Shown: positions 1 through 64,000 of the stretch, one piece after another
Layout of the letters: each line of letters starts with the position of its first letter
Position numbering within the stretch: position 1 is the stretch's first letter
Assembly: GCA_016214885.1 (NCBI GenBank)
Contig: JACRMP010000005.1
Location: forward strand, 70,725-134,724
Length of the DNA stretch: 64,000 bases
Direction of reading: 5' to 3'
From: Candidatus Gottesmanbacteria bacterium
GTDB lineage: Bacteria; Patescibacteriota; Microgenomatia; UBA10105; UBA927
Notes under the pieces: model-generated
Seen by the model: the letters and a program-made list of their open reading frames with translations, nothing else
Database searches by the model: none
Told to the model about the DNA's origin: nothing
Program-made: the position numbers and the translations under genes

Positions 1-1
1 A

Positions 2-376
2 ATGGTGCTAGAGCTCCAGAATCAAGTAATTAATCTTTGGTCCGTTGTGGAAAATCTTCAACAACAAATAGATGATATCGAATCATCGCCTGGCCCTAAT
101 GGAGCGCTAAACACTTATAGAGTTACTTCGCCAATTGTTTCGGTGGGGCTAGGTGACACAGCCGAAACTTATGCTTTATGTAATCCTGGAGATCAAATAA
201 TTTCTGGTGGTTATTTTGCCGAAGGATCTACTTTACAAATAATTCAATCACGGCCAGATTTGCTATCGCCTCAGAGATGGTATGTGCAAGGATCTACTGC
301 TAATCCGCCAGCAGGAATTCTTCCTGGGATAGGAACCATTGCCGCCTATGCTTTGTGCAATGATATAACACCCTAA
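2..376 (+). CDS. Hypothetical protein, 5'-truncated at window edge; internal duplicated Y-A-L-C-N motif
   Basis: ORF runs from window start. Translation contains ETYALCNPGDQIISGGYF and AAYALCNDITP repeats. No family recognised. Confidence 0.35.
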   Translation: MVLELQNQVINLWSVVENLQQQIDDIESSPGPNGALNTYRVTSPIVSVGLGDTAETYALCNPGDQIISGGYFAEGSTLQIIQSRPDLLSPQRWYVQGSTANPPAGILPGIGTIAAYALCNDITP

Positions 377-545
377 GCTAGGTAGTGTCATGTGTTTGTA
401 TTGTTGAGAAATTGATATCACATCAAAGCATTTCGAATATCGCTCCGGTAGACAAGCACGTATAAAAAAACGAAAGTATACTTCTTTTTTATTGGCAAAT
501 TAACACTGTTGCAAAACAGTTCGTGCAATTGTTAGAATTATTACA

Positions 546-1046
546 ATGAGCAAACTCATCACATGTATTTGGTTTGCCAATAACAACGGAGAAGAGGCAG
601 CCAAATACTACATAGATACATTTAAGGCAGCTCCCGGCGAACATAGTGCAACAATGGGAGACATCACTAAATCCCCCAAGGCAAGCGAAGAAGTTTCCGG
701 CAGACCCGAAGGATCTGTAATGACCGTAGAGTTAGAGCTTGACGGCATTAACTTTATGCTGCTTAATGGGGGCCCTGTAGATCAATTCAAACTAAACGGC
801 GCCACTTCATATATTATAGAGTGTGAAACACAAGAAGAAATTGATTTTTTCTGGGAAAAACTCTCAGCAGTTCCTGAAGCTGAGCAATGTGGCTGGTGCA
901 CAGACAAATTCGGCGTCACTTGGCAGGTAGCTCCAAGAATCCTTGATGAACTGATGCGTAATCCGCAAAAGGCAGATGCGGTAACCGCCGTGTTTATGCC
1001 GATGAAGAAACTGGATCTTGAAGCGATCCGAAAAGCCGGCGAATAA
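546..1046 (+). CDS. VOC / PhnB-like family protein (glyoxalase-bleomycin resistance fold; 3-demethylubiquinone-9 3-methyltransferase-like domain)
   Basis: The N-terminus ITCIWFANNNGEEAAKYY and overall length of about 165 aa are typical of PhnB/YjdN-like VOC proteins. Confidence 0.55.
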   Translation: MSKLITCIWFANNNGEEAAKYYIDTFKAAPGEHSATMGDITKSPKASEEVSGRPEGSVMTVELELDGINFMLLNGGPVDQFKLNGATSYIIECETQEEIDFFWEKLSAVPEAEQCGWCTDKFGVTWQVAPRILDELMRNPQKADAVTAVFMPMKKLDLEAIRKAGE

Positions 1047-1114
1047 CGCTGCAAAAAAATAAATTTGGTCTCAAATTGTTACTCCTTTAATTGACATTTT
1101 GTTAAAATAATCTC

Positions 1115-1420
1115 ATGGCTAAACCCATCTTAGGAGGCGTCGTACATAGCGTTCCGGCGGATTTGAGCAATGCGTTAGCTTCTGACACCAAAGCGCTCGC
1201 AATCTGGGAGACACTCACCCCCCTTTCCCGAAACGAATGGATATGCTGGGTTACGTTTGTTAAGAAAGAGGAAACCAGAAAAGACCATGTAAAACGGGTT
1301 GTCGGCGAACTTAAGGAAGGAATACGCCGGCCATGCTGCTGGCTGGGATGCATCCACCGCAAAGATAAAAAAATTAGTCCGTCGGTGATGGGAATTCTCA
1401 ACAAACGCAAAAAGAAATAG
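1115..1420 (+). CDS. YdeI/OmpD-associated family protein (small basic protein)
   Basis: Motifs SRNEWICWV...KEGIRRPCC resemble the conserved core of the YdeI/OmpD-associated family. RBS-like AGGAGG lies upstream. Confidence 0.45.
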   Translation: MAKPILGGVVHSVPADLSNALASDTKALAIWETLTPLSRNEWICWVTFVKKEETRKDHVKRVVGELKEGIRRPCCWLGCIHRKDKKISPSVMGILNKRKKK

Positions 1421-1446
1421 CGATCAATTGAAGTCACGGGCTTCAG

Positions 1447-1908
1447 ATGTTAGGCTTATCGCATATGACCAAGAAAAAACAGCTAAAAAACACCTGGCTC
1501 ACCCGCTTTAAGGAAATGCCGCTATTAATAAAATTATTTTTTGTCCTGGGGAGTTATTCTGCGGTACTTAGTGCCATAGACCTTCTGACGTTTAAGCCCC
1601 TCACATTCACCTATTTCGGCTCCGCATTCCCGCAAAACATGCCGGCGGTCTGGCATCTTTATGCTCTTGCCATAAATGTATTTTCCCTATATGTCTATAT
1701 AAAACGGTCGTATTCGTTCCTTAAAACCTATCTGTATATAAGTGCTGCAGTGCTTACCGTATCGGTAGCCAACTCGGTATATGAAACGCTCAGGCTTCCT
1801 GCAGAACAACGCTTACCGGTTGTCATCGTGTACGGCGTCACCTATGCCCTGGCAATCCTCATCTTCGTATACTTTCTTGGCCAGAAAAAATATTTCAACA
1901 AACCCTAA
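1447..1908 (+). CDS. Hypothetical integral membrane protein
   Basis: About four hydrophobic helices. No conserved motif recognised. Confidence 0.4.
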   Translation: MLGLSHMTKKKQLKNTWLTRFKEMPLLIKLFFVLGSYSAVLSAIDLLTFKPLTFTYFGSAFPQNMPAVWHLYALAINVFSLYVYIKRSYSFLKTYLYISAAVLTVSVANSVYETLRLPAEQRLPVVIVYGVTYALAILIFVYFLGQKKYFNKP

Positions 1909-1939
1909 GAGGGTAAACCGCGAAGATCCGCTGAGTGGT

Positions 1940-2401
1940 TTATGCTTCCCTTTGCTTTATTGCCTCATTTATCAGCAGAATCTGATTTTTCCGCAAAAGC
2001 GGCATGCTGTCCAGGGAAAAAAATCCGTATTCGGACACTTCCCTCGTTGGAGTGAATTCCCCGCCGATAAAGGTTCCGATATAGCACATATCCAGCCGTG
2101 CCGTTTCGCGGTCAGTTCTGGTCTTAAGCTGGACATCAACGCTTACCACCAAATTTGATTCTTCTTTAATTTCCCGTTCCAGCGCTTCTTTTGGGTGCTC
2201 TCCTGATTTTAGGTAGCCGCCCGGCAGACTCCATGCATGGTGACGGTAGGTATGCTTAAAAAGAAGTACTTCGCCTTTTTTGTTAAAGATAATTCCGGTG
2301 ACCCCTACAAGAAATTGGCTCTCAAAAAGCCGCATGAAAAAAAGCTGTGTCCCCTTGGGAAGACTCAATAATTTCCAGATTTTTATAAGAAGCGTTTTCA
2401 C
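1940..2401 (-). CDS. NUDIX hydrolase
   Basis: Nudix box GGYLKSGEHPKEALEREIKEESNL matches GX5EX7REUXEEXGU. Confidence 0.75.
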   Translation of the reverse strand: MKTLLIKIWKLLSLPKGTQLFFMRLFESQFLVGVTGIIFNKKGEVLLFKHTYRHHAWSLPGGYLKSGEHPKEALEREIKEESNLVVSVDVQLKTRTDRETARLDMCYIGTFIGGEFTPTREVSEYGFFSLDSMPLLRKNQILLINEAIKQREA

Positions 2402-2745
2402 ATCGCGTTTTTGTCTGCAGACGCTCCGGTTCCCGAATCTGCCCTGAGCTCAGCATTTTCTATCTCCAATTTATGGATCCGCTTGGTCAGTTCAGCGATT
2501 TCATTTTTGGTTTTTTTAATGGTGTGATCTTTCCTGCGCAGGGTGAACCCGACAAATACTGAATGAATCAGATAAAAAAGATACGCCAAAACCAATCCGG
2601 CCAGCAGCGAACCCGTGATGACATAAAACAATGGCAGGTCAGTAACCACTGTCGAACCAAGATGTAATGTCACCGGTGTCAGATTGTCCTGTGCCAGATA
2701 AACAAGCGCCGATCCAATAAGAAGAATAAGAATAAGGGTTATCAT
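2398..2745 (-). CDS. LapA-like / DUF1049 membrane protein (TM segment plus coiled-coil tail)
   Basis: Two N-terminal TM helices are followed by KKTKNEIAELTKRIHKLEIENAELR, a coiled-coil. It overlaps the downstream NUDIX gene by 4 nt. Confidence 0.4.
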   Translation of the reverse strand: MITLILILLIGSALVYLAQDNLTPVTLHLGSTVVTDLPLFYVITGSLLAGLVLAYLFYLIHSVFVGFTLRRKDHTIKKTKNEIAELTKRIHKLEIENAELRADSGTGASADKNAM

Positions 2746-2809
2746 GTCCGCTCAGTATACACGTTTTTACCTTAACTATGTTAGTAGCCGTACAATACTT
2801 GGATAATAA

Positions 2810-3334
2810 TTGACATATAATAGATACATGGCATCTTTCCGATTTAGTCCGATTACAGACAAAGAACAACTCGTCGACGCACTTACCTATATCCATGCAG
2901 CCTGTCATGCCCTCTGCATGCAATCCCTGGGGCAATACCTCCCCGTTGCGGGCAATATCGGGGTATTCTGCCACTTTGATGAAGAATATTTACGACTCAC
3001 CCGGATACAACAGCAACTGACTGATCCCGCCGACCCGGTATACGGAAAATACTTTAAACTCCATGAGCCAATCCATATAGCGGCAAACAACGGAATCCCT
3101 GAAGCCACCTATACTCACCTCTATATACGCAAACCGGATCCCGGAAAACCTCAGACGGGTGACTTAGATTTCTACATGGAACCGTCTTCGTTCACGCAAC
3201 TCAAACAATCAGTGGCAAACGGTGGAAACGACCGCGGCATGCGGATACTGGACCGGCCGGACCTGGATCTTGTTGAGCTTTATGACACGGATAGTGATGC
3301 CCTGGGGTATATCGGGACAAAACTATTCCGATAA
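2810..3334 (+). CDS. Hypothetical protein
   Basis: A 174-aa ORF with no recognisable motif. Start codon is uncertain. Confidence 0.3.
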   Translation: MTYNRYMASFRFSPITDKEQLVDALTYIHAACHALCMQSLGQYLPVAGNIGVFCHFDEEYLRLTRIQQQLTDPADPVYGKYFKLHEPIHIAANNGIPEATYTHLYIRKPDPGKPQTGDLDFYMEPSSFTQLKQSVANGGNDRGMRILDRPDLDLVELYDTDSDALGYIGTKLFR

Positions 3335-3427
3335 TTGCTATTATACAATCAACCGTCTAAACAACAATTACTCCGGTGCCCGTATAAATCAATGCTCCCA
3401 TTACTGCAGGTTTGTTAAGATTAGATC

Positions 3428-4510
3428 ATGAACTCATTCCGAACGACTATTAAGACTGCTCTACGTATTACTTTTTTGTTTTTCGCCAACGTCCTCCTGA
3501 TAATAATCATCTTCGCTGGGGCGGAAGCTTTTACGCGCTTTCGCCTTCTTGGATACGAAAAAGCACTACAAACTATGGTAGCGCCGTCTCACCGGCTCAC
3601 TGCACTTGGTGCAGCTGATTGGGCAATCTCTGATCCGGATCTCAACTACCGCCTCAATCCCGCACGGAACGATGTCAACGAGTTCTCGATGCCGGCGCCG
3701 GAAATATCCATTCCAAAACCAAAAGGAGTTACCCGAATCATCATATTGGGCGATTCGTTGCCATACTTCGGGGATCCCACATTCGTTGAACTGCTTCAGG
3801 AATACTACCGGACAAACAACAAGGTGGAAATTTTTAGCGCTGCCACACCCGGATATACCACCTTTCAGGAAGTTATGTACTATAAAAAATATCTTGACAC
3901 ACTGGAACCCGATCTTATTCTTCTCAGTTATTGTTTAAATGATAATCACCGGTTTCTTCACCGGTTTGATGAAAACGAAAATATGCTTTGGACCGAAGAG
4001 GCTGAAAAAAGTCTTTCCGTACATAACCCTCTTGACGCGTTCATTGTCAAAAGCTATTTCCTATCATCCCTTAGGCTCGCTTTTATCGACAAACAGCGGC
4101 GGCCGGAATCTTCTCCGTATCCGTGGGAAACGGACTTAACGACACATGTGGCATGGAAAGATCATACGTGGAATGAATTCCACCGCCTGCTAAAAGAGCT
4201 TAACGACAGTGTAAAAATTCATAATGGCAAGCTCTTTGTGATAATTTTTCCATTGGAAGTGCAATTGAATCCGGAATTCACCGACAACAATTTTTACTAT
4301 GTTACGAAACCGCAGAAACGTGTTATGGCTTTTTGCCAAACACTCGGCCTTGCCTGCCTTGATCTATTTGATCCGTTCTTCTCACTTTCTCAGGGAGGAG
4401 CTGAGCTATACACGGATGGATTGCACTTTACGACAGCCGGCCATATGCTGGCAGCTTCAGAAATCAGCGCATTTCTTAATCGGCACTACTTTGCTGAAAC
4501 AAAGCAATAA
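3428..4510 (+). CDS. SGNH/GDSL-type hydrolase with N-terminal membrane anchor
   Basis: An N-terminal TM helix is present. Block I is IIILGDSLPYFGD, a GDS motif. The C-terminal DGLHFTTAGH carries the catalytic DxxH. Confidence 0.55.
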   Translation: MNSFRTTIKTALRITFLFFANVLLIIIIFAGAEAFTRFRLLGYEKALQTMVAPSHRLTALGAADWAISDPDLNYRLNPARNDVNEFSMPAPEISIPKPKGVTRIIILGDSLPYFGDPTFVELLQEYYRTNNKVEIFSAATPGYTTFQEVMYYKKYLDTLEPDLILLSYCLNDNHRFLHRFDENENMLWTEEAEKSLSVHNPLDAFIVKSYFLSSLRLAFIDKQRRPESSPYPWETDLTTHVAWKDHTWNEFHRLLKELNDSVKIHNGKLFVIIFPLEVQLNPEFTDNNFYYVTKPQKRVMAFCQTLGLACLDLFDPFFSLSQGGAELYTDGLHFTTAGHMLAASEISAFLNRHYFAETKQ

Positions 4511-4604
4511 GCTCTCCCTCGCTCACCCCGGAAAACATATTCCGGGCGACGATTCCGTCAGCACCATAGCCCGCTTCAGGTAGCTCAACAACAAAAATAG
4601 GCTA

Positions 4605-5195
4605 TCACTCGCGTACCTGCGAAAGCTTTGTATATATTGGATCGATGGGGATACGTTTTGGATACCTAACAAGCCGGGGTAGATACTCACCCGCTCTAAA
4701 CGGCGCCATCTTCATCTTCCTCTTCATTCTGTTTTGGAACTCCTGCCAGAGCACATATTTAGCCCGTGTTAAATGCATGGTTCCCGTACAATAGTCACTT
4801 TCACACCGGCACCCATGAGTACACGGGTTACAGCTTTCATCCTTTGGGCTTAATAAATACGAAATAGTAAGCTCTTCTCCGGGAATAATGTCCCGTAATG
4901 CAAAAAATAACGTGTGCCCCCGATAGACATATATCCAGCAGTTAGGCATACAGGAATGATTGAATAAGTGTACGCCGGGCTTAGTCACATCAGGATACAG
5001 AAACGCATTGTCGGTAAACGACATGATATATAATTCATTGGGATTTGCAGTAGTTTCATAATCGACAATCGGAATAACTTTACCCAAGTAATCCCCGATG
5101 ACCATTCCTTTACGGATGGTTTTTACGGCAAACACCCCTCTCCCCTTTGCGCCGGCTCTGTGAATGGATATGTAATCGGGCTGAATCAGAAACAT
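4605..5195 (-). CDS. SET-domain protein (putative protein-lysine methyltransferase)
   Basis: GRGVFAVKTIRKGMVIGDY... then FNHSCMPNC (the NHSCxPN SET signature) and ELTISY, followed by a Cys-rich post-SET-like segment CNPCTHGCRCESDYC. Confidence 0.7.
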   Translation of the reverse strand: MFLIQPDYISIHRAGAKGRGVFAVKTIRKGMVIGDYLGKVIPIVDYETTANPNELYIMSFTDNAFLYPDVTKPGVHLFNHSCMPNCWIYVYRGHTLFFALRDIIPGEELTISYLLSPKDESCNPCTHGCRCESDYCTGTMHLTRAKYVLWQEFQNRMKRKMKMAPFRAGEYLPRLVRYPKRIPIDPIYTKLSQVRE

Positions 5196-5307
5196 AAAGG
5201 TGTAGTAACTGCGCCTTCAGGATACCACATATAATCCGCAAAGGATTTATACGACACTGTTTGTATGGTACCCTTGTTCTATAAGGAAAGGAGGTGAATA
5301 AACCAAA

Positions 5308-5595
5308 ATGACAGATCAAAATCAAAACGATAACAAAGGCGGCATCAATCCAGCCGTTGCCGCAGTAGCGGGGGCAGTTGCAGGAGCCGCAGCAGTGGGT
5401 ATTGCGGGAGTCGCTGTACTGGCAAACAACAAAACCCGTAAACAGGCCGAAAAAGCCATCGACGACGCAAAAGATAAAGTAATAGAAATGAAAGAAAGCG
5501 TTGAAGAAAAGCTTGAAGAAGGAAAAGAAAAGGTAAACACCCTGGTATCTGCGGTCAAAGATGCAGCGCAGGACGTTAAAAAAGCCGTTAAATAA
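5308..5595 (+). CDS. Small membrane-anchored coiled-coil protein (YtxH-like general stress type)
   Basis: An Ala/Gly-rich TM segment, VAAVAGAVAGAAAVGIAGVAVL, is followed by a charged KE-rich helix. AAGGAGG RBS upstream. Confidence 0.4.
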   Translation: MTDQNQNDNKGGINPAVAAVAGAVAGAAAVGIAGVAVLANNKTRKQAEKAIDDAKDKVIEMKESVEEKLEEGKEKVNTLVSAVKDAAQDVKKAVK

Positions 5596-5601
5596 ATTAC
5601 C

Positions 5602-5632
5602 CTCCTATATAAGGAACAGACCTATATAGGAG
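5602..5632. repeat. Perfect 10-bp inverted repeat CTCCTATATA...TATATAGGAG with 11-nt spacer
   Basis: Read directly from the sequence, immediately 3' of the 5308-5595 gene and within a ~310-nt intergenic region. Confidence 0.4.
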
Positions 5633-5839
5633 ATGACATTATAGTTGTATCACCGTTTTGCTTCTTTCACGACCAACAGTCGTATACACGGCTGTTGTCG
5701 TGATTATGGCTACACCCATCTGAAGCACCCAATGAGTCTGAAGTGTCATAGTCACCAACCAGACTATTGAACCCACAGCAGCACTTCCGGCCACAAAACG
5801 CACGACATTTTGTCATATTTCCTGCTCTAGGGATACCAT

Positions 5840-5860
5840 TTCTCCCTCGGTGAGGGAGAA
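5840..5860. promoter_or_regulatory. 9-bp perfect hairpin TTCTCCCTC-GGT-GAGGGAGAA upstream of the 5911 gene
   Basis: Read directly. No U-tract on either strand, so a regulatory structure is more likely than a terminator. Confidence 0.3.
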
Positions 5861-5910
5861 TTCAAGCAATATTAATCCAGATGGTGTATACTACTTTTGT
5901 AGGCATATAA

Positions 5911-6369
5911 ATGATTGAACCTCAAATAACAGAAGTACAGGAAGTAACCACCGTATCCACTCCGACCGCTCAACAGGTTGTCCGAAAAACAAGAATTGTC
6001 CCCCCCGTTGTTACCGAATCACCGCAAAAAGTATATGAGGCCAAAAAGGTAATATTCAGAACTTATCAAATAGTCTGGTATATCCTCGGCGTAATTGAAG
6101 TACTGCTGACATTCCGGGTTATCCTAAAGCTGCTGGGTGCAAATCCTTTAAGCAGTTTCACCAATTTTATTTATGCCATAAGTGATCCGTTTGCACTGCC
6201 GTTTGCCGGAATTCTTAGAACAAGTGCCTCGTCAGGTATGCTGCTTGAATGGTCCACACTTATTGCCATGACTGTATACGCAATTATTGCCTACGGGATC
6301 GTATCACTTCTGCAGCTCATCAAACCGACCACTCCCCAAGAGGTCGAACATTCTGTCGATAATCCGTAA
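5911..6369 (+). CDS. Hypothetical membrane protein (YggT-like topology)
   Basis: Two or three TM helices follow a Thr/Val-rich N-terminus. No firm family assignment. Confidence 0.35.
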   Translation: MIEPQITEVQEVTTVSTPTAQQVVRKTRIVPPVVTESPQKVYEAKKVIFRTYQIVWYILGVIEVLLTFRVILKLLGANPLSSFTNFIYAISDPFALPFAGILRTSASSGMLLEWSTLIAMTVYAIIAYGIVSLLQLIKPTTPQEVEHSVDNP

Positions 6370-6423
6370 TTATTAACCGCGTAATCCAGGCAGCAAAACT
6401 CACACTAAGGAGGTGAATGTACC

Positions 6424-6621
6424 ATGACAACAATAGTAAATAATCCTCCGCCATCGGATAATTCAGGTGGACCCGCAGGTATGATCATTGGACTTGTAAT
6501 CGTAATTATCGTCGGATATCTCTTTGTGGTTTACGGTGTTCCGGCCATCAGGCAGATACAGACAACAAGCCCACAGATAAATGTGCCCAGTGAAATTGAC
6601 GTGAATATAAAACAAGAATAA
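6424..6621 (+). CDS. Small hypothetical membrane protein
   Basis: A 65-aa ORF with a single TM helix (IIGLVIVIIVGYLFVVYGV). The RBS AAGGAGGTGAATG precedes it. Confidence 0.35.
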   Translation: MTTIVNNPPPSDNSGGPAGMIIGLVIVIIVGYLFVVYGVPAIRQIQTTSPQINVPSEIDVNIKQE

Positions 6622-6645
6622 AAAATTCAGAAAGGATATAAGCAA

Positions 6646-6897
6646 ATGGATATAGTACTGTGGATTCTTTTCGGGGCAATAGCGGGATGGATCGCTTCCA
6701 TCATCATGAAATCCGATGCAGGTCAGGGAACACTCATGGATATAGTCCTGGGTGTGATAGGTGCCGCTGTCGGCGGATTTCTCATGAATCTCATCGGCAA
6801 GTCAGGTGTCACTGGTTTTAATCTCTACAGCCTTATCGTGGCGGTACTTGGCGCAATAGTCGTCATTTATATCGGCCGCATGCTATTACGGAGATAA
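6646..6897 (+). CDS. GlsB/YeaQ/YmgE family (transglycosylase-associated) small membrane protein
   Basis: LFGAIAGWIAS...GVIGAAVGGFLMNLIG is the typical glycine-zipper repeat pattern of this family. Confidence 0.7.
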   Translation: MDIVLWILFGAIAGWIASIIMKSDAGQGTLMDIVLGVIGAAVGGFLMNLIGKSGVTGFNLYSLIVAVLGAIVVIYIGRMLLRR

Positions 6898-6927
6898 TAC
6901 GTACCGCAAAAAAGGAGGTGAATAATT

Positions 6928-7068
6928 ATGAATTTTTCAACAACAAATCTAAGCCCGTTAGCGTCGCTGCTATTCGGTGTACTGATATTACTGTTTCCTA
7001 AATTTCTCAATTATCTTATAGCCGGATATCTGATAATCATAGGTATAGTCGGGCTCGGACTATTGTAA
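6928..7068 (+). CDS. DUF3096-like 46-aa membrane protein (not in the supplied ORF track)
   Basis: Translated manually as MNFSTTNLSPLASLLFGVLILLFPKFLNYLIAGYLIIIGIVGLGLL. Strong RBS AAAGGAGGTG sits 8 nt upstream. Confidence 0.5.
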   Translation: MNFSTTNLSPLASLLFGVLILLFPKFLNYLIAGYLIIIGIVGLGLL

Positions 7069-7105
7069 TACAGAGGAAATTCAATCTCATTATCGCCATC
7101 ATTAT

Positions 7106-9148
7106 TCATGATAATGTGTTTGCAGTGCTAAGACCATTAACTCTCGTCTCCGGCGAGTATACTGCCTTCAGTATAAGGCGCTCAGCAGAAATATCTCCCG
7201 CATAGCATATCCCGGTTATTCCGGCACTAGCGGCAGCGTTAAGATTGGTAATTTCATTGTCGATGAATATAATTTCTTGCGGTAGAACATGTACTCGAGA
7301 TAATAACCCAATCCAAAAAGCCTGATGGTGTTTACGATAGCCTAATTTCCACGAAAAATATTTCCCCGAAAACCACTTTCCAAGGATACCGGTAAGATAC
7401 ACACTCCGGTATTTTTCCTGATCTGAGCAAATGATACTCTTTACCCCTAGATCGTGAAGCGTTTGGGTGAACGTTAGCAACGTTCCATCAATACGCTCAC
7501 ACTCAACCGTAAACCATTGCCTCATTAATTCACCGGCCGTTCCTTCCCATCCAAAAGCTCTGAGGTTTTTATTAAGTTCCGTTTTCAAATTCTTTTTCCC
7601 GATAAGGCATTGTGGATACACACTGCGGAAAAATAATCCCAGCTCTTCCGACTTGTCGCCATGCTCCAGGAGATAGTGCTCACCAAACGTCGTACGCCGG
7701 AATACAATTACTCCATCCAAATCAAAACATACGAGACGCTTTTTACCGGTAATTGGCTGCAGGTTCTCCAGATCAACAGGCATTTTATAATTCCAGTTAT
7801 TCGAACTTATTACACCCGGTACATTAATCCGCTCACGCGAAAGCAGCCAATCCTGCATGGGAACGATAAGTGTGTTGCAACTATTTTTCAAAAACTCCCT
7901 TATTTCGCCTGCCAGAACCAATGAGGCTGATGCATGCGTTACGCGGCGCAATTTGTGCTTTAGTCCGAACACGCGCGCTAACTTATCTTGCTGCGTTTGG
8001 GTAAGCGATTCCAGATAGGATACAAGCGGCTCAGTATCATGTGTGGAAGAAAAAAATATATGATTTTTTTTATATTTACCTGAATCAAAATCCTTTGGAT
8101 TTATGCGCAATTTTCCCTTGGCGAGCAACATGGATGCCACCGATATACCGGCAACATCAAGCGAAGCAGCTTCCCTATGTAACCGGGTCATATCAAGACC
8201 CGAAACATCTTCGATATAGACATCCATGCCTAATTTGCGCGAATAGCTCACCACATGCGCAAAGAGATGCGGAAATGGAGTTTTTTCTCTTGTGTCCATG
8301 TGAGGATTAGTTGCGTGGAGTTTTTCATAAGCAAAAAATCTGACTGCTGCGTCTAATCGTGCCATGCGGTAAAGCCTGGCGGCATACCGTATGCGGACAT
8401 CCCACAGCCTCTGCATAACACCCAGACTTTCCGGCGGATCATATTTATAAAGGGGAAATCCCCACACCTGCCGCTTGCCAAAATGCTCCCCGCCCCGTGA
8501 ACCAGCTACATATTCCATGTTACCGTTGACACCTACCGAAAAAGCGCTTTGATATTTCCACACTAACGGGGTATGCAACTCCAGATAAAATGGAATATCT
8601 CCCCAAATTTGCACGTTATAAAGCTCTGCGTATCTCAATAAATCATTATAATAATGGTGCAGCACCGCCTGCTCCCGGATAATCTCATTAATTTCCCCGC
8701 TGTGATTCTTATAAAAATCAGCTGTCTCGGGGCTTCCGGCATTCCGGTATCGCGGGTTCCATTGCACCCATTTATCGGTTTCCTGATCCCTGCTCAGTGC
8801 AACAAAAAGCGCGTAATCATATATCCACTCATCATGCTCTTTCAGAAATCGATCTATATCTACTTCTGCATCAGATTCCTTTTTTGATAGAAACTGTGGA
8901 TTAAGTCCGACACCATACGACGAATAAGGTGAATAAAATAAATCCAATTGTTTCTTATATGAGGTTGGATGGAGAGGTAGAACCTGCCAGCACTGCTGAT
9001 TTGTTTTATGCAGCCAGTCGATAAATAGCTTCGCCCGATCAAAATACGATAACGACTTTCCGCTATAAAGGGAATTGAACGGGAGCATGGTTCCGAGACG
9101 TGCAGTCATATAACTATATCGCAGTGCGGTAAACACAAACGTAACCAA
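7106..9148 (-). CDS. malQ: 4-alpha-glucanotransferase (GH77 amylomaltase, MalQ-like) fused to a C-terminal HAD-family hydrolase domain
   Basis: The N-terminal part has CWQVLPLHPT...YSPYSSYGVGLNPQFL, the GH77 signature. The C-terminal ~200 aa begin RLVCFDLDGVIV, HAD motif I DxD. Start codon is uncertain, with several in-frame Met. Confidence 0.7.
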   Translation of the reverse strand: MVTFVFTALRYSYMTARLGTMLPFNSLYSGKSLSYFDRAKLFIDWLHKTNQQCWQVLPLHPTSYKKQLDLFYSPYSSYGVGLNPQFLSKKESDAEVDIDRFLKEHDEWIYDYALFVALSRDQETDKWVQWNPRYRNAGSPETADFYKNHSGEINEIIREQAVLHHYYNDLLRYAELYNVQIWGDIPFYLELHTPLVWKYQSAFSVGVNGNMEYVAGSRGGEHFGKRQVWGFPLYKYDPPESLGVMQRLWDVRIRYAARLYRMARLDAAVRFFAYEKLHATNPHMDTREKTPFPHLFAHVVSYSRKLGMDVYIEDVSGLDMTRLHREAASLDVAGISVASMLLAKGKLRINPKDFDSGKYKKNHIFFSSTHDTEPLVSYLESLTQTQQDKLARVFGLKHKLRRVTHASASLVLAGEIREFLKNSCNTLIVPMQDWLLSRERINVPGVISSNNWNYKMPVDLENLQPITGKKRLVCFDLDGVIVFRRTTFGEHYLLEHGDKSEELGLFFRSVYPQCLIGKKNLKTELNKNLRAFGWEGTAGELMRQWFTVECERIDGTLLTFTQTLHDLGVKSIICSDQEKYRSVYLTGILGKWFSGKYFSWKLGYRKHHQAFWIGLLSRVHVLPQEIIFIDNEITNLNAAASAGITGICYAGDISAERLILKAVYSPETRVNGLSTANTLS

Positions 9149-9176
9149 TGTCGCGCATACGGTAAGGTGAAAATTA

Positions 9177-10133
9177 TTACTTCAACAGCTTCCCGTATAG
9201 CATAAACCCGAAACGACTTGGTGCATCAGCAGGAAATTCTGTTGTTGAATCAAATCCCTGATGCATTACCGTATGATAATAATCTGGCTTTATATATAAC
9301 GCATATTTTTCGCTTAGCCGGCTCATAGAACGGAAAAGGGTCTGACGGTGACGGCGCTCTCCGAAGCTATGTATTTCCATAACAAACGAGTTTATCCTAC
9401 TGCTATAACGGATAATATCCGGAATTAACTCGTACTCTCCACCCTCGATATCAATCTTTAATAAATCAATATTTCCGGTCAACGATAAGAGCGAACTAAA
9501 AGAAATAGAAGGAACCTTATATGATCGTTTGACATGTTGTTTTGGCAGAATATGCCTATTGGTCGATGACCAGGACGGCGTTAGCACGTCGCTTGCAAGA
9601 TAAAAATCGGCACTCGTTCTTCCCCCATGCGAAACAGCGCGATTGTATAGGTGAACCTCATTTTCTGATGTATCGGCATGTTCCAAATTTTGCGTAATGT
9701 ATCTATATACCGCCGTATTAGGCTCAAATGCATAAAGCTTTGCCCGCGGGTACCTTGCGGCAAAAAACATAAGCGAGTCTCCAATACTTGCTCCGATATC
9801 GACAATAACCGGCTCAGGCGCACTTGGATCCAAGGCGTATATATTTAAATCAAAGATTTCTTTAATATCATATTCCTGACCTTTGGTTCTTAATTTAAAC
9901 AGCATGTAATTCCTATAATACCAGCAGGGATCGGGCCAAAATCCTGTTGTCAAAAATACATAGGAGCTGTAGATTGTCCTGATAAAATCCGAGGTATTAT
10001 GATGCGCAATAATATGCCAACAGGCAAATAACCGCCCGACTCCGCGAATTTTTGGGACTCTGAAATTACATTTCATATTGCCTATAGTACCATGACGGCA
10101 TACTTCACCAAATCCTTTGACGGCGGGCATCAA
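9177..10133 (-). CDS. FkbM-family SAM-dependent methyltransferase
   Basis: Contains VIVDIGASIGDSLMFFA, AFEPNTAVY and LLKIDIEGGEYELI. Confidence 0.7.
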   Translation of the reverse strand: MMPAVKGFGEVCRHGTIGNMKCNFRVPKIRGVGRLFACWHIIAHHNTSDFIRTIYSSYVFLTTGFWPDPCWYYRNYMLFKLRTKGQEYDIKEIFDLNIYALDPSAPEPVIVDIGASIGDSLMFFAARYPRAKLYAFEPNTAVYRYITQNLEHADTSENEVHLYNRAVSHGGRTSADFYLASDVLTPSWSSTNRHILPKQHVKRSYKVPSISFSSLLSLTGNIDLLKIDIEGGEYELIPDIIRYSSRINSFVMEIHSFGERRHRQTLFRSMSRLSEKYALYIKPDYYHTVMHQGFDSTTEFPADAPSRFGFMLYGKLLK

Positions 10134-10194
10134 AAAAAATCCTGATTATCCGACAGTAGGGTACTTGATAAATACCGGAAGGTGGGGTTTGTAT

Positions 10195-10521
10195 TTAACG
10201 ACTACGCTGCATCTGTCCGGCGGGATTTATCGCCACCAAAAGCACCGCAACAGCAACTCCCAATATTGCAAGGCCTACCAGAACGCCGATAATCACAAAA
10301 AGATATTTATTTACCTGTTTGGCTTTGACCGGCAGGCTCTTCTTCCATCCCAAATGAAAAATAAGCCATGAGGGAAGTGTGTTGAATATTAATAGCAATA
10401 TCACCTGAATTTTTTCACCGGTAGACAGCGGGGCGTCAGGTGACGAATTTTTGATCGCCCTGTTCATAAGAAAAAATGAATATGCACACAGGAAAATAAT
10501 TACCAGCAATTGTAAGTCCAT
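10195..10521 (-). CDS. Small hypothetical membrane protein
   Basis: A 108-aa ORF with three predicted TM helices. Confidence 0.3.
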   Translation of the reverse strand: MDLQLLVIIFLCAYSFFLMNRAIKNSSPDAPLSTGEKIQVILLLIFNTLPSWLIFHLGWKKSLPVKAKQVNKYLFVIIGVLVGLAILGVAVAVLLVAINPAGQMQRSR

Positions 10522-10536
10522 ACTAATCCCCCTCCG

Positions 10537-12633
10537 TTATTTATTATAAAGCAAGTTGGGCGTACGCCGTTGGAGCAAAATAAAGGACGCTATATAGATA
10601 CCCATCGCGATAAACAATAACGGACTTATACCAGATATGTATGAAAGGAAACTTGTCATACCCCCGGCAAATGAACCGGCAAAATTACTTGCAAGAACCA
10701 TACGCTTATTTTTTGACCGGGAGAGGATCCATACAAATAGATAACTTGAAAAAAATAACGGACTGCTCAAAAACAATGTGGTAATTAAGGTTTTCCATCC
10801 CTGCGTATACACGTTAAAGCTGGAAAGCGGAACGAACGTGATAGTAATTAACGAAATAAACAAACATGCATACATATATTTCCACATACCTGAATGACGT
10901 ATATACAACAGATTTGCCGCTAAACTCATAACAAGGACTCCGGTAATTGCATAAAGATTTGTTACCCAGGTGTTACCAAAAATCAGCGAGGTCCGGGTAA
11001 TATTCATAAATTCCAGCAGCATAAATCCCGCTCCCAACAAAAACGGCGGCCATAAAAACCCCGTTCCGGATGATGTGCCCCTAGTCAACGATATAAATAT
11101 TACAACAAGAATTATACCGGTAACGATATGGGTTTTGGGTATATTCCTTGATTGCAGATATAAATACGGCCAGTCGTCTGTCAATGAGTTTAATGTGTTG
11201 CTATAGTAATTTAACCGGGGCGCAATAAACTCAGCTAATCCTTCAACATCATTTATCTTTTTATTTAGCAAACCGGAATCCCTGGCTCCGATAAATATCG
11301 TCCCTCCTCCGAAAAACGGTTCATCAACTGAATACACGACTGGTTGTTTATATGTTCCGGCGATTGCCTGGTATAACCGCTCACCAACCCAGGGGTGATA
11401 CACGCCGAACGATACATATATAATCCCGTCGGGTGCTAAGATTTTTTCTGTTTCCCTGAAACTTTCTGCAGTATACATATAATTATCCAGCTGAACATTT
11501 GTGATCATTGAATTTGTAGTATGAGAGTCAAGAAATCCCATAACGATAACATCGTATTGCCTCGCGGATTTTTTAAGAAATGATCTTCCGTCATCAATAA
11601 TAATATTTACCCTCGGGTCTGAATATGGTTTTTCGGGGTGATGTTTTTTTCCCAAAGAAATGACAACCGGATCGATTTCTACTGCATCAACCCTGTCCAC
11701 TGAAGCCCGCAGGGCAGCTGCCACATCATTACCGCCCCCTGCCCCCAATATCAAAACGTTTTTTGCACCGGGCTTTATAAGATACGGTGTGTCGTATATA
11801 TTTTTAAATTTTAGGTCGGATAATTCCGGATCATTTACTTCTGTAAGAAGCTCTTCATAATAACGGATATTTTTTTCGGACAGGTCGGGCAGACTCATAA
11901 ATCCCACATTATTAACGAGAATTGTCTTTTGCTTAGGCATGAGGCTGCTATAAGTTTCTTCCGCCAGCCCAAGTTTCTGGTACGGAGACCACTCCACATA
12001 CCCCTTTGTCATGGACAAAAGGTATGCCGCGGTTATAAGGACTAGGCAAGAAACGGATAACAACCGGTATCGGGGAAATATAAGCATGCACAAAAAAACT
12101 GCGCCAACAATAATGCCAGCATACGGCGATACATTTAATGAAGAAAAGAGGTAAAACAACCACAACCCTACGACAGAAAAAAATATATTTAACGAATACA
12201 AAATAACCGGATATTTTTGCTTATGGAAACATCCCCCCACATACTGACCTATGGGAGCGAATATGGCTATCACCAGCAGCAACAATACCGCTACCTGAAT
12301 GAATCCCCACACAACACCCAACGATGTGGTAATACCCGGCACATGCCAGATGACACTCTCATGAAGCGGCGCGATAAGTCCAGTTATGGATGAAAATATA
12401 TCGAACGCCAACAATAGTGCTAAAAGGGTTATACCGATAAGACTGATAACTAGCGGAATCTTCCGGGTCATAAACATACCGACACTCGACCCCATAAACA
12501 CCGCGAGCAGTATAATATTGGCCACATAGGCGAATATCCGTATTTCCGTACCGATAAGTCTGATAAAAACCAGCTCAAGAAACAAAAAAGCAACACTAAT
12601 CAGCGCCAGTTTCGTTATGTGCTTTTTGAACAT
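10537..12633 (-). CDS. Multi-TM membrane protein fused to a spermidine-synthase-like (class I SAM MTase fold) domain
   Basis: About 7 N-terminal and 5 C-terminal TM helices. The central soluble domain has NVLILGAGGGNDVAAAL...VDAVEIDPVVI...YDVIVMGFLDSHT, a spermidine/spermine synthase-like glycine loop. Confidence 0.6.
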   Translation of the reverse strand: MFKKHITKLALISVAFLFLELVFIRLIGTEIRIFAYVANIILLAVFMGSSVGMFMTRKIPLVISLIGITLLALLLAFDIFSSITGLIAPLHESVIWHVPGITTSLGVVWGFIQVAVLLLLVIAIFAPIGQYVGGCFHKQKYPVILYSLNIFFSVVGLWLFYLFSSLNVSPYAGIIVGAVFLCMLIFPRYRLLSVSCLVLITAAYLLSMTKGYVEWSPYQKLGLAEETYSSLMPKQKTILVNNVGFMSLPDLSEKNIRYYEELLTEVNDPELSDLKFKNIYDTPYLIKPGAKNVLILGAGGGNDVAAALRASVDRVDAVEIDPVVISLGKKHHPEKPYSDPRVNIIIDDGRSFLKKSARQYDVIVMGFLDSHTTNSMITNVQLDNYMYTAESFRETEKILAPDGIIYVSFGVYHPWVGERLYQAIAGTYKQPVVYSVDEPFFGGGTIFIGARDSGLLNKKINDVEGLAEFIAPRLNYYSNTLNSLTDDWPYLYLQSRNIPKTHIVTGIILVVIFISLTRGTSSGTGFLWPPFLLGAGFMLLEFMNITRTSLIFGNTWVTNLYAITGVLVMSLAANLLYIRHSGMWKYMYACLFISLITITFVPLSSFNVYTQGWKTLITTLFLSSPLFFSSYLFVWILSRSKNKRMVLASNFAGSFAGGMTSFLSYISGISPLLFIAMGIYIASFILLQRRTPNLLYNK

Positions 12634-12659
12634 ATCTCTTCTGCGCTGTTGCCGGGAAT

Positions 12660-13487
12660 CTACTCTGCCCGGCAGCGACTTAGGGTAAATGAATCTATAA
12701 CATTGTTATCGATATTTATAGCTTTCCCCGTCATACCACATTTCGTTGCATCCATGTATACGAAATGATATTCCTTCGCATGGACCAATGATGTTTCTGC
12801 CAGCTCACCGAAATCGTACAGCGATGCGCCCCCGCCGCCGGTAATGATATAGGTGACGTTGTTAATGGGCTTCATGCGTTCATATTGGTGTTCATGCCCC
12901 GAAAACACAAAGTTCACACCATATTTATCCAACAGCGGAACAAGCTGCTCACGGACAGCTTTATTTCCTCCATGAGTGCTGCCCGATGAAAACGGAGGGT
13001 AATGAAAATATACAACTACCCATCTTTTCCCTTGAGCCAGCTTGAGATCTTCTTCTAACCACCCGATCATTTCTTCTTCTATCGATCCAACAACATCCAA
13101 AGATATAAAATGAACAGCCGGAGTATCAAAAGAATAATATTTATTTTTTGCAAAACGCGTAAGATACGGACCGAGATTATCCGTCACATAATCATGGTTG
13201 CCGGGAGCCGGATAAAAAGGCGTTTTCTTGAGAATCGGTGCGTATACATCAAAAAAATTCTTTTGCAACTCTTCTTCTGTACCGGCATCGTAGGCAATAT
13301 CGCCCGTGTGGAGAATCAAATCAACCGGATACTGCTCCATAACTCCTGCCAGCTTTATCTGCGCTTCACTTCCTGTGCCGCTGTCCCCGAACACAATAAA
13401 AGTAATCGGGTTATTTGCTCCCTGTACGCCGAAAAAAGACAAAAGTGCTATCCACACAGCAGTAAGATAGGTGATAAAAGCCTGCAT
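12660..13487 (-). CDS. Calcineurin-like metallophosphoesterase (purple acid phosphatase-like), secreted
   Basis: Signal peptide present. Motifs are FIVFGDSGTG, HTGDIAYD, GNHDY, VVYFHYPPFSS and GHEHQYER. Confidence 0.7.
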   Translation of the reverse strand: MQAFITYLTAVWIALLSFFGVQGANNPITFIVFGDSGTGSEAQIKLAGVMEQYPVDLILHTGDIAYDAGTEEELQKNFFDVYAPILKKTPFYPAPGNHDYVTDNLGPYLTRFAKNKYYSFDTPAVHFISLDVVGSIEEEMIGWLEEDLKLAQGKRWVVVYFHYPPFSSGSTHGGNKAVREQLVPLLDKYGVNFVFSGHEHQYERMKPINNVTYIITGGGGASLYDFGELAETSLVHAKEYHFVYMDATKCGMTGKAINIDNNVIDSFTLSRCRAE

Positions 13488-13492
13488 ATTTT

Positions 13493-14923
13493 CTAAAAAA
13501 TAGACCGTGATACCCGCGGCTTAATTGCTTTAAGCGCGGTGTTTACAGAGGCTCCTCTTACCCTTCTGTCAGAATATACAGGCTCACCGCCGGACTCCGG
13601 CCCTTCCGGCGTAAACTGTAACGCTGCGTCGCCGCCCAACGGCATAGTTGTCAGAAAAAATCCGCTGTCGCTAATTAGCTCCCTTCCCGGTGTTGTGTAC
13701 CGGTATATGTAAGGAAACGCCTGACGAATCGTGTCATATGACAACCCCACGCCGAGACTGGCGACAACCCCCCCGGGTTTAAGTATGTTTTTAACCTGAT
13801 CAAAAAATTCAAGAGTAAAAAACCCGCTGTAATACGGATCGATGATGCTATGATCAAGAAGTACAATGTCGTATTTTTTTTCGGTAAACCGGATGTAATT
13901 ACGGAAGTCTTTCATAATAACCCGCGAACGCGGATCGGTGATGACTACCTTATACTCTTCAGGGAAATATATCTCCCCTGCTTCCAACACCGGTCCGGTA
14001 TTTTCTACCGTGTCGACACTGGTTGTTTTTGATGAAGATAAATACGCCGCTGATGAAACGCCGCTGCCGTATCCTAACAGCAGGACATCGGCTTTATCTC
14101 CCACAGCTTCAAGTGTGGTTTCCGCCCATTGGGCATGCACTGATTTATCCCAACCATAGCTATAATATTCGTGCACATTATTTACCGTCATTTCTATAGC
14201 CTCCCCATCCGGGGTCCTCCAGATCTCCACAAGCCCCGAAGGGCTGTATCTGCGGAAAAGCAAATCATCAAAACGGTACAGTCTTTCATTGATGCTATTG
14301 GTTTTTATAATCCACGCAATAACAAAAGCAACGAGTATGAAAATTACTGCGTTAGACTTCTTAACAAAGGGATGAATAAGCAATACGGTGACCGTTGTAC
14401 ACAACACGGCAAATACATAGGCAGACTGCTGACCAAACAAATACACAAAAACGTATCCGTACAGCAAACCGCCTATCACATTCCCCAATGTACTAATAGC
14501 GTAGATATATATTATGTACCGCTCTCCCTTGTGATACAGCAGTTCAATAATGGTGGTATAAGCAGCTCCGGCAATAAATGAAGGTATAAATGTAACCAAA
14601 ATAAAATATCCGATAACAAGCCACTGATGAGGACTTATATAGACAAAATAGTCTTTTGTCGTATAAAAAAGCAGAACAAAAATCAGAAGGCTCGCCTCCA
14701 ATAAGGCAAATTTTCTCCGTGAGTCTTTTTCCTTTTTTGACTTGAACCGTTTCCACAGCCCTACGTACGTACCTATGGCAAGACCCGCTAAAAATACCGA
14801 AATGATAAGCGAATTAGAGAACGCGCTGGAACCAATCACATATACAAATTCACGCAGCAGCGAAAGCTCCAGCATGAGCGACACAATGCCGGCACAAAAT
14901 ATGGCGGTAAATATTCTTATCAT
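13493..14923 (-). CDS. Multi-TM membrane protein fused to a spermidine-synthase-like domain (paralog of 10537-12633)
   Basis: N-terminal TM bundle is followed by DVLLLGYGSGVSSAAYL...YDIVLLDHSIIDPYYSGFFTLEFF...LKPGGVVASL. Confidence 0.6.
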   Translation of the reverse strand: MIRIFTAIFCAGIVSLMLELSLLREFVYVIGSSAFSNSLIISVFLAGLAIGTYVGLWKRFKSKKEKDSRRKFALLEASLLIFVLLFYTTKDYFVYISPHQWLVIGYFILVTFIPSFIAGAAYTTIIELLYHKGERYIIYIYAISTLGNVIGGLLYGYVFVYLFGQQSAYVFAVLCTTVTVLLIHPFVKKSNAVIFILVAFVIAWIIKTNSINERLYRFDDLLFRRYSPSGLVEIWRTPDGEAIEMTVNNVHEYYSYGWDKSVHAQWAETTLEAVGDKADVLLLGYGSGVSSAAYLSSSKTTSVDTVENTGPVLEAGEIYFPEEYKVVITDPRSRVIMKDFRNYIRFTEKKYDIVLLDHSIIDPYYSGFFTLEFFDQVKNILKPGGVVASLGVGLSYDTIRQAFPYIYRYTTPGRELISDSGFFLTTMPLGGDAALQFTPEGPESGGEPVYSDRRVRGASVNTALKAIKPRVSRSIF

Positions 14924-14944
14924 TATTATCGAGATAGTTTTTCT

Positions 14945-15463
14945 TTATTCCGTGTAGTGCCGGCTGATTGTTTTTATTGTCAGAATAACGGGTACTGTCA
15001 GGAATGCCCCCCACATACCGAACAGAAACGTACCCATCACAACAAAAACCAAAAGCACCACCGGATGTACCCCTGAGGATTTGCCGATAAGATACGGAGA
15101 AAGAAAATAATCGATAATAAAGTTAAGAATACCGTACATTGCTATTACAACAACACCCTCGAACAGCACCGACATGCCCGGCAAGAACCGGATTGAGTCA
15201 AATACTGCAATGGCAGAAACAATAATACCCGCAACGGTCATACCCAATATCGGAATAACTGAAAGCGAACCTGTCATCACGGCAAGAAGCAAAGGAAACT
15301 GCACGCCGATAACTGTTAACGCCATCCAGGAGACTATGGTGACCGCGAGCATGAGAATCATCTGCGTTTTTATGTAACTTGTCAGCACACTGATAATTTT
15401 TTCCGGCAGATGTATTTGCGGTTTCTGCGCCTGTTTTTTAGTTATTTTTGTCATATATTCCAT
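14945..15463 (-). CDS. AI-2E family transporter-like protein, about half the usual length (possible truncated gene)
   Basis: A 172-aa ORF whose TM helices and ending (GAFLTVPVILTIK) resemble the C-terminal half of AI-2E/UPF0118 permeases. Full-length family members are about 350 aa. Confidence 0.45.
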   Translation of the reverse strand: MEYMTKITKKQAQKPQIHLPEKIISVLTSYIKTQMILMLAVTIVSWMALTVIGVQFPLLLAVMTGSLSVIPILGMTVAGIIVSAIAVFDSIRFLPGMSVLFEGVVVIAMYGILNFIIDYFLSPYLIGKSSGVHPVVLLVFVVMGTFLFGMWGAFLTVPVILTIKTISRHYTE

Positions 15464-15687
15464 TATAGCAATATATAATTCAACGGGCTTCCGCAGTGTA
15501 TATTACAATTAACGTGCCTTAGGTAAGTTGGTTAAATGCTTTATGTAAGTATCTGCAGGCAAAGGGCTCTATACAATTTTCCCTTGATAAACCCATCCCG
15601 CTCCCGCTTATCAAAAAATTGTTGCCTACCGGGCGCAACAATCTCAGAAGGAAAATTTATAACAACTAACACATGGCATAGCAGGCA

Positions 15688-17109
15688 TCACAGCGCATCA
15701 ATAAGTAACCGGGCAAGATCGCCAATCTCCTGCTCCGTTTCAGTGCCGGGAGAAATCCGTAAAAAAGGCTTCTCATAGTGTGTATGCATGGCAACCGTGT
15801 ACACCCTTGTCGTATGAAATCCAAAACTTGTTCCGTGAACCAACGGTATACCACGTTGCTTAGCTATTTTCATCACTTTTTTGATGTATCCATCAAATGT
15901 CCGCAGTGGGTGTTCTTTCCAAAAAAGCATGAAATATGCACCATTAAACCCATCGCTCTCCGGATAACGGACCGAGACTCCCAAACGCTTTACTTTATCG
16001 TTATGAAAAAATAATCGCGCCATAAGTGCAGCATTCCGGGCAAGCCTGATAATGTACCGGGTGGCAATATGCCGGCTTGGAGTGGGCAATGAGGCTATGG
16101 TTGCATCGGGGCATATCGTACCCGCATGATCACGGTAATCGTACAGCTTCATGGCGGCAAATCCCGTTCCCCAAACTACCCCTGCGGTTACCCTATCACA
16201 ACCGAACTGCAGAAATTTATTCTGACTTTCCACGCCGATAAGCATCACGCCAGAAGGCACCCGCCATTTTCCGGAAAGCGGTCGCATGAAGCTGCTCGCC
16301 GAAACATCAGCCACAACATATGTTTGAGAATATCCTGAACGCTTCATAATCGATAAAAGCACCGGGATATCCACTATCCGCATAGCGGGTTCATTTCCGA
16401 TCGTATCAGCAAATATTGCCGCTGGTTTATATTTATGCACTGCGTCCGCAGTGCTATGCATATCAGAAAAATCAACAGAAACGATACGTGTACCAAATAG
16501 GGAATGCAATAATTGTTTTGTTTCAAAATAGCAGGATTCTCCCATGAGGACTGCAGTATCTTTGGGTATTTCGCCCAACACCATGAGCGCAGCTGTTGTC
16601 AACGCAGCCATGCCGCTGTTTGTTGCATAAGTATAGACGGGGATGGTAAGCGGCAGGGGAACATACGCACGTCTATATTGTTTTTCGAATAATTCACCGA
16701 GAGCGTGCTGATCCCTGGTGTAATCGTTAAAGTGGGCAAGTATTTTCCCTTTTCGGCTCCCCGCCTGGTCAACCACTGATTGGTCAATCGCCGGTGATTG
16801 CCAATGAGAAGCAACAATTACACTTCCCACAATTCCCGAAACAGCATGAATATCGCTAATAATCAGCTGTTTTTCCTTGTATAACAGCGGGGGTTGCATA
16901 CTGTTTTCCGGCGCATCTACTTTTGCCCTGAATGCTTCTACCCTTTTTGTCAGACTTTCTATTACCGCAATGAGAGATCTTACTTCCTGCCGTTGCCGGT
17001 AGGATACATTCCCGCACCTCCTCGCCAGATCGTCTACGAGATACCGGAAAAGCCCGGCATCTTCTCGTAAGTCATCGCGGATTTTTCCGATACACCCACT
17101 CTGCTGCAT
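15688..17109 (-). CDS. PLP-dependent Cys/Met-metabolism family enzyme (CGS / MGL / OAH-sulfhydrylase fold) with ~110-aa N-terminal extension
   Basis: The colinear blocks YATNSGMAALTTAAL, VLMGESCYFETKQLL, IFADTIGNEPAMRIVDI and YVVADVSASSF correspond to family landmarks. The candidate Schiff-base lysine lies in GVESQNKF. Confidence 0.55.
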   Translation of the reverse strand: MQQSGCIGKIRDDLREDAGLFRYLVDDLARRCGNVSYRQRQEVRSLIAVIESLTKRVEAFRAKVDAPENSMQPPLLYKEKQLIISDIHAVSGIVGSVIVASHWQSPAIDQSVVDQAGSRKGKILAHFNDYTRDQHALGELFEKQYRRAYVPLPLTIPVYTYATNSGMAALTTAALMVLGEIPKDTAVLMGESCYFETKQLLHSLFGTRIVSVDFSDMHSTADAVHKYKPAAIFADTIGNEPAMRIVDIPVLLSIMKRSGYSQTYVVADVSASSFMRPLSGKWRVPSGVMLIGVESQNKFLQFGCDRVTAGVVWGTGFAAMKLYDYRDHAGTICPDATIASLPTPSRHIATRYIIRLARNAALMARLFFHNDKVKRLGVSVRYPESDGFNGAYFMLFWKEHPLRTFDGYIKKVMKIAKQRGIPLVHGTSFGFHTTRVYTVAMHTHYEKPFLRISPGTETEQEIGDLARLLIDAL

Positions 17110-17158
17110 ATGTACCGAAGTATATCACCGGCCAGCACCTGCCTGGTACAATATAATT

Positions 17159-18001
17159 ATGAAACGCATCGCGGTAGTCACCTACGAAGGCCGGCCGCAC
17201 CTTACCAAATCCGACGCCTGTATCGTCCCCCTGCTTGAACAAAAAAATGTCGAAGTGGTTGGCATACCATGGACAAAATCCGTTGACTGGCGGGATTTTT
17301 CCTTAGTACTCATCCGGTCACCCTGGGATTATCACCTACATTACCAAAAATTTCTGTCGTGGATAAACACACTTAAACAAAATAGGGTCAATGTGTGGAA
17401 CCCGCCCGACACCATCAGGTGGAACAGTGACAAGAGCTATATGACCACACGGATTGACCCGGCAACACCTACCACTCCGACCATTTTTGTAGCAAAAAAA
17501 GAAGACATTCCGGAGGCGTCACCTTGGAAGGATGTTGTTGTTAAGCCATCAGTCGGTGCCTCCTCATATAAAACAAAACGCTATACGGGCACTGACATCA
17601 AAGGCTGGCAGAAGCACCTATCTTTATTAGTAAAAGACCGAGGAGCTCTTTTTCAGCAATATCTCCCCGAAATACAACACGGTGAGTATTCCCTCATGTT
17701 TTTTGATAAGGAGTTCAGCCATGCGATTATAAAAAAGCCTCAAGCCGGAGAGTTCCGGATACAGCCAGAATTCGGCGGCACTGTTTCACCGGTCGTGCCG
17801 GCGCAATCGGTCATACAATCCGCCCGGCAAATCCTGCTTTCCCTGACTGATCCGCTTTTATATGCACGCGTTGACGGATTAATCGTTAATAACGCATTTA
17901 TGCTCATGGAAATTGAACTCTGTGAGCCGGAGTTATTTTTGGATACCGACAAGCATGCACCGGAGCAATTTGTTAACGTAATACTCAAGTATCTTAAATA
18001 G
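17159..18001 (+). CDS. ATP-grasp domain protein (RimK / glutathione-synthetase-like)
   Basis: 280 aa with a pre-ATP-grasp N-terminal domain and a C-terminal Mg/ATP-binding-like segment (LMEIELCEPELF). Divergently transcribed from the PLP enzyme. TATAAT lies immediately 5' of the ATG. Confidence 0.45.
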   Translation: MKRIAVVTYEGRPHLTKSDACIVPLLEQKNVEVVGIPWTKSVDWRDFSLVLIRSPWDYHLHYQKFLSWINTLKQNRVNVWNPPDTIRWNSDKSYMTTRIDPATPTTPTIFVAKKEDIPEASPWKDVVVKPSVGASSYKTKRYTGTDIKGWQKHLSLLVKDRGALFQQYLPEIQHGEYSLMFFDKEFSHAIIKKPQAGEFRIQPEFGGTVSPVVPAQSVIQSARQILLSLTDPLLYARVDGLIVNNAFMLMEIELCEPELFLDTDKHAPEQFVNVILKYLK

Positions 18002-18121
18002 TGTTACTGTGTCGCTTCAGCCACATATAAACAACTAATATAGCAATGGATTATTTACACGAAGAATGCATACCGCTCTGATGAACAAATGCCCAGGATT
18101 TTAAACCGTAGTGGAAATAAT

Positions 18122-18565
18122 TTAATGCCAGCCTTTTGCCGGAGGCGCTGATGGCGCCGACTGCTCCATAGAAGCCCTGATTACCCGTTCGCCGACGATA
18201 ATATCGTGACGGGTCTGCTCACTCATGTTGTGCTTGGTTAATTTAGAAAGGGAAATCCATTTGGTCTGTTCTTTGTTCGCTAGCTTCTTCGGGATAATAT
18301 CCGTTACTTCTATATAAAAAATATAATGGGTTCCGAATTTTTCGTGGACATAATCGTAAATCGGACGAATATGCGATGCATCTATGGAAGATCCAATCGC
18401 CTCCTCAACACACTTCTTAAACACGGCCAGAGGTTCACTTTTTTTGTCACTTTTACCACGGAAAAGAACAAACTTTATTTCTTCACCGTAAGACTGTTGT
18501 TGCAAGAGAATTTGTTGTGAGGCAGAATGATAAAAAAATCCGCTTGCATAAAATGATTTATGCAC
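18122..18565 (-). CDS. Hypothetical protein, weak NUDIX-like features
   Basis: VLFRGKSDKKSEPLAVFKKCVEEAIG loosely resembles a degenerate Nudix box. Confidence 0.3.
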   Translation of the reverse strand: MHKSFYASGFFYHSASQQILLQQQSYGEEIKFVLFRGKSDKKSEPLAVFKKCVEEAIGSSIDASHIRPIYDYVHEKFGTHYIFYIEVTDIIPKKLANKEQTKWISLSKLTKHNMSEQTRHDIIVGERVIRASMEQSAPSAPPAKGWH

Positions 18566-18623
18566 TTCTCTATTATACCTGGATTAACCTCAAAAGTCAC
18601 GCACAGGTATATAATGATCAGGC

Positions 18624-20609
18624 ATGTCCTTTGCTCACCGTTCAAGCCGGTATACGATAAAACGCATCACTGTTTTCGGATGTGTTTTACTCCTGTCTCT
18701 GACGGCTTTTTGGCGGCTTACCGGCCTTCGCATTGTTTATGTCTCTCCGCAGGGTGATGACGTAAATCCTGGCACAAAAACGCTTCCTGTCCGCAGTATT
18801 CAGCGGGGAGTTAATCTTGCCCAACGAGGCGGCCTTATTGAAATCCTTCAGGGTGACTACCGGGAAACGGTACACATACCTCATCAGAACAAAGCCCTTC
18901 CCCTTATTCTCCGCGCGGAGAATAAAAAAGGCAAACATGCGGTTCTTTTGGGCTCCGAACCGTCTTCAGATCTTTTATGGAATACTTGCACAGATGCAAC
19001 ATGCAAAGAAGTTGCGCCACAAGCGAGACGGCTTACCTATGTTACCGAAATTCCCTGGGATGAGCCACCCACAATGCTAATCTATAAAAATAAAAACGGG
19101 ACTGACCGGCTTCTCACTCTCGCAAGAAGCCCCAATCAAAAAATAAGCGATAAAAATAAATACCACGAGCATTGGTGGAATTCCGATAACCCGGGCACAT
19201 CTCTTACCGCACTCTCCGACATCAATCACCTTTCCAATGCCCCGTCATTAACTGGTGGGCGGGCGTATATTATCGATGGAGCTGACCGTTGCGGCACCTA
19301 TTTATATACCCGCGCCATCACCGGCTATAACCCACAATCTGCTTCATTTACCGTAGATATGCCCATTGGTGCTCAAACTTACGGCACCCAGGAATCAGGC
19401 CTCAGTGCCTATTCCAAATATTTCATAGAAAACGCTGCGGGATTATTGGATGTACCCGGAGAATGGTTTTATGATCAATCAGCCAAAAAACTTTATCTTT
19501 TTCCCCCGGAGCCTGTTAACCCAAGGGAGCTATCCATTGAAATTGCCAGAAGAAACACGGGAGTACTCGTCGACAGGTCAAGGGTTTCTTTACTGAATCT
19601 CACAATAAAAAATACAAATGATGCCACCTACTCCGACAAAAACACGGGGGCGGTTGTTATGAGCCCTGGAAAAAACCTCCATGCCATACGGATTAAAAAT
19701 ATAACCATACAGAATGCAGGAAACGGTATTTCGGGAATCCCGCTCACTACCGGAAGCATCCGCAACGTTTCTATTGATTCATCTTATATACAAAACGTTT
19801 CAAAATCGGCAATTTCCTTTATGGGCCTGCAGGATGTAATGGATACCATCACCGGAATAACCGTGCGGAATTCATCTATAACAGATACAGGATTTCCGCT
19901 CAACGAACCTGCAGTTGCCATTGTGCGCTCATCTGACGTGTATATACATAAAAATACCATCACCGACACTGCAAGCTATGGCATCCACGTCACGGGCTTT
20001 GAAAAAGCACCTATCGTATCCCGCAACATAACAATTGCCCGTAATTCGGTCAGCCGGACATGTCAAAATGCTTCATCATGTGCCGCGGTTAAAATCTTCG
20101 GGGGTAAATTTGTATACACCATGGTAAAAAATAACACGCTAAGCGAAAATCTTGGCTGGTCGTATTGTCATGCATTAAAAAACAACTCACAGGGGTATGC
20201 AATGGGAGTTTTTATCAGTAACGCCGGGGGAATTTCTGTTGCGCGCAATACGTCGATTAACAACAGTGGACCCGCATTTTTGGCCTATACCCGGCAGATA
20301 CCCGCAACAAATAATATTTTTTTTCGTAATACAGCAGCATATTCCTCGGTGGGCATCTCCCTTGACGGGGCAACCGGTGAACTTGATGCTGATCCCGTCG
20401 CCGACCGCACCCGCCACCGGGATACGCATCTTATAAAAAATAAGCTTCAGAATAACGGCATTGGCATAAGACTTGATCCTTACAATCAGGGCGCCCTCCG
20501 GGTAAGGCATAACTCATATGTCCAAAATGGGATAGCCCTTGTATACGGGAACAAAGAAGTGGTCGTGCCATCCGATATAAATATCGTCTTCCCTTTATGG
20601 GAAAAATGA
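18624..20609 (+). CDS. Secreted right-handed parallel beta-helix repeat protein (pectate-lyase-fold, adhesin / polysaccharide-active)
   Basis: N-terminal signal/TM helix then YVSPQGDDVNPGT, typical of beta-helix proteins. Repeated PbH1-like units: NITIQNAGNGISG, VSIDSSYIQNV, ITVRNSSITDTG, VYIHKNTITDTASYGIHV. Confidence 0.6.
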   Translation: MSFAHRSSRYTIKRITVFGCVLLLSLTAFWRLTGLRIVYVSPQGDDVNPGTKTLPVRSIQRGVNLAQRGGLIEILQGDYRETVHIPHQNKALPLILRAENKKGKHAVLLGSEPSSDLLWNTCTDATCKEVAPQARRLTYVTEIPWDEPPTMLIYKNKNGTDRLLTLARSPNQKISDKNKYHEHWWNSDNPGTSLTALSDINHLSNAPSLTGGRAYIIDGADRCGTYLYTRAITGYNPQSASFTVDMPIGAQTYGTQESGLSAYSKYFIENAAGLLDVPGEWFYDQSAKKLYLFPPEPVNPRELSIEIARRNTGVLVDRSRVSLLNLTIKNTNDATYSDKNTGAVVMSPGKNLHAIRIKNITIQNAGNGISGIPLTTGSIRNVSIDSSYIQNVSKSAISFMGLQDVMDTITGITVRNSSITDTGFPLNEPAVAIVRSSDVYIHKNTITDTASYGIHVTGFEKAPIVSRNITIARNSVSRTCQNASSCAAVKIFGGKFVYTMVKNNTLSENLGWSYCHALKNNSQGYAMGVFISNAGGISVARNTSINNSGPAFLAYTRQIPATNNIFFRNTAAYSSVGISLDGATGELDADPVADRTRHRDTHLIKNKLQNNGIGIRLDPYNQGALRVRHNSYVQNGIALVYGNKEVVVPSDINIVFPLWEK

Positions 20610-20611
20610 AG

Positions 20612-22090
20612 TTAAAAATAACCTGATTCAATAAGTGTTTTTCTATCCTGGTCATTGATCCAGGATGGCAACGGGTCTGATCGGGGTGCGATGTCAGGAA
20701 ATCCGCGCTGGAGCTCCCTATAAACACGTAATAATGCCCCCGTTATGACTTTATGCTCATCAGCGATGTTTATTTTTTCCGCTGGGTCACGCTTCAGATC
20801 ATATAGCATGACGGAAGTCTTCCCTTCCGCAATTCCACGGATAAACTTAAATCGGTCGGTTATCACAGCAACTGCACCGTCACTCACGTGCTCTGCAAGC
20901 ACGGCAATATGCCTTACCGGAGAAAACACGCTTATCCCGGAAATAGGAAACGTCGTGCGATTATCCAACACATCATGAATGGTCGGAAAAATATCCACAA
21001 GAGAAACTAGCCGTCCTGATCTCCCTGATCTGCTCTTGGGAACATATACAACAAACGGCACGTGAAGCACCTCATTATAAAGTGTGTTTCCGTGTGAATA
21101 TGAATCATGCTCAAAAAACTCATCCCCCTGGTCGCCCACAATAATAATTGTGGTGTTTTCCATAAAATTTTTCTCGGTGAGGTATGTAAAAAATTTTGTC
21201 AGCTCCTGATCAAGAATATACAGCTGGGCTGAATATAACGCATGTATATATTCCGATTTCTCCTGTTTACCTAAATGGTCAAATTGTTTCCAGTACTCTT
21301 CATTTATGATTGTGTATACATCGTTGTACTCTTCATATGTCTTGTTGCTCATTCCCTGGAATTCGGCTAATTTATCACAGGTATTTCTTGTGTCATTAGG
21401 GTGCCCGTCTCTTAATTCGGGCCGCAGGCTCATGAGCTTGGCATACGTCAGTGCACACAAATCGTCATACGTCATCCGCTTTCGGTCGGTACCCTTATAA
21501 AAACGGGAAAGTGTTTCCTCATCCGGCATATACGGTTCATGCGCCATATAGGTATGCATAAAGAAAAAAGATTTTTTCTTCAGTCTGTCAGGATCAAGCG
21601 CCAATGCATCCAATGTGGCTATCCACGAACCAGGATCATCCGCTTCATAAATTGAAGTAAATCCCCTTTCCATCCCGCGGTCGAGCGGCAAATGCGGATC
21701 TTTTGTAACCCCCAAATAATACGTTTGGTAACCCAAGCCCTTTAATGATTCTGCCAGGGTAGGTATTCCCTCAGGTAAAATACTTGAATACGGGAGATTC
21801 ATGGTGTGTGTCTCCGGGTACAGAGAGGTCATCATAGAAAAGTGACTATCGTGAGTACGCGATGCAGTCGCGTAGGCATTGGTATAGACATGTGATTTTT
21901 TCGCGAATGCACATAAGCCCGGCATGGTGTTCTTGCTATACCCAAAACAGGGAAGGCTTTTGGCGCGCACCTGATCGAGTGAAATCAGCATCACGTTACA
22001 GTCGCGACACATAGGAACTGATTGTCGAAAAGACACAGCAACCGCGGAAATTAGGAATAAAAGCACGATGGTTAGTGCATATCGCAACAT
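20612..22090 (-). CDS. Sulfatase-like hydrolase/transferase of the alkaline-phosphatase superfamily, membrane anchored, Thr nucleophile
   Basis: An N-terminal TM helix is followed by NVMLISLDQVRAKSLPCFGY...NAYATASRTHDSHFSMMTSLYP. The position equivalent to the sulfatase C-x-P-x-R motif reads T-H-D-S-H, so this is a Thr-type enzyme as in phospho-transferases such as LtaS/EptA rather than a true sulfatase. Confidence 0.6.
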   Translation of the reverse strand: MLRYALTIVLLFLISAVAVSFRQSVPMCRDCNVMLISLDQVRAKSLPCFGYSKNTMPGLCAFAKKSHVYTNAYATASRTHDSHFSMMTSLYPETHTMNLPYSSILPEGIPTLAESLKGLGYQTYYLGVTKDPHLPLDRGMERGFTSIYEADDPGSWIATLDALALDPDRLKKKSFFFMHTYMAHEPYMPDEETLSRFYKGTDRKRMTYDDLCALTYAKLMSLRPELRDGHPNDTRNTCDKLAEFQGMSNKTYEEYNDVYTIINEEYWKQFDHLGKQEKSEYIHALYSAQLYILDQELTKFFTYLTEKNFMENTTIIIVGDQGDEFFEHDSYSHGNTLYNEVLHVPFVVYVPKSRSGRSGRLVSLVDIFPTIHDVLDNRTTFPISGISVFSPVRHIAVLAEHVSDGAVAVITDRFKFIRGIAEGKTSVMLYDLKRDPAEKINIADEHKVITGALLRVYRELQRGFPDIAPRSDPLPSWINDQDRKTLIESGYF

Positions 22091-22185
22091 GGAGTACTAT
22101 TATTTTACGGTCTGTCCCTTCATCAAACAAGATTAGAATACATACTCTTTGTAATGCCGTTTACGTATTTTGATATACTCATCTT

Positions 22186-22548
22186 ATGATGGCACCCAAA
22201 AAGAATATCCGGGATATTCCCGATGAGCTCATCCATAACGCTACCACACACCGGAAGCGGCTTATATCTCACGACGAAACACACAAGGGTGATATCGCGA
22301 CCATGAATCATGCGTGGCTGGAGCCCGGTAAACAGCTTGAATTGCACACACACCCTGACGGAGAAGAGTTTTATTTCTTCCTCGAAGGAACGGGGCAGAT
22401 ACTTGTCGGCACAGAATGGCTACCAGTTGAACCGGGTGACTTTGTCACAATCCCGGTGTCGTTCACCCACAGCCTAAAAAACACGGGGGGTATCAATCTC
22501 ATCTTCCTCACCATACGCACACTTGATCGCATACCTCCCCGGGTATAG
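22186..22548 (+). CDS. Cupin-domain protein
   Basis: HTHPDGEEFYFFLEGTGQILVG...PGDFVTIPVSFTHSLKNTG are the two cupin motifs. Confidence 0.6.
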   Translation: MMAPKKNIRDIPDELIHNATTHRKRLISHDETHKGDIATMNHAWLEPGKQLELHTHPDGEEFYFFLEGTGQILVGTEWLPVEPGDFVTIPVSFTHSLKNTGGINLIFLTIRTLDRIPPRV

Positions 22549-22719
22549 TGTAAAAAAACCTATTGCACACCGTCGCAAGACTTGGTAAAGTAGGTCACAT
22601 GACGACACTGTTTTTTTCGTAACGGGAGCGTATATATCGGAGGATCTCTCCCGTCCTCCATACAGCATAAACGGCCTTATCAGTAAGGGTCGTTTTTTTA
22701 TGCAAAAAAGGGAGGAACT

Positions 22720-23550
22720 ATGATCGCCGCATTTCTCATCACGCTCCGGGAAGTCATAGAAGCGTCACTCATCGTGGCCACCATATTAGGAATTCTTATC
22801 AAACTCCGTCAGCACCGGAGTGTCCGCGCGGTCTGGCTCGCAACAGGACTTGCTGCCCTGCTCAGTGTGGTACTTCTGGGGATAGGGAGCCTGTTCGGTA
22901 TCAAAATCCAGGAAATTTACTCAGGTAAAACCGAGGAATTTATTGAAGGAGTTTTTATGGTGGCTTCTGCAGCATTTATCACCTGGGCGGTATTTTTCCT
23001 GCATAAATATTTTGCCAGCTACAAAACCCGATTAATAGTCAAAATAAGCGAAACGCTGAAACAGGAAGAACAAAAAGGGATCTTCTGGCTCGCATTCACC
23101 GCCGTGTTCAGAGAGGGTTTTGAAATAGTTCTTTTTCTTTCGACGATTTTCTTTTCCTCCAACCCGAAGGATATTTTTACCGGATTTGCGGGAGGATTAA
23201 CAGGCGGCCTCCTTATTTCTGCAGGACTATTTGCCGCAACGATCCGTCTCCCCGTTCTCCTTGCGTTCCGGGCAACGAGCCTGCTGCTTATTTTCTTTGC
23301 CGCCGGGTTATTTGCCCGCGGTGTCCATGAATTTGCGGAGGCAGGTATTCTCCCGGAATTAACAAGCATAACCCTGCACTTTCTGCCTGCTAAAACATCG
23401 ATAGCCGGCGACATGATCAAGGCTATTTTCGGTCTCACCCGGTCAATGGACATCGCCCAGCTTACTGTATATACGGGCTATGTGGCCTTTATGGTCTGGT
23501 GGGTGTTTGTCCGAAAAGGCAAAATGGCGCCCTCCGAAGTTGCGGAATAA
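22720..23550 (+). CDS. FTR1/EfeU-family high-affinity iron permease
   Basis: Two RExxE motifs, TLREVIEAS and FREGFEIVLF, sit at the start of TM1 and TM4. Seven predicted TM helices. Confidence 0.65.
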   Translation: MIAAFLITLREVIEASLIVATILGILIKLRQHRSVRAVWLATGLAALLSVVLLGIGSLFGIKIQEIYSGKTEEFIEGVFMVASAAFITWAVFFLHKYFASYKTRLIVKISETLKQEEQKGIFWLAFTAVFREGFEIVLFLSTIFFSSNPKDIFTGFAGGLTGGLLISAGLFAATIRLPVLLAFRATSLLLIFFAAGLFARGVHEFAEAGILPELTSITLHFLPAKTSIAGDMIKAIFGLTRSMDIAQLTVYTGYVAFMVWWVFVRKGKMAPSEVAE

Positions 23551-23647
23551 CCCCAAAATCTGGTATACTGCCGTGTATTGTCAATCGCAGTGTGTAAGGT
23601 AGATGCCTCGTGTGCTCGTGCCCGTCACCCCGTTTTTGACCTCAATT

Positions 23648-25483
23648 ATGGACCAGGACATCCGAAATATCGCGATTATCGCCCACGTGGACCACGGCAA
23701 AACCACGCTTGTCGACGGCATGCTGAAACAAACCCACACGTTCCGGGATAATCAGGCGGAAATGCAGGCAACAACCATTCTGGACAGCAACGATCTGGAA
23801 CGGGAAAAGGGAATCACCATACTTGCCAAAAATACTTCGGTTTTTTACAAGTCAACAAAGATAAATATTGTCGACACACCGGGACATGCGGACTTTTCCG
23901 GAGAAGTGGAACGGGTCATCAACATGGCCGACGGAGCCCTTCTTATCGTAGATGCCGCCGAAGGACCCCTGCCCCAGACACATTTTGTATTGCAGAAAGC
24001 CATGGAACACAATCTCACCGTTATTGTGGTCATCAATAAAATCGACCGCAAGGATGCCAGACCCAAAGAAGTGCTTAATGAAGTTGAAGAATTATTTCTC
24101 CATCTTGCCCACCATGAAGGCCACCTGAACTTTCCGGTGCTGTATGCCGTAGGCCGCCAGGAAAAAGTCTGGGATCATCTGCCGGAAAACCCTGATGAAC
24201 CGGCGAACCTGATTCCGCTGTTTGAGGCAATCGTAAAGCACATTCCGCAGCCTACCGGAGATCATGAAAAACCATTTAAAATGCTGGTGACTACCCTTGA
24301 TTTTGACAGCCACAAAGGAAAATTTGCCATCGGTAAAGTCAGTCAGGGTCATGTCGCAAAAGGCGACTCACTTGTTATTCTTGATGAAAACAGCAAACGC
24401 GGTGCATTCCGCGTCGAAAATGTGTTTACCAGTGAAGGCTTAAAACGGGTTCCGGCGGAAATTGGCAAAACCGGCGATATTATCGCGATTACCGGCACAA
24501 GTGATATATCCATCGGTCAAACAATAGCAGACCCGGCTGATCCCACTGGATTCCCCAAGATACAAATTGAGGAACCGACACTCAAAGTGCTCGTGGGACC
24601 GAACACCTCTCCTTTTGCCGGAAAAGAATCAAAATTCGGCACGCCGACACAACTGGCAGATCGCTTAACCCGTGAGTTGCAGACAAATATCGGACTGAAA
24701 ATCGAACCGAGCCCGACGAGCAATGGCTTTCTGGTCTCCGGCCGCGGCGAACTGCATATTGCGGTACTTCTGGAAACCATGCGCCGGGAAGGATTTGAGT
24801 GTCAGGTAGGTAAACCCCAGGTAATCGTTAAAGAAATCGATGGGGTAACTCATGAACCATACGAAGAACTCACGATAGAACTCGACTCAGCGCTCGTAGG
24901 CATCATTACCGAAGAAATGGGCAAACGCCACGGAGAAATGCTGGATACCCACACCAATGACCGCGGTGTCACCAAAATGGTGTATAAAATTTCAACCAGA
25001 AATCTGTTGGGGTTCAGGGGTGATATTATGACCAAAACCCGCGGAAGCGGTATTATCGCGACCAGGATCATCGGCTATTTCCCGGTAACCCCCAAAAAAG
25101 CCAAAGCAAGAAACGGCGTTCTGATCTCGATGGAATCGGGAAAATCAACAGGCTACGCACTCACTACCGTACAGGAACGGGGTCGCGCTCTTATCGGTCC
25201 GGGAGTTCCCGTTTATGAAGGTATGATCATCGGCATCAACAACAGAAGCGAGGATATCGATATGAATGCCTGCAGATCAAAACGCCTTACCAACATCCAC
25301 TCGGCTAACGCGGATGTAGCCATCCAGCTGGATCCCCCGCTTGAGATGAGTTTAGAACAGGCGCTCGACTTTATTGAGGATGACGAGCTATTGGAAATAA
25401 CCCCTCTTACACTCAGACTTCGAAAGATTCATCTTTCCAAGGTAAACCGTGTCCGCGCTTCCCGCGGTGCTGATCCGGTATAA
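23648..25483 (+). CDS. typA: Translational GTPase TypA/BipA
   Basis: IRNIAIIAHVDHGKTTLVD, DTPGHADF, NKIDR. The domain order is EF-G-like without domain IV. Start set at the ATG that gives MDQDIRN. Confidence 0.9.
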   Translation: MDQDIRNIAIIAHVDHGKTTLVDGMLKQTHTFRDNQAEMQATTILDSNDLEREKGITILAKNTSVFYKSTKINIVDTPGHADFSGEVERVINMADGALLIVDAAEGPLPQTHFVLQKAMEHNLTVIVVINKIDRKDARPKEVLNEVEELFLHLAHHEGHLNFPVLYAVGRQEKVWDHLPENPDEPANLIPLFEAIVKHIPQPTGDHEKPFKMLVTTLDFDSHKGKFAIGKVSQGHVAKGDSLVILDENSKRGAFRVENVFTSEGLKRVPAEIGKTGDIIAITGTSDISIGQTIADPADPTGFPKIQIEEPTLKVLVGPNTSPFAGKESKFGTPTQLADRLTRELQTNIGLKIEPSPTSNGFLVSGRGELHIAVLLETMRREGFECQVGKPQVIVKEIDGVTHEPYEELTIELDSALVGIITEEMGKRHGEMLDTHTNDRGVTKMVYKISTRNLLGFRGDIMTKTRGSGIIATRIIGYFPVTPKKAKARNGVLISMESGKSTGYALTTVQERGRALIGPGVPVYEGMIIGINNRSEDIDMNACRSKRLTNIHSANADVAIQLDPPLEMSLEQALDFIEDDELLEITPLTLRLRKIHLSKVNRVRASRGADPV

Positions 25484-25560
25484 CCCCATTTCTACTTACC
25501 AGATATTCATCTTTCCCGCAAAAACAACGGGGTGTTTTCTCTTTTTAATCCGAAACTACC

Positions 25561-25588
25561 AAAAACCCCGCTTTCGCGGGGCTTTTGG
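25561..25588. terminator. Bidirectional rho-independent terminator between convergent typA and pilin genes
   Basis: AAAAACCCCGC-TTTC-GCGGGGCTTTTGG: a GC stem with A-run and T-run flanks. Confidence 0.6.
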
Positions 25589-25609
25589 TTAATACTACTC
25601 GGTTTCCTA

Positions 25610-26074
25610 TTACCTGGTTACCGTGATAACCGCTGCGTTATCCGTTGTCGGCGCACTTACCGTTATACGGTTCTGTGCATCTCGGGATATCTGGTATCCC
25701 GTATTACCCCATGCACCTGCATTTGCGGTACAGTCAGTAATATTTGCCGTATTCAGCGACGGATCCGTCGGCAATGCCGGCAGGTAGTTCGTCACCAGCT
25801 GCCCGCACAAATTCGGGAAGTTGGTCGCATTAAACAGCGTTGCTGTTCCTGCGGTCAAACCGCTTACTTCTGCAGGCAACTGACCCTGATTTTCAGCTAC
25901 ATACTGATGAATGGCATTTAATACCTGCAGTACATCGCTGCGGCGTTTGGTGTTATTTGCCTGTCCGAATTGCCGGGCAGGATTAATGGCAATAAGCGTA
26001 ATGGCTAATAATATCGCGAGGATACCAATGACCACCAACAGCTCAATGAGCGTAAAACCTTTTTTATTTTTCAT
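25610..26074 (-). CDS. Type IV pilin / pseudopilin (prepilin-type N-terminal cleavage-methylation domain)
   Basis: MKNKKGFTLIELLVVIGILAILLAITLIAI is the class III signal, G-FTLIE. Start reassigned to that Met. GGGAGGGG RBS upstream. Confidence 0.8.
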   Translation of the reverse strand: MKNKKGFTLIELLVVIGILAILLAITLIAINPARQFGQANNTKRRSDVLQVLNAIHQYVAENQGQLPAEVSGLTAGTATLFNATNFPNLCGQLVTNYLPALPTDPSLNTANITDCTANAGAWGNTGYQISRDAQNRITVSAPTTDNAAVITVTR

Positions 26075-26166
26075 AGGCAGGTCCCCTCCCAAGGACATGA
26101 AACTTATGTACATTCAGCATAGGGGAAAATTCGTATCTTTGTCAAGAACAGTGAAGGCGGTGATCG

Positions 26167-26826
26167 TTATCCGCGGATAAAAAACCAATACATAGTAAGC
26201 GCGTAGAGCAGCGCCGCGCCACCAAATACTATCCACCCCCACGGCGTCTTCTTAGGAGCTTTCCCTTTTGGCGCGGTTACCGCCACAACCGCTCCTTGTT
26301 TCTCCGTCACAAACGGAAACGCGCTGAGGCGTAATGCGGATGATCCGTCAAAAACACGCTTAACCGTTGCGTTATCCACTTCCCCTTTCGTCAATCCCAA
26401 CTGTACCAGCGCTGACCAGGGAACAACGAGTGCAACCGGATGCTGTTGGGAAGCCAGCGAACGGGAAATTGATTCGTAATAATCCTGATTGGTGGCAATA
26501 AGGTATGACTGATCATGTGCAGTTATACATGCCGTGACAACATGGGCAAATGGGGTTGTGCTGATAAGCTTCGCTTCCGCCTCTTCTCGTTTCCCTTCTT
26601 CGAAGGGCTGTATAAAACACAATTCGTCACTCAACACCACGATAGTGGATACAACAGCATTGGGCTGAACCGGTACGAGTTTTTTGACGGAAAGCAACAG
26701 TTCTTCGTCATTCACTACTTCCATATCCGACACTGCGGATTTGGCTATACTCCCCCCGACGGGGTTTGGCCGATCACTGTAATACACATATATTGTTTCC
26801 GGTCGTACTATTGCCAGGGCAGACAT
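26167..26826 (-). CDS. Hypothetical protein with C-terminal TM anchor, inside the pilin operon
   Basis: 219 aa with the only hydrophobic helix at the extreme C-terminus (WGWIVFGGAALLYALTMYWFFI). Embedded between pilin genes. Confidence 0.35.
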   Translation of the reverse strand: MSALAIVRPETIYVYYSDRPNPVGGSIAKSAVSDMEVVNDEELLLSVKKLVPVQPNAVVSTIVVLSDELCFIQPFEEGKREEAEAKLISTTPFAHVVTACITAHDQSYLIATNQDYYESISRSLASQQHPVALVVPWSALVQLGLTKGEVDNATVKRVFDGSSALRLSAFPFVTEKQGAVVAVTAPKGKAPKKTPWGWIVFGGAALLYALTMYWFFIRG

Positions 26827-26831
26827 ATTGA

Positions 26832-27230
26832 TTAATCCTCAGGGAGTTCCCGCCAAGAATCGGTTATTAGCTCTCCACCATTATAATGCACTTTCACCTC
26901 AACCTGCTTTTGAACAGTGCCATACGATCCTGTCGACACTATCGTAATACCTGAGCTGGTGCTCACGGTTATCAGCGCGGACTGATCACTGGTTATTGTG
27001 ATTAATTCACCGGCATAAGCAGGATTACGCACCAACCGCAGCAATGCATTTTCGGCGCCGCTTTCCGCTGCTGAGTAGGCAAGCGAGCCAGCCTCAAACA
27101 TCGTTGTTGATTGGGTGTTGCCGATCAGGGCATAAATAGCCCCGGTAGTCACCAGAATACCGATCACCATGACATACAGCATGGCGATGAGCACTTGACC
27201 GGAACTATGCTGTGATCTGTTTGTAAACAT
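26832..27230 (-). CDS. PilX-like minor pilin
   Basis: The hydrophobic N-terminus SGQVLIAMLYVMVIGILVTTGAIYAL resembles the PilX N-terminal domain. Located in the pilin operon. Confidence 0.45.
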   Translation of the reverse strand: MFTNRSQHSSGQVLIAMLYVMVIGILVTTGAIYALIGNTQSTTMFEAGSLAYSAAESGAENALLRLVRNPAYAGELITITSDQSALITVSTSSGITIVSTGSYGTVQKQVEVKVHYNGGELITDSWRELPED

Positions 27231-27231
27231 A

Positions 27232-27738
27232 TTATCGCTGACTAACTGTTGTCTGCATATTGAGCGTTTGCTGACCAGCTTCTACATCAGAATTGCCCGT
27301 CAAACCCAACTGAATGGACAGTGTGTCGGCGGCATCTTCAAGCACTGCTGAATTTCCGATCCGGGTCAATAAGAACTGTGTTATCACTGACCGGTTGCTA
27401 TTCAGTTGTGTGCTGCTACCCGCGGAGGAAACCGTTATGCTCTGCCCGTCCCAGACATATTGATACGTTTGCGGCACGCCCGCTTCATTGATAACAAGCA
27501 TCATGGAATCACTTGCCACTCCCAGTGCAGGGGAAAGAATAATATCGGATCTTTTAATGTCATAATGCAGCCGCGACATGATAAACCGACCATCCTGCTG
27601 AACCCCTGATGTATTGGCTGATTCGACCCTGAGACCCACGATTGCCAGAAATACCTGGCTCATGAGCCCGATAAGCACGCTGGTTAATCCCATGTAAAGA
27701 AGTAGCTCGATAAGTGAAAATCCGTTTTGTTGTCTCAT
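27232..27738 (-). CDS. Pseudopilin (prepilin-type N-terminal domain)
   Basis: MRQQNGFSLIELLLYMGLTSVLIGL. Overlaps neighbouring genes by 4 nt (ATGA). Confidence 0.7.
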   Translation of the reverse strand: MRQQNGFSLIELLLYMGLTSVLIGLMSQVFLAIVGLRVESANTSGVQQDGRFIMSRLHYDIKRSDIILSPALGVASDSMMLVINEAGVPQTYQYVWDGQSITVSSAGSSTQLNSNRSVITQFLLTRIGNSAVLEDAADTLSIQLGLTGNSDVEAGQQTLNMQTTVSQR

Positions 27739-29741
27739 GGTGATAAGGCAATGCTGACATCATTAAGAATTGGCGTCAGTGTGGCATCCCCGGTGGTCAA
27801 TTGCGCCCGATAACGGAAACACCGCGCGGGATTCTCATAACCTGTCCCGTCACCGGAAAATGGCAAAGCCCCAGATATACTCACGCCGTCTGAAGAAACA
27901 TACGATGTACCGGCTGTCCCGTCTGGTCCGACATATATATAGGAGGCCCCAGCACAACTGCCGCCAACCGCGTCCGCAGCCGCAAACTGCAAAGTCACGC
28001 TCGACTGTGCTGAGGGCACGGAAATCGACGCCTCAATGCGGTTAAACGCTACCTCGGAGCTTCCGGTCGCGATAAGTGTCGCATCAAATATTTGCGACTC
28101 AAAAACGCCCGTCAGAAAATAGTCTCTGCCGTTTGCCCCCGGTCCTCCTTCAATAATTTTAAGCTCACTCGATGCATCACCGGTGATGATGTATGAATAT
28201 GCCCGACCGCTTGACGCAAGCACCGTATCAATACCGTTTACCCCCGAATTTATCTCTATCCCGCCGCACCGCGGCAGCGGGTTTGCTGTTTCACTAGTTA
28301 TATCGACTACCTGATATTCCTCGCCACCCAAACCCACAATAATGGCCCGCGGCCCGGATACCACAACCAAACCTTTTGGATTCATGCTGCCCGTATCATA
28401 AGAACCCAGCACTTGTTTATAACCGGCAGCACCCGATTCAGTGTTCACGATAAAAAATTCACGCTGTGCACTTGACTGCTCAGTAGCGACATACGCCCTC
28501 GTACCGCTGGCGTTTATGTATATAGCTTTCCCACCGCTCGCAGACAAACCTATTTGGTCGACAATACGCAGGTCGGAAGGATTACTCACATCAACAATCA
28601 CCACCTGTGCATTCGTGGCGCTCGTTGCCACAAATGCCCTGCCTCCTGAAACTACAATGCTTTTTCCTGTCCCGGGAAGGGTTATCCCGTCAGCATCAAG
28701 CACGGAACGCGACCCTGTTTTTGAGGAAAGATCAAACGAATACATTTTCGTCCCACCGACCATATACCCAACTGATCCTGCGGTTACCACTCCCTCAGCA
28801 TTCCCGTTTCCTGGAGCATTAAAGTACCCGGCTTCGGCAAACTTACCGGATCCGTCAACGGCACCCAATGCAATAATCTCAACCTCTTTCGTGTTGGTAT
28901 CGGTCGCAAGATAGGCATATTCGGCTTCGGTAAATACATCATTCGTTTTATATCCGTCAAAAGTCCCGGATGTCGTAGCAATAGGATTGGTCGGAAATTC
29001 GGGATCAGTAATCAGGACGTTTGCATACGATACTCCGCTTGCATTATCCCCGGTTCCTGCGGCAATTGCCCCTTGAATTGCGCTGATTGCGTTGGCTACC
29101 CCGCTTTTCGGTAAATCTACCGCTGTAATGGTAAGCGACGGCTGGCACCAATCCCCGTAGCCTCCCGTTGAACCCAATACCACTTCTCCGCCGGCTAAAT
29201 TTATTACCCTCGTGTGCTGCGTCGCATCTCCGTTAAGAAAATTCTGTTCGGTCGTATCTACATGGATAATATTATTGTGACGGGTAAGTATGACCACTGA
29301 CGAAATTGACGTCGGAAGCGGGGTTGTCCATGATACGCGGATTGTTGCACGCCGTGTCGATGGATCAGTAATCCCGCCTGAGCTTACGATATTTCCTGAA
29401 ATATCCCGTTGCACAGGGGAAAATTCAATAACACGGGTAAACCGGTCAATTGTTTCGGTTCCATTGGCAAGAGTCCACCGCGCATTAACCACTGCAGGAT
29501 GGTAGACCGTGTTATTTGCATACAAGGCAAACTGGCTCCACCCCGTCTCGCGGATACTCCGTAGTGCCTCCTGCGCCTCGACAAGCAGTGTTGTTGCACG
29601 GGTTCGCTCAATCTGCTGCGCTTTCCCCTCCCGTGATACAAAGAACATGGTAAACAGCGCAGGAAAAAAAATAAGGGCAAATCCCATGGCGAGCAGCAGT
29701 TCAATGATCGTTTGTCCTCTTTGCAGCTTCATAGTATTCAC
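27735..29741 (-). CDS. Giant pilin-like protein: prepilin-type N-terminus plus LVIVD-repeat beta-propeller (putative pilus tip adhesin)
   Basis: N-terminus LQRGQTIIELLLAMGFALIFF. The C-terminal region has repeated AQVVIVDVSNPSDLRIV and LVVVSGPRAIIVGLGGEEYQVVDITSE units, typical of LVIVD beta-propeller blades. Confidence 0.6.
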   Translation of the reverse strand: MNTMKLQRGQTIIELLLAMGFALIFFPALFTMFFVSREGKAQQIERTRATTLLVEAQEALRSIRETGWSQFALYANNTVYHPAVVNARWTLANGTETIDRFTRVIEFSPVQRDISGNIVSSGGITDPSTRRATIRVSWTTPLPTSISSVVILTRHNNIIHVDTTEQNFLNGDATQHTRVINLAGGEVVLGSTGGYGDWCQPSLTITAVDLPKSGVANAISAIQGAIAAGTGDNASGVSYANVLITDPEFPTNPIATTSGTFDGYKTNDVFTEAEYAYLATDTNTKEVEIIALGAVDGSGKFAEAGYFNAPGNGNAEGVVTAGSVGYMVGGTKMYSFDLSSKTGSRSVLDADGITLPGTGKSIVVSGGRAFVATSATNAQVVIVDVSNPSDLRIVDQIGLSASGGKAIYINASGTRAYVATEQSSAQREFFIVNTESGAAGYKQVLGSYDTGSMNPKGLVVVSGPRAIIVGLGGEEYQVVDITSETANPLPRCGGIEINSGVNGIDTVLASSGRAYSYIITGDASSELKIIEGGPGANGRDYFLTGVFESQIFDATLIATGSSEVAFNRIEASISVPSAQSSVTLQFAAADAVGGSCAGASYIYVGPDGTAGTSYVSSDGVSISGALPFSGDGTGYENPARCFRYRAQLTTGDATLTPILNDVSIALSP

Positions 29742-30250
29742 TCGCGGACTACCGATAACGCACCCGCTTCGTTTATCCGTATGGTCACCCTACTGCCCGT
29801 TTCCGTATCGGACAACTCAACATAATCTGCTCCTGTGATAAATCCTCTCATTTTTCCGCTGCTCCTGGCATACGTAATCGCCTGATCTGGCACGGCAATA
29901 ACAGTAAATCGCATGGTAGGATCAAGCAGCACCTCCTGATTCTGACTGTTTCCCATGTCATACACAGCCCCCGGATACAAAATATACCGGTCGGTTTCAA
30001 ACCGAACGGAATAATCCACTACCGATCCTGACGGAGAAACCAACCCGTTTATCGCCCGCGCCTGTTGCGTGTTAAGGTCGCGCATGACGCTGCTGGATAC
30101 CTGATCAAGAGTGGCACTTCTTATCCCGCCGAACAGCGACTGTGTAGACAACATAAACATTATGGCCATAATGGTTCCCACGATAATCACCTCAACCAGG
30201 GTAAATCCATCGGTATAACGACGTCTTGCATGGCTATCTGTTCGCCGCAT
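29738..30250 (-). CDS. Pseudopilin (GspH/FimT-like, prepilin-type N-terminal domain)
   Basis: RRYTDGFTLVEVIIVGTIMAIMFML. Confidence 0.7.
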   Translation of the reverse strand: MRRTDSHARRRYTDGFTLVEVIIVGTIMAIMFMLSTQSLFGGIRSATLDQVSSSVMRDLNTQQARAINGLVSPSGSVVDYSVRFETDRYILYPGAVYDMGNSQNQEVLLDPTMRFTVIAVPDQAITYARSSGKMRGFITGADYVELSDTETGSRVTIRINEAGALSVVRE

Positions 30251-30258
30251 ATCTATAT

Positions 30259-32481
30259 CTATAGTACAGGACTGTGAATAATTGCCAATCCGTCATACGA
30301 ATGTTTTTTCTGCATAGCTTCCCGTTTTTGCGCAGTATATACAGGCAGTGAAAAACTGAAAATCGCCCCCATCCCCTTACCGTCTGAATGCCCTTCTATA
30401 ACGCCTCCATGGAGATCAATAATGGATTTGCATATAAACAGTCCGAGACCGGTACTCTGGGTAGCTGCGGAGGTGGTCTGGGAAGAGGTCTCCAGCGTGC
30501 CAAATTTTGTAAACAATTTATCCCGCATTACAGGGTCAAATCCCTTCCCTGTATCGGTAACAGAAATGGTGATGTACTCGTTATCAGACCTGACGGCTAT
30601 AGTGATACTCCCATTCCACGGAGTAAACTTAATGGCATTTCCAATAAGATTGATAAGCACTTCTTTGATTTTATCCGTATCTGCAATGACATCAGGGACG
30701 GAATCCTGCGGCATCCTGACATTAAGATGTAGACCCTGCTCCTCAATCCTGGGACTTACTTCGGCGACAACATCCCGCAGTATGGTGCCAATATCCGCCC
30801 GGGAAAACTGGACCGCAAGCCGTCCGGATTCTATACGTGAAATATTTAACATGTCATTTACCAGCCGTATAAGACGGTCTGCCGAGCTGAATGCGCGGTC
30901 CAGATAGTACTTCTGCTTCTCAGTGACTTCCCCTCCCTTACCGGAAAGTGCCATCCATAAGTATGAACGGATGCTCGTTAACGGCGTTCGCAATTCATGT
31001 GAAGCAAGTGACACGAATTCATCTTTGAGCTTATCCAGTTGTCGCAGTTTTTCATTTGCCCCCCGTAGATCCTGAGTCGCCCGGGAGACCTCATCTTCAA
31101 GCGTCATATTAAACCGTCGTATTTCTTCGTAGGAAAGTGAATTCTCTATCGCGACCCCGACTTCAGGGGATATAATTTCCAGAACATGCACATCTTCATC
31201 GGAATATCTCTCACCTGAAAGTTTTTCTCCGGTACACAAAAGTCCTATGACTTTATCCGATGTCTCCAGGGGCAGCAACACCGACGCATCCAAAGATTCA
31301 AACACCATCTGAATAAGCGGATCCTGCTCATCATCGCGGTGGTGAACTCCGCTTGTTGCTGAGGTATGCACAGCAACAGACTCATGCAGCTCCGGGGTAA
31401 GATCATACCCTTCGGAGATAATGGTGAATATCCGTTGCCCGTGGATTAATACAATGCAGGACTTTGTTATCCGCAGCTCCTTATTTAGCTGTTGCAAAAA
31501 CTGGTGAGTAAGATCTTCCAATCTCAAAGACCGGGCCATTATTTTTGCCAGCCTATACAGTACCTGGGCTGTATCATATTTATTTTTGAAAAAAACTGCG
31601 TCAGTCGTTTGTTCAATCACCCGCTTAACACTCGGAAACGTCAGTAACATTATTAGCGCTGCAATGGTAGAAAGAATAATAAAACGAGGATCGATATACG
31701 GTGATACCAGGAGTGACGCCATCGATGAAAACACCAACGCATAGATAAGACCGAAAAGAGAGATAAGTACCGCATAGGATACCGCCCGGGCAATAACAAG
31801 CCGTATATCCAAAAATTTATGCCGGATAATTGCATACGCAGTGGCAGCCACAAACGGCAGTGTATAAAGCGGACTGAATGAAACAAACGATGACTCCTGG
31901 AACAGAACAACCAGCACAAAATTAAAAAATATAATAAGCGTGAACATGACCACAACACCAAGGCCAATTGCCTGAAGCTGGGACCGTAGTATTCCTTTTG
32001 AAAATCTAAGACGCCGGATAAGCGTCCACACGCCGGCAAGTACGGAACCCACTGCAACCAGAACAAACAATGGCATCGCCGGTCCCGGCGTAGGAGAAGG
32101 CGTCCCATCCACAAAAATTATCGACGGAAAAAGAAAAGGACTCACACAAAGTCCCATGGTAATAATTCCCAAAACCATTAGCGCGCCAAGGCGTGATGCG
32201 GGCATACTGATACGTGTTGACGGCAGGGTGTATATCAGTAAAAAAAACAATATGGCCTGCGGTACGGCAAGCGCCATAACTATTCTTGTCCAATACAATA
32301 CAGTGAGCAAATCCGTATACTGAAGCGTCAGGTAGTTAGCCGCCGACCAGAGACTGATATCAAGGGTCAGCAAAAAGAAGAGAAGCGGGGTAGCGCTCCG
32401 CCGGTTTCTAAGATACACAAAGAGTCCTAATAGGATATTGGCGGCAATTCCGGTGATAAGTATGGGCAGGTTTATATTCAT
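30259..32481 (-). CDS. Sensor histidine kinase with multi-TM N-terminal sensor, GAF-like segment, HisKA and HATPase_c
   Basis: About 8 TM helices, then ASHELRTPLTSIRSY (H-box), NLIGNAIKFT (N-box) and GTGLGLFICKSIIDLHGG (G-boxes). Only 8 nt separate it from the downstream pseudopilin gene. Confidence 0.8.
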   Translation of the reverse strand: MNINLPILITGIAANILLGLFVYLRNRRSATPLLFFLLTLDISLWSAANYLTLQYTDLLTVLYWTRIVMALAVPQAILFFLLIYTLPSTRISMPASRLGALMVLGIITMGLCVSPFLFPSIIFVDGTPSPTPGPAMPLFVLVAVGSVLAGVWTLIRRLRFSKGILRSQLQAIGLGVVVMFTLIIFFNFVLVVLFQESSFVSFSPLYTLPFVAATAYAIIRHKFLDIRLVIARAVSYAVLISLFGLIYALVFSSMASLLVSPYIDPRFIILSTIAALIMLLTFPSVKRVIEQTTDAVFFKNKYDTAQVLYRLAKIMARSLRLEDLTHQFLQQLNKELRITKSCIVLIHGQRIFTIISEGYDLTPELHESVAVHTSATSGVHHRDDEQDPLIQMVFESLDASVLLPLETSDKVIGLLCTGEKLSGERYSDEDVHVLEIISPEVGVAIENSLSYEEIRRFNMTLEDEVSRATQDLRGANEKLRQLDKLKDEFVSLASHELRTPLTSIRSYLWMALSGKGGEVTEKQKYYLDRAFSSADRLIRLVNDMLNISRIESGRLAVQFSRADIGTILRDVVAEVSPRIEEQGLHLNVRMPQDSVPDVIADTDKIKEVLINLIGNAIKFTPWNGSITIAVRSDNEYITISVTDTGKGFDPVMRDKLFTKFGTLETSSQTTSAATQSTGLGLFICKSIIDLHGGVIEGHSDGKGMGAIFSFSLPVYTAQKREAMQKKHSYDGLAIIHSPVL

Positions 32482-32489
32482 GACGGTCG

Positions 32490-33650
32490 TTACAGTCCTA
32501 GTTTACGGATAAATTCTTCACGCACGGCACTGTGCCGGGAATACTCGCTCGCTATGACAGCAACAGGAGAAAATATCGCTTCGGGGGATATTACAACTTT
32601 TCCCTGAACAACAGGCTTCCCTAACACTATCAGCCGCACCACATAACTTACAACAGATCCCGCCATGGAAGCAGCGTTTCCTAATTGCGGCCAGGTATAT
32701 AATGTTTTTCCCAATTCCAAAAGCGACGTCATCATGCGGGTAGCAATATTTTCAGGCCGCACCCACCTGCTTATTATCCGGGCGGCGACCGGTCGTGGCG
32801 TGTCGGGGCGTATTGCAAGAAGCTCCGCTTCAGGAATATCCCCGTGCATAAGCGGCCGCTTATGATCAAGATCAAACCGCTCTATATCTACTACGACTCC
32901 GTCACCGTTGTCTGCGGCCATAACTACTGGAATTCCGTGCTTCCGGGCGAGTGTCCGCAGACGGATTTTAAGATACAGATCATCCATCTCATCCACCACT
33001 ATATCAAGAGGCTCGGGTTCCAGAAGAAATTCTTTTATGTTTTTTTCCGTAAGACCGGAATCAAAAACCGTAAGATCAGTAAAAGGATTCACCAATAAAA
33101 CTTCGCGTGCGGCGACAGTTGTTTTTGATACCCCCAACAAATCAAAACCTGCCCGGATACGGTTCATATTTGAACCCGACAGCACATCGGCGTCCGCTAT
33201 GCGCAGATATTTCGCGCCTCCGGTATGAACAATATTAGATACAACCGCGTTCCCGACACTGAGCCCGGCAACACCCACACGGGCACGGTAATACCGGCGC
33301 TGCTCGGACAGCGTGATAAGGTTCCTGTTCCTTGCAGTGCGGAGCTCCGTATGAAGCGCTTCCGGCAAAAAATGGATAAGCCGCTTACCCCAGGGATACC
33401 AGGCCCAAACACCGAACATGTCTTTGGATTTTCCCCGGTAAATACTTTTGATAAATTTTTCGAGTAGCACAGCTGATACCCCTTCGCGGATCACACTGGG
33501 ATTGCGTATTTTGTATAACTCTTCAAGCTGGGAATACAGCTCATCTACCAACTGCACGTCCGCGCGGCGTTTTAATGCTGCTAATCTCACGGCATCCCGG
33601 GACTTGCTTGGATTAAAAAGCTCACAATGGTTATCGCGGGAGTTACTCAT
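32490..33650 (-). CDS. ThiF/MoeB/E1-like adenylyltransferase family protein with ~100-aa N-terminal extension
   Basis: RARVGVAGLSVGNAVVSNIVHTGGAKYLRIADADVLSGSNMNRI is the nucleotide-binding GxGxxG loop with downstream D...N.R. The N-terminal extension is reminiscent of the peptide-binding E1-like enzymes such as MccB, or TOMM-associated types. Confidence 0.5.
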   Translation of the reverse strand: MSNSRDNHCELFNPSKSRDAVRLAALKRRADVQLVDELYSQLEELYKIRNPSVIREGVSAVLLEKFIKSIYRGKSKDMFGVWAWYPWGKRLIHFLPEALHTELRTARNRNLITLSEQRRYYRARVGVAGLSVGNAVVSNIVHTGGAKYLRIADADVLSGSNMNRIRAGFDLLGVSKTTVAAREVLLVNPFTDLTVFDSGLTEKNIKEFLLEPEPLDIVVDEMDDLYLKIRLRTLARKHGIPVVMAADNGDGVVVDIERFDLDHKRPLMHGDIPEAELLAIRPDTPRPVAARIISRWVRPENIATRMMTSLLELGKTLYTWPQLGNAASMAGSVVSYVVRLIVLGKPVVQGKVVISPEAIFSPVAVIASEYSRHSAVREEFIRKLGL

Positions 33651-33683
33651 AAATCAGCCTCAATTTCATTGTAACAACTCCCC

Positions 33684-35201
33684 TTATGTTTTCCTAACCC
33701 ATTTGTGCTTGCCTGAGGAAGAGAAATGCGGGGGACTCCCATATGGCCAGCAAAACACATTTGGCGTCATACGGCGCTCCCCCATGCTTTTTAAATTATT
33801 GGCAAACTCTGAATTGTGTTCTGTTAGCTCGCTGATAATTTGCGCTTGTATCTCACGCATTAGCAATGCTGAGCTTTTACTGTTTTTCTGCAGCTCCACA
33901 TGCACATTCCATGATTGGTTCATTTGCTGATCATAATATGCCTCTGCAGTATGCTTACCGGTTAATACTTTCCTGAAACGGACGGCTTCCAGCGCCCGCC
34001 GTATTTCCTGCGGATATATATTTGCTCCGAATATTTTTACGGTAAAATCCCGGCGTTCAAACAAATATACAAACGGAATATTCCAGACCGTCGCTGCAAT
34101 GCCCGCCTTCTTAATTTCCGCATCCAGATTAACGCCGTATGCAGCAAAAACTTTCTGCATCTCTTTGAAGGTAAGAATTCCTCCCGTATCCATAAGATCG
34201 TACCGCACCAACGGAATACCGCTTCGTGCCGTACATAAAAGATTTCCGGAATCTGCCTCAAAATAAAACAGTTCAGGAATATATTGGGCAAGCGTAGGCT
34301 GATTATGCTTTTGTCCGAATAGAGCTTCATTTAATACCGGGTTTTTGACCGCCAGCCTGCGGACAAGAATCGCAAGCGGCGTTTCATGCGCCATTGTCCC
34401 CAAATCGACACTGCCATAATGATTTAATGTATCAGTATATTCATGGAGGAGGCCTGCATGTTTTATGACGTAAGTACGGAACGCTTCAGAAAACCCTTCC
34501 GCGGAAAAAATAAATTTTACATGGCTTTTTTTCCACTCCATCCCCCTGCGCTCACCTTCATCTATAAGATCTTTTATCATCGGGGGGTACCCTCCGATAA
34601 TGATCTGATCATAAAGAGGAGCAAATTTCTGCACTGCTTTAAGTATTTCGTCGCTGGAGGTTCCCGGCGTAATAATGCTTAATGGGTACTTGCCGCGCTC
34701 TGCAACTATACGGATAGCTGCATAGCTAAATACTCCTCCGATCCACACCCCCATACCCCAACCGACAATAAACAGCGTTGATTTCGTATGAATTGAAAAA
34801 TTTGACCGCAAATACATTTCAGCAACGGCGGCATACTGCAAATCCTGCTCCTGGGATCGCGGAAAATAAAACGGGTCACCTGTTGATCCGCTGGTTGCAG
34901 ACACGATACGCGGCATACCGGTTAAGCTTCCCATCCAACAAAGATCGGTGAGCGAATATTTTCTTAAATACGAGTCTTTGCCGATAATTGGCGCGGACAA
35001 AAAATCCCGCATCCCGGGCTTTTTCGGCAACCGTATATGAAAATCTGCAAGATGTTTTTTATATGCGGGAACGTTCCTTGCCATGTCTGCAAGCAGAGCG
35101 CAGGCCATACGCTCCCCCCTCTTTATCCAATACCCCTCAGATTTCGTACCCAACAGTGCCGCCCACCGTACCGGATCGTTTATCAGCGCAATCGTTTTCA
35201 T
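33684..35201 (-). CDS. Adenylate-forming enzyme of the PaaK / CapK / coenzyme-F390-synthetase-like family (ANL superfamily)
   Basis: ARNVPAYKKHLADFHI...LPIIGKDSYLR then SATSGSTGDPFYFPRS, the (S/T)SG(S/T)TG.P AMP-binding loop, then WGMGVWIGG. Confidence 0.5.
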   Translation of the reverse strand: MKTIALINDPVRWAALLGTKSEGYWIKRGERMACALLADMARNVPAYKKHLADFHIRLPKKPGMRDFLSAPIIGKDSYLRKYSLTDLCWMGSLTGMPRIVSATSGSTGDPFYFPRSQEQDLQYAAVAEMYLRSNFSIHTKSTLFIVGWGMGVWIGGVFSYAAIRIVAERGKYPLSIITPGTSSDEILKAVQKFAPLYDQIIIGGYPPMIKDLIDEGERRGMEWKKSHVKFIFSAEGFSEAFRTYVIKHAGLLHEYTDTLNHYGSVDLGTMAHETPLAILVRRLAVKNPVLNEALFGQKHNQPTLAQYIPELFYFEADSGNLLCTARSGIPLVRYDLMDTGGILTFKEMQKVFAAYGVNLDAEIKKAGIAATVWNIPFVYLFERRDFTVKIFGANIYPQEIRRALEAVRFRKVLTGKHTAEAYYDQQMNQSWNVHVELQKNSKSSALLMREIQAQIISELTEHNSEFANNLKSMGERRMTPNVFCWPYGSPPHFSSSGKHKWVRKT

Positions 35202-35270
35202 AATAATTTCCCCTCATCGCCTCCACAGCCTTGTTTGAGTTTATCCCATGCGTGGGGTAAGATACAAAAG

Positions 35271-35675
35271 ATGGCAAAACGCATACTCATCGTCGATGAC
35301 GATTCATTTATCCGGGAGCTCTATGAAGAAGTGCTCAGAGATGCCGGATTTGATATCACCACCGCAGAAAACGGTGAATCAGGACTTGCACACCTTTTGG
35401 AGGGAGGATTTGATGCAGTGCTCCTGGATGTGATGATGCCGAAATTAGACGGGTTAGGAGTACTCACCAAGCTCAAAGAGTCCCATCCTAAAAAACCAAA
35501 CGGACCCATTATTCTGCTTACCAACTTAGATCATGACCCGATTCTTGATAAAGCGATTGAACTTGGAGCAGTGTCCCACGTGCTTAAAGCAGACATCCTG
35601 CCGCCGGCTCTCGTCACCTTGGTTAACAAAACGCTAAGCCACTCCACTAATGGAACTCCCCAACCTGGCCAATAA
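35271..35675 (+). CDS. Single-domain (CheY-like) response regulator receiver protein
   Basis: KRILIVDDDSFIRELYEEVL...DAVLLDVMMPKLDG...ILLTNL has the conserved phospho-acceptor Asp and the Thr and Lys positions, with no output domain. Start set at MAKRIL. Convergent with pilC; the 3' ends overlap. Confidence 0.8.
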   Translation: MAKRILIVDDDSFIRELYEEVLRDAGFDITTAENGESGLAHLLEGGFDAVLLDVMMPKLDGLGVLTKLKESHPKKPNGPIILLTNLDHDPILDKAIELGAVSHVLKADILPPALVTLVNKTLSHSTNGTPQPGQ

Positions 35676-36699
35676 GATTATAAATAGGCGCAATGATGGC
35701 CATCATCATACCACCGACAACCACACCTACTAATACAAGAATAACAGGCTCAAGCAGCGTCATAAGATATTGAAGCGTGGTGGTGACCTGATAATCAAAA
35801 TACTCTGATAAATCCTCCATGGATTTATCCAAAGAGCCGCTCCGCTCCCCGACTTCTATGATTTTTATCATCAGTGACGGAATGGATTTTTGCCCCCGCA
35901 AGCCATCCGTTAACCGCTTGCCGCCGCCGACATATTCGCGTGCTTTTGCTATAGCCTCACGTATTTCCCGTTTCATAGCAACAGCTTGTGTTAATTCCAG
36001 CGCGCTATAGAGAGGAATGGCAGAAACCAGCAGCAGATACATGCTCCGCGAAAACCGTGTTAAATCTATCTGCCGGGCGATAGAAGACACATATGGCAGA
36101 TTAAGCAATATATTCACAACAAATGCGCGCTTCTGCTTGAAAAGGAAAATAATAAGAAGAATGAATCCGAAAACAACAAGCAGTGTCGGGACGGTGTAAT
36201 TTAATACCAAATTCGATAATCCTATAAGTATCCTGGTCGGCAGAGGCAGATCTACCCTAAGCCTAAGGAATACTTCCGAAATCTTCGGAATGACAAAGGT
36301 AACTAAAAGCAGCAACACCCCAAAAAATACGACGAGTATAACCGCCGGATACGTTAAAGCGGAACGGATCTTGTCACCGAATTCCATATCTTTTTTGATT
36401 GTATTTTTTACATCCTTAAGCACCACGTCTATCGTTCCTGATTCCTCCGAAGCCTTAATGATGGCGACCGTAACACTGTCAAACACTTTGGGATATTTTG
36501 ATAATGCGGTATGCAGCGGCTTTCCCTGGGTAATATCCGCTTCGATTCCTGTAAGCACTATTTTCAGATTTCCTACAGAATCCTCCAAAAGCGAGTTAAC
36601 CGCCTCTGCAAGGGTAAGCCCTGCATTTACCATCGTAGATAAATTACTGAGGAGCCCCAATTTTTCAGAATTCTGCAGTGTTATATTTTCTGATTTCAT
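35647..36699 (-). CDS. pilC: Type II secretion system F / PilC-family inner-membrane platform protein
   Basis: GspF-like repeat motifs, LSSLVNAGLTLAEAVNSLL and EVGERSGSLDKSMEDLSEYF, with three TM helices. Overlaps pilB by 4 nt. Confidence 0.8.
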   Translation of the reverse strand: MKSENITLQNSEKLGLLSNLSTMVNAGLTLAEAVNSLLEDSVGNLKIVLTGIEADITQGKPLHTALSKYPKVFDSVTVAIIKASEESGTIDVVLKDVKNTIKKDMEFGDKIRSALTYPAVILVVFFGVLLLLVTFVIPKISEVFLRLRVDLPLPTRILIGLSNLVLNYTVPTLLVVFGFILLIIFLFKQKRAFVVNILLNLPYVSSIARQIDLTRFSRSMYLLLVSAIPLYSALELTQAVAMKREIREAIAKAREYVGGGKRLTDGLRGQKSIPSLMIKIIEVGERSGSLDKSMEDLSEYFDYQVTTTLQYLMTLLEPVILVLVGVVVGGMMMAIIAPIYNLIGQVGEFH

Positions 36700-38372
36700 A
36701 GTGTTTCCACCCGCGTTACCCTGAGTATTTCCTCTATCGTCGTCACCCCTTTAGACACCTTAATCAGCCCGTCATCCAGCATGGTAAGCATCCCTTCGGT
36801 AATTGCCTGCTGGGCAATCACATCGCTGTCTTTCCGTTCGGTAATGAGTTTACGGATTTCTTTTGTTATCTCTAAGACCTCGAAAATACCTACCCGCCCC
36901 GCATAACCCGTAAACCGGCAGTTTTTACACCCCTGCCCTTTATAGACTCTGATTTCTTTGTTTACTCCCGTAGGGATGTAGTGCTTGCTTATGATGGTTG
37001 CCGGAAGATTTTTCTGTAACTCTGCTTCAGTAATAGTTGTTGATACGCGGCAATAATCACAAATTTTCCGTACCAGACGCTGCGCGACAATAAGACTCAC
37101 ACTGGATGCGACAAGGAACGGCTCTACATGCATGTCAGTAAGGCGTGGAAGCGAGGTGGCAGCATCATTTGTATGAAGCGTCGAGACGACTAAATGACCG
37201 GTAAGAGCGGCGTTGATGGCAATACCGGCGGTTTCGGGATCACGGATTTCTCCGACAAATATAATATTGGGATCCTGACGCAAAATAGAACGCAGCCCAT
37301 TGGCAAATGTTAAATTGGTTTTTGTATTCACCTGAATCTGATTAACCCCCTTAATCCTGTATTCCACAGGATCTTCAATGGTCGTAATGTTTTTATCCCG
37401 GACGTTTAAGATTTTCAGCATGGCGTAAATTGAAGTCGTCTTGCCGCTCCCGGTAGGACCAGTCGACAGAATCATGCCGTATGACCTGTGGAGTGCGGCG
37501 TTTATTTTATTTATCGCTGCTTCTTCCATGCCAAGGTCAGCAAAACTAAACAGCTTAAAATGGGAAACCAATAACCGCATGACCACCTTTTCCCCCTCCA
37601 CCATGGGAATAATGGAAATACGGATATCCACTGACTGCTCGTCATGTTTGATACGCACTTTACCGTCCTGGGGAGCCGAATGTTCATCCGTACGGAGGTT
37701 TGCCAGTACTTTGATACGGCTTACCACCTGGCTGTGCATTGTTTTAGAGAAGTTCAGCACGTCATGAAGAATTCCGTCGATCCGGAACCTCACTAATGAA
37801 TCTGCCTCCCCCGGCTCAATATGGATATCAGAAGCAGTCTCATCCACCGCGCTATGCAGCAATAAATCGACAATCGTAGAGATCGGCGCTTCATCCTCCC
37901 GTTTAAAACGCTTCATTAAATCGGCAAATACCGACTGCAGCTCGCGCCTATGGAGCTGTAATGCATTATGAATGTCGTGCTCGGTTGCATAATGGACAAT
38001 TATTTTCTGACGGATTTTTTTCTCAAGGGCGGCAAACACTGGAGTATCAGAAGGATTTGCTGCCGCAACTTTTAATCCTCCCTCGTCCCGTGCAAACGGG
38101 ATGATTTTATGCACTTTGGCGAACTTATCCGGAATTACCCGATATACTGATTCCGGAATAGTGACATCAGCCAAATTAACAAACGGCACGCCCAAATGTT
38201 CTGCGATAAGCTTTCCCAGATTGGTGTCGGTAATGACATTTTTTTCAAGCAGCGCATCAACGAGAGGGACCCCTGCACTCTTGGCAAACTCAACGACTGC
38301 TTTAAGCTCAGCTTCAGTCGCCACATGCGACTGGATCATCAGCTTCTGGAGGATTTCATCAGAAATATTCAT
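36696..38372 (-). CDS. pilB: Type IV pilus assembly ATPase PilB / GspE family
   Basis: N-terminal GspII_E domain. Walker A LSTGPTGSGKTTS, Asp box, Walker B, His box (TLHTNDA) and the tetracysteine CDYC...CKNC. Confidence 0.9.
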   Translation of the reverse strand: MNISDEILQKLMIQSHVATEAELKAVVEFAKSAGVPLVDALLEKNVITDTNLGKLIAEHLGVPFVNLADVTIPESVYRVIPDKFAKVHKIIPFARDEGGLKVAAANPSDTPVFAALEKKIRQKIIVHYATEHDIHNALQLHRRELQSVFADLMKRFKREDEAPISTIVDLLLHSAVDETASDIHIEPGEADSLVRFRIDGILHDVLNFSKTMHSQVVSRIKVLANLRTDEHSAPQDGKVRIKHDEQSVDIRISIIPMVEGEKVVMRLLVSHFKLFSFADLGMEEAAINKINAALHRSYGMILSTGPTGSGKTTSIYAMLKILNVRDKNITTIEDPVEYRIKGVNQIQVNTKTNLTFANGLRSILRQDPNIIFVGEIRDPETAGIAINAALTGHLVVSTLHTNDAATSLPRLTDMHVEPFLVASSVSLIVAQRLVRKICDYCRVSTTITEAELQKNLPATIISKHYIPTGVNKEIRVYKGQGCKNCRFTGYAGRVGIFEVLEITKEIRKLITERKDSDVIAQQAITEGMLTMLDDGLIKVSKGVTTIEEILRVTRVETL

Positions 38373-38503
38373 AGGCAGGTCTTCCGTATACGGACACTCT
38401 CTTCATCATAGTGGATAAAGGGGGTCTGAAACAATGCCGGTGAATCCGTGATTGACAAACACACACGTTCCTTTCTATGCTAGATAAAGAAAGAGGAGGA
38501 ATT

Positions 38504-38638
38504 ATGAAAGCTAAATCTGCCCGTGCAAAGAAAGCTGCACACCCGAGTGAGAGTATTATCATTCAGTTTGGAGTCGCATTTATTGTTGTTGCCGGATTTG
38601 CGCTCCTCATGTATGCGGTCAAGTATTTTCTGCCGTAA
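38504..38638 (+). CDS. 44-aa basic, tail-anchored small membrane protein (not in ORF track)
   Basis: Translated manually as MKAKSARAKKAAHPSESIIIQFGVAFIVVAGFALLMYAVKYFLP. A very strong RBS, AAGAGGAGGA, lies 7 nt upstream of the ATG. Confidence 0.35.
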   Translation: MKAKSARAKKAAHPSESIIIQFGVAFIVVAGFALLMYAVKYFLP

Positions 38639-38775
38639 CAACGAAAAGTTGAATGCACTTGCATCTTGCTGAGTCTTCTTAACCGATTGACGATCTTTCC
38701 TGATGCCTTCGACGCAAATACAGCAAACCTGGAGGCCAATGGAGGAGACGGATCGCTATTTCCGCTACTGAAGAA

Positions 38776-39864
38776 CTATTCGAGGTAATCCTTCAACTTC
38801 TTGGAACGGGACGGGTGACGGAGCTTTCGCAATGCTTTAGCCTCTATCTGCCTGATACGCTCCCGCGTAACACCAAATTGTGCACCAACCTCTTCGAGCG
38901 TACGCGGTCGCCCATCCTCCAGCCCAAACCGGAGAATAAGCACTTTCTTTTCTCTGTCTGACAATGTGGCAAGCACCTCTTCCATGTGTTCCTTCAGGAG
39001 CTGGCGGGAGGTCTGATCATAAGGGGTGGGACCCGGATCAGAAATGAAATCCCCAAGATGAGAGTCTTCTTCGTCACCGACAGGAGTTTCCAGGCTTGTC
39101 GGCTCCTGGGAAACTTTCATGATCTCGCGCACCTTCACTACATCCACTTCCATTGCCTTGGCTATTTCCTCAGGTGTCGGCTCACGGCCTAAATCCTGCA
39201 TGAGCCTGCGGCTGATTCTTGCAAACCGGTTGATCGTTTCTACCATGTGAACGGGAATCCGGATCGTTCTGGCCTGATCAGCGATAGCCCGGGTAATTGC
39301 CTGACGGATCCACCATGTGGCGTATGTCGAAAACTTAAACCCTTTTCGCCAATCATATTTCTCAACGGCACGGATTAGGCCCTGATTACCCTCCTGGATA
39401 AGGTCCAATAAACTCATGCCTCTGCCGATGTATTTTTTGGCGATGGAAACAACCAGCCGGAGGTTGCTTTCGATAAGCTTCTTTTTGGCTCTCCGGTCGC
39501 CCTTCTCATACCTCTTGGCCAGACTCATCTCGTCGGCAAACGTAAGAAGCGGAATACGTCCGATTTCTTTTAGGTACATCCTGACCGGATCAGAAATACC
39601 TTCATCTGAAGCCCGGACTAATGCTTCTATTTCTTTTTCCAGATCGGCAATGCTTTTTCTGGCTTCCTGCTCGATATCAGCGCTTGTCGTTTCAAAAACA
39701 TCAACTCCCGACCGGATTAGCTGATCATACAGATGATCAAGATCTGCTATTTTGTCTTCGGGTTTAGGAAAAAGGGCAAGGATATCGTCCTGAGTTACAA
39801 ATCCGTTTGACTTGCCTTGTTTAAGAAGATTATCACTGGAACCAGCGGCTTTGGATTTTTGCAT
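38776..39864 (-). CDS. rpoD: RNA polymerase sigma-70 factor RpoD (primary sigma)
   Basis: Region 2 [42 protein letters not shown], region 3, and the region 4.2 [30 protein letters not shown]. Start set at MQKSK with a GGAGGT RBS. Confidence 0.9.
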
Positions 39865-39932
39865 GAATTTACCTCCGAGAGTCAATGCCGTCAAGCGGCA
39901 TCGGACTTCGCTTATACGGCATTATAACGCAT

Positions 39933-41711
39933 TTAGCTGCCTTTTTCCAGAGCGGCAAACTCATCGGTATATCCTTTGAGTGCCGTCTGAAGCGCATCAT
40001 GTTCCTCGGACGAAATAGATATGTCACGGAGTTTGCCTCCTATTTCCTCCATACGCTGACGCACATGAGCGCGCTTCACTTCGTGAAGTGCTTTTTCCCA
40101 CTCGCGCGCAAAACGGACATCATCATCCAGGAGTGTGGAAATATCCCAGAGAAACGCCTCATCAAACGCGGGCACGAGTTCTGCAGGCAAAGAATCGGCA
40201 AATTCCTTAACCGTAAACGCTTTTTGCTTACGGATATACGATTCCATGCTTTCCAGAATCCGCCGCACCGGCAGGTATTGAAACGTAGGAGTCGGTAACA
40301 TATTGTGAAACGAACTCCACAACTCAGAGGATTTCCCCTGCAGCAACAGTGCCAATACATATACCTCTGCTTTTTCCAGCCTGCTCAATACCGGCTTTTG
40401 CGCACCCGGCGCAACTTCTCTCACGGGTATCACTCTACTCACCCGGTGCTTAGCCAAACTTTCCCGGACAGTCTCATCGGAAATTCCCAAAGCCTCTGCC
40501 AATTTTCTGATGTAATGACCCTGGACAATCGGGTTGTCTATTTTATGAAGCACAGGCAAAAACTCATCGGATATCTTCCGTTTTCCAAATGAGCTGGTTC
40601 CATCAAATCTTGTAAGCGCCGAAGACAGGAAATAATCGTAAACAGGAGATGCATCCTTAAGTGCCTTCTTGAGAAGACCGGGATTTTCTCTGGCCGCCTC
40701 GTCAGGATCCTTCCCTGAAGGCATTGTGGCAACCCTCATGTCGAACCCGTTTTTTTCCGCTATTTCTATTCCGCGGCGGGCAGCGGCATCCCCAGCCAGA
40801 TCACTATCGAGCGCAAACACCAGCCGCTCGGCAAACCGCCGGAGCAGCCTCGCGTGATCTTCGGTAACCGCCGAGCCTTTGATGGCTACCACGTTAGCAA
40901 TTCCCGCCTGGAATGACGAGATGACATCCAACTCACCCTCCATGACAATGGCTTCATTCGCTTTCTGGATCGCATCTTTGGTCACATCCAGCGCATAAAG
41001 AACCTTCCCTTTTACATACACCGGCGTTTCGGACGTATTAATGTATTTAGCTTCTTTAACCGTTGGGTCAAGCACCCTGCCGGAAAATCCGATGGCGTTA
41101 CCCCTATGATCCTTAAGCGTAAACATCACTCTTCCCCGGAAACGGTCGTAGCACCCGCGCGTGCCCCGGATAACCAATCCGGCAGCCTCCAGAACAGCAT
41201 CTTCGTAACCTTTTTTGTGAAGATAGGTAAGCAACCCATCCCAATTATTAGGGCTGTATCCTAATGAAAACGTTTTCATGGACTTGTCGGATACGCCCCG
41301 GTGTTTGAGATAATCACGGGCATTTTCTCCGACAGCGTGCTTTGTCAGCAAGTAGTGGTAATACTCACTTGCCAAATGGTTTGCCTCCAGAATTCTTTGC
41401 TTCAGTTTAGCTTCCGGTGTATCGGTGGGCCTGCGCTCAAGTCTCACCCCGGCACGTTCTGCCAGTGTTTCCAGTGCTTCAGAAAAATCAATGTGATCAA
41501 GAAGCATGATGAAATCAAACGCACTCCCCCCTTTGCCGCATCCGAAGCAATGGAATGTCTGCCGGTCAGGACTTACGATAAATGAGGGAGTCTTCTCCGA
41601 ATGAAACGGACACAAACCCTTAAGATTGCGGCCGGCCTTTTTCAGGGTTACCCGTTCTCCGATAATATCTACAATATTTAGCCGGGATTTAATTTCGTCG
41701 ATGTCAGACAT
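39933..41711 (-). CDS. dnaG: DNA primase DnaG
   Basis: Zinc ribbon CPFHSEKTPSFIVSPDRQTFHCFGCGKGG, and the TOPRIM domain EGELDVIS...DSDLAGD. Confidence 0.9.
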   Translation of the reverse strand: MSDIDEIKSRLNIVDIIGERVTLKKAGRNLKGLCPFHSEKTPSFIVSPDRQTFHCFGCGKGGSAFDFIMLLDHIDFSEALETLAERAGVRLERRPTDTPEAKLKQRILEANHLASEYYHYLLTKHAVGENARDYLKHRGVSDKSMKTFSLGYSPNNWDGLLTYLHKKGYEDAVLEAAGLVIRGTRGCYDRFRGRVMFTLKDHRGNAIGFSGRVLDPTVKEAKYINTSETPVYVKGKVLYALDVTKDAIQKANEAIVMEGELDVISSFQAGIANVVAIKGSAVTEDHARLLRRFAERLVFALDSDLAGDAAARRGIEIAEKNGFDMRVATMPSGKDPDEAARENPGLLKKALKDASPVYDYFLSSALTRFDGTSSFGKRKISDEFLPVLHKIDNPIVQGHYIRKLAEALGISDETVRESLAKHRVSRVIPVREVAPGAQKPVLSRLEKAEVYVLALLLQGKSSELWSSFHNMLPTPTFQYLPVRRILESMESYIRKQKAFTVKEFADSLPAELVPAFDEAFLWDISTLLDDDVRFAREWEKALHEVKRAHVRQRMEEIGGKLRDISISSEEHDALQTALKGYTDEFAALEKGS

Positions 41712-41908
41712 ACCGGGTTGTGAAATTTCGACTGTTGCTTTTACGCTTGTCGAAGCCTCAAATTCCTTTCATATACCATAACAGATTATTAAGTAAAGAT
41801 TACTTATCCGCCGGCAACGAACGCAAAGCGTGTCGAAATTCTACTACCCGGCATAAGTTGAGCGCAGGATAACACACTTCCAAGGTGTTTTTCTAATAGC
41901 GCACCAGG

Positions 41909-42400
41909 CTACAGCATAACCGGTAAAGGAATTGGGTTGGCGCGGTGCTTGAGGTACAAAGCGACCGCTTCGCCGTGATCAAACGCCAGCGCATTAAGCG
42001 GAGGGAGACCGGAAATATCCATCCAGGCAACTGCAGTTGATTCACTATCGTGACCACCCACTTTCTTAAGTGGCGTTACCAAAAAATGAAACGATACATT
42101 CTGCCTGTCTTCGTGTGGCCTATTGGGATCGGACTTGATAATAAAAAGCGAAGTTACTGCACCGTCCCAACCCGTTTCTTCCCGGAGCTCCCGGAGGACG
42201 GCCTCCGATACGGTTTCGTCCCTATCCAAAAATCCTGACGGCAATGACCATTTCCCTCCTTCAGATAATTCGGGAGCCCTCTTCACCAGAAGGAGCTTCC
42301 CATCATTCTCCATGATAGCGTGCACGACAACGTGCCGCAGACTTGCTTTTTTGCCGTTTTCAAACGTACAGGTAATCATAATCGTGCTAAAACGGAACAA
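41909..42400 (-). CDS. NUDIX hydrolase
   Basis: GKWSLPSGFLDRDETVSEAVLRELREETG is the Nudix box. Confidence 0.75.
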   Translation of the reverse strand: MFRFSTIMITCTFENGKKASLRHVVVHAIMENDGKLLLVKRAPELSEGGKWSLPSGFLDRDETVSEAVLRELREETGWDGAVTSLFIIKSDPNRPHEDRQNVSFHFLVTPLKKVGGHDSESTAVAWMDISGLPPLNALAFDHGEAVALYLKHRANPIPLPVML

Positions 42401-43079
42401 AATGATTCCACTGCCTTGAGTCTTTTTCCATTAACCGCATTACACATAAATCCAGTGGCCGTATAGTCAGACGGAGCAGCAATTCGCCTATCACCGGAAC
42501 GTGTTTAATTATCCACTCCCTCCATGGGGCAACCCGGTCTAACGAATAGGGAAGATTGCGGAGGTAATACATCACCGCACGCCGCACCGGCCTGCTCCAT
42601 ATATTCCGCAGCACCACCCGGCCGTTTACGGCAAGAATGCGCGTTACAAAAAACATATCAGTCATCACGCTATCGAACCACTGGCTGGCGTCAATAAACA
42701 CCATATCTGCCTGCTCGCTTTTATATGAGAGCGTTGCCAAATATTCCTGGCTGGTCATATTTTCTATAAAATGAACGCCTTTTTGTTGCTTAATAAAATC
42801 GTCTATGGTGCTTTTTTTAGGAGGGTGCGGAATGTGATGGTAGGGATCGATAATCACATGCTTACGGGGCTTATTTGACGCAGATTGAATCCAAAGCGAT
42901 GAAATACCATACCGGAAACCAAGTTCAACGAACGTGCGGGGTTTATAGCGGTTAATAAGCTGCATCAAAAACATTCCCTGCGCTTTGTTTATTGCCATTG
43001 GCCAGATGTCTGGAGCAATACGGTCTGCATATCCTTTATCGCTGTATAACAAATCAATAATTTTTTTAGCTGCATTCAT
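42387..43079 (-). CDS. Class I SAM-dependent methyltransferase (O-methyltransferase-like)
   Basis: FVELGFRYGISSLWI is glycine-rich motif I. DMVFIDAS is the motif II/III region. Confidence 0.45.
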   Translation of the reverse strand: MNAAKKIIDLLYSDKGYADRIAPDIWPMAINKAQGMFLMQLINRYKPRTFVELGFRYGISSLWIQSASNKPRKHVIIDPYHHIPHPPKKSTIDDFIKQQKGVHFIENMTSQEYLATLSYKSEQADMVFIDASQWFDSVMTDMFFVTRILAVNGRVVLRNIWSRPVRRAVMYYLRNLPYSLDRVAPWREWIIKHVPVIGELLLRLTIRPLDLCVMRLMEKDSRQWNHFVPF

Positions 43080-43082
43080 ATC

Positions 43083-44672
43083 TTATTTTCCTGTATATTC
43101 ATCCGACGCATATACCGCCGACAAATCAGCGCCGTCTACCGAAACGGCATATATTTTCCGGAAGCGGATGGGCGGAGCTTCCTTAAAATCCCGGTTGATA
43201 ATAACATATATGTCAGCTTCTTCTGCAGCCGCTACCACCCGCATACCCCTTCCCGTTAATTGGGGTATCATGACACGCTCGGTGTATGGTAGTATCTGCT
43301 GAAAATATATGGTGGTACCTTCTTTTATGTTAAAGTTCATTAAATATTCCAGCAATCGTGATTGCGATATCCCCCAATAATCAAAATCAAAACTTTTTTT
43401 CGCGCGAGAATAGCCACCCGCAAGAAGGTTGAAATATACGTACTGGTTCGGATGATTTTTTATAAGAAAATTAACGGATAAAAAAAGATCAATAGTAAAA
43501 AAAGCTCCCAGCATAAGTACCGGCATGTTGATTGCGCGTTTGTTGACACCTTCAATAGCCTTCCGCAATGCATACACGGCAAATGCCACAATACAGGGAT
43601 ATATATAATACACATGCCTCCACCCGTCATAGGAACGTGGATGAAAAAATACCGACGCAACAAATGTTCCGGTGATAATAAGAAACATTGCCGCATATAC
43701 GGCATTACTATTTGCGGATCGCTTATCTCCCTTAACAATCTGTTTTATAAACACACCCGCTCCCAGCACGCCGGCTGCAAGAACCGAAAGCATACCGGTA
43801 ATTCCTACCCATACAAAATGGTAATGCCACGGGATAATAGGGCTCGTATAAAACTCACCGAAATAAAACGTGGGCACGCCCAACGAATTTGCGGAAACAC
43901 GCCAGAAGCCGATGGCGTTTTGTATGAAATTATTCCAAAACAAAGGGAACATGGCAAAAACGGAGGCCAATGTTCCTGAAACATACACAGCGACCCGCCC
44001 TAATCTACTGATATACTTCACCGAAGCATCCAAAAAAATAACAACGGATATAACCGCGAACAGCAGTAACCCCTGTACTCTTACCGCGATCGAAAAACCT
44101 GTAGCAACCGCCAAAATAAGAAAAGACAGCCAAGAGCGATCTTTTGTGTACCAATAGGCAAGCAAGACGAATATCGTCGCCGATACAAACGCGATATCTT
44201 TGGAATTATAAAAGCTTTCGGCAAAAAATCGGGGGTATACTGCAAGAAAGGTAACGCCGATCAATCCGAAAAAAGGATGGCCGTTTAGGACGGACATAAA
44301 GATATAAAAGCAAATAAGCGACAGAACAAAAAAAAGAAATACTCCCAGATGCCGTGCAGCGACGACATCAAGCCCGGCAACAGAAACCAGCGCATTGCTT
44401 GCTACATATAAGGGAACCTCAAACGCCGGTCCGTAATGACGGTCGTAATGACCCTGGATCTCCGGTGAACCATAAACAATCCGTTCATAATTTACCCTCC
44501 CAAGGTCAATCTGTGAATATTCGTCTATAGGTACGCCATAGTCACGGTATATAGATAAACCGAGGATAATATAGCCAAGAAGCAAAACAAGTGACAGTAG
44601 GTGAACAAAACGGGGACTGACTAGTAGTGTAGCTTTCACAGAACCATTATCGCACCTATCTACCAGCTCCAC
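43083..44672 (-). CDS. GT-C fold membrane glycosyltransferase (ArnT / PMT, GT39/GT83-like)
   Basis: About 11 TM helices. The first periplasmic loop has the acidic DEYSQ motif. A C-terminal soluble domain is present. Confidence 0.5.
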   Translation of the reverse strand: MELVDRCDNGSVKATLLVSPRFVHLLSLVLLLGYIILGLSIYRDYGVPIDEYSQIDLGRVNYERIVYGSPEIQGHYDRHYGPAFEVPLYVASNALVSVAGLDVVAARHLGVFLFFVLSLICFYIFMSVLNGHPFFGLIGVTFLAVYPRFFAESFYNSKDIAFVSATIFVLLAYWYTKDRSWLSFLILAVATGFSIAVRVQGLLLFAVISVVIFLDASVKYISRLGRVAVYVSGTLASVFAMFPLFWNNFIQNAIGFWRVSANSLGVPTFYFGEFYTSPIIPWHYHFVWVGITGMLSVLAAGVLGAGVFIKQIVKGDKRSANSNAVYAAMFLIITGTFVASVFFHPRSYDGWRHVYYIYPCIVAFAVYALRKAIEGVNKRAINMPVLMLGAFFTIDLFLSVNFLIKNHPNQYVYFNLLAGGYSRAKKSFDFDYWGISQSRLLEYLMNFNIKEGTTIYFQQILPYTERVMIPQLTGRGMRVVAAAEEADIYVIINRDFKEAPPIRFRKIYAVSVDGADLSAVYASDEYTGK

Positions 44673-45940
44673 TACACCGTCTCAAGAAGCTTGCCTGCAA
44701 CCCACCCTGAGCTCCACGCCCATGAAAGATTAAAGCCGCCGACCTGTCCGTCTACATTAAGTATTTCACCTGCAAAAAACAATCGTTTGGCTTTTTTGGA
44801 CGCTAATGAACCGGCGTCAACCTCGTCCGTAGCTACTCCCCCTGCAGTAAATTCCCCTTCGTTCCACCCGCGCGTATCTGTTACTTCCGATGTAAATTCG
44901 GTCAGCACACCGAACAACTTATCGTATTCCTGCGGATTCAACTCTCCCGACAGACGTTCTTTGGGAAGCCCTGCAACCGCGCATATTGCCCCTGCGGCTT
45001 TCTGCGTAAACAACCCCCACAAGCTATGGGCTACCGGAAGCGTTGCGTGTACTGAGAGCCGTTTATCCAAAATCGCCTTCACTTCTCCTGCCGTTTTATT
45101 AGGAAAAAAGGATAGGCGTATCTTGGCGTCCCGCTTATTTTCCCTGTTAATGCGGACAGAAAAATCATGACTTATGTCAAAAATGGCAGGCCCTGAAAAC
45201 CCGTACTGGGTAAACATAACGTCGCCGACAGCCGTTGTACCGTTCACCCCACCGATAATACTGGTTGCTTCCATCACCATTTTTTCCCCCTGCATAAAAT
45301 GAGATAACTGATTTTTGGAAACTATCGGAACTGCGGTAACCACGGGAGTCACAATGGTGTGTCCTGTGCCGGCTGCAAGATCATATCCCGATCCGTCTGC
45401 TCCCAGGGAGGGATATGTTTTACCGCCCGCTGTCATAATGATATAACGCCCCGTATAGCTCCCATCGTTTGTCTCCACGGTCCAATAATCTGCTGACAGC
45501 ACCAACGCCGTAATCGCAACATTGTAAAATATTTCTATATGGTGTTCTCCTAAAGTGTCCACCAGCATGTCCCGCACGGTTTTTGCATGGTCAATTTCCG
45601 GAAAAATCTTCCCCCTGCTCGTTTTCTTTTCCTCATAGGTGGGTACACCGAGCTCATCAAAAAATGCCATAATATCGCGGTATCCGAACTGGGAAAATAC
45701 GGAGGTGATAAAATGCGCGTCACCGTGAAAATACGCTACGGGGTTCTCCTCTAAATGCACATTGGTAAGATTTCCGCGCCCTGCCCCCGAGGTGAGGAAT
45801 TTCCTGCCCAGCTCGTGTGTCTTGTCCAGGATCGCCACACTATAATCCGGGTGGTGATGTCTCACAGAAAGCGCGGCCATCATGCCGGCGGGACCCCCAC
45901 CGATAATAATCACGTCATATTGCACCGAAAAAGTAGTCAT
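44672..45940 (-). CDS. HI0933 / BaiN-like NAD(P)/FAD-dependent oxidoreductase (aminoacetone-oxidase family flavoprotein)
   Basis: YDVIIIGGGPAGMMAA is the FAD dinucleotide fold. Also has the characteristic GRYIIMTAGGKTYP and C-terminal FAGEILNVDGQVGGFNLSWAWSSG. Confidence 0.75.
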   Translation of the reverse strand: MTTFSVQYDVIIIGGGPAGMMAALSVRHHHPDYSVAILDKTHELGRKFLTSGAGRGNLTNVHLEENPVAYFHGDAHFITSVFSQFGYRDIMAFFDELGVPTYEEKKTSRGKIFPEIDHAKTVRDMLVDTLGEHHIEIFYNVAITALVLSADYWTVETNDGSYTGRYIIMTAGGKTYPSLGADGSGYDLAAGTGHTIVTPVVTAVPIVSKNQLSHFMQGEKMVMEATSIIGGVNGTTAVGDVMFTQYGFSGPAIFDISHDFSVRINRENKRDAKIRLSFFPNKTAGEVKAILDKRLSVHATLPVAHSLWGLFTQKAAGAICAVAGLPKERLSGELNPQEYDKLFGVLTEFTSEVTDTRGWNEGEFTAGGVATDEVDAGSLASKKAKRLFFAGEILNVDGQVGGFNLSWAWSSGWVAGKLLETV

Positions 45941-46120
45941 ATAGCCATCATTAGCTCGTTAATACCCGTATCGTACACACTGGGACACCCGGCGGGCAAT
46001 GCGTAAAATACATAGCCCGAGAAAATTGCAAAGCGGCAAACCTGCATTGACTTGCCCACACTCCATACCCATACTAAGAACAGGCACACACAGCACCTGG
46101 TTGTTTCTTTGTGCCGATGT

Positions 46121-47731
46121 ATGGTTTCTATGAAATCTTCAAAACGGAACGTTTCCCGCCGGGGCAAACACATATTCACCACAACACTCTTTATGGCAGG
46201 AGCCATCGTATTGCTTGTAACGGCTCTCTTATATGTTGCGGTGTGGAGCCGTAAACCGGCCTGTAAAAATTGCAATGTAATTTTGATTTCCTTAGACACT
46301 CTTTCGGGCAAGCACCTGCCGTGCTACGGTTACCCAAAAAATACTGCTCCGAACCTTTGTCGGATTGCTAAGGAAAACTCATATTTTTCAAAGGCCTATA
46401 CCCAAAGCCATTACACTCTGCCGAGCCATATATCCATGTTTACCGGTCAATATCCGTCAACGCACGGAATACTTGAGCCGGACACGCGGCTGCTCAGCAC
46501 AAAAACCTCCACCCTCACAGAAACGCTCGACGCCAAAGGGTATCAGACGCTGTATTTTGGCCCCACCGATAACGAGTTCCTTCCGTTGTCCCGCGGATTA
46601 GAACGCGGATTCGATTACATCGATGACGATTATAACTACTTAAGAACCGGAGAAATACAGAACTGGAAAAAGGGGGTACAAATGCTTAAGGACAATACAA
46701 ACAAAGGTATCCCGACATTTCTTTTTCTGCATACCTATTTTGTCCACGAACCATACCTACCTGACACACGGGATAATCATTTTACCGACAGTGTTGATCT
46801 GACCATACCGGTAACTCAACAGGAATACACCGCTCTTACTCCGGACTTTATCCAGTTTACGAAACGTTACTTCCGCCAAAGCCCGGCACAACACACACCG
46901 CAGGACGCCATATATCAAAAATATATGGAGACCGAAAATTTTAATCAAGCAAAAGCATTATATCAACAGCTCATGACGGATAATTGCAGGGTGTACTGCC
47001 TGCAGGCAGAATATTTTTATAATCAGAATAAAAACGATCCCCGCCACATCGCCTACATCCGCGCGCTGTATGATGAAATGATCCTGAATCTCGATAAAGA
47101 AATCGGACGTCTGGTCGCCGACCTTGAGCCGTACCTTAAAAAAAACACCATTCTGGTAATAACCTCCGATCACGGTGAGGCGTTTATGGAACACCAGGAT
47201 ATTATGCACCGGTCCCTCTATAGCGAAGTACTGAATGTTCCCCTTATTATCGCCGCTCCAAACATCAGCCGCGGGGAAATACGCACCCCTGCATCGATTA
47301 TAGACATATATCCTACTGTTCTCGGTCTGTTGGGGCTTCCGAAGGCGGCCTCGGCTGAAGGAAGCGATCTTTCTGCCGTACTTACCGGCTTACCGATGCC
47401 AATACGGTACAAACCGGTAATTTCTGAACGCTATGCTATGCGGTATGATAACGGCGAGCATAAGCCAATCCTGCAGCGATCCATTATTTCCGGCAAATGG
47501 AAATTGCTTATTACCATAGAACAACAATCAATACGCAATACTGAACTCTATAATCTGACAGTAGACCCCGATGAAAAAAACAATGTCGCTGTACAGCAAC
47601 AGGGAGTCGTAAACACCCTGCTTCGCATTCACACAGACTTCGCCAAACACCATCCTCAGAAACCCTATCCTTCACTACTTAAGCCGCCTGAGCCGCCACC
47701 GGAAGATCCTCAACGGTTATTCCATTATTAA
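46121..47731 (+). CDS. Sulfatase-like hydrolase/transferase, Thr nucleophile (paralog of 20612-22090)
   Basis: An N-terminal TM helix, then NVILISLDTLSGKHLPCYGY...AYTQSHYTLPSHISMFTGQYPSTHG, where T-L-P-S-H replaces C-x-P-x-R. Start ATG at 46121 chosen in-frame but uncertain. Confidence 0.6.
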   Translation: MVSMKSSKRNVSRRGKHIFTTTLFMAGAIVLLVTALLYVAVWSRKPACKNCNVILISLDTLSGKHLPCYGYPKNTAPNLCRIAKENSYFSKAYTQSHYTLPSHISMFTGQYPSTHGILEPDTRLLSTKTSTLTETLDAKGYQTLYFGPTDNEFLPLSRGLERGFDYIDDDYNYLRTGEIQNWKKGVQMLKDNTNKGIPTFLFLHTYFVHEPYLPDTRDNHFTDSVDLTIPVTQQEYTALTPDFIQFTKRYFRQSPAQHTPQDAIYQKYMETENFNQAKALYQQLMTDNCRVYCLQAEYFYNQNKNDPRHIAYIRALYDEMILNLDKEIGRLVADLEPYLKKNTILVITSDHGEAFMEHQDIMHRSLYSEVLNVPLIIAAPNISRGEIRTPASIIDIYPTVLGLLGLPKAASAEGSDLSAVLTGLPMPIRYKPVISERYAMRYDNGEHKPILQRSIISGKWKLLITIEQQSIRNTELYNLTVDPDEKNNVAVQQQGVVNTLLRIHTDFAKHHPQKPYPSLLKPPEPPPEDPQRLFHY

Positions 47732-47773
47732 TGTCCTAATTGATTTCCTGTTTACAACATCTATGATGGAATC

Positions 47774-49075
47774 ATGGCATTAAAATCCTGGAGAAATTAT
47801 ATGCGGCTACTTGCCATATTCTGTTTTTTGGCAGGTGTATATATCGGTCTGTATTATGTTGTTGTTGCCCCGTTCGTTAATCCTATCAGCATTTATAAAA
47901 CTCCCGCCATTCGGGATGCTGCGCGCATGAGCATAGGTTACACCCTTATTGCCCCTTACAATAACGCGTTAAACAGCGACCCACATAACAAAGGATATGT
48001 ATATTTACTCGATATGCTTGGCCGCGAAATACACCAATGGAAAACAGATAAACAGGTGCTATCGGCCAGGCTTACCCCCAACGGAAACCTGATTGCCGCT
48101 ATGGAGCCGTCAAAATATTCACAGCAATATCCGGGAGGAGGCAACACGGGGGATCTCCAGGAGCTTGACTGGAAAGGCAGTATTGTAAGGGAGTATAAGA
48201 ATGAGTCGCTCCATCATGACTTTTCTCTGTTACCCAACGGAAATATTGCGGTAGTAAGCTGGGAAAAACTACCCGCTGCAATAGCCCGGAATGTAAAAGG
48301 GGGTATTCCCGGAACCGAACTTAAGGGAGACATATGGTCTGACGCGATTCTGGAGTTAGACCCGGGCAATAACGTCGTGTGGACCTGGCACGCGCACGAA
48401 CATATGAATCCTAACCTCGATATTATCGATCCGGCTCTTCCGCGGACCGGATGGACATATATTAATGGCATCCGCTTTTTGCCGAAAAACCCTATCGACA
48501 ACGAAGAAGGTTATCTTCTCAGCATGCGCTCCATCAACACAGTGATGATAGTCCGTAAACGTGACGGAGAAATAATTTGGCGCTCACCGCGCAATCTCAC
48601 CAACACCCAGCACGATCCAAACCTGCTGCCGAACGGCAACATCCTGGTATTTGATAACGGGTTCACACGGCTTCCCAATCCTGTTCCCCTATATGGAAGC
48701 AGGGTGATAGAAATCGATCCAAAAACGGGAGCAATTGCATGGTCGTTTGACGGAGGACCGGGGGTAATGGACAAGCTTGCATTCTACGGCCCCCTGGTAG
48801 GAGGATCCCAGCCGCTTCCTAATGGCAACGTGCTGATAACTGACGGACCGAAGGGACACATCTTTGAAGTAACCCCGGATAAAAAAATAGTCTGGGATAT
48901 GGTAAGCCCCTATACAACAAAATCCAGCGGATCTTTTCCCATTAATTTTATTTTCAAAGCCCGCAGATATTCTCCGGATGAAATAACATTTCCGCTGGGA
49001 ACCGCAAAACCATTTGATACCCGTCTCTATAAGGCAGCCTCAATGCTTGCACCGCTGTATTTTACGAACCTCTAA
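47774..49075 (+). CDS. Arylsulfotransferase (ASST)-family beta-propeller protein, membrane anchored
   Basis: An N-terminal TM helix is followed by LLDMLGREIHQW, LPNGNIAVVSWE, LLPNGNILVFDNG and LPNGNVLITDG, the repeated blade motifs characteristic of ASST-like proteins. Confidence 0.5.
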   Translation: MALKSWRNYMRLLAIFCFLAGVYIGLYYVVVAPFVNPISIYKTPAIRDAARMSIGYTLIAPYNNALNSDPHNKGYVYLLDMLGREIHQWKTDKQVLSARLTPNGNLIAAMEPSKYSQQYPGGGNTGDLQELDWKGSIVREYKNESLHHDFSLLPNGNIAVVSWEKLPAAIARNVKGGIPGTELKGDIWSDAILELDPGNNVVWTWHAHEHMNPNLDIIDPALPRTGWTYINGIRFLPKNPIDNEEGYLLSMRSINTVMIVRKRDGEIIWRSPRNLTNTQHDPNLLPNGNILVFDNGFTRLPNPVPLYGSRVIEIDPKTGAIAWSFDGGPGVMDKLAFYGPLVGGSQPLPNGNVLITDGPKGHIFEVTPDKKIVWDMVSPYTTKSSGSFPINFIFKARRYSPDEITFPLGTAKPFDTRLYKAASMLAPLYFTNL

Positions 49076-49221
49076 ATGAGATGTCTTAATCTAGACATTA
49101 TCTGCGAAGAACTATATACAAAGCTATTACCTATCTCAAAACTGCCGTGTTTCCTCCAGAGGAATTAAATTCCTCCCTCTTTATGAAATAAATAACTCCA
49201 AGCAGTGAAACATTATAGGAC

Positions 49222-49935
49222 ATGTCGTATAATATACCCATGATAAACGTCGAGCGTATCGGTCAGGTGCATATCCGCATGCCTATCATCGATCAGTTTT
49301 CAGGGCTACGTATCCAAATTCAGAAAACAGTCATCAAATCTATCGAGAAAACAAAACAGTTCATCCCGCTTCACGAAACAACAATACGCATAAAAAATGA
49401 TCCACATGGTGTTATCAAAGATCATGCCCACGGAGGATGGACGCTTACACCTGAAAGTATTTTAATAAAAGTAAATTCAAATTTTCCTGATAAAGAACAA
49501 TTCCTGCAAGTGGAGCTCCCCCGCTCTGTAAGCCATGAATTACATCATGCCGTTCGTGAAAAAGCGCTCAAAGACGAACCGCGATCATTGGGAAGAACAT
49601 TGATATTTGAAGGTCTTGCAACATATTTTGAAACTGAAGTTTGGGGTGGAGAACCTTCGAAATGGGCAGATGCACTGACACACGAACAACTGCAAGAATT
49701 ATTAAAAGTAGCTATCAATGAACTTTCGGACAATGCATATGATCACTCACGTTGGTTTTTTGGAACTAAAGATCTACCAAGATGGACTGGCTATACCATA
49801 GGACTATATCTGATAAAAGAATACCTCAAGCTTCATCCTGATCAAACGGCAGCTTCCTTAGTTACCACACCTGCTAGTGTTATTCTTGGTGGGCTGAAGG
49901 AATCTATTTTATCTCCGGTTGACCCACAGCAATAA
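49222..49935 (+). CDS. DUF2268-like putative zinc-dependent hydrolase (HExxH)
   Basis: HELHHAVRE is an HExxH motif, with FEGLATYFE nearby. Confidence 0.45.
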   Translation: MSYNIPMINVERIGQVHIRMPIIDQFSGLRIQIQKTVIKSIEKTKQFIPLHETTIRIKNDPHGVIKDHAHGGWTLTPESILIKVNSNFPDKEQFLQVELPRSVSHELHHAVREKALKDEPRSLGRTLIFEGLATYFETEVWGGEPSKWADALTHEQLQELLKVAINELSDNAYDHSRWFFGTKDLPRWTGYTIGLYLIKEYLKLHPDQTAASLVTTPASVILGGLKESILSPVDPQQ

Positions 49936-49965
49936 CTCCAACGGTATTTTCGTCTTCTAAAAAAA

Positions 49966-49993
49966 GATCGCCCTGGAAGGGCGATCACTTTTT
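49966..49993. terminator. Rho-independent terminator hairpin
   Basis: GATCGCCC-TGGAA-GGGCGATC followed by ACTTTTT. An A-run precedes it, so it is potentially bidirectional. Confidence 0.55.
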
Positions 49994-49998
49994 ATGAG

Positions 49999-50081
49999 CG
50001 GAGGAGACAGGACTCGAACCTGCGAGGGATTGCTCCCGTACGCTTTCCAAGCGTATGCCGTAGCCGCTGGGCCACTCCTCC
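49999..50081 (-). tRNA. tRNA-Ser (anticodon GGA), type II with long variable arm
   Basis: Manual fold: acceptor GGAGGAG/CTCCTCC, anticodon stem TACGC/GCGTA, loop TTGGAAA, variable arm CGGGAGCAATCCCTCG, T-loop TTCGAGT, discriminator G. CCA is not encoded. Confidence 0.8.
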
Positions 50082-50135
50082 CGGTAAGCTCTGATTATAC
50101 CATTTTATGAGCTCACCCAATGCTATAATCAGCAC

Positions 50136-51035
50136 ATGACCGCAAGAAAAAAGGCGCTGGCGGCTTTACTTCTTGTATCAGTCCTTTGGGGGACTGCTGG
50201 AGTAACCGCAAAAATACTTATTCAGGAACTTGACCCCTTTGTGGTGCTGTTTTACCGTTTTGGATTTGCATCGCTCATCCTGCTTCCGTGGTTTATCAAA
50301 GCACACAAACCTACTCACATGTGGCGCACCCTTATTCCATTCAGCTTGTTAAGCATTGGTAATGCGATATTTTTTTATCTTGGGATTGTGCATACAACCG
50401 CCGTCGCCGCATCGGTGATAAATACCAGCACTCCGCTGTTGACTGCTTTTTTTTCACACGCGCTTATCAACGAACGGACATCGAAAGAAAAAATTACCGG
50501 CATCATCATCGGTTTATTCGGCACACTCATCATTATCCTTCTCCCCCTTTGGAAAGAGGGGAAAAGCATCGGCGGGGATTTTATAGGTAACTTATTCATC
50601 CTTCTCTCGGTCACCAACTGGACGCTATACCTTGTAGGGTCGCGGAAGTTTATCTCTCAGGAAAAATTTTCTCCGATCGTCATGACGGAAATTAATTTTC
50701 TTACCCTTACCTGTGTCAGCCTGATCCTCGCACTTATTACAGGGCAGTCGTTTTTCACCAGCGCGTTTTACAATCCTTCATATGTACTGCTTCTTATTTA
50801 TGCCACGATACCCGTCACGGTTATCACCTTTGGATTATTTCAGTGGGTGATCAAACATATTTCCGCAACCACCGCATCCCTAAAAGATTATGTACAGCTC
50901 ACCGTCGGCATGGGATTATCTTTGCTAATACTCGGTGAGACAATAAACACCCCATTTATTATCGGAAGCGCCATTGTCATTATTGGCGTCGGCATCAGCA
51001 CGGGGAAAGCTATTTGGCGAACTCTTCGTGGATAG
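50136..51035 (+). CDS. DMT-superfamily (EamA-type) transporter
   Basis: Ten TM helices. The N-terminus LLLVSVLWGTAGVTAKILIQ is the EamA domain pattern, duplicated. Confidence 0.75.
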   Translation: MTARKKALAALLLVSVLWGTAGVTAKILIQELDPFVVLFYRFGFASLILLPWFIKAHKPTHMWRTLIPFSLLSIGNAIFFYLGIVHTTAVAASVINTSTPLLTAFFSHALINERTSKEKITGIIIGLFGTLIIILLPLWKEGKSIGGDFIGNLFILLSVTNWTLYLVGSRKFISQEKFSPIVMTEINFLTLTCVSLILALITGQSFFTSAFYNPSYVLLLIYATIPVTVITFGLFQWVIKHISATTASLKDYVQLTVGMGLSLLILGETINTPFIIGSAIVIIGVGISTGKAIWRTLRG

Positions 51036-51559
51036 CATCGCGGATATCCTTCCACCAGTCCTGCGAATCGGTGTTAGTGAGCGCCGTCATAAGCGCGACG
51101 GACTCCGGAAGCCGCACGCGGAGTGAATTTGCATCCATCCATTCTTTGGCATGCGAATTGCCTTTTTCCAAAAGAATTCTGCATTCCACACCGAACGCAA
51201 TCACATTGGCTTCATAGACAATCTGTGCCTCCAGCGTTTGTTTCGCTTCATACTCATTCAGTAACGCAAGCAGCTCGTCATCAATATTTTTAAAAATATC
51301 CTCATTGGCTTTATCCTCATGGCGGGTCATATAGCGCTTGGCCATTTTATCCATCTCACCCGTTCTGAGAAACATGACGGTCAGCACCCGCGGTAGTGTT
51401 GATTTCCTTTGCGAGAAAATATGCAATCACGGCTGTCATAAACGAATGTTCGCCTACATCCTCCTGATTATCACCCAGGCGCTGCCATCCCGTCCGCAGC
51501 ATGCGCTTCACATTCGCAGCTTCGTAAATAAGATTGGTAAGTCTTTTTTGATCATTCAT
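51010..51559 (-). pseudogene. HD-domain phosphohydrolase (YfbR-like 5'-deoxynucleotidase family) split by a frameshift
   Basis: The N-terminal piece (51356-51559) is MNDQKRL...VKRMLRTGWQRLG...DVGEHSF, the HD motif region. The C-terminal piece (51010-51426) continues in another frame with RHEDKANE...LPESVALM. The two frames overlap by about 70 nt. Confidence 0.5.
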
Positions 51560-51579
51560 AACTGTATTATAACCCTATG

Positions 51580-51651
51580 TACTCTCGGCGGGAGTCGAAC
51601 CCACATCACAGCCTTCGGAGGGCCGCATTCTATCCATTGAACTACGAGAGC
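51580..51651 (-). tRNA. tRNA-Arg (anticodon CCG)
   Basis: Manual fold: acceptor GCTCTCG/CGAGAGT with a 1-72 G-U pair, D-arm GTTCAATGGATAGAAT, anticodon stem CGGCC/GGCTG, loop CTCCGAA, T-arm GTGGG-TTCGACT-CCCGC. Confidence 0.7.
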
Positions 51652-51844
51652 CTCTAGGACAAAACCTTCGGTTTTTTCCTAACGATTTTCCCTAATAGGT
51701 GTCGCGAAGGGTTCGATAAATCCAATCCACACCTTCGCGACGAATTTAACCCTGAGCCTCAGGGGCTACTCTATCATCCTACAACGGTTATTCGCTTAGC
51801 GTATTATACCGCCGTTTCCATGGCTCTGCTAGAATGGAGTGAAT

Positions 51845-53929
51845 ATGATGAAAAGAAGGGTGCAGGTGGTTTGTATCATATTGGCAGCATATATAGCTCT
51901 CGTCCTGTACGCAAACCGTGCGCTTTTATCCTCCCGCTTTGACAAAGCTTACTGGCAAGACAGGTATGAGCAATCACAATGGAGACTCCCCCTCTCAGAC
52001 CGTGTTATCGGAGATGACGGACTATATCTGTATGAAGGGTATCGCCTGATCCGCGGCGGTGATCCAACGATTTCCAACGCCGAGATGCCGCCGCTTGGCA
52101 AATACCTCATCGGTACAAGCATCGTCCTTTTCGGCAACGGACATATTTATGGACTCATCATCACACTGCTCCTGCTATTGACCACGTATATTCTGGCAAA
52201 AAAAATACTGAAAGAAACATTCCTTGCCCTCGCTGCGGCCATGCTTCTTGCTACAGATCCGCTCATTACCAACCAATACACCCTCACCATGATGGACGCA
52301 CTTCAGGCACTACTGCTGGTAATATACCTCGCCCTGCTTGCTAGGATAGAAAACGGCAGGCGACATGTCTTTTATATTCTAGTAAGCGGTTTGACGCTTG
52401 GCTTATTCTCCGGCACGAAGCTTCCTGTTCTTACCCCGCTATTGGGAATTGCCGGCATATGGCACCTATTCACCCAATCCAAAAAAACGCAGGATATCAT
52501 TCTTTTCCTCATAGGCGTCGCCGCCGGATATCTGTTGCCGTACACAGTATATTTTTTTCAGGGTCATACGGTTATGGATTGGCTCAAAATCCAAAAATGG
52601 ATCGTGATGTTTTACCGACAGGGGAATATTTCTCCTACGTGGGGCAGCAGTATTACCACACTACTCACCGGCTACTATCAAAACTTGTTTTCCCATGCAT
52701 GGGAACGCGCGGCTGAATGGAGCCCTGTTTGGGGATTACTGACACTCGCCACGCCCGCTGCCATAGTGGCATGGATAAAAACAAAGAAAAAAGAAACCCT
52801 TTCCCTTCTTATTCCCAGCATTGCGCTTATTATCATCGGCATCTATGCCATAATTCCGTTTTGGACACGCTACCTCGTAGTCATACTACCCCTCCTCTAT
52901 ATCGCTGGCATAGCAACCCTTAGCCGCATCCCTTCAAAAATATTTTCAGCAACGGTAGCCATACTGGCTATCATAAACATGACCGCCTCACTACCCGTGC
53001 TTTTTCCGTCGGCAACCCCATCCATCAACCAGTTTATCTATAACACCAGCCACCGGCAGTTTGCTGATTTATATGAAGACCTCACCCGTGATGCAAAAAA
53101 CAATTGGTCACGGAATGAATTCAGATCAATGGGTCTTGCCGCAATGGCAGATGCGGAAATAGAACACATTGAGATTACGCCAACCGCAGTTACCCCTTAT
53201 GGTTATCTAACCTCTCCCCAATATCTTTCTGCTGAGGCAACCTTTTATACAAGACGCCTCGGCATATTTACCCACACCATCACTATCCCTTTTGTACGGG
53301 AAGATAACAGATGGCGCATCCCCTGGAAATGGGATCTTCTTATTCCTGGGCTTACTGCAAACACACGCCTCGAAACGACTGTCCAGGATGCAAAACGGGG
53401 AGCAATTCTGGGGAGTGATAAAAAACCCCTCGCTGAAGATGCTATGGGTGTTGCGCTCTGGATTACCCCGCAATCAATAGACCCTTCCCGGGAGAATGAG
53501 CTTCTCTCACTTATAGAAACGGTGTTTGACGGACGGATCCCCAAGGTGGCCATCCACCAGCGAATGGTCGGTAATATTCTGCCAAATACGCCGGTGATAA
53601 TCGGCACCATTCCGCACCCGGCGACTGATCCTAACGTTGTGGCTCTTGCGGCGTTCCCGGGAGTAACATTGCTACCAGCCTTCACCCGGCTTACCTATCC
53701 TAACCATGTCGTAGACATAGGAACACTCACCAACACCAGCTACTCAGAATGCTGCACTTACCTCTACACAACCACAACCTATGACGGGGTTAGCGGCACG
53801 GAAAAAATAAAAAACAATCAGCTTAAGGGAATTAATGGCGGTACGCTTGTGATTAAGGATGCGGAAGGGAAAATCGTGAAAACACTTATAAGTGTCACTA
53901 AAAAAGACGGTGAAAACGTGCAGCCCTAA
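51845..53929 (+). CDS. GT-C fold membrane glycosyltransferase (ArnT/PMT-like) with large C-terminal soluble domain
   Basis: DDGLYLYEGYRLIRGG and MPPLGKYLIGTSIVLFG resemble the ArnT acidic loop and KPPL motifs. About 12 TM helices and a ~280-aa C-terminal domain. Start set at an ATG with a GGAG RBS. Confidence 0.5.
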   Translation: MMKRRVQVVCIILAAYIALVLYANRALLSSRFDKAYWQDRYEQSQWRLPLSDRVIGDDGLYLYEGYRLIRGGDPTISNAEMPPLGKYLIGTSIVLFGNGHIYGLIITLLLLLTTYILAKKILKETFLALAAAMLLATDPLITNQYTLTMMDALQALLLVIYLALLARIENGRRHVFYILVSGLTLGLFSGTKLPVLTPLLGIAGIWHLFTQSKKTQDIILFLIGVAAGYLLPYTVYFFQGHTVMDWLKIQKWIVMFYRQGNISPTWGSSITTLLTGYYQNLFSHAWERAAEWSPVWGLLTLATPAAIVAWIKTKKKETLSLLIPSIALIIIGIYAIIPFWTRYLVVILPLLYIAGIATLSRIPSKIFSATVAILAIINMTASLPVLFPSATPSINQFIYNTSHRQFADLYEDLTRDAKNNWSRNEFRSMGLAAMADAEIEHIEITPTAVTPYGYLTSPQYLSAEATFYTRRLGIFTHTITIPFVREDNRWRIPWKWDLLIPGLTANTRLETTVQDAKRGAILGSDKKPLAEDAMGVALWITPQSIDPSRENELLSLIETVFDGRIPKVAIHQRMVGNILPNTPVIIGTIPHPATDPNVVALAAFPGVTLLPAFTRLTYPNHVVDIGTLTNTSYSECCTYLYTTTTYDGVSGTEKIKNNQLKGINGGTLVIKDAEGKIVKTLISVTKKDGENVQP

Positions 53930-54342
53930 GCGTCGATAAGCGACAGGTCGCCGTTTATCACGGTAGGTTGGATCGCGTGCATTTCCGTCATATAATCCAT
54001 ATCGGGCACAGGATAGAGAAGATACACCTTCTTATCAAGTCCGAATGCATACCCCATCTCCAAAAAGGTATTACCGCCTATATATCCCGGAATACCTTTT
54101 TTCTCATAGTTTAATATAAGGATTGCATCGGAAGCTTCGATTTTCTTGAAGTGCTCACGGATGAAATTATATTCAATTTTTGCCGTTATCCGCTCTTCAT
54201 CACTTTCCATATATGATTCATTTTTGTGGACATCATCGAGCTCTCCGGGAACAAACACGGTGAATCCCCGCGACAGCAACTGGTCTCGCACGCTGGCCAT
54301 TTCCTTATGAAACTGCATGGAACCGCAAATCGTAATTATCAT
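53926..54342 (-). CDS. Nucleoside 2-deoxyribosyltransferase-like superfamily protein (DUF4406-like), paralog A
   Basis: MIITICGSMQF, comparable to the Rcl/DNPH1 YFCGSIRGG N-terminus. Also FIREHFKKIEASDAILILN and KGIPGYIGGNTFLEMGYAFGL. Confidence 0.45.
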   Translation of the reverse strand: MIITICGSMQFHKEMASVRDQLLSRGFTVFVPGELDDVHKNESYMESDEERITAKIEYNFIREHFKKIEASDAILILNYEKKGIPGYIGGNTFLEMGYAFGLDKKVYLLYPVPDMDYMTEMHAIQPTVINGDLSLIDA

Positions 54343-54434
54343 AATTAATTACCTAATTACAAGGGAGTTGTCCCCGTCCTTATTCATCTACCAGCCAATT
54401 ATACTCCACGAAGCCGTTCCGGTATGCCTTTGCG

Positions 54435-55424
54435 TCACAAACTCATATACCGGCGCTGCAAAAATGCCTTAAGCTGCCTTACTGGCAGTATCATTTTAAT
54501 ATATTTTTTAATTCGTTCCGCTTCTGTTAAGCCATCGCCATACGCAGTATTGTCGTGTATTCCTGCGTTATGAAATGCCTTCATTCTCGTCGAGCAGGGA
54601 GGACACGTACCGCAGTGCAGACGCTCCCCCTTATAACACGTCCACGTTTTTTCTAACGGCAAACGGTGCGCTGTACCGATTCGCACCAGTTCGTCTTTAT
54701 CAAAGAAGTATCCCAACTCCTTCTCCATAGGAAGTGAGGTGAATTGCCAGGAAAAATCATCATCCATACAACACAAATTAAGCATTATTGCCCGGAGCGA
54801 CTGGAAAGACTCGTATCCATACCACTCTGAATTGGATGGTAACCATGCACCCACAATTGTCCTTACGTTAACCCCGTTCACCTCTTCAAGATACTTTGCA
54901 TAATACACGCCGTAATTTGCATAAAAAGATGGCTGAAGCGGAACTCCTTTGCGGTTTTGGTACTTAATGACATCATTTTCTTTTCGAAGAATAACATCTT
55001 TGACCTCGGCGGGAGGAACGGTAAATTTCATTTCAAAAATATCATGGAACTGCCCCGGATACTGACGGCGGAAATACGCGGAAAAAAATGCGAGCGATTT
55101 TTTGATTCTTTTTTCATGCGGAAGCATTCGGTTAATAAATAACGGATATACTTGCAGCCCATATTCTTTAAGAAGAATCGAGGCGACTACGGTTGTATCG
55201 AGCCCTCCCGACATCAACACAATAACCGGGCTTCTTTTTTTGGGCATGTTGAATACATATCCTCTTTTATGGATTAGTATTTTTTCGATCCTGTTAATAA
55301 CAGCCCTATCATTAATACGGTTGGCGGCTATCCGTTTATTTATTGCGCTATGATCTAACTTATGTGCTTTTTCCATAATCTTTAGAAACACTTCTGAATA
55401 ATTGCTCGTACTCCGAGGCAGCAC
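54435..55424 (-). CDS. QueC-like PP-loop ATPase (7-cyano-7-deazaguanine synthase family), extended variant
   Basis: VIVLMSGGLDTTV is the SGGxDS PP-loop. The C-terminus TWTCYKGERLHCGTCPPCSTR matches the QueC zinc motif TCY.G...CG.C..C..R. It is about 50-100 aa longer than canonical QueC. Start codon is uncertain. Confidence 0.55.
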   Translation of the reverse strand: MLPRSTSNYSEVFLKIMEKAHKLDHSAINKRIAANRINDRAVINRIEKILIHKRGYVFNMPKKRSPVIVLMSGGLDTTVVASILLKEYGLQVYPLFINRMLPHEKRIKKSLAFFSAYFRRQYPGQFHDIFEMKFTVPPAEVKDVILRKENDVIKYQNRKGVPLQPSFYANYGVYYAKYLEEVNGVNVRTIVGAWLPSNSEWYGYESFQSLRAIMLNLCCMDDDFSWQFTSLPMEKELGYFFDKDELVRIGTAHRLPLEKTWTCYKGERLHCGTCPPCSTRMKAFHNAGIHDNTAYGDGLTEAERIKKYIKMILPVRQLKAFLQRRYMSL

Positions 55425-56865
55425 TCTCCCATGTGTTCCGGTAATTCATACAATTTCTTATCAGCCGATACCTATCCTCGCGCATGCGATATACACTGAG
55501 CGCTCTCATTATTGCACGGTAAAGCGCCCGATCATCCCTCTGCATATAAGAAAATCCGTTTCCGCGACCAGTAACCAGTGAATAATCAACGATCATGTCG
55601 TTAAGACCCCCTGTTCTGCGCACAATAGGGATACAGCCATACCGCATGGCCTCTAGCACAACAATGCCGCCCGGCTCATAATTACTCGGCACTACAATCA
55701 TATCGGAGCCGGCAAAAACCATTCTCGGCATATGTATATCGTGCACAAGCTTAATACCCGTTTGACGGGGAAATTCCTTTCTTAAACGCCAAAATAATTC
55801 ACAATAATAATCTTCTCCATCGCCAATGCCTATTACCTGCAGCAAGGGTGTTTCTCGTAATATCCTTCTCATCGCCATGAAGAAAAATTCCAACCCTTTT
55901 TGTGAAGACATCCTTCCCACGTAACCCAACAACGGAGCGTCGCCGTGATCCGGCAATGAAAATATATTGCGTAATATTTTTTTGTTTTTTGCTCTATTCT
56001 TAATAACATTGATATCTGAATACCGGAACCCGATGTGTGTATCCGACTGAGGATCAAAATCACGGTAATCCAGGCCGTTTAGTATGCCGCTTAATTTGGG
56101 CCGTATCTTTGTTATCACCCTTCCCAGGTTATACGAGAATTCATAGTCATCCGATGCTATTTCTTTAGCATGAGTCGGGCTCACCGTATTCACTGCGTCG
56201 GCAAACACCATCCCCCTGGATAACGAGTTCTGTCTGCTTAATTCAGGCGATTCTAATGGAGCAAGAGGCGACTTCCCCATATCCAATTCAGCATCATCCA
56301 TATACTGAAATTTAATCTCATTTTGATACTTAAAATTGTGCACGGTGTATACAACAGGTATATATTTCAATGTCGTATAGCGCTTTACCCTTTTTAATAA
56401 CTCAACAAAATATCCGGTATGCCAATCATGACACTGTATTACATCGGGTAACCAGCCGCCGGCGCGCTTATGGAAGAGCAATAACTCAGCACACGTACGC
56501 GAAAACGTATAATATCTTTTATAATCATCCGCATATCCGTAAACCTGTGACCGCAAACCGAAATAATCCGGAATATCGATAAAATACATATACTCGTTTA
56601 CTGGACTTCTCTTCAGTATTTTGATGTGCAGCCACGATCCATGATTCATACCCGTATTCTTTCCGGTTATCCTCAGATTTTTTTCTTCCGAGTAAGTTTT
56701 TTTGTTTTCTTTTACGTAGTCAACTACGCTTTTGTGCAGAGGTGTTGCTATACGCACATCATGACCCTTCACCGACAATGCTTTTGCCAGTGCATATGTT
56801 CCCCTTGCCAAACCACCCACATGACTAAAGGGAGCTACCTCCGCAACCAGTATTAATACATTCAT
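55360..56865 (-). CDS. glgA: Glycogen/starch-synthase-like glycosyltransferase (GT5, GlgA-like)
   Basis: MNVLILVAEVAPFSHVGGLARGTYALAKAL is the classic GlgA N-terminus, corresponding to KxGGL. LLGYVGRMSSQKGLEF is the C-terminal GT-B motif. Confidence 0.65.
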   Translation of the reverse strand: MNVLILVAEVAPFSHVGGLARGTYALAKALSVKGHDVRIATPLHKSVVDYVKENKKTYSEEKNLRITGKNTGMNHGSWLHIKILKRSPVNEYMYFIDIPDYFGLRSQVYGYADDYKRYYTFSRTCAELLLFHKRAGGWLPDVIQCHDWHTGYFVELLKRVKRYTTLKYIPVVYTVHNFKYQNEIKFQYMDDAELDMGKSPLAPLESPELSRQNSLSRGMVFADAVNTVSPTHAKEIASDDYEFSYNLGRVITKIRPKLSGILNGLDYRDFDPQSDTHIGFRYSDINVIKNRAKNKKILRNIFSLPDHGDAPLLGYVGRMSSQKGLEFFFMAMRRILRETPLLQVIGIGDGEDYYCELFWRLRKEFPRQTGIKLVHDIHMPRMVFAGSDMIVVPSNYEPGGIVVLEAMRYGCIPIVRRTGGLNDMIVDYSLVTGRGNGFSYMQRDDRALYRAIMRALSVYRMREDRYRLIRNCMNYRNTWESAASEYEQLFRSVSKDYGKST

Positions 56866-56879
56866 GTTTTCTTTCTTGT

Positions 56880-58208
56880 CTAAACAATATCTTCTAAATC
56901 TGCGAAAAACTCATTGAGCACTCGCCGTTTCAGATGTGGCAAAAAATAGCATTTATATAAAACAATTTTTTTGGCTGTGTTCGGATAAAATAACACATTT
57001 GTTTTACCTGGAAAAAAATTGTATTTTTCTTCAATATTTTTTGGCAAACGAAAGTGCGTTAGCCCCTTGAACACAAGTCCGCATGAAAGGCTGTCTGCAT
57101 GAGTAATTACCTCTGTTTCCGGCAGCATCGCCTGAATTTTTTCTATAAAAAACTTCTTGTTTCTCTTCTGCTCATTTACTATATCGGTATACCCTGTTTT
57201 ACCCAACGTGTGGATCATAGTCCAAATACTAATTGCAGGTATGCCGGACCGTGAACCCAAAAGGGTAGCATCGGTTTCACGCAGGTAGTCAATCTTCCGT
57301 TCAATAATTCTTTTTAATTCTCTTCGATAAATGATGGTACCCGCAGGATACGGCACCTGTCCGAATTTATGAAAATCGACAACAAACGTCTTTATGTAAG
57401 ATGACTGAAACGGACGGAAATCTTTTCGGATAAACGGAGAAACTAATCCGCTCATCGCAGCATCAATCCAGAAAAAAAACTCGGTATTTTTTAACTTCTT
57501 TTTTAATTTGTCGGCCTCCCGGACAATCGACTCGATATCATCACTTGTTCCTGTAGAGGTATAACCAAGAGTAAGCGGGATAATAAACCCACGATACCCT
57601 TTCCTGAAAAGAGTTTGCACTAGATTTTTAAATCCATCCCCGTCCATACCCCATTTAGTATTTAGCGGCACGACAAATTGCGGAACACTGCAAAGTTGCC
57701 CAGCCTTCCTCACTGAATAGTGTGTCAGACTCGATTTGAGAAGGCAGATCATTTTTTTGCCGAAATGCTGCTCAAGGTACTGCTTACCCAACCAGACCGA
57801 AAAAATATTACCCTCTGTTGCGCCACTGGTAATATAGCCGCGTAAACCCACATGGCTTCCTCTATATAAATCGATCATGCTGTGAATAACTTCATACTCC
57901 AGCTCAGTTGTCGCGTAGGTTTGACTCACATTATCAGACCAATCGCCTAAATTCCCCGGATTATATTTAATGAACTGCTTATAAACACTGGCTGCCTCGA
58001 AATGTGGCAACGTATACAGTGAACCCAAATTGTATGTAACATTTCTTTGTTTGAGCTCAGACTCCAACCCATACAATCTCGCCTTAACCCTAAATGGTGC
58101 GGTGGGTATTCCGGGAAAAATATGTTTTGATATGCCTTTATACAATAACGACGGCTTCTCAAACTGAGAGAACACCTTCCGGGCGAATGTTTTTATTCCT
58201 ATTGGCAT
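56880..58208 (-). CDS. Pyridoxal-dependent decarboxylase, group II fold
   Basis: VVDFHKFGQVPYPAG is the S-x-HK PLP-lysine motif. ITSGATEGN is the glycine-rich PLP-phosphate loop. Start moved to the internal Met (MPIGIK) so that it no longer overlaps the upstream gene. Confidence 0.65.
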   Translation of the reverse strand: MPIGIKTFARKVFSQFEKPSLLYKGISKHIFPGIPTAPFRVKARLYGLESELKQRNVTYNLGSLYTLPHFEAASVYKQFIKYNPGNLGDWSDNVSQTYATTELEYEVIHSMIDLYRGSHVGLRGYITSGATEGNIFSVWLGKQYLEQHFGKKMICLLKSSLTHYSVRKAGQLCSVPQFVVPLNTKWGMDGDGFKNLVQTLFRKGYRGFIIPLTLGYTSTGTSDDIESIVREADKLKKKLKNTEFFFWIDAAMSGLVSPFIRKDFRPFQSSYIKTFVVDFHKFGQVPYPAGTIIYRRELKRIIERKIDYLRETDATLLGSRSGIPAISIWTMIHTLGKTGYTDIVNEQKRNKKFFIEKIQAMLPETEVITHADSLSCGLVFKGLTHFRLPKNIEEKYNFFPGKTNVLFYPNTAKKIVLYKCYFLPHLKRRVLNEFFADLEDIV

Positions 58209-58215
58209 AGTAGTT

Positions 58216-59034
58216 TTATATTTTCTGTATGATCCCCAAACCGGACTCTTTAGGAAAGGGAAATATAATTGCGTGCTTTTTGTCAATTTCCTTCCAAAGC
58301 CTCCATACACCAAATAATCCCTTATCTAAATATCCACGGGCAACCACATCGTGGAATGATATAAAACCACCACGATCCAATTTCGGCCAAAAAAGCCGCC
58401 AATCATCTTTTACTCCTCTGTACGAATGATCGCCATCAATATAGATATATTGATACCGTTTCTTCGGAAATTTTTTTGCGTATACCGCACTCCGCATAAC
58501 GTGGGTGGTTATATAGTGTTGAACGCCTATTCGGGAAAAATGTTTTTTGATATTTTCTTTTTTCCAGAATCCAATTCCGCTCCAGTGTTTTGATGGCTCA
58601 TCCTGACCGTATCCCGCATCAACAAAGTCTATGTGTCCTTTTCTATTGTCTTTGCAGGCACGGGCGAGTGTTGCAGGAATATATCCTTTTCTGGATCCAA
58701 TTACCAAAATATTTTCAGGTTTCAAATTCCTTACGAACGCATAATGAATAAGTCCAAATCCCAAAAAAAACTGGGTATGGTTTACCTGATGCCCGTCATC
58801 CCCGTTATATAATTCAATAAGCGCACGGCTCATTGACCGTTTCATGAGTGATTGCTGATAGGAGGGGTATAACAGTCCGGAATTGATTAACAATTCTTTA
58901 AGCTCAATAATCTGTAGCCTGATTATCCAAAAAAATTTTCTTAATCCAAACCACTTTACCGCATCCAAATAACGCATCAGAACATTATTATTCATGAAGT
59001 TCGATTCGGTGGACAGGCAAATTTCCGCTGCCAT
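58216..59034 (-). CDS. Class I SAM-dependent methyltransferase (Methyltransf_24 / CmcI-like)
   Basis: ILVIGSRKGYIPATLA, IDFVDAG and YIYIDGDHSY. Confidence 0.5.
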   Translation of the reverse strand: MAAEICLSTESNFMNNNVLMRYLDAVKWFGLRKFFWIIRLQIIELKELLINSGLLYPSYQQSLMKRSMSRALIELYNGDDGHQVNHTQFFLGFGLIHYAFVRNLKPENILVIGSRKGYIPATLARACKDNRKGHIDFVDAGYGQDEPSKHWSGIGFWKKENIKKHFSRIGVQHYITTHVMRSAVYAKKFPKKRYQYIYIDGDHSYRGVKDDWRLFWPKLDRGGFISFHDVVARGYLDKGLFGVWRLWKEIDKKHAIIFPFPKESGLGIIQKI

Positions 59035-59069
59035 ACAACAACCGCATCACCCAGCTAAAGTAATAACAG

Positions 59070-59157
59070 CGGAGAGGGTGGGACTCGAACCCACAAATCC
59101 CCTGACGGAGATAACAGTTTTCGAGACTGTCCGGATAGCCATTCCCTGCACCTCTCC
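59070..59157 (-). tRNA. tRNA-Ser (anticodon CGA), type II
   Basis: Acceptor GGAGAGG/CCTCTCC, anticodon stem ACAGT/ACTGT, loop CTCGAAA, long variable arm, T-loop TTCGAGT, discriminator G. Confidence 0.8.
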
Positions 59158-59204
59158 ACAAATACACCCCGTATTATACTTCAATTGCAGCGTCGACGGG
59201 AAAA

Positions 59205-59618
59205 TCAGAGTGACGTGATGTCGCCGTTTAAGATGGTTGGACGCATGCTCGCAAGCTCCAGCTCATAACTCATCTTAGGCAGAGGATAGAGGATATATAA
59301 TTTTTTTCCCAAATAAAAAGCGACTCCCATCTCTAAAAACGTATTGCCGCCAATGTATCCCGGTATACCCTTATGCACCGGGTTCACCACAAGTACCGCA
59401 TCCGACGCTTCAATTTTTCGGAAGTGCTCCCGGATAAAATCATGCTTCGTTTCGGCTTCAAGCCGTTCCTTTACCGTCTCCGGCTTTTTAAAGGCGCCAC
59501 TCTCGATAAGGGGTAAGCTTTTGGGAACAAGCGCGTTGTGTCCGAGTGAAACGAGCGCTTTCTCAATATCGCGCATTTCTTTGTGGAACATGAGGCTTCC
59601 GCAGATGGCTATTGTCAT
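59205..59618 (-). CDS. Nucleoside 2-deoxyribosyltransferase-like superfamily protein (DUF4406-like), paralog B
   Basis: MTIAICGSLMF...FIREHFRKIEASDAVLVVN...KGIPGYIGGNTFLEMGVAF. This is colinear with paralog A at 53926-54342. Start set at MTIAICGS so that it abuts, rather than overlaps, the tRNA-Arg. Confidence 0.45.
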   Translation of the reverse strand: MTIAICGSLMFHKEMRDIEKALVSLGHNALVPKSLPLIESGAFKKPETVKERLEAETKHDFIREHFRKIEASDAVLVVNPVHKGIPGYIGGNTFLEMGVAFYLGKKLYILYPLPKMSYELELASMRPTILNGDITSL

Positions 59619-59624
59619 ATCGAG

Positions 59625-59696
59625 TACGCCCAACAGGAGTCGAACCTGTATCAGAAGCTCCGCAAGCTCCTATTCTATCCATTGAACTATGGGCGC
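59625..59696 (-). tRNA. tRNA-Arg (anticodon GCG by manual fold)
   Basis: Acceptor GCGCCCA/TGGGCGT with a 1-72 G-U pair. The D-arm is identical to the tRNA-Arg(CCG) at 51580. Anticodon stem GGAGC/GCTTC, loop TTGCGGA, T-loop TTCGACT. Confidence 0.65.
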
Positions 59697-59736
59697 AAAT
59701 ACCTTCCGTATTGTACACCAAAAGCAAAGGGGTGCG

Positions 59737-60252
59737 CTACGCCTGAGGTTTTTCTAGGGGAATCTTCTCGGTGATCCACCTGGCCGCATTATCTACCCAC
59801 GTGCGATCCGGCTGCTCTCTAAAAGGTATATGCTGAGCCACCCGTTCCCGGATTTTATCCCTTGGCTGATCCGCCAGGAGTATAATTACCCGCGGCGCCA
59901 TAAACAGGCGCAGAACAAGCATGTGCTGCCCCCATTGTTCCTCAAACCAAAAATCTGCGCACTCTTCCCAACGGTAAAAATGCCCGCCGCTTTCTATACC
60001 TAAATTGGTTATCCGATGATCAATTTCCTCAGGCGGAACGGTCGAAAGCACATAAATAAGAAATACGATGGACAATACAGTGGCAATAAGTACGAATTCA
60101 CGGACAAACACAAGAATTACTGATAACAAAAATACGATCGCTCCGATATTTACAAAAAACTCACGGTCACGCTTTTTAAACAAGCGGGAAGGGGAGCTCC
60201 AGGAAGCGTAAACCTCCTCATCTTTGCGTGGAGAGTGTGCTGAGGCGTTCAT
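59737..60252 (-). CDS. Hypothetical membrane protein
   Basis: 171 aa with two central TM helices. No motif recognised. Confidence 0.35.
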   Translation of the reverse strand: MNASAHSPRKDEEVYASWSSPSRLFKKRDREFFVNIGAIVFLLSVILVFVREFVLIATVLSIVFLIYVLSTVPPEEIDHRITNLGIESGGHFYRWEECADFWFEEQWGQHMLVLRLFMAPRVIILLADQPRDKIRERVAQHIPFREQPDRTWVDNAARWITEKIPLEKPQA

Positions 60253-60341
60253 ATAATTTTAGTATATCGTGATACACCTGAATTGCCAAGCACACATACA
60301 AAAAAATCTGCACTAGGCAGATAAACATCATCGTGTATTTG

Positions 60342-60426
60342 CGGAGAGGGTGGGATTTGAACCCACGGTATCTTGCGATACGGAAGTTTAGTAAACTTCT
60401 GCACTAGGCCACTATGCGACCTCTCC
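60342..60426 (-). tRNA. Type II tRNA (Ser-like body) with unusual anticodon loop TTACTAA, apparent anticodon ACU
   Basis: Acceptor GGAGAGG/CCTCTCC with discriminator G, long variable arm, T-arm GGGTTCAAATCCC. The anticodon arm is a perfect palindrome, GAAGTTTA-C-TAAACTTC. No GCT, TGA, CGA or GGA anticodon is available in the loop. Confidence 0.55.
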
Positions 60427-60432
60427 CTTGAG

Positions 60433-60515
60433 CGGAGGGGACAGGACTCGAACCTGCAAGCCCTTACGGGCGCCAGTTTTCAAGACTGGTTCCTTACCAT
60501 TCGGAGCACCCCTCC
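60433..60515 (-). tRNA. tRNA-Ser (anticodon UGA), type II
   Basis: Acceptor GGAGGGG/CCCCTCC, anticodon stem CCAGT/ACTGG, loop CTTGAAA, long variable arm, T-loop TTCGAGT, discriminator G. Confidence 0.8.
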
Positions 60516-60535
60516 AACGTCCGCATTATATCATT

Positions 60536-61174
60536 CTATTTGAGAGACAGTTCAGTTTTTCGAACAAAATCTTCATAAAGCCCAATAAGCTTGAGCTGAA
60601 GACGGTAATCCTGATAACGAACAGTGCACGTTCCCTGATACCGCACTCTGTGCTTTTTACCGTTTGGAGCAGTAATAGTAGGCTTAATAAATTGCTCGGG
60701 CGGAATACTTAACGTTATGCTCCAAAATGATTTGAGTTGTTCGTAATCCTGATCTGTATGAATCTGTAAATGAATTCGAAACTTTCTGTTATCAAGGCTA
60801 AACCCTTTTCGTAAAAGCCGGATAAATGTATGAATCAAATCTGGATCACTATTCGTAAGTGCCATCTTATTGCTTGCAGGATATTTTGCCCCTTCGCACC
60901 AGTAAATAAGTGCGGCATACAGTTTCGCGCGCTCTGTCGTTATTTCCTTCGCATCGTCTATGGCAGATATCTCAGTGAGCTTCAGTTCTGCTCTCTTTCT
61001 TTCATGAAATGAACTTAATATATCCGATTTTGAATACACCACCGTTCCATAACACCAATTTCTAATAGTCGATGACGGGATACCATGAAGACGGGATAAG
61101 TGGTAAAAAGAGTATTTGTGCTCCTTTCGTTCTGTTCGTATTTGGTCGATGATACTGTCCGAATACCTTTTCAT
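60536..61174 (-). CDS. HTH-containing protein with a degenerate LAGLIDADG-like motif, located between tRNA-Ser genes
   Basis: YHLSRLHGIPSSTIRNW is HTH-like. AALIYWCEGAKY is loosely LAGLIDADG-like (L-I-x-x-x-E-G). Start set at MKRYSD so that it ends 3 nt from the tRNA-Ser(GCU). Confidence 0.3.
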   Translation of the reverse strand: MKRYSDSIIDQIRTERKEHKYSFYHLSRLHGIPSSTIRNWCYGTVVYSKSDILSSFHERKRAELKLTEISAIDDAKEITTERAKLYAALIYWCEGAKYPASNKMALTNSDPDLIHTFIRLLRKGFSLDNRKFRIHLQIHTDQDYEQLKSFWSITLSIPPEQFIKPTITAPNGKKHRVRYQGTCTVRYQDYRLQLKLIGLYEDFVRKTELSLK

Positions 61175-61177
61175 GGC

Positions 61178-61261
61178 GGAGAGTATGGGAGTCGAACCCA
61201 TTCAGGACTATTCATCCTGCAGGTTTAGCAAACCTGTGCCTTACCGTCCGGCCCACTCTCC
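61178..61261 (-). tRNA. tRNA-Ser (anticodon GCU), type II
   Basis: Acceptor GGAGAGT/ACTCTCC, anticodon stem CAGGT/ACCTG, loop TTGCTAA, long variable arm AGGATGAATAGTCCTGAA, T-loop TTCGACT, discriminator G. Confidence 0.8.
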
Positions 61262-61294
61262 GTCGCTTCATTATATGTTTTAAAACCCTTCACA

Positions 61295-61969
61295 TCAACC
61301 AATTGATTCACACGTATCCTTACTTTGTATTACCAAAATGACTCCGCTATGGACGGTTATGGTGGCGTAGTCATCGATAATCTCGTTACTAATACCCAAC
61401 GTAGAACCAACAGCAAACGTACGGCGCGAAACATTATAAGCAAACCCAGCAAGACTGAGGATAGCGTTTTTATGTATCGGAATCACAGAAACATATCGGA
61501 AACCAGGCTCACCGGACAGAACTAATAGACGACGCACAATGTATATTTTATTGAAGTTATCCACAATTACTCCATAAATATTGTGCGACGCTAGCTTCTG
61601 CAACACATGAATTGCCCCCATGGCATGGTCAAACCGCTTCCCTGTAGCCCCATAAATCCGCACCTCAGAAGGTCGCATCGGTATCACTTCTTCTGAGGCA
61701 AGTTCTAAATCTGTCACGTCTTTTTCCGGAGGGTGTTCTATGTATTTATGAACGCCATTATGGATCCTCCGCTTTTGTGTAGCCGTCACCGAATCGAAAT
61801 CGCCGATGGCCACATCGGGAGTGACCCCGTTATCCATAAGCCATAACGCTCCCCGGTCTACCCCAATGATCACGGAGGCGGCGCGTATGGACGGCAAAAA
61901 TCGACGGGAAAGCACTCCACCCGCGACTATAGATACAATTTTAGATTGTCCTGACGCTCTGATACTCAT
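61295..61969 (-). CDS. Thiamine pyrophosphokinase (TPK/ThiN)
   Basis: VIIGVDRGALWL...PDVAIGDFDS is the GDFDS catalytic motif, with the KDVTDLELA region. Start set at MSIRASG. Confidence 0.65.
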   Translation of the reverse strand: MSIRASGQSKIVSIVAGGVLSRRFLPSIRAASVIIGVDRGALWLMDNGVTPDVAIGDFDSVTATQKRRIHNGVHKYIEHPPEKDVTDLELASEEVIPMRPSEVRIYGATGKRFDHAMGAIHVLQKLASHNIYGVIVDNFNKIYIVRRLLVLSGEPGFRYVSVIPIHKNAILSLAGFAYNVSRRTFAVGSTLGISNEIIDDYATITVHSGVILVIQSKDTCESIG

Positions 61970-61970
61970 A

Positions 61971-62648
61971 TTATCGTGCCAACGTAACACCCCAAACGGT
62001 ATGTGTTCCGGCGCGCTTCAGTGTAGCCGCTGCCGACCGCAATGTCGCACCGGTTGTAAACACATCATCCACCAGTAAAATATTCATAGCCCTTTTATAT
62101 CCTGCAGTCACGGCAAAAATCCCCTTCATGTTTATAAGCCGCTCCTCCCTGTTGGAAAGAGCTACCTGCGGCGCAGTTTGTTTTGTGCGCCGTAGCATAT
62201 CGGTTTGCATGGGGATATGCAACACCATCCCAAGCTCGCGTCCTATTACTTCCGCCTGATTAAACCCCCTATCCCTCTCCCGGGTCACGTGAAGCGGAAC
62301 AGGAACGATAATTGCACCGGATGATAATTCCCAAAACCGAAACATCTGCTCCGGAACGATAGAAACTAAATCATGCGCCAAATCGGAAACCAGCCGGTAC
62401 TTCATGGATTTTATAGCCCGGCGTATCACTCCTGTATACCGAAAAAAGCTTGTAAGGCCATCAAGCCCATAGCGGGTACGGCAACGGGGATGCGTCCTGC
62501 CGCCCATGGCAAAACCACCACACATAGGACAAATTGCTTCATTTACGGCGATGAGGGGCAACGCGGATATACACCGGGAACAAAAATACCTGCCTAGCCT
62601 CCCACAGCCAACACACCGCTTGGGAAATATGACATCGAGGAAAGACAC
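61971..62648 (-). CDS. comF: ComF-family protein (double zinc ribbon plus phosphoribosyltransferase domain)
   Basis: N-terminal CVGCG...CSRC and CPMCGG...HPRC zinc ribbons. The C-terminal PRTase motif is ILLVDDVFTTGATL. GTG start with an AAGGAGG RBS. Confidence 0.75.
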   Translation of the reverse strand: MSFLDVIFPKRCVGCGRLGRYFCSRCISALPLIAVNEAICPMCGGFAMGGRTHPRCRTRYGLDGLTSFFRYTGVIRRAIKSMKYRLVSDLAHDLVSIVPEQMFRFWELSSGAIIVPVPLHVTRERDRGFNQAEVIGRELGMVLHIPMQTDMLRRTKQTAPQVALSNREERLINMKGIFAVTAGYKRAMNILLVDDVFTTGATLRSAAATLKRAGTHTVWGVTLAR

Positions 62649-62700
62649 AATAAAGCCTCCTTATACCATTGTACAAGGAGGCAGCATTGCTTGCCCTATC

Positions 62701-62721
62701 TCCCCCCGCCGATGGCGGGGG
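62701..62721. terminator. Perfect GC-rich hairpin immediately 3' of the tmRNA candidate
   Basis: CCCCCCGCC-GAT-GGCGGGGGG, a 9-bp stem. No flanking U-tract, so it could be a processing or stability structure rather than a terminator. Confidence 0.35.
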
Positions 62722-62727
62722 GCGCGA

Positions 62728-63145
62728 ATGGGTGGAGATGCCGAGTAATGAGCTCGGGTCCGAAGGAATACATCAAAAACTTCTACAAGCGTAGTCCGTT
62801 TAATTCTCCAGAAAAGACAAAAGCGGACAAATACTTCCCTGGAGGGTTGATCGAAAAATTCTCCAGCTGTTCCCGATCATGAACAGCCTGACGGCCTGGC
62901 TTTGTTTACACCCCGGAAATCCTCACCAGACGAAAGAATAATCGGGATGGATCTTAGTTGGCGTACGCGTAAGCGTAAGCTGACTGTGATCGCTTAAGGG
63001 CAAGCCGTTCTACAAGGTAGGCGTACTTTTCCTCAAGCTCGCTAAGTGTATTAGCAATTATCATTTGACAATAATTTTTACGGCTCTTTTGTCGTCGCCG
63101 GCTTGCTGTTTTTTAATGTGCTCGCATCGTCGATGCAATCATCCC
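62728..63145 (-). ncRNA. ssrA: tmRNA (SsrA) candidate directly downstream of smpB
   Basis: The minus-strand 5' end GGGGATGATTGCATCGACGATGCGAGC matches the tmRNA 5' consensus (GGGG.UGAUU...UUCGACGGG in E. coli). About 92 nt in, GCCGTAAAAATTATTGTCAAATGATAATT-GCT-AAT resembles the resume-codon context. The 3' end CATCTCC-A-CC pairs with the 5' GGGGATG, and the T-arm-like segment is CCGAG-CTCATTA-CTCGG. It begins 1 nt after the smpB stop. Confidence 0.55.
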
Positions 63146-63589
63146 CTATTTGACTTTACCCCGAAAATCCCGCTCCAATTCCCTTTTTTGCTGCTCCCGC
63201 CTCATTTTCTCCCGTTTTTCGTATTGTTTCTTCCCGCGGGCGAGCCCCACTTCGAGCTTAATTCTGGGGCCTTTAGTATACCAGCTTATAGGAATAAGGG
63301 TCAAATTAGCGCCATCTATCTTGCTTTTTATGCTGATAAGCTCGCGCTTGTGGAGGAGGAGCTTTCTGGTCTTTTTGGGGTCGTATCCTTCGGGGCGGGC
63401 GTACAAATAGGGAAAAATATGGGCGTTGATTAAGTACGCCTCGCTACCCAGAATACGCACGAACGATCCGTCAAGCTTAGCGTGCCCGCTTCGCAACGAC
63501 TTCACCTCCTGCCCACTAAGCACAATCCCTGCTTCAAACCGGTCAAGGATCTCGTAATCGAACGTGGCTTTTTTGTTGACTATTTTCAT
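63146..63589 (-). CDS. smpB: SsrA-binding protein SmpB
   Basis: MKIVNKKATFDYEILDRFEAGIVLSGQEVKSLR...LLLHKRE, strongly conserved SmpB blocks. Start set at MKIVNKK. Confidence 0.85.
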   Translation of the reverse strand: MKIVNKKATFDYEILDRFEAGIVLSGQEVKSLRSGHAKLDGSFVRILGSEAYLINAHIFPYLYARPEGYDPKKTRKLLLHKRELISIKSKIDGANLTLIPISWYTKGPRIKLEVGLARGKKQYEKREKMRREQQKRELERDFRGKVK

Positions 63590-63602
63590 ATTCCAGTAAG
63601 GA

Positions 63603-63983
63603 TCATTTAAGATCCGTGGAATAGATTTTACCCTCTGCGAGCAAAAAAAGCTTGCCGGAAGATTCTGACACGACAAGTGAAGTCGGCTGGAAGCCTGCTT
63701 TCCATACATACTGCGCCATATATAATCCGTCCTTATCAAACACCACCACCCGCTGATACTCATGGTCTAAGACATACACCATTTTGAGCTCGTCGTGCGT
63801 ATATACACTAAGCCGTTTGCCAAGCGGCATATCCATCCCCTGAAGCGAATAGCTGTTTTCCTTCCCCTGTGTAAACCGCATGACTACCCCGTTGGTTGTC
63901 CCCAGCCACACGGATCCGTCAATAGACAGGTTAGTTGCATGAGATAAATCCGGAAGCGTATCGGGGTTTAAGTATTCAAACAA
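63603..63983 (-). CDS. Hypothetical protein (beta-rich), near window edge
   Basis: A 126-aa ORF with no recognised motif. Possibly complete. Confidence 0.3.
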   Translation of the reverse strand: MFEYLNPDTLPDLSHATNLSIDGSVWLGTTNGVVMRFTQGKENSYSLQGMDMPLGKRLSVYTHDELKMVYVLDHEYQRVVVFDKDGLYMAQYVWKAGFQPTSLVVSESSGKLFLLAEGKIYSTDLK

Positions 63984-64000
63984 CTCACTGAAGCCTTTTT

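Follow-up and report, generated by a model that had tools for sequence, protein, structure and literature searches.

A predicted SET/post-SET lysine methyltransferase of Candidatus Gottesmanbacteria and its conserved family in the Microgenomates

The SET gene and its surroundings

The window analyzed here is a stretch of 64,000 nucleotides from Candidatus Gottesmanbacteria (assembly GCA_016214885.1, contig JACRMP010000005.1). It is ordinary chromosome, carrying genes for DnaG primase, BipA/TypA and glycogen synthase together with seven tRNAs and tmRNA. The gene under study is a complete coding sequence for a SET-domain protein, a predicted protein-lysine methyltransferase (Table 1). A search of ∼5.8 billion proteins returned an NCBI entry that is 100% identical to the translation and is named [quoted passage not shown]; the generic annotation of the gene as a SET methyltransferase is already correct in public databases. 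The ATG start is supported by an alignment of 60 relatives, in which M1 and F2 are invariant and L3 is nearly so (≥90%).

The gene is monocistronic and, as an earlier note on this DNA had observed, stands alone on its minus strand, with a plus-strand gene on either side. The gap between its stop codon and the convergent neighbor is only 94 bp. A consensus scan of the region upstream of the gene found no sigma-70-like site, although such a scan is uninformative for bacteria of the candidate phyla radiation (CPR). When the sequence was read directly, no clear Shine-Dalgarno element was seen ahead of the SET ATG; that of the divergent YtxH/DUF948-like gene is AAGGAGGTG. Small genes also lie upstream at two other loci of the family (L006 and L007), and these are unrelated to the YtxH-like gene of the window. 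The earlier note had allowed that the reading frame might be a contaminant. It is not, because four or more independent assemblies carry the identical gene in identical surroundings.

Table 1. Positions of the SET gene, its motifs and other features in the window
Feature	Positions	Strand	Basis or remark
SET-domain protein-lysine methyltransferase (predicted), complete coding sequence	4605-5195	-	196 aa plus stop; ATG start; open reading frame list
SET domain proper, residues 18-113	4857-5144	-	PF00856; best Foldseek match is the MLL1/MLL2 SET domain
G18-R19-G20, AdoMet-binding GxG	5136-5144	-	G18 and G20 invariant; aligns to MLL1 HGRGLF
D35-Y36-L37-G38, YxG motif of the SET N-terminal lobe	5082-5093	-	aligns to MLL1 EYAGNVI
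N79-H80-S81-C82-M-P-N-C86, NHSCxPN motif	4938-4961	-	aligns to MLL1 NHSCEPNC
E108-L-T-I-S-Y113, ELxxxY with catalytic tyrosine	4857-4874	-	aligns to MLL1 ELTYDY
C129-R-C131-E-S-D-Y-C136, post-SET CxCx4C zinc motif	4788-4811	-	placed on MLL1 CNCGAKKC
Extended Cys/His cluster, residues 122-141 (C122-x2-C125-x-H127, post-SET motif and H141)	4773-4832	-	
Basic C-terminal extension, residues about 142-196	4608-4772	-	conservation, charge, long-form model
GDSL-like hydrolase gene	3428-4510	+	convergent with the SET gene
YtxH/DUF948-like protein gene, 95 aa	5308-5595	+	divergent from the SET gene
Divergent intergenic region, 112 bp, presumed SET promoter	5196-5307	.	shared with the YtxH/DUF948-like gene
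Type II/IV secretion-family ATPase gene (T2SSE/MshEN domains)	36696-38372		elsewhere in the window

SET and post-SET motifs

The Pfam SET profile (PF00856) was matched by residues 18-113 over profile positions 1-104 of 105, with 63.5 bits (E = 2.8e-17) against a curated gathering cutoff of 22.4, so the HMM search proposed in the earlier note upholds the assignment to the SET family. In a phmmer search of the PDB, the best matches were the SET domains of MLL2/KMT2B and MLL1/KMT2A (E = 1.6e-11 to 1e-10), after which ranked NSD2/3, SMYD3, SETD2, ASH1L and Clr4. Searching the PDB with the family profile gave E = 3.6e-18, with the motifs placed one-to-one on those of MLL1, the post-SET motif included. 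A chance pattern is ruled out by the Pfam and PDB matches and by the existence of over 500 clusters of equally long homologues.

The window protein carries all invariant columns of the 60-relative alignment. Within the YxG motif, D35, Y36 and G38 are invariant. The string FNHSCMPNC corresponds to residues 78-86 of the 196-aa translation, and of its positions N79, C82, P84 and C86 are invariant while H80, S81 and N85 reach 90% conservation or more. E108, I111 and Y113 of the ELxxxY motif are likewise without exception. The post-SET cysteines C129, C131 and C136 are invariant both in proteins of the window type and in the longer form described below, and the pattern C.C.{4}C matched every short-form protein (139/139). 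Residues 122-136 of the window protein read CNPCTHGCRCESDYC. All of the strings that had been pointed out before (NHSCxPN, ELTISY and a post-SET Cys cluster) are therefore present, and every catalytic motif is intact. Loss of the GxG or of the catalytic tyrosine had been named as grounds for rejecting the assignment; both are in place and are invariant among the 60 relatives. C82 would supply the fourth ligand of a putative post-SET zinc site.

Structure models

AF2 modeled the window protein with moderate quality (pLDDT 70.7, pTM 0.69) and with low confidence at residues 41-80 and 111-140. The best PDB matches of this model were again the MLL2 and MLL1 SET domains (Foldseek E = 5.5e-7). For a long-form relative that is 48% identical over 196 residues (two gaps), the model reached a pLDDT of 94.3 and a pTM of 0.91, and it was superimposed on the MLL1 SET domain at 2.7 Å over 144 columns (target TM 0.72). 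Both models show the SET beta-fold (pseudoknot) in three dimensions. In all sequence and fold characters examined, the window protein agrees with the SET superfamily.

Features particular to the family

Profile searches with the family yielded two length classes, of ∼194 aa (short form) and ∼245 aa (long form). When 1.84 billion cluster representatives were searched exhaustively with the profile, 94 were recovered at E ≤ 1e-30, and the family of the window protein formed a sharply separate score group, lying above 100 bits as opposed to a continuum below 100 bits. The long form (for example P0121, P0279 and the Levyibacteria protein P0353) shares the extended Cys/His cluster and the C-terminal tail with the window protein and adds a C-terminal alpha/beta domain of ∼50 residues (one helix, three strands), which the window protein lacks. 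No Pfam match was found for this extra domain, and no remnant of it lies downstream of the window gene.

All 60 short forms have the four extended-cluster residues C122, C125, H127 and H141, and in the long forms each of the four is conserved at 90% or more. These residues are missing from generic bacterial SET proteins and from the L010/L011 subfamily. SET proteins of Burkholderia, Gemmatimonas and Acidobacteria, for example, run from the ELxxxY region straight into YxCxCGxxxCxGxM, without the extra Cys and His residues. C122, C125, H127 and H141 may reasonably be taken to form a putative second metal site of the Cys2His2 type.

The C-terminal tail consists of a predicted helix (residues ∼144-160) followed by the conserved stretch G169-x2-L172-P-x-L175-x2-Y178-P179, and none of Y147, W150, L175 and Y178 varies among the 60 relatives. 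Its pI is 10.8 (14 K/R vs. 4 D/E), and that of the catalytic core is 6.2. The corresponding region of the 48%-identical long-form model has pLDDT values of 94-97, which makes a defined packing of the tail against the core probable. SET structures of the PDB offered no counterpart of the tail: alignments with low rmsd reach at most ∼150 columns, and only Set2 complexes align over 193-195 columns, at 11.8-14.5 Å rmsd. The basic tail, the four additional Cys/His residues and the 245-aa sister form are new here and are features specific to this family.

Distribution

The search of ∼5.8 billion proteins also returned over 500 further clusters, made up of homologues equal in length to the window protein. 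Among the 120 clusters listed, 109 contain proteins 190-199 aa long, and the 119 relatives listed are 55-81% identical to the query over 90-100% of its length. Where the sources are named, they are Curtissbacteria, Daviesbacteria, Roizmanbacteria and “Patescibacteria group” bacteria; a complete Woesebacteria genome also encodes a family member, at 57% identity. Curtiss-, Davies-, Roizman-, Woese- and Gottesmanbacteria all belong to the Microgenomates branch of the CPR. We define a Microgenomates 194-aa SET family by a length of ∼190-200 aa, an M-F-L start, the C-x2-C-x-H arrangement ahead of the post-SET motif, H141 behind it, and a basic tail with the L175/Y178-P179 motif, and the window protein has every one of these characters. 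No paper linking SET domains with CPR or Patescibacteria was found in the literature that was searched. The window protein belongs to an undescribed, well-conserved, CPR-specific SET subfamily.

Small SET proteins are also common beyond this subfamily. A scan of prokaryotes with the NHSCxPNC pattern, using one genome per species, gave at least 587 confirmed matches, and the groups among the matches listed include Acidobacteriota, Verrucomicrobiota, Gemmatimonadota, Burkholderiales, Methanosarcinales and Nanoarchaeota, along with others. At least three members of the window family are among the GTDB species-genome matches listed. At a threshold of E ≤ 0.001, the family profile matched 8949 cluster representatives. 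These numbers do not fit the earlier description of SET proteins as sporadic in bacteria.

Comparison with described SET proteins

Among described proteins, those nearest to the window protein are small stand-alone prokaryotic SETs of the BtSET (Burkholderia thailandensis) and Go1-SET (M. mazei) type, which are ∼150-170 aa long. Like the window protein, these consist of a single SET domain without a pre-SET region, and they share with it the NHSCxPN, ELxxxY and post-SET CxCx4C-G-x-M motifs. They are 30-35% identical to it over residues 9-140 and score above eukaryotic SET proteins. They end at about residue 140-170 and have neither the basic tail (residues 141-196) nor C122, C125, H127 and H141.

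Among solved structures, the best matches are those of the KMT2/MLL (Trithorax/SET1) group, at 24-29% identity (E = 1e-11 to 4e-18) and with an identical post-SET arrangement. KMT2/MLL enzymes are large multidomain proteins in which the SET domain is accompanied by an N-flank with Win motif, and WDR5-RbBP5-ASH2L acts as its activator. In the window protein the Win motif, WRAD partners and accessory domains are all missing, and there is no space for an N-terminal flank, since the SET fold of this 196-aa protein starts at about residue 7. Note also that the position two residues before the catalytic tyrosine is Ile111 in the window protein and, in MLL1, the Tyr of the Phe/Tyr switch. Given the missing N-flank and accessory architecture, and the higher scores of prokaryotic SET proteins, the window protein is not a member of the KMT2/MLL subfamily; its likeness to MLL is one of fold and chemistry.

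The nucleomodulins Chlamydia NUE/cpnSET, Legionella RomA/LegAS4 and Bacillus BaSET are also bacterial SET lysine methyltransferases. They belong to pathogens of eukaryotes, are secreted by T3SS or T4SS, and carry nuclear localization signals (NLS) or ankyrin modules; the window protein has neither a leader nor modules of this kind. It was likewise not placed in the group of secreted SET effectors (NUE, RomA/LegAS4, BtSET, BaSET): the NCBIfam T4SS_AnkI model, which covers AnkI/LegAS4, gave 17.4 bits against a cutoff of 550, no leader was found, and no secretion genes are adjacent.

Inheritance of the gene

The earlier note took the isolated position of the gene as a sign of horizontal acquisition. 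A recent transfer from a eukaryote or an unrelated bacterium would agree with a gene that is alone on its strand without an operon partner, and with the fact that the best solved structures are those of eukaryotic MLL proteins, but the PDB holds few prokaryotic SET structures. The remaining evidence is on the other side. The SET gene has a GC content of 0.445 and a GC3 of 0.482, both inside the range of its neighbors; the GC content of the window is 0.457, and it stays flat at 0.44-0.46 throughout the region. No mobile-element genes flank the gene. In relatives whose SET proteins are 57-76% identical, those at just 57-61% included, microsynteny is partly kept within a few kb and involves a LapA-domain/NUDIX pair, YggT, a transglycosylase-associated (GlsB-type) gene, the GDSL hydrolase and an OmdA-like gene. 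The identities of these neighbors (NUDIX, 76-80%; LapA, 51-83%; GDSL, 41-82%) are tracked by that of the SET protein, so that divergence is proportional across lineages, and the family as a whole spans the Microgenomates.

Compared with a 76%-identical ortholog, the gene gave a dN/dS of 0.13 at a dS of ∼1.2, which indicates strong purifying selection. Pairs that are further apart have saturated synonymous sites, yet their proteins remain near 60% identical. A phmmer comparison set was used that consisted of prokaryotic SET proteins from named genomes plus human MLL1 and MLL2, the eukaryotic SET proteins that match best. In this one search, 80 prokaryotic SET proteins outscored the two human proteins, which came last at 45-46 bits; the best 40 of the prokaryotic proteins had 56.5-246 bits. 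The nearest outgroups of the window protein are thus prokaryotic. Bacterial SET genes in general are not regarded as simple imports from eukaryotes (Alvarez-Venegas 2014, PMC3980110, citing Alvarez-Venegas et al. 2007 and Aravind et al. 2011). Taken with the native GC and GC3, the synteny, the proportional divergence, the low dN/dS and the spread across the Microgenomates, these scores largely refute a recent horizontal origin, to which we give hardly any credence.

Predicted activity and target

We regard the window protein as catalytically competent. This is a prediction drawn from the presence of the GxG and the catalytic tyrosine, from the invariance of the motifs and from the match of the modeled fold to MLL1. 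AdoMet would be bound at G18-x-G20, N79-H80 and Y113; the post-SET zinc (C82, C129, C131 and C136) would close the lysine channel; and Y113 together with Y36 would position the amine of the substrate lysine for methyl transfer. The basic tail, possibly with the second Cys2His2 metal site, would pack on the core and provide a surface for docking of the substrate.

The enzyme would be intracellular, with a conserved protein of the bacterium itself as its substrate. Neither a signal peptide nor an N-terminal leader was found in the window protein or in the conserved N-terminus of the family, as the invariant M1-F2 and the near-invariant L3 run straight into the first SET strand; the check for a signal peptide that the earlier note had recommended was negative. 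A cytoplasmic enzyme with an endogenous target fits this absence of an export signal, the conservation across lineages that presumably have different hosts, and the combination of a basic tail with an acidic core. We put the chances that the enzyme is cytoplasmic and modifies a conserved protein of the cell's own, perhaps a DNA- or RNA-bound one, at close to even or slightly below. Because small genomes keep few non-essential enzymes, and because identity remains at 55-60% across candidate orders, the substrate would be expected to be important and conserved. The most plausible class of target would be nucleic-acid-associated, that is, a nucleoid, ribosomal or translation protein, as the charge of the tail and analogy with described enzymes suggest. 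As to the analogy, cpnSET of C. pneumoniae methylates the bacterium's own histone-like protein Hc1, and M. mazei Go1-SET methylates the endogenous chromatin protein MC1-alpha (PMC3980110).

No conserved co-oriented partner gene was found in nine short- and long-form contexts. A defense origin was considered and set aside, as PADLOC gave no match for the window protein or for the long-form protein P0121, and so was a phage origin, with no match for the window protein in PHROGs. P0121 itself had a 19-bit match in PHROGs (E = 0.0018), to a family of unknown function.

Alternative functions

The earlier note had pointed to methylation of host histones as a role of SET proteins in host-associated lineages. 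An effector delivered by an episymbiotic CPR cell to methylate proteins of a bacterial, archaeal or eukaryotic host would be in keeping with the lifestyle of CPR bacteria, which are typically host-attached and commonly episymbionts, with the ATPase of the type II/IV secretion family encoded elsewhere in the window (Table 1), and with the basic C-terminal tail, which resembles NLS-like or DNA-binding tails. Characterized bacterial SET proteins are, moreover, mostly effectors of this kind, with Chlamydia NUE, Legionella RomA/LegAS4, Burkholderia BtSET and Bacillus BaSET as examples that act on histones (PMC3980110). Against such a role, the window protein has neither a signal peptide nor an N-terminal extension (although non-classical signals are possible), its score with the AnkI/LegAS4 model is far below the cutoff, and secretion genes were not linked to the SET gene in any of the nine contexts examined. 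The identity of 55-81% across several candidate orders and the dN/dS of 0.13 also speak against it. Effector genes are usually fast-evolving and patchy in their distribution, and we know of no histones in the hosts of Microgenomates. We consider a host-directed effector unlikely, and host histones in particular find no support in the absence of a leader and in the low AnkI/LegAS4 score.

Methylation of a small peptide or metabolite instead of a folded protein, in which the SET enzyme would serve an ATP-grasp/GNAT peptide-ligase pathway by tailoring its product, is suggested by a sister subfamily (40-43% identical) whose SET gene lies directly downstream of a conserved ATP-grasp and GNAT-like pair. 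This subfamily has the same tail followed by a further C-terminal domain of 55 aa and does not have the C-x2-C-x-H arrangement. The pair encodes an 822-aa double ATP-grasp ligase (with LAL/Ddl/RimK-like halves) and a 310-aa Acetyltransf_6/FemAB-like protein. In a metagenome scan with a GNAT-like seed, the ATP-grasp gene was adjacent to the GNAT-like gene in 27 of the 31 loci returned, which makes the pair all but constant. A SET gene followed the pair in 11 of the 20 metagenomic loci with enough downstream DNA and was absent from the other 9, so the link is facultative. The window, by tblastn, contains no homolog of either partner, and four closer long forms and all short forms examined are unlinked to the pair. 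The operon, being absent from the window and from the closer relatives and having a SET gene in only 11/20 loci, was rejected as an explanation for the window gene. To our knowledge, no SET enzyme acts on small molecules, and we judge a tailoring role to be quite improbable. Still less credible is a SET-fold protein that lacks catalytic activity or has a purely structural role, serving as a pseudoenzyme or binding module. Low confidence in the AF2 model at residues 41-80 and 111-140 would leave room for it, but all AdoMet-binding and catalytic residues are invariant and under strong purifying selection, and the high-confidence model of the long-form relative fits active MLL1 at 2.7 Å.

We favor, with some confidence, an explanation in which the window gene encodes a catalytically competent SET/post-SET lysine methyltransferase that is inherited vertically in the Microgenomates and has an endogenous, conserved target. 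A more specific proposal, which we advance tentatively and think less likely than not, is that ultra-small CPR bacteria of the Microgenomates retain, under strong purifying selection, a dedicated SET enzyme equipped with a lineage-specific basic docking tail and a second metal site, and that its substrate is a conserved nucleoid or ribosomal protein of their own.

Significance

The chemistry predicted for this gene holds nothing unexpected, and its immediate value is modest. What changes is the setting: an isolated, horizontally acquired histone methylase is replaced by a representative of a large, uncharacterized, vertically inherited SET family of the CPR. Very few endogenous targets of prokaryotic SET enzymes are on record. 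Identification of the substrate would add to them, and would bear on the pre-eukaryotic origin of SET-mediated protein methylation. If the more specific proposal is true, Microgenomates would have a native bacterial protein-methylation mark comparable to that placed by archaeal Go1-SET on MC1-alpha, and this mark would operate in genomes of ∼1 Mb that have shed most of their regulators.

Upstream region of the SET gene and other protein genes of the window

Within the 112 bp between the SET gene and the divergent gene for a YtxH-like protein (window 5196-5307), no Shine-Dalgarno sequence was recognisable before the well-supported ATG of the SET gene, and no sigma-70-like promoter was found. 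The YtxH-like gene is itself preceded by a perfect AAGGAGGTG.

Coordinates of other features were collected in the table. The GH77-HAD fusion consists of a 4-alpha-glucanotransferase (MalQ-like) followed by a C-terminal HAD-type hydrolase domain, and its position is conserved in identical-strain contigs. A metallophosphoesterase gene separates the genes for the two large proteins that carry a spermidine-synthase-like domain. In both, this domain is placed mid-protein or C-terminally, and their N-terminal halves gave no Pfam match at E<=1e-5. The genome that contains the sulfatase-family and arylsulfotransferase genes is expected to be metabolically minimal.

Coordinates of features in the window and in relatives
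Feature	Location	Strand or remark
GH77-HAD fusion, 680 aa	7106-9148	(-)
Large spermidine-synthase-like-domain protein, 698 aa	10537-12633	(-)
Large spermidine-synthase-like-domain protein, 476 aa	13493-14923	(-)
Two sulfatase-family proteins and one arylsulfotransferase (ASST) homolog	20612-22090; 46052-47731; 47774-49075	(-); (+); (+)
tRNA-Ser/tRNA-Arg stretch	49998-61261 overall	
Individual tRNA genes of this stretch	60341-60426; 59624-59696	(-); (-)
Long-form SET proteins (~245 aa)	P0121-P0123; P0271-P0389	relatives, outside window
ATP-grasp, Acetyltransf_6/FemAB-like and SET row	L010 586-4747; L011 589-4738; also L093-L117	

tRNA genes

Five tRNA-Ser genes (GGA, CGA, ACT, TGA and GCT) and two tRNA-Arg genes (CCG and GCG) lie within one 12-kb stretch. 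The anticodon loop of one type-II tRNA-Ser reads TT-ACT-AA, giving the anticodon ACU with A34, which is unusual for a bacterial serine tRNA; the normal GCU isoacceptor accompanies it in the window. CGY arginine codons are read by the GCG tRNA-Arg located in the window, and not by the ACG (inosine) type that is usual in bacteria.

Long-form SET proteins and their gene row

Long-form SET proteins of relatives carry an additional C-terminal domain (residues ~200-245), which was predicted with pLDDT values of 96-98 to comprise a helix and three strands, and in which R213 and G220 are invariant. This domain has no Pfam match and no counterpart among SET structures in the PDB.

In a Patescibacteria lineage, the 245-aa long-form SET gene follows genes for an 822-aa double ATP-grasp ligase, whose halves are LAL and Ddl/RimK-like, and a 310-aa Acetyltransf_6/FemAB-like protein, with spacings of 4-40 bp or overlapping genes. 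Counting only loci with enough sequence, SET was found in 11 of the 20 that contain the ATP-grasp/FemAB-like pair; in those lacking SET, an ECF-type sigma factor occurs further downstream. Locus L010 carries a Gammaproteobacteria label, yet its gene order is the one seen here in contigs of Patescibacteria, and it may therefore be mis-binned. The three-gene row may constitute a module for peptide ligation and methylation.

Follow-up and report, generated by a model that had tools for sequence, protein, structure and literature searches.

Do the four genes that lie between pilB-pilC and the pilin genes of this locus act on the pilus, or do they encode a system of their own? An ORF check of the window, the whole 64-kb stretch of DNA analysed here, found all 12 genes of the locus at exactly the coordinates given in a preliminary description (Table 1), and the gaps reported there were likewise exact, at 33 nt between the ligase and ThiF genes, 8 nt between the ThiF and kinase genes and 8 nt between the kinase and the first minor pilin gene. 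The receiver gene is convergent with pilC, which it overlaps by 29 nt, and divergent from the ligase gene. A promoter between these last two is presumed rather than read from the DNA, because a consensus promoter scan of the interval scored no better than shuffles.

Table 1. Features of the pilus locus and of the genes inserted into it, in descending order of position in the window
Feature	Position	Strand	Evidence and remarks
PilB-type assembly ATPase	36696..38372	-	T2SSE 4.6e-126, MshEN 6.2e-16; native, upstream flank of the insertion
PilC platform protein, 350 aa	35647..36699	-	T2SSF 1.7e-43, two repeats; stop codon is the left insertion edge
Stand-alone CheY-like receiver, 134 aa	35271..35675	+	Response_reg 2.3e-23, receiver only
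Intergenic region	35202..35270	.	69 nt between ligase and receiver start codons; presumed bidirectional promoter region
PaaK-like ANL adenylate-forming ligase, 505 aa	33684..35201	-	Fold match; putative supplier of the cyclase substrate, e.g. an N-acyl amino acid
ThiF-family ATP-dependent enzyme, Rv1355c/TrzS (oxazolone synthetase cyclase) branch	32490..33650	-	ThiF 7.4e-15, NF005901; no fused flavin oxidase domain
7TM sensor histidine kinase	30259..32481	-	HisKA_7TM, GAF, HisKA, HATPase_c (Pfam); terminal cassette gene
Minor pilin, G/FTLVE	29738..30250	-	N_methyl 6e-4, GspH/ComGD-like; first native pilin-operon gene, right insertion edge
668-aa pilin-like protein	27735..29741	-	Prepilin-type N-terminus RG/QTIIE; LVIVD 1.2e-5, one repeat
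Minor pilin, G/FSLIE	27232..27738	-	N_methyl 5.1e-6; operon position conserved
Pilin-like protein, 132 aa	26832..27230	-	Hydrophobic N-terminus, no Glu at position 5
219-aa protein	26167..26826	-	C-terminal TM segment; conserved pilin-operon member
Major pilin candidate	25610..26113	-	N_methyl 5.3e-10, GspG-like 1.6e-10
GC-rich hairpin CCCCGC-TTTC-GCGGGG	25566..25581	.	6 GC pairs; between the convergent pilin operon and bipA

The four genes are a real insertion, as the preliminary description had implied in noting that they separate pilB-pilC from the pilin operon, because relatives carry the same pilus operon without them. They occupy positions 30251-35646 (5,396 nt), between pilC and the first minor pilin gene, and form an accessory cassette inside a conserved Microgenomates-type pilus operon. 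At unsplit loci, where PilC is 55-85% identical to that of the window, the same six pilin-operon genes come straight after pilB-pilC; these loci include the close relatives L096 (PilC 85% identical), L099 (81%) and L100, L101 and L104 (70-71%) as well as the outgroups L093 and L094, and the first minor pilin gene stands directly 3' of pilC in L096, L099, L093 and L094. PilB is 70-86% identical among clade relatives whether the insert is present or absent. The pilus-embedded copies of the cassette form a single clade in an NJ tree of the ligase, within which the arrangement is kept down to 57% ligase identity. Members of this clade probably transcribe the kinase together with the minor pilins, so that expression of the cassette is coupled to the pilus by position, yet the pilus does not need the cassette.

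The pilus module itself had been called complete, which overstates it: PilB, PilC and pilins are present, but PilT, a prepilin peptidase and PilM were not found in a scan of the ORFs of at least 150 aa in the 64 kb, taken without 61295-61990, 61971-62648, 63146-63763 and the overlapping 28441-28914 and 44691-45170. The 668-aa protein, whose orthologues share its operon position in L093 and L094 (508 and 456 bits), has a prepilin-type N-terminus; the beta-propeller of the tip pilin that it was taken for rests on a single weak LVIVD repeat. Orthologues of the 132-aa pilin-like protein are L093_137 and L094_135 (85-97 bits), and those of the 219-aa protein, which has no family match in Pfam or NCBIfam, are weak in L093 and L094 and strong in close relatives. 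The true start of the major pilin is probably M14 (26074), yielding a canonical KKG/FTLIE, and its gene calls in relatives are 152-154 aa long; a TTGACA-18-TATGCT site lies nearby at 26145-26116, and the hairpin beyond the operon is likely to be a bidirectional terminator.

The four window genes are a trimmed copy of a gene set that is widespread in Patescibacteria. At 44 species-representative Patescibacteria loci with enough flank, the ligase is linked to ThiF and to a HisKA_7TM kinase without exception (44/44 for each), to a nitroreductase-like flavin oxidase in 35, to a receiver in 30 and to an ELFV dehydrogenase in 28, and the trio mostly occurs without PilB, which lies within 10 kb at 4 of the loci and at none of the other 40. 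The ligase linkage holds at 79 of 80 loci. Gene order is shuffled between loci and the set stays together, with a median ligase-to-ThiF gap of -13 nt and the kinase as its last gene in every case. Fusion proteins exist as ELFV-LIG-ThiF (P0426), ELFV-LIG, ThiF-LIG and LIG-ThiF, and these fusions, with the persistent linkage despite shuffled order, point to one pathway. The full set comprises a deaminating enzyme (a ScyB-like ELFV dehydrogenase, a class I/II aminotransferase or an aromatic ammonia-lyase), the PaaK-like ligase, a TrzS/OxzB-like ThiF, an Acg-type flavin oxidase, sometimes an alpha/beta hydrolase, the 7TM kinase and a single-domain receiver. The gene before ThiF usually encodes an amino-acid dehydrogenase, an aminotransferase or an aromatic ammonia-lyase, three non-homologous amino-acid-deaminating enzymes occupying the ligase-adjacent slot in different lineages, and in many genomes the Acg-type oxidase is fused or adjacent to ThiF. 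Of this set the window copy keeps the ligase, cyclase, kinase and receiver; no cassette-type oxidase, dehydrogenase or aminotransferase was found anywhere in the 64 kb.

The ThiF-family enzyme, described earlier as an E1-like adenylyltransferase with an N-terminal extension, does carry such an extension (~105 residues) and can be assigned to a branch. Its residues 6-363 align to positions 10-342 of the 722 of the NF005901 'Rv1355c family' profile at 9.6e-90 and 301.8 bits, which, like the 381.5 bits of a fused Patescibacteria homologue, is below the equivalog cutoff of 476 bits; other ThiF families score at most 63 bits, and the ThiF and MoeB models at most 47 bits, far under their cutoffs. 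By these scores the enzyme is much nearer to the Rv1355c/TrzS family than to any other ThiF family. The fused homologue also scores 229 bits on the Acg-family FMN oxidoreductase model (cutoff 199), and thus has the TrzS architecture. In the window enzyme (AF2 model, pLDDT 91.5) the ATP-site residues G129, G133, D153, R164, K176 and D223 are invariant, the single Cys, C9, is variable among homologues, and neither an E1 catalytic Cys nor a CxxC motif is present in the sequence. Characterised Rv1355c/TrzS-type members cyclise N-acyl amino acids, TrzS being the ATP-dependent cyclase of oxazolone synthetases (PMC12856293); TrzS, TyzB/TyzC and OxzB produce oxazolones from N-acyl amino acids by a cyclisation that requires ATP, precedes desaturation and can dispense with a functional oxidase (PMC12856293, PMC10404671, bioRxiv 10.1101/2020.06.11.147165).

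The ligase has no sequence match in Pfam, NCBIfam or PDB and belongs to a family of 830 clusters at 50% identity (E<=1e-30). Its earlier assignment as PaaK/CapK-like is supported as PaaK-like ANL by fold, in that its AF2 model (pLDDT 89) matches PaaK1, PaaK2 and BT_0428 in Foldseek at E values of about 1e-20 to 1e-18, with TM scores of 0.52-0.64 (query-normalised) and up to 0.72 (target-normalised). Candidate ANL core motifs, read by eye, are TSGSTG, YGxVD, RYDLxD, ERxD and a C-terminal GK, with invariant residues.

Pfam domains agree with the earlier identification of a multi-TM sensor kinase and a stand-alone receiver. The kinase has its H-box, HELRTP, at residue 495; the receiver has DD9-10, D52 and K104 and, in the Pfam domain scan, no DNA-binding output domain. 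At other Patescibacteria loci, too, a receiver often lies upstream of the cassette and diverges from it, and the window receiver may have arrived with the cassette or belong to the original pilus locus. Two cassette types share the same pilus slot and differ in the ligase (35-39% identity between types), the ThiF (31-36%) and the 7TM sensor region of the kinase (33-38%), whereas the kinase core (58-63%) and PilB/PilC (67-82%) are as similar between types as within them. Over 64 loci 7TM divergence follows ThiF divergence (r 0.54; partial r 0.47 given the kinase core), a Mantel correlation that is confounded by common ancestry and rate differences, and the co-variation of enzymes and sensor could be due to one contiguous recombination block.

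It is most likely that the four genes make and sense a small molecule instead of modifying pilins, and the earlier alternative of signal or small-molecule synthesis under two-component control fits the evidence. We propose, with moderate confidence, that the cassette produces a small molecule of the oxazolone type and is coupled to a sensor of its own. The ligase would adenylate a carboxylic acid whose source is probably an aromatic amino acid, and join an amino acid to it; amide formation is assumed here, and we propose that the ligase thereby fills the slot of the usual N-acyltransferase of known oxazolone pathways, which is absent from the cassette. ThiF would then adenylate the N-acyl amino acid and cyclise it, giving a product of the 5(4H)-oxazolone type. 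Because no oxidase is adjacent, the window product would remain saturated, barring an oxidase gene elsewhere in the genome, and, as the window also lacks the dehydrogenase and aminotransferase, it may differ from the known unsaturated oxazolones. Finally, the 7TM kinase would detect the product or a related cue and phosphorylate the receiver.

The strongest rival, which we regard as possible although clearly less probable, retains the biosynthetic module and assigns it to a protective, antimicrobial or envelope-associated metabolite or to aromatic amino-acid salvage, so that the kinase might detect an external (host or nutrient) cue and, with the receiver, merely regulate the pathway. The roles of known oxazolones are indeed unsettled, with stress links suggested (PMC12856293), and a recombination block could account for the joint replacement of enzymes and sensor domain, but 7TM divergence follows ThiF better than the kinase core does; the kinase stands last in the set, as a regulator might, yet its 44/44 tie to the biosynthetic pair exceeds the norm for a pathway regulator, and a receiver without an output domain would be unusual for a simple one. 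Very unlikely, in our judgement, is RiPP-type maturation, with an MccB/PaaA-like ThiF acting on a ribosomal precursor peptide and the ligase tailoring it. Foldseek matches to the ThiF fold include PaaA and MccB (E about 2e-9 to 6e-8), but the closest PDB sequence relatives are TcdA cyclodehydratases, the N-terminal extension that might suggest a peptide substrate fits the profile of a family in which the Rv1355c substrate is a small molecule, and the gaps in which a precursor ORF was to be sought are too small to hold one (8, 8, 33 and 69 nt in the window). The pilin or pilus modification first put forward, in which the E1-like enzyme and ligase would activate a carboxylate of a pilin and modify it, seems slightly less probable still: the embedding 8 nt from a minor pilin gene and its persistence in the clade speak for it, against which stand the same pilin genes without the cassette in close relatives (PilC 70-85% identical), the 40 of 44 well-flanked loci with no PilB inside 10 kb, a ThiF branch whose substrates are small N-acyl amino acids (PMC12856293) and a ThiF with one non-conserved Cys and no CxxC. 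Chance adjacency of an ordinary phenylacetate-CoA ligase and a ThiF/MoeB sulfur-carrier adenylyltransferase, as some source annotations of homologues ('phenylacetate-CoA ligase' and 'molybdopterin/thiamine biosynthesis adenylyltransferase') would have it, is scarcely credible and is contradicted by the context survey, given the linkage and fusions, the low ThiF and MoeB scores, a ligase with no PaaK-family NCBIfam match and a neighbourhood with no paa and no ThiS/MoaD-like genes.

Our preferred reading, a small-molecule module with its own sensor, can be set beside several known systems. The agr and ComQXP loci each join a signal synthase to its cognate sensor kinase and have diversified into specificity types; as in these pherotypes, biosynthetic genes and kinase sensor vary jointly by type in the cassette while the kinase core, receiver and flanks are conserved, although the putative signal would be a small heterocycle instead of a peptide and the comparison covers two cassette types. 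The ligase shares the two-domain ANL fold of PaaK1/PaaK2, BT_0428 and ClxA, a condensing relative of PaaK-type aryl-acid adenylating ligases (Foldseek about 3e-12), and keeps stretches read as the ANL core motifs, including the P-loop and C-terminal catalytic Lys; it differs from PaaK-type ligases in its 12-20% identity, ~70 extra residues and the absence of phenylacetate catabolic genes nearby. Among PDB sequences the ThiF core is closest to the tRNA ct6A dehydratase TcdA/Tcd1 (3.6e-15), which, as proposed for ThiF, is an ATP-dependent cyclodehydratase acting on a carboxylate other than that of a ubiquitin-like protein, but ThiF scores 36.7 bits on the NCBIfam TcdA model (cutoff 304) and has extra N- and C-terminal regions and another genomic context. 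Unlike the oxazolone synthetases OxzB (Pseudoalteromonas rubra), TyzB/TyzC and TrzS (Rv1355c, Mycobacterium), the cassette has no OxzA/TyzA/TrzA N-acyltransferase and invariably has the PaaK-like ligase, usually adds an amino-acid dehydrogenase, aminotransferase or ammonia-lyase, and is in every case tied to a 7TM histidine kinase, a linkage not reported for those synthetases; the copy in the window, moreover, is without the oxidase and its ThiF scores under the equivalog cutoff. Like them, it has a ThiF cyclase of the same NCBIfam family, N-terminal extension included, that keeps the ATP-site Asp, its pathway would begin from amino acids, and most Patescibacteria cassettes resemble TrzS and OxzB in having this ThiF fused to, or next to, a flavin oxidase of Acg type (nitroreductase superfamily).

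On this 292-kb Gottesmanbacteria (Patescibacteria) metagenome contig, the pilC/minor-pilin junction of the pilus operon holds a cassette of ligase, ThiF, 7TM kinase and receiver genes, and we compared this locus with those of relatives (L-numbers). All ORFs of the preliminary description are present and its gaps of 33, 8 and 8 nt were obtained again on measurement; the receiver gene shares 29 nt with the 3' end of pilC, and 69 nt separate it from the divergent ligase gene. Family scans identify PilB (T2SSE plus MshEN), PilC (T2SSF), a prepilin N-methylation motif in three proteins and one LVIVD repeat in the 668-aa pilin-like protein, and the prepilins carry class III signals (N-termini G|F(T/S)L(I/V)E), so that an assembly ATPase, a platform protein and prepilins together make this a type IV pilus/T2SS-like locus. 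To call the module complete was nevertheless too strong, as no PilT, prepilin peptidase or PilM/N/O was found among the ORFs of at least 150 aa in the 64 kb, all of them scanned except 61295-61990, 61971-62648 and 63146-63763 and two overlapping ones, 28441-28914 and 44691-45170; these genes could lie elsewhere in the genome.

That the operon had been split by an insertion is confirmed by PilC-seeded loci, in which pilB-pilC and the same six genes form a widespread contiguous operon: pilC is followed by a 160-170-aa pilin, a ~650-aa LVIVD protein, a ~170-aa pilin, a ~135-aa protein, a ~230-aa protein and the major pilin. The unsplit form is found in the outgroups L093 (PilC 59% identical) and L094 (Levybacteria, 55%) and in the close relatives L096 (85%), L099 (81%), L100/L101 (71%) and L104 (70%), while the insertion is carried by L095 (91%), L097 (87%), L009-L011, L089, L090 and L103. 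The inserted segment spans 5,396 nt. Alignment of the junction DNA with unsplit relatives shows conservation of the pilC 3' end only, with no repeats and no scars, and in a neighbour-joining tree of the ligase the pilus-embedded copies form one clade. Throughout this clade the kinase gene is separated from the first minor pilin by 8 nt or overlaps it. Since a promoter/terminator scan was uninformative, with sites no more numerous than in shuffled sequence, it is from gap sizes alone that we consider the kinase likely to be co-transcribed with the minor pilins.

Coordinates of the cassette, of related loci and of other genes in the window
Sequence	Position	Strand	Feature	Remark
Window	30251-35646		Inserted segment	
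Window	30259-32481	-	HisKA_7TM histidine kinase	
Window	32490-33650	-	ThiF	
Window	33684-35201	-	PaaK-like ANL ligase	505 aa
Window	35271-35675	+	CheY-like receiver	
L092	11571-15680		Type 2 cassette in pilus slot	Carries HAL/PAL-family aromatic ammonia-lyase
L102	11498-15527		Type 2 cassette in pilus slot	Carries HAL/PAL-family aromatic ammonia-lyase
L109	11047-11487		Receiver alone at pilC/minor-pilin junction	
L136	11063-15397		Other genes inserted at the same junction	L137 likewise
L093	7445-8238		Hpt-domain gene and single-domain receiver	Directly upstream of pilB
L094	7567-8294		Hpt-domain gene and single-domain receiver	Directly upstream of pilB
L014	14426-15748		ComEC competence channel gene	Directly after cassette kinase; Doudnabacteria
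L025	5480-6796		ComEC competence channel gene	Directly after cassette kinase; Doudnabacteria
Window	4605-5195	-	Bacterial SET-domain protein	PF00856, 2.8e-17
Window	10537-12633, 13493-14923	-, -	Two large proteins with spermine/spermidine synthase-like domains	Flank a metallophosphoesterase; N-terminal half of the 13493-14923 protein hydrophobic
Window	14945-15463	-	172-aa ORF matching only the C-terminal half of the AI-2E transporter family (positions 166-326 of 327)	No ORF for the N-terminal half upstream; may be a truncated gene or pseudogene
Window	20612-22090, 46052-47731, 47774-49075	-, +, +	Two sulfatase-family proteins and one arylsulfotransferase-family protein	
Window	54435-55424	-	329-aa ORF with a QueC match only at residues 241-287 (profile positions 161-209 of 210)	Shares 65 nt with the following gene call, 55360-56865; possibly a fragment or a misplaced start

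Among the other genes of the window, the sulfatases and the arylsulfotransferase point to a sulfur-ester metabolism that looks unusual on a contig of the small-genome Patescibacteria.

The cassette extends far beyond this operon. A word-indexed search with the ligase returned more than 1,358 matches, and at E<=1e-30 the family comprises 830 clusters at 50% identity. Scanning one genome per GTDB species gave 153 confirmed loci, and in this species-representative set the matched genomes span Microgenomates, Parcubacteria-type groups, Saccharimonadia and Doudnabacteria. Wherever a scanned locus has a named lineage it is Patescibacteria, and we regard the numerous labels reading 'Gammaproteobacteria' or simply 'bacterium' as placeholder taxonomy. 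A Planctomycetes-labelled MAG (L091, GCA_016206485.1) carries ligase, ThiF (the homologue P0212), nitroreductase and 7TM kinase in typical order on an 8-kb contig; the label is possibly a binning error, and the contig does not show the cassette outside Patescibacteria. ORFs were called in the best 80 of the 153 loci and searched using as queries the proteins of the window and those of neighbours seen in the initial contexts. Within the 44 of these 80 that have at least 6 kb upstream and at least 7 kb downstream, ThiF and the HisKA_7TM kinase lie near the ligase in 44/44, a nitroreductase-like protein in 35/44, the receiver in 30/44, an ELFV-type dehydrogenase in 28/44, an alpha/beta hydrolase in 9/44, PilC in 6/44 and PilB in only 4/44. 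An example of a full cassette is L023, with ELFV dehydrogenase, ligase, ThiF-oxidase and hydrolase. The supposed tie of these genes to pili therefore falls, for they occur together without them. Gene order varies between lineages and the set stays linked, with a median ligase-to-ThiF gap of -13 nt, and single predicted proteins fuse ELFV, ligase and ThiF (P0426, 1,242 aa), ELFV and ligase (P0382), ThiF and ligase (P0438) or ligase and ThiF (P0361), some of which may be gene-calling or assembly artefacts. Because the set is linked across shuffled orders and fusion proteins exist, the cassette genes constitute one pathway that is independent of pili; their insertion into the pilus operon is an accessory, clade-specific placement, and the link to the pilus is positional and specific to the pilus-embedded clade. 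In 2 of the 80 loci, both from Doudnabacteria, a ComEC gene directly follows the cassette kinase; taken with the position of the cassette in the pilus operon here, this hints at a loose tie to genes for DNA uptake or pili. Full-text literature searches combining Patescibacteria/CPR with ThiF, nitroreductase, oxazolone or HisKA_7TM returned no description of the cassette. Patescibacteria have tiny genomes with few assigned regulatory or secondary-metabolic functions, and given 153 matched genomes across lineages and 830 ligase clusters, we regard this set of four to seven genes as a candidate core behaviour of the group.

The family calls made earlier from the sequence, ThiF/E1-like and PaaK-like ANL, proved right. 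Although the ligase has no sequence match in Pfam, NCBIfam or the PDB, an AlphaFold (AF2) model built on 22 homologues (pLDDT 89, pTM 0.86) has a two-domain ANL fold, and Foldseek places it with PaaK1, PaaK2 and BT_0428 (E about 1e-20 to 1e-19; for 2y27/2y4o/4r1l, E 6e-20 to 1e-18 and query-normalised TM 0.52-0.64). Key residues of TSGSTG (103-108), RYDLxD (333-338), ERxD (382-385) and GK (497-498) are invariant or nearly so in the 22 sequences, and we read these as the ANL core motifs, with P-loop, hinge Asp and C-terminal catalytic Lys. We reject an ordinary PaaK on scores and context: neither the window nor the surveyed loci contain phenylacetate catabolic (paa) genes.

The ThiF protein matches the NCBIfam model NF005901, 'Rv1355c family protein', at 301.8 bits (E 9.6e-90) over profile positions 10-342 of 722, and the match spans residues 6-363, N-terminal extension included; other ThiF, MoeB, TcdA and E1 models reach at most 63 bits, more than 230 bits lower. 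A fused 761-aa homologue from Patescibacteria scores 381.5 bits over both halves of NF005901, and its C-terminal half matches an Acg-family FMN oxidoreductase model at 229 bits, above the cutoff of 199. Because both proteins fall under the NF005901 equivalog cutoff (476 bits, defined on the two-domain protein), we would say that the Patescibacteria ThiF works like the Rv1355c/TrzS family rather than that it is a proven member. Its adenylation residues are invariant across 27 homologues, as is D223 (in VVDEMDD), which aligns with the Asp of TcdA/ThiF and, by homology rather than by direct alignment, would correspond to D217 of M. smegmatis TrzS. The closest PDB sequence relatives are TcdA cyclodehydratases, and the best fold matches are AclA, ThiF and MoeB, with AclA from Tenacibaculum discolor (9egb) at the top. 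Since the protein has a single Cys (C9) that is not conserved, and no CxxC, it is not a thioester-forming or sulfur-relay E1; ThiF and MoeB models give at most 47 bits against cutoffs of at least 152, and the cassette gaps leave no room for a small ubiquitin-like ORF. On scores, the missing Cys/CxxC, context and gap sizes we reject the TcdA, MoeB/ThiF and MccB/PaaA readings.

Kinase and receiver have the features of a two-component system (HisKA 1.9e-18, HATPase_c 6.8e-24, Response_reg 2.3e-23, with H495 and D52 present), in which the kinase has the domain order HisKA_7TM-GAF-HisKA-HATPase and the receiver stands alone. The kinase is invariably last in the set and the receiver has no output domain; both features suggest a role beyond the usual control of a pathway. 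Two cassette types share the one slot within the pilus-embedded clade: type 1 is that of the window, and in type 2 (L092 and L102) the ligase is shorter (464 aa) and ThiF, at 321 aa, lacks part of the N-terminal extension. Ligase, ThiF and kinase sensor region of type 2 are only 31-39% identical to those of the window, against 67-82% for the flanks.

Amino acid identity between and within the two cassette types
Protein or region	Between types	Within types
Ligase	35-39%	57-65%
ThiF	31-36%	57-67%
Kinase 7TM region	33-38%	62-74%
Kinase GAF region	37-47%	53-69%
Kinase core	58-63%	62-73%
Receiver	59-70%	63-75%
PilB	70-82%	73-86%
PilC	67-80%	69-91%

When 64 species loci are compared, divergence of the 7TM region follows that of ThiF most closely (r 0.54; partial r 0.47 given the kinase core), and kinase core against ThiF gives an r of only 0.36. 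A sensor matched to the pathway product fits both the type comparison and this correlation, in a way that is suggestive only: exchange of one contiguous recombination block could explain the co-variation of enzymes and sensor more simply, and shared ancestry with different rates would be a simpler explanation of the 7TM-ThiF correlation.

Other two-component genes lie around this operon type. A lone receiver occupies the pilC/minor-pilin junction in L109, and in L136 and L137 the insert comprises a convergent receiver, an HbpS-like protein, a weakly methyltransferase-like protein, a 329-aa protein and a GAF histidine kinase without a 7TM domain; the cassette receivers of other Microgenomates and the junction receivers of L109 and L136 score alike (109-122 bits), and the window receiver may have come with the cassette or be native to the pilus locus. 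Two-component genes seem to integrate at this junction repeatedly. In many of the unsplit pilus operons of Microgenomates, pilB is immediately preceded by genes for an Hpt-domain protein and a single-domain receiver (L093, L094, L108, L111, L116, L117, L122, L126-L128, L139, L140), which suggests phosphorelay control of this operon type; in the window clade rpoD takes the place of that pair. Two-component control may thus be common for such operons, and in this clade the pilus may come under the influence of the cassette kinase and receiver. The lesson for pilus research is more limited: two-component genes recur at the pilC/minor-pilin junction, and the operon is intact without them.

A far wider reading, which we consider improbable, is that of a widespread Patescibacteria self-signalling system. 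In it, ligase and ThiF, aided or not by the oxidase, would produce from amino acids an autoinducer of the oxazolone type, the cognate 7TM kinase would detect it and the types would diversify like pherotypes. In the present Gottesmanbacteria clade the system would be wired into a pilus operon, where the signal would gate the expression of minor pilins or the activity of the pilus and, through these, attachment to a host or uptake of DNA. If true, no earlier signalling chemistry between cells would have been assigned to the Patescibacteria radiation, and bacterial oxazolones would gain their first physiological role.

Signalling was raised as one possible role of oxazolones by the authors who characterised TrzS (PMC12856293), and the invariably linked 7TM kinase and receiver provide a concrete receptor candidate for that question.

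The chemistry that we propose begins in the slot next to the ligase, which by lineage holds one of three unrelated enzymes: a ScyB-like dehydrogenase (240-270 bits on the tryptophan dehydrogenase model), a divergent class I/II aminotransferase (adjoining the ligase in 20 loci without dehydrogenase among the best 80 of 153) or a HAL/PAL-family aromatic ammonia-lyase (the pilus-embedded L092 and L102). Each of these removes the alpha-amino group from an amino acid and so yields a carboxylic acid that lacks it. The ligase would then adenylate the deaminated acid and couple it to an amino acid, ThiF would cyclise the product in an ATP-dependent step as in oxazolone synthetases, and the oxidase, where present, would desaturate the ring. 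The 64-kb window holds no cassette-type oxidase, dehydrogenase or hydrolase; specifically, tblastn found no homologue of the flavin oxidase (nitroreductase superfamily) there, nor is there one in loci of the pilus-embedded clade, and the copies in L045, L048, L078, L083 and L088 likewise have no adjacent oxidase. The window product would hence be the saturated ring, barring a partner enzyme encoded in another part of the genome. Since L090, of the same clade, keeps the dehydrogenase, the window lineage has lost it.

To our knowledge, the N-acyl amino acid is supplied by an N-acyltransferase in every oxazolone cluster so far described; no OxzA/TyzA/TrzA-type enzyme is present in the window cassette or in the gene tables of L001-L005, L090 and L092. 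TrzS (Rv1355c) converts N-acyl tryptophan to N-acyl tryptazolone by ATP-dependent cyclisation first, the saturated ring accumulating when the oxidase is disabled (PMC12856293), and TyzB/TyzC and OxzB carry out a like reaction on tyrosine or phenylalanine derivatives (PMC10404671; bioRxiv 10.1101/2020.06.11.147165). These oxazolone synthetases are the closest known systems to the Patescibacteria cassette, which, judged by genomic inference only, would be new as a variant: unlike them, it has a PaaK-like ligase, always present, in place of the acyltransferase, lacks the flavin oxidase in its window form, has an amino-acid-deaminating enzyme attached, and is linked without exception to a 7TM kinase.

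Follow-up and report, generated by a model that had tools for sequence, protein, structure and literature searches.

The DNA analysed here, a stretch of 64,000 nucleotides from Candidatus Gottesmanbacteria that we call the window, encodes a 668-aa minor type IV pilin in which the pilin module is followed by a predicted seven-bladed LVIVD-type beta-propeller and a C-terminal beta-sandwich. We consider it probable that this protein is one subunit of a cap made of four minor pilins, and that it shows its propeller at the pilus tip, likely as a ligand-binding head. A first-pass annotation of the same gene had reported a prepilin-type N-terminus fused to an LVIVD propeller and had proposed a tip adhesin. 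The observation itself is confirmed, and the strings that were quoted for it are all found in the translation: RGQTIIELLLAMG is residues 8-20, VVIVD is residues 380-384 and IIVGLG is residues 467-472. The size of the fused domain was overestimated. It was put at about 600 aa; there are about 510 aa beyond the pilin module, divided among a linker, the propeller and the C-terminal domain. Type IV pili are near-universal in Patescibacteria (CPR), and they are leading candidates for the means by which these ultrasmall bacteria find and hold their hosts. To our knowledge, Microgenomates have no cultured member and the genetic evidence on Patescibacteria pili comes from Saccharibacteria only.

The protein has more than 873 homologues, its family forms 806 clusters at 50% identity (E<=1e-30), and relatives were found in 179 species-level genomes. 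This is a genuine gene and no accidental reading frame. Many of the relatives come from records titled 'uncultured Gammaproteobacteria'. We take these to be mislabelled binned genomes of Patescibacteria, because the same operon is present in those loci and all named relatives are Microgenomates. The translation of the ORF, on the reverse strand, begins M(NTM)KLQRG/QTIIELLLAMG, where the slash marks the predicted cut. NCBI has an identical protein from Candidatus Gottesmanbacteria (HZB58_01210), started at the ATG three codons later and therefore 665 aa long. The gene overlaps both of its neighbours by 4 nt, its start with the stop of the upstream gene (GTGA) and its stop with the start of the downstream gene (ATGA). 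The mature product would be about 68.5 kDa with a pI of 4.6.

The suggestion that the N-terminus is a class III signal is well supported. The leader is short and basic, a hydrophobic helix follows it, and there are four pilin-like neighbour genes downstream of PilB and PilC. Of 83 orthologues, 81 have Gly at -1, 82 have Glu at +5 and 46 have Lys or Arg at -2. Gln at +1, where the usual pilin residue is Phe, is kept in 76 of the 83. Pro27 is invariant in a 48-sequence alignment. According to hydropathy and AlphaFold2, about 25 hydrophobic residues (10-34) run directly into a 55-residue helix. Since this helix is unbroken and the Gly and Glu5 are near-invariant, a conventional Sec signal was rejected. 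The first-pass annotation had pointed to a possible cleavage site after Gly and before TIIE. Cleavage is predicted after Gly9, but the residue that follows is Gln10, so that the mature protein would begin with QTIIE and not with TIIE.

Pfam N_methyl (PF07963, IPR012902) gives 12.5 bits in the 668-aa protein against a cut-off of 21.2; at E<=0.01 it matches 13 of 48 relatives, and TIGR02532 matches 6 of them. In a model of the first 205 aa by themselves, the pilin head has a pLDDT above 90. A Foldseek comparison of this model with solved pilins returned a best E of 0.046, with the pilin matches at E 0.19-0.54, none of them significant. Among all the larger ORFs of the window we found no prepilin peptidase (A24), PilT, PilM or secretin.

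Behind the pilin module the fold is predicted with high confidence to be a propeller, as had been anticipated, and the model fits seven blades. AlphaFold2 models the full protein with a pLDDT of 86.7 and a pTM of 0.75, and resolves four parts: the pilin module, which is made of a helix and a small head of beta-sheet and reaches to about residue 156, then the linker, the propeller and the beta-sandwich. Confidence in the propeller is mostly 90-97 (pLDDT per 10-residue block, residues ~270-520). The model has 27 strands in residues 216-532, which suits seven blades of four strands each, provided that one closing strand is supplied from outside this range. Foldseek, ranked by target TM-score, puts seven-bladed propellers of the WD40 type first: RACK1 (TMt 0.76), a designer protein with 7 blades (0.74), then G-beta and WDR12 (both about 0.7). 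Blade length is 39-51 aa, an alignment of blades 2-7 follows the pattern SG-RAYVAT...VVIVDVS, and the blade profiles cross-match weakly and in register.

The first-pass annotation spoke of repeated LVIVD units. One such unit passes in Pfam (PF08309, 24.9 bits against a gathering score of 20.2, E = 1.2e-5), and Pfam sees this one only; the other six come from the AlphaFold2 model and the weak cross-matches between blades. In the relatives LVIVD is found in 42 of 48, with a best E of 1e-16 (Pfam), and the NCBIfam model 'choice-of-anchor B' matches 20 of the 48. In the 668-aa protein itself no NCBIfam model matched at E<=1. RCC1 was matched neither in this protein nor in the 48 relatives (Pfam). 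A sequence search of the PDB returned nothing with the single protein, and with the family profile only a chance-level match to ROS1 (E 0.7).

The linker contains two invariant motifs, W198-C199-x-P201 and D209-L-P-K. Its confidence is low if it is modelled without the propeller and reaches 71-88 in the full model. In variants of 1020 aa, the duplication comprises the propeller and the segment before it from about residue 185. The C-terminal beta-sandwich matched no known family in Pfam or NCBIfam. It is the least conserved part of the protein (mean column conservation 0.52), with Cys596 and Cys641 invariant. Blades 4-5 vary more, as this domain does, and conservation is highest in the linker and blades 1, 2, 6 and 7. 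The propeller and C-terminal domain are acidic, and no blade has a net positive charge. Coordinates of all these parts and of the neighbouring genes are collected in Table 1.

Table 1. Parts of the propeller-bearing pilin and genes around it (positions in the window; residues are those of the 668-aa protein; slashes mark predicted cleavage).
Feature	Positions	Strand	Basis or remark
Whole gene, modular minor pilin, 668 aa	27735..29741	-	GTG start; alternative ATG start at 29732
Leader peptide MNTMKLQRG, residues 1-9, ending in predicted cleavage Gly	29715..29741	-	orthologue conservation
Pilin alpha-1 helix, residues 10-66 (QTIIE, hydrophobic alpha-1N)	29544..29714	-	conservation, hydropathy, AlphaFold2 helix 12-66
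Pilin head, antiparallel beta-sheet, residues 67-156	29274..29543	-	AlphaFold2 strands 79-153
Linker and propeller-entry segment, residues 157-213	29103..29273	-	12/57 positions >=95% conserved
Predicted seven-bladed LVIVD-type beta-propeller, residues 214-537	28131..29102	-	AlphaFold2, Foldseek, blade alignment, LVIVD in relatives
Sole Pfam-recognised LVIVD repeat (blade 4, residues 357-392, with VVIVD)	28566..28673	-	PF08309
Predicted C-terminal beta-sandwich, residues 538-668	27738..28130	-	AlphaFold2 strands 544-667
PilB-type assembly ATPase	36696-38372	-	T2SSE 4.6e-126, with MshEN
PilC-type platform protein	35647-36699	-	T2SSF 1.7e-43
7TM-GAF-HisKA-HATPase sensor kinase	30259..32481	-	ends 8 nt before the minor-pilin genes
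Upstream minor pilin, 170 aa (G/FTLVE), GspH/ComGD-like	29738..30250	-	GspH 4.7e-5, ComGD 1.1e-4, both below cut-off
Downstream minor pilin, 168 aa (G/FSLIE), GspJ/PilW/ComGF-like	27232..27738	-	weak models and synteny
Minor pilin-like, 132 aa (G/QVLIA, without Glu+5), PilX/GspK/ComGG-like	26832..27230	-	PilX_N 6/21; synteny
219-aa protein, C-terminal transmembrane segment, no family match	26167..26826	-	variable operon slot
Major pilin candidate (KKG/FTLIELLVVIG)	25610..26113	-	N_methyl 38.9 bits; GspG 1.6e-10; IV_pilin_GFxxxE 33.4 against cut-off 16.3

The gene is a fixed member of an operon whose genes are closely coupled and which was found again in 82 loci fetched from Microgenomates/Patescibacteria. 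In essentially all of them the order is PilB, PilC, the 170-aa pilin, the propeller pilin, the 168-aa pilin, the 132-aa pilin and then the major pilin. Every locus examined has the propeller-pilin gene in this core operon, one per operon, and in most related loci PilB and PilC are directly upstream of the minor pilins. The 170-aa pilin is syntenic in 81 of the 82 loci. Orthologues of the 132-aa pilin have T, V, M, I or A at +5. By comparison, the 219-aa protein is recognisable in only about one third of loci, with a median identity of 23%. For the major pilin, translation probably starts at a Met 13 codons downstream of the start listed for its ORF. A kinase has the equivalent place in the fetched loci L001-L003, L008, L013, L015 and L051.

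All assignments of these pilins to H, I, J and K types rest on gene order and on matches below the curated cut-offs. For the family of the 168-aa pilin such matches are to PpdC (14 of 20), ComGF (10 of 20) and GspJ (3 of 20), and ComGE is matched as well. For the relatives of the 668-aa protein they are to ComGE (19 of 48, best E 1.6e-5) and to GspI, XpsI and PilV (one or two each). The conserved order of the operon places the 668-aa protein in the PilV/GspI/ComGE slot of a four-pilin tip complex. Pilins of this kind likewise lie between H-like and J-like genes and keep Glu+5, and a K-type pilin without Glu5 likewise comes last. They are small, GspI and ComGE being among the smallest, in contrast to the 668 aa found here. 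Some JGI names ('PulG') would make this a system of type II secretion pseudopilins. We rejected this, as no secretin was found among the larger ORFs of the window and a GspG-like major pilin ends what is a pilus-type operon. The lineage is also not known to have an outer membrane, and this too was weighed against type II secretion.

The following course of events can be suggested. A prepilin peptidase would cut the leader of 6-9 residues after Gly9, and the mature acidic protein of about 68 kDa would be built into the filament by way of the hydrophobic alpha-1 helix. Together the four minor pilins (170, 668, 168 and 132 aa) would prime and cap the filament. The propeller and the beta-sandwich would then be displayed at the distal end, because the tip is the only place with room for an extra 510 residues. 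There they would most likely serve as a ligand-binding head directed toward a surface or a host cell. If correct, the protein would be functionally equivalent to a PilY1-like propeller that a core minor pilin carries in cis. We know of no ligand for any LVIVD propeller, and we have counted this against the adhesin. A tip adhesin for host attachment is plausible, given the place of the protein among four minor pilins, a complex general to the tips of type 4 filaments (PMC12153270), and the precedents offered by PMC11623550 and PMC8179133.

A close precedent is PilX2 of Nanosynbacter lyticus TM7x (Saccharibacteria), also a minor type IV pilin that ends in a propeller of seven blades; cells in which it is deleted still make filaments but bind their host only about half as well (PMC11623550). 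PilX2 differs in that its propeller is of the RCC1 type and that it is without a predicted prepilin-peptidase signal (PMC11623550). The Gottesmanbacteria protein has an LVIVD-type propeller, the canonical Gly-1 and Glu+5, and an additional C-terminal domain.

Modular type IV pilins, in which a functional module is grafted C-terminally on an N-terminal pilin module, are predicted to be tip-exposed (Raynaud 2021, PMC8179133). Our protein is built in the same way: its pilin module is joined through a linker to an LVIVD module that also occurs outside pilins. The characterised modular pilins of S. sanguinis, PilB with a vWA module and PilC with a lectin module, are unrelated to LVIVD (PMC8179133). 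In Dataset S1 of that paper, summing over rows, at least 30 proteins have IPR012902 (prepilin motif) followed by one or more IPR013211 (LVIVD), and a Candidatus Falkowbacteria pilin is described with 12 LVIVD motifs. There these entries are counted and not analysed. Pilin-propeller fusions are thus already known as a kind, and this LVIVD family had not been studied. Compared with the entries of Dataset S1, it is defined by a fixed operon slot, a seven-blade fold, an extra beta-sandwich and high conservation.

The first-pass annotation had suggested a comparison with PilY1/PilC adhesins and with LVIVD proteins. The LVIVD assignment stands. The PilY1 signature (PF05567/IPR008707) was absent from the 668-aa protein at E<=1 and from the 48 relatives at E<=0.01, and the 50 best matches in Foldseek do not include PilY1. 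What would be shared with PilY1/PilC of Pseudomonas, Neisseria and Myxococcus is the arrangement, a seven-bladed C-terminal propeller at the tip together with four core minor pilins. PilY1, however, is no pilin and docks on the minor pilins non-covalently, whereas here the propeller would be carried in cis by a pilin module. LVIVD proteins that are displayed on surfaces use other anchors or none. They are likewise found in bacteria and archaea with an LVIVD repeat and a predicted propeller ('choice-of-anchor B', PF08309, TIGR04312; PMC2447325).

Conservation is where another explanation has to be considered. The median identity of the propeller pilin is 46.7%, compared with 29-38% for the flanking minor pilins and 52% for PilC, so that it comes near PilC and PilB in conservation. 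This is at odds with the poor conservation reported for Patescibacteria pilins (PMC11623550), since the propeller pilin is well conserved across Microgenomates. Conservation this unusually high would be less expected of a host-specific adhesin than of a protein with a core or assembly role or with a conserved ligand. The protein might accordingly be a factor of pilus assembly or dynamics and no adhesin, one that primes polymerisation or controls extension and retraction, with the propeller in contact with the machinery or with other tip pilins. Its invariable place in the core operon would agree with this, as would the fact that the best conserved parts, the linker with blades 1, 2, 6 and 7, adjoin the pilin module, and the sensor kinase directly upstream in several lineages. 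In Myxococcus and Pseudomonas, PilY1 acts in this way together with the minor pilins; for PilY1, priming is a role cited in the literature (PMC7541494, by way of PMC11623550). Yet such a role is compatible with adhesion, PilY1 doing both. Filaments of Saccharibacteria do not need their propeller pilin PilX2 to form (PMC11623550), and the greater variability of blades 4-5 and the C-terminal domain is what might be expected of an exposed binding surface. On balance, we regard a pure assembly factor as unlikely.

The two roles might also be joined in one protein. A more speculative suggestion, which we hold only tentatively and think rather doubtful, is that the Microgenomates propeller, far from being an optional adhesin, belongs to the pilus-priming cap itself, a core pilin of the PilV/GspI/ComGE type having absorbed a PilY1-like propeller in cis. 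If so, a single conserved protein would both nucleate the filament and recognise a ligand common to the whole group. Blades 7, 1 and 2 with the linker would form a docking or sensing face, and blades 4-5 with the C-terminal domain would tune specificity. Under these assumptions the propeller pilin might also couple to the adjacent sensor kinase in surface sensing.

A different possibility is that the pilin-type helix is an alternative anchor, and that we are dealing with a surface protein held on an uncleaved pilin-like signal anchor which never enters a filament. The atypical Gln at +1 and the N_methyl score below threshold are in keeping with this. So are the matches of the relatives to 'choice-of-anchor B', a family defined by co-occurrence with alternative anchoring signals. 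However, a plain anchor needs no near-invariant Gly-1 and Glu+5, the protein has retained a full pilin head domain, and its gene keeps a fixed, translationally coupled place among three other minor pilins. We find this explanation very improbable compared with a subunit of the minor-pilin cap. Hardly credible is a DNA receptor in a competence-type (Com-like) pilus, an enlarged ComGE-like subunit capturing DNA for a genome-reduced cell: the operon does resemble comGA-GG in order and in weak matches to ComGD, ComGE, ComGF and ComGG, and the minor pilins at the tip of monoderm Com pili do bind DNA (PMC12153270), but in known DNA-binding pilins the surface used is electropositive, unlike these blades and this acidic mature protein, and DNA binding in Com pili maps to ComGD/ComGF and not to ComGE (PMC12153270).

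The general picture is unchanged, as modular pilins and propeller-bearing minor pilins were already known. What the family offers is a concrete conserved target with a confident structural model. A 'propeller at the tip' in the style of PilY1, obtained by fusion to a core minor pilin in a lineage not known to have an outer membrane, would bear on how the tips of type 4 filaments have diversified. The soluble part (residues ~185-668) could serve as a ligand probe, as a bait for hosts in environmental samples or as an antigen for labelling pili. The 668-aa protein also has two putative disulfides.

The propeller pilin, the product of the minus-strand ORF 27735..29741, is an uncharacterised modular minor pilin with a propeller head, a kind of protein that is itself already known. 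It is 100% identical to the 665-aa 'hypothetical protein HZB58_01210' of Candidatus Gottesmanbacteria at NCBI, where the start is placed at an ATG three codons downstream of the GTG used here. This identity makes the window part of a Microgenomates/Patescibacteria (CPR) genome. The GTG overlaps the upstream stop (GTGA) and the stop overlaps the downstream ATG (ATGA); such overlaps usually indicate that the genes of an operon are translationally coupled. The family has more than 873 homologues and 806 clusters (50% identity, E<=1e-30), mostly full-length. Among species-level genomes, 179 have a relative; their labels are Gottesman-, Levy-, Roizman-, Woese-, Amesbacteria or 'Patescibacteria'. 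We found no paper in the literature on this specific family. Many of the species-representative (binned) genomes behind loci L003-L075 are titled 'uncultured Gammaproteobacteria bacterium' or 'Pseudomonadales bacterium', yet carry a Patescibacteria-type pilus operon. These titles look wrong and do not serve to place the family in Proteobacteria.

The first-pass annotation described a prepilin-type N-terminus fused to an LVIVD propeller. The strings it quoted are all present (RGQTIIELLLAMG at residues 8-20, VVIVD at 380-384, IIVGLG at 467-472); its observation is confirmed and its structural reading supported. The N-terminus, M(NTM)KLQRG/QTIIELLLAMGFALIFFPALFTMFFV, runs from a short basic leader through Gly to Glu at +5 and about 25 hydrophobic residues. 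Among 83 aligned orthologues, 81 retain Gly-1, 76 Gln+1 and 82 Glu+5; Pro27 is invariant among 48 sequences. AlphaFold2 predicts a single helix at residues 12-66 followed by a beta-sheet at 79-153, with pLDDT >90 in the pilin region in a separate model of residues 1-205. This class III pattern and the pilin 'lollipop' topology bear out the prepilin-type N-terminus, as opposed to a Sec signal. Cleavage had been expected before TIIE (Thr11); the predicted site sits one residue earlier, before Gln10. Some points weaken the prepilin reading. Position +1 is Gln, not Phe. The Pfam N_methyl score, 12.5 bits, is below the cut-off of 21.2, although 13 of 48 relatives match the model at E<=0.01. A Foldseek comparison of the pilin head with solved pilins gave no significant match.

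The propeller was modelled with AlphaFold2 at full length on 48 family sequences (mean pLDDT 86.7, pTM 0.75). After a linker (157-213), 27 strands are predicted between residues 216 and 532, consistent with seven blades of four strands each, provided that one closing strand is contributed from beyond that interval; a separate beta-sandwich follows at 544-667. Foldseek returned 830 PDB matches at E<=0.001. The best target TM-scores belong to seven-bladed WD40-type propellers (RACK1, 0.76; a designed seven-bladed protein, 0.74; G-beta and WDR12, ~0.7; beta-TrCP, 0.62). Pfam LVIVD (PF08309) matches blade 4 with 24.9 bits against a gathering score of 20.2, and 42 of 48 relatives match it (best E 1e-16). 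Blades 2-7 share the pattern ..SG.RAYVAT....VVIVDVS.., and single-blade profiles match other blades in register. Together these matches identify a propeller of the LVIVD type, so the predicted fold and the family assignment both uphold what had been proposed. Weak matches to NCBIfam 'choice-of-anchor B' occur in 20 of 48 relatives. No Pfam RCC1 signature was found in the protein or its 48 relatives, and no Pfam or NCBIfam family matches the C-terminal domain.

Four Cys residues (199, 492, 596 and 641) are invariant in the 48-sequence alignment. In relatives of about 1020 aa (P0038-P0051; P0047, for example, has 1027) two tandem copies of the entire propeller unit precede the C-terminal domain. 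Where they align, the second copy and the propeller pilin share 33% identity, and both copies have a WCxP...CGG Cys pair of their own. Read together with the invariant Cys, this would give every propeller unit a disulfide and the C-terminal domain another.

Pilus operon and other features of the window, with median identity to the window's proteins across 75 species whose propeller pilin is <55% identical to the window protein
Feature	Coordinates	Strand	Median identity	Remarks
PilB-type ATPase	36696-38372	(-)	58%	
PilC-type platform protein	35647-36699	(-)	52%	
505-aa protein (no Pfam match) and 386-aa ThiF-family (E1-like) protein	32490-35201	(-)		between PilC and kinase
7TM-GAF-HisKA-HATPase sensor histidine kinase, 740 aa	30259-32481	(-)		between PilC and pilins
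170-aa pilin	29738-30250	(-)	29%	G/FTLVE
Propeller pilin	27735..29741	(-)	46.7%	real; 668 aa
168-aa pilin	27232-27738	(-)	32%	G/FSLIE
132-aa pilin-like protein	26832-27230	(-)	38%	G/QVLIA
219-aa protein	26167-26826	(-)		C-terminal transmembrane segment; no family
Major pilin	25610-26113	(-)		KKG/FTLIE; N_methyl 38.9 bits
Two sulfatase-family proteins, one arylsulfotransferase-type propeller, one 661-aa right-handed beta-helix protein	20612-22090; 46052-47731; 47774-49075; 18624-20609	(-); (+); (+); (+)		
tRNA-Ser, anticodon ACT	60341-60426	(-)		A at position 34; loop TTACTAA (ARAGORN)

For synteny, the window's proteins served as queries against the ORFs of 80 loci from species-representative genomes and two from metagenomes. 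Essentially all 82 loci keep the order PilB-PilC-170-propeller pilin-168-132-(variable)-major pilin. The sole difference of the window's lineage, including L003, L008 and L013, is the three-gene insertion (505-aa, ThiF-like, kinase), of which the 505-aa and ThiF-family part occurs only in these close relatives. A same-strand kinase lies directly upstream of the minor pilins in several separate lineages: in the window (8 nt gap), in L001 (6092-7510, 4-nt overlap), and at the same place in L015 (3615-5039) and L051 (3958-5352); most relatives have PilC there. The kinase may tie the pilus to regulation or to surface sensing. What lies between the 132-aa gene and the major pilin varies among loci; in the Woesebacteria loci L001 and L002 this slot holds 356-aa and 211-aa proteins and a 667-aa Peptidase_M23 protein.

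All typing matches of the propeller pilin and its neighbours are below curated cut-offs. The 170-aa protein matches GspH and ComGD weakly; of 20 members of the 168-aa family, 14 match the model for PpdC, 10 that for ComGF and 3 that for GspJ; 19 of 48 propeller pilins match ComGE. Subunits of the GspK/PilX/ComGG type characteristically lack Glu5. Glu at +5 is absent in every member of the 132-aa family, and 6 of 21 match PilX_N. Gene order, motif pattern and these sub-cut-off matches agree on a putative set H - I(+propeller) - J - K. [quoted passage not shown]

The gene, its prepilin signature, the operon, the predicted fold and the LVIVD membership are shown; the mode of action is inferred. 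A prepilin peptidase encoded elsewhere (none was found in the 64-kb window) would cut after Gly9, and the propeller pilin would join the 170-, 168- and 132-aa pilins in a cap that would prime major-pilin polymerisation by PilB and PilC. The shaft has no room for ~510 extra residues, so the propeller and beta-sandwich would be held at the distal tip, where they would bind a ligand. An adhesin role, as first suggested, is a plausible prediction. The propeller pilin might instead be mainly an assembly or dynamics factor, which is compatible with adhesion. It might also be a surface protein on an uncleaved pilin-like anchor, but both its fixed position in the operon and the invariance of Gly and Glu5 speak against this. 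A competence receptor that captures DNA is disfavoured by the acidic surface: the mature protein has a pI of 4.6 and no blade with net positive charge, whereas known pilins capture DNA through electropositive patches (PMC12153270).

The high conservation (see table) argues for a core component, with any ligand common across Microgenomates. Conservation is highest in the linker and blades 1, 2, 6 and 7 and lowest in blades 4-5 and the C-terminal domain; the variability of these last parts makes them the likeliest seats of specificity.

Precedents exist. Raynaud et al. 2021 defined 'modular pilins' (1,219 proteins, 264 architectures), predicted to be tip-exposed and many of them in candidate phyla (PMC8179133). 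Entries in their Dataset S1 include at least 30 proteins with IPR012902 followed by one to thirteen units of IPR013211 (PMC8179133), which is the LVIVD repeat; the architecture is thus already catalogued, though not analysed. In Saccharibacteria the minor pilin PilX2 carries a seven-bladed RCC1 propeller; filaments form without PilX2, but efficient host binding requires it (PMC11623550). The propeller pilin differs from both precedents in its propeller type, canonical prepilin signature, extra C-terminal domain, fixed I-type slot and high conservation. Comparison with PilY1, also proposed in the first pass, revealed no PilY1-type signature (Pfam) in the protein or its 48 relatives; being itself a pilin, it is not a PilY1 family member. 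The two probably have a similar place of action, and the propeller pilin would in effect be the PilY1 arrangement, a propeller on a four-pilin cap, reached by fusion. It will not surprise specialists, but it offers a useful way into the biology of CPR pili and into how hosts are found.

Elsewhere in the window, the two sulfatases, the arylsulfotransferase-type propeller and the beta-helix protein look like more surface or extracellular chemistry of the sulfated-glycan type than one would expect of a small CPR genome. The tRNA-Ser(ACT) gene adjoins tRNA-Ser(TGA) in a cluster of five tRNA-Ser and two tRNA-Arg genes at ~59-61.3 kb; A34 is unusual in bacterial tRNA-Ser. GC skew is negative in all 2-kb bins (1-64000), cumulative skew falls monotonically and the minus strand carries most long ORFs, which places the window within a single replichore with strong gene-strand bias.
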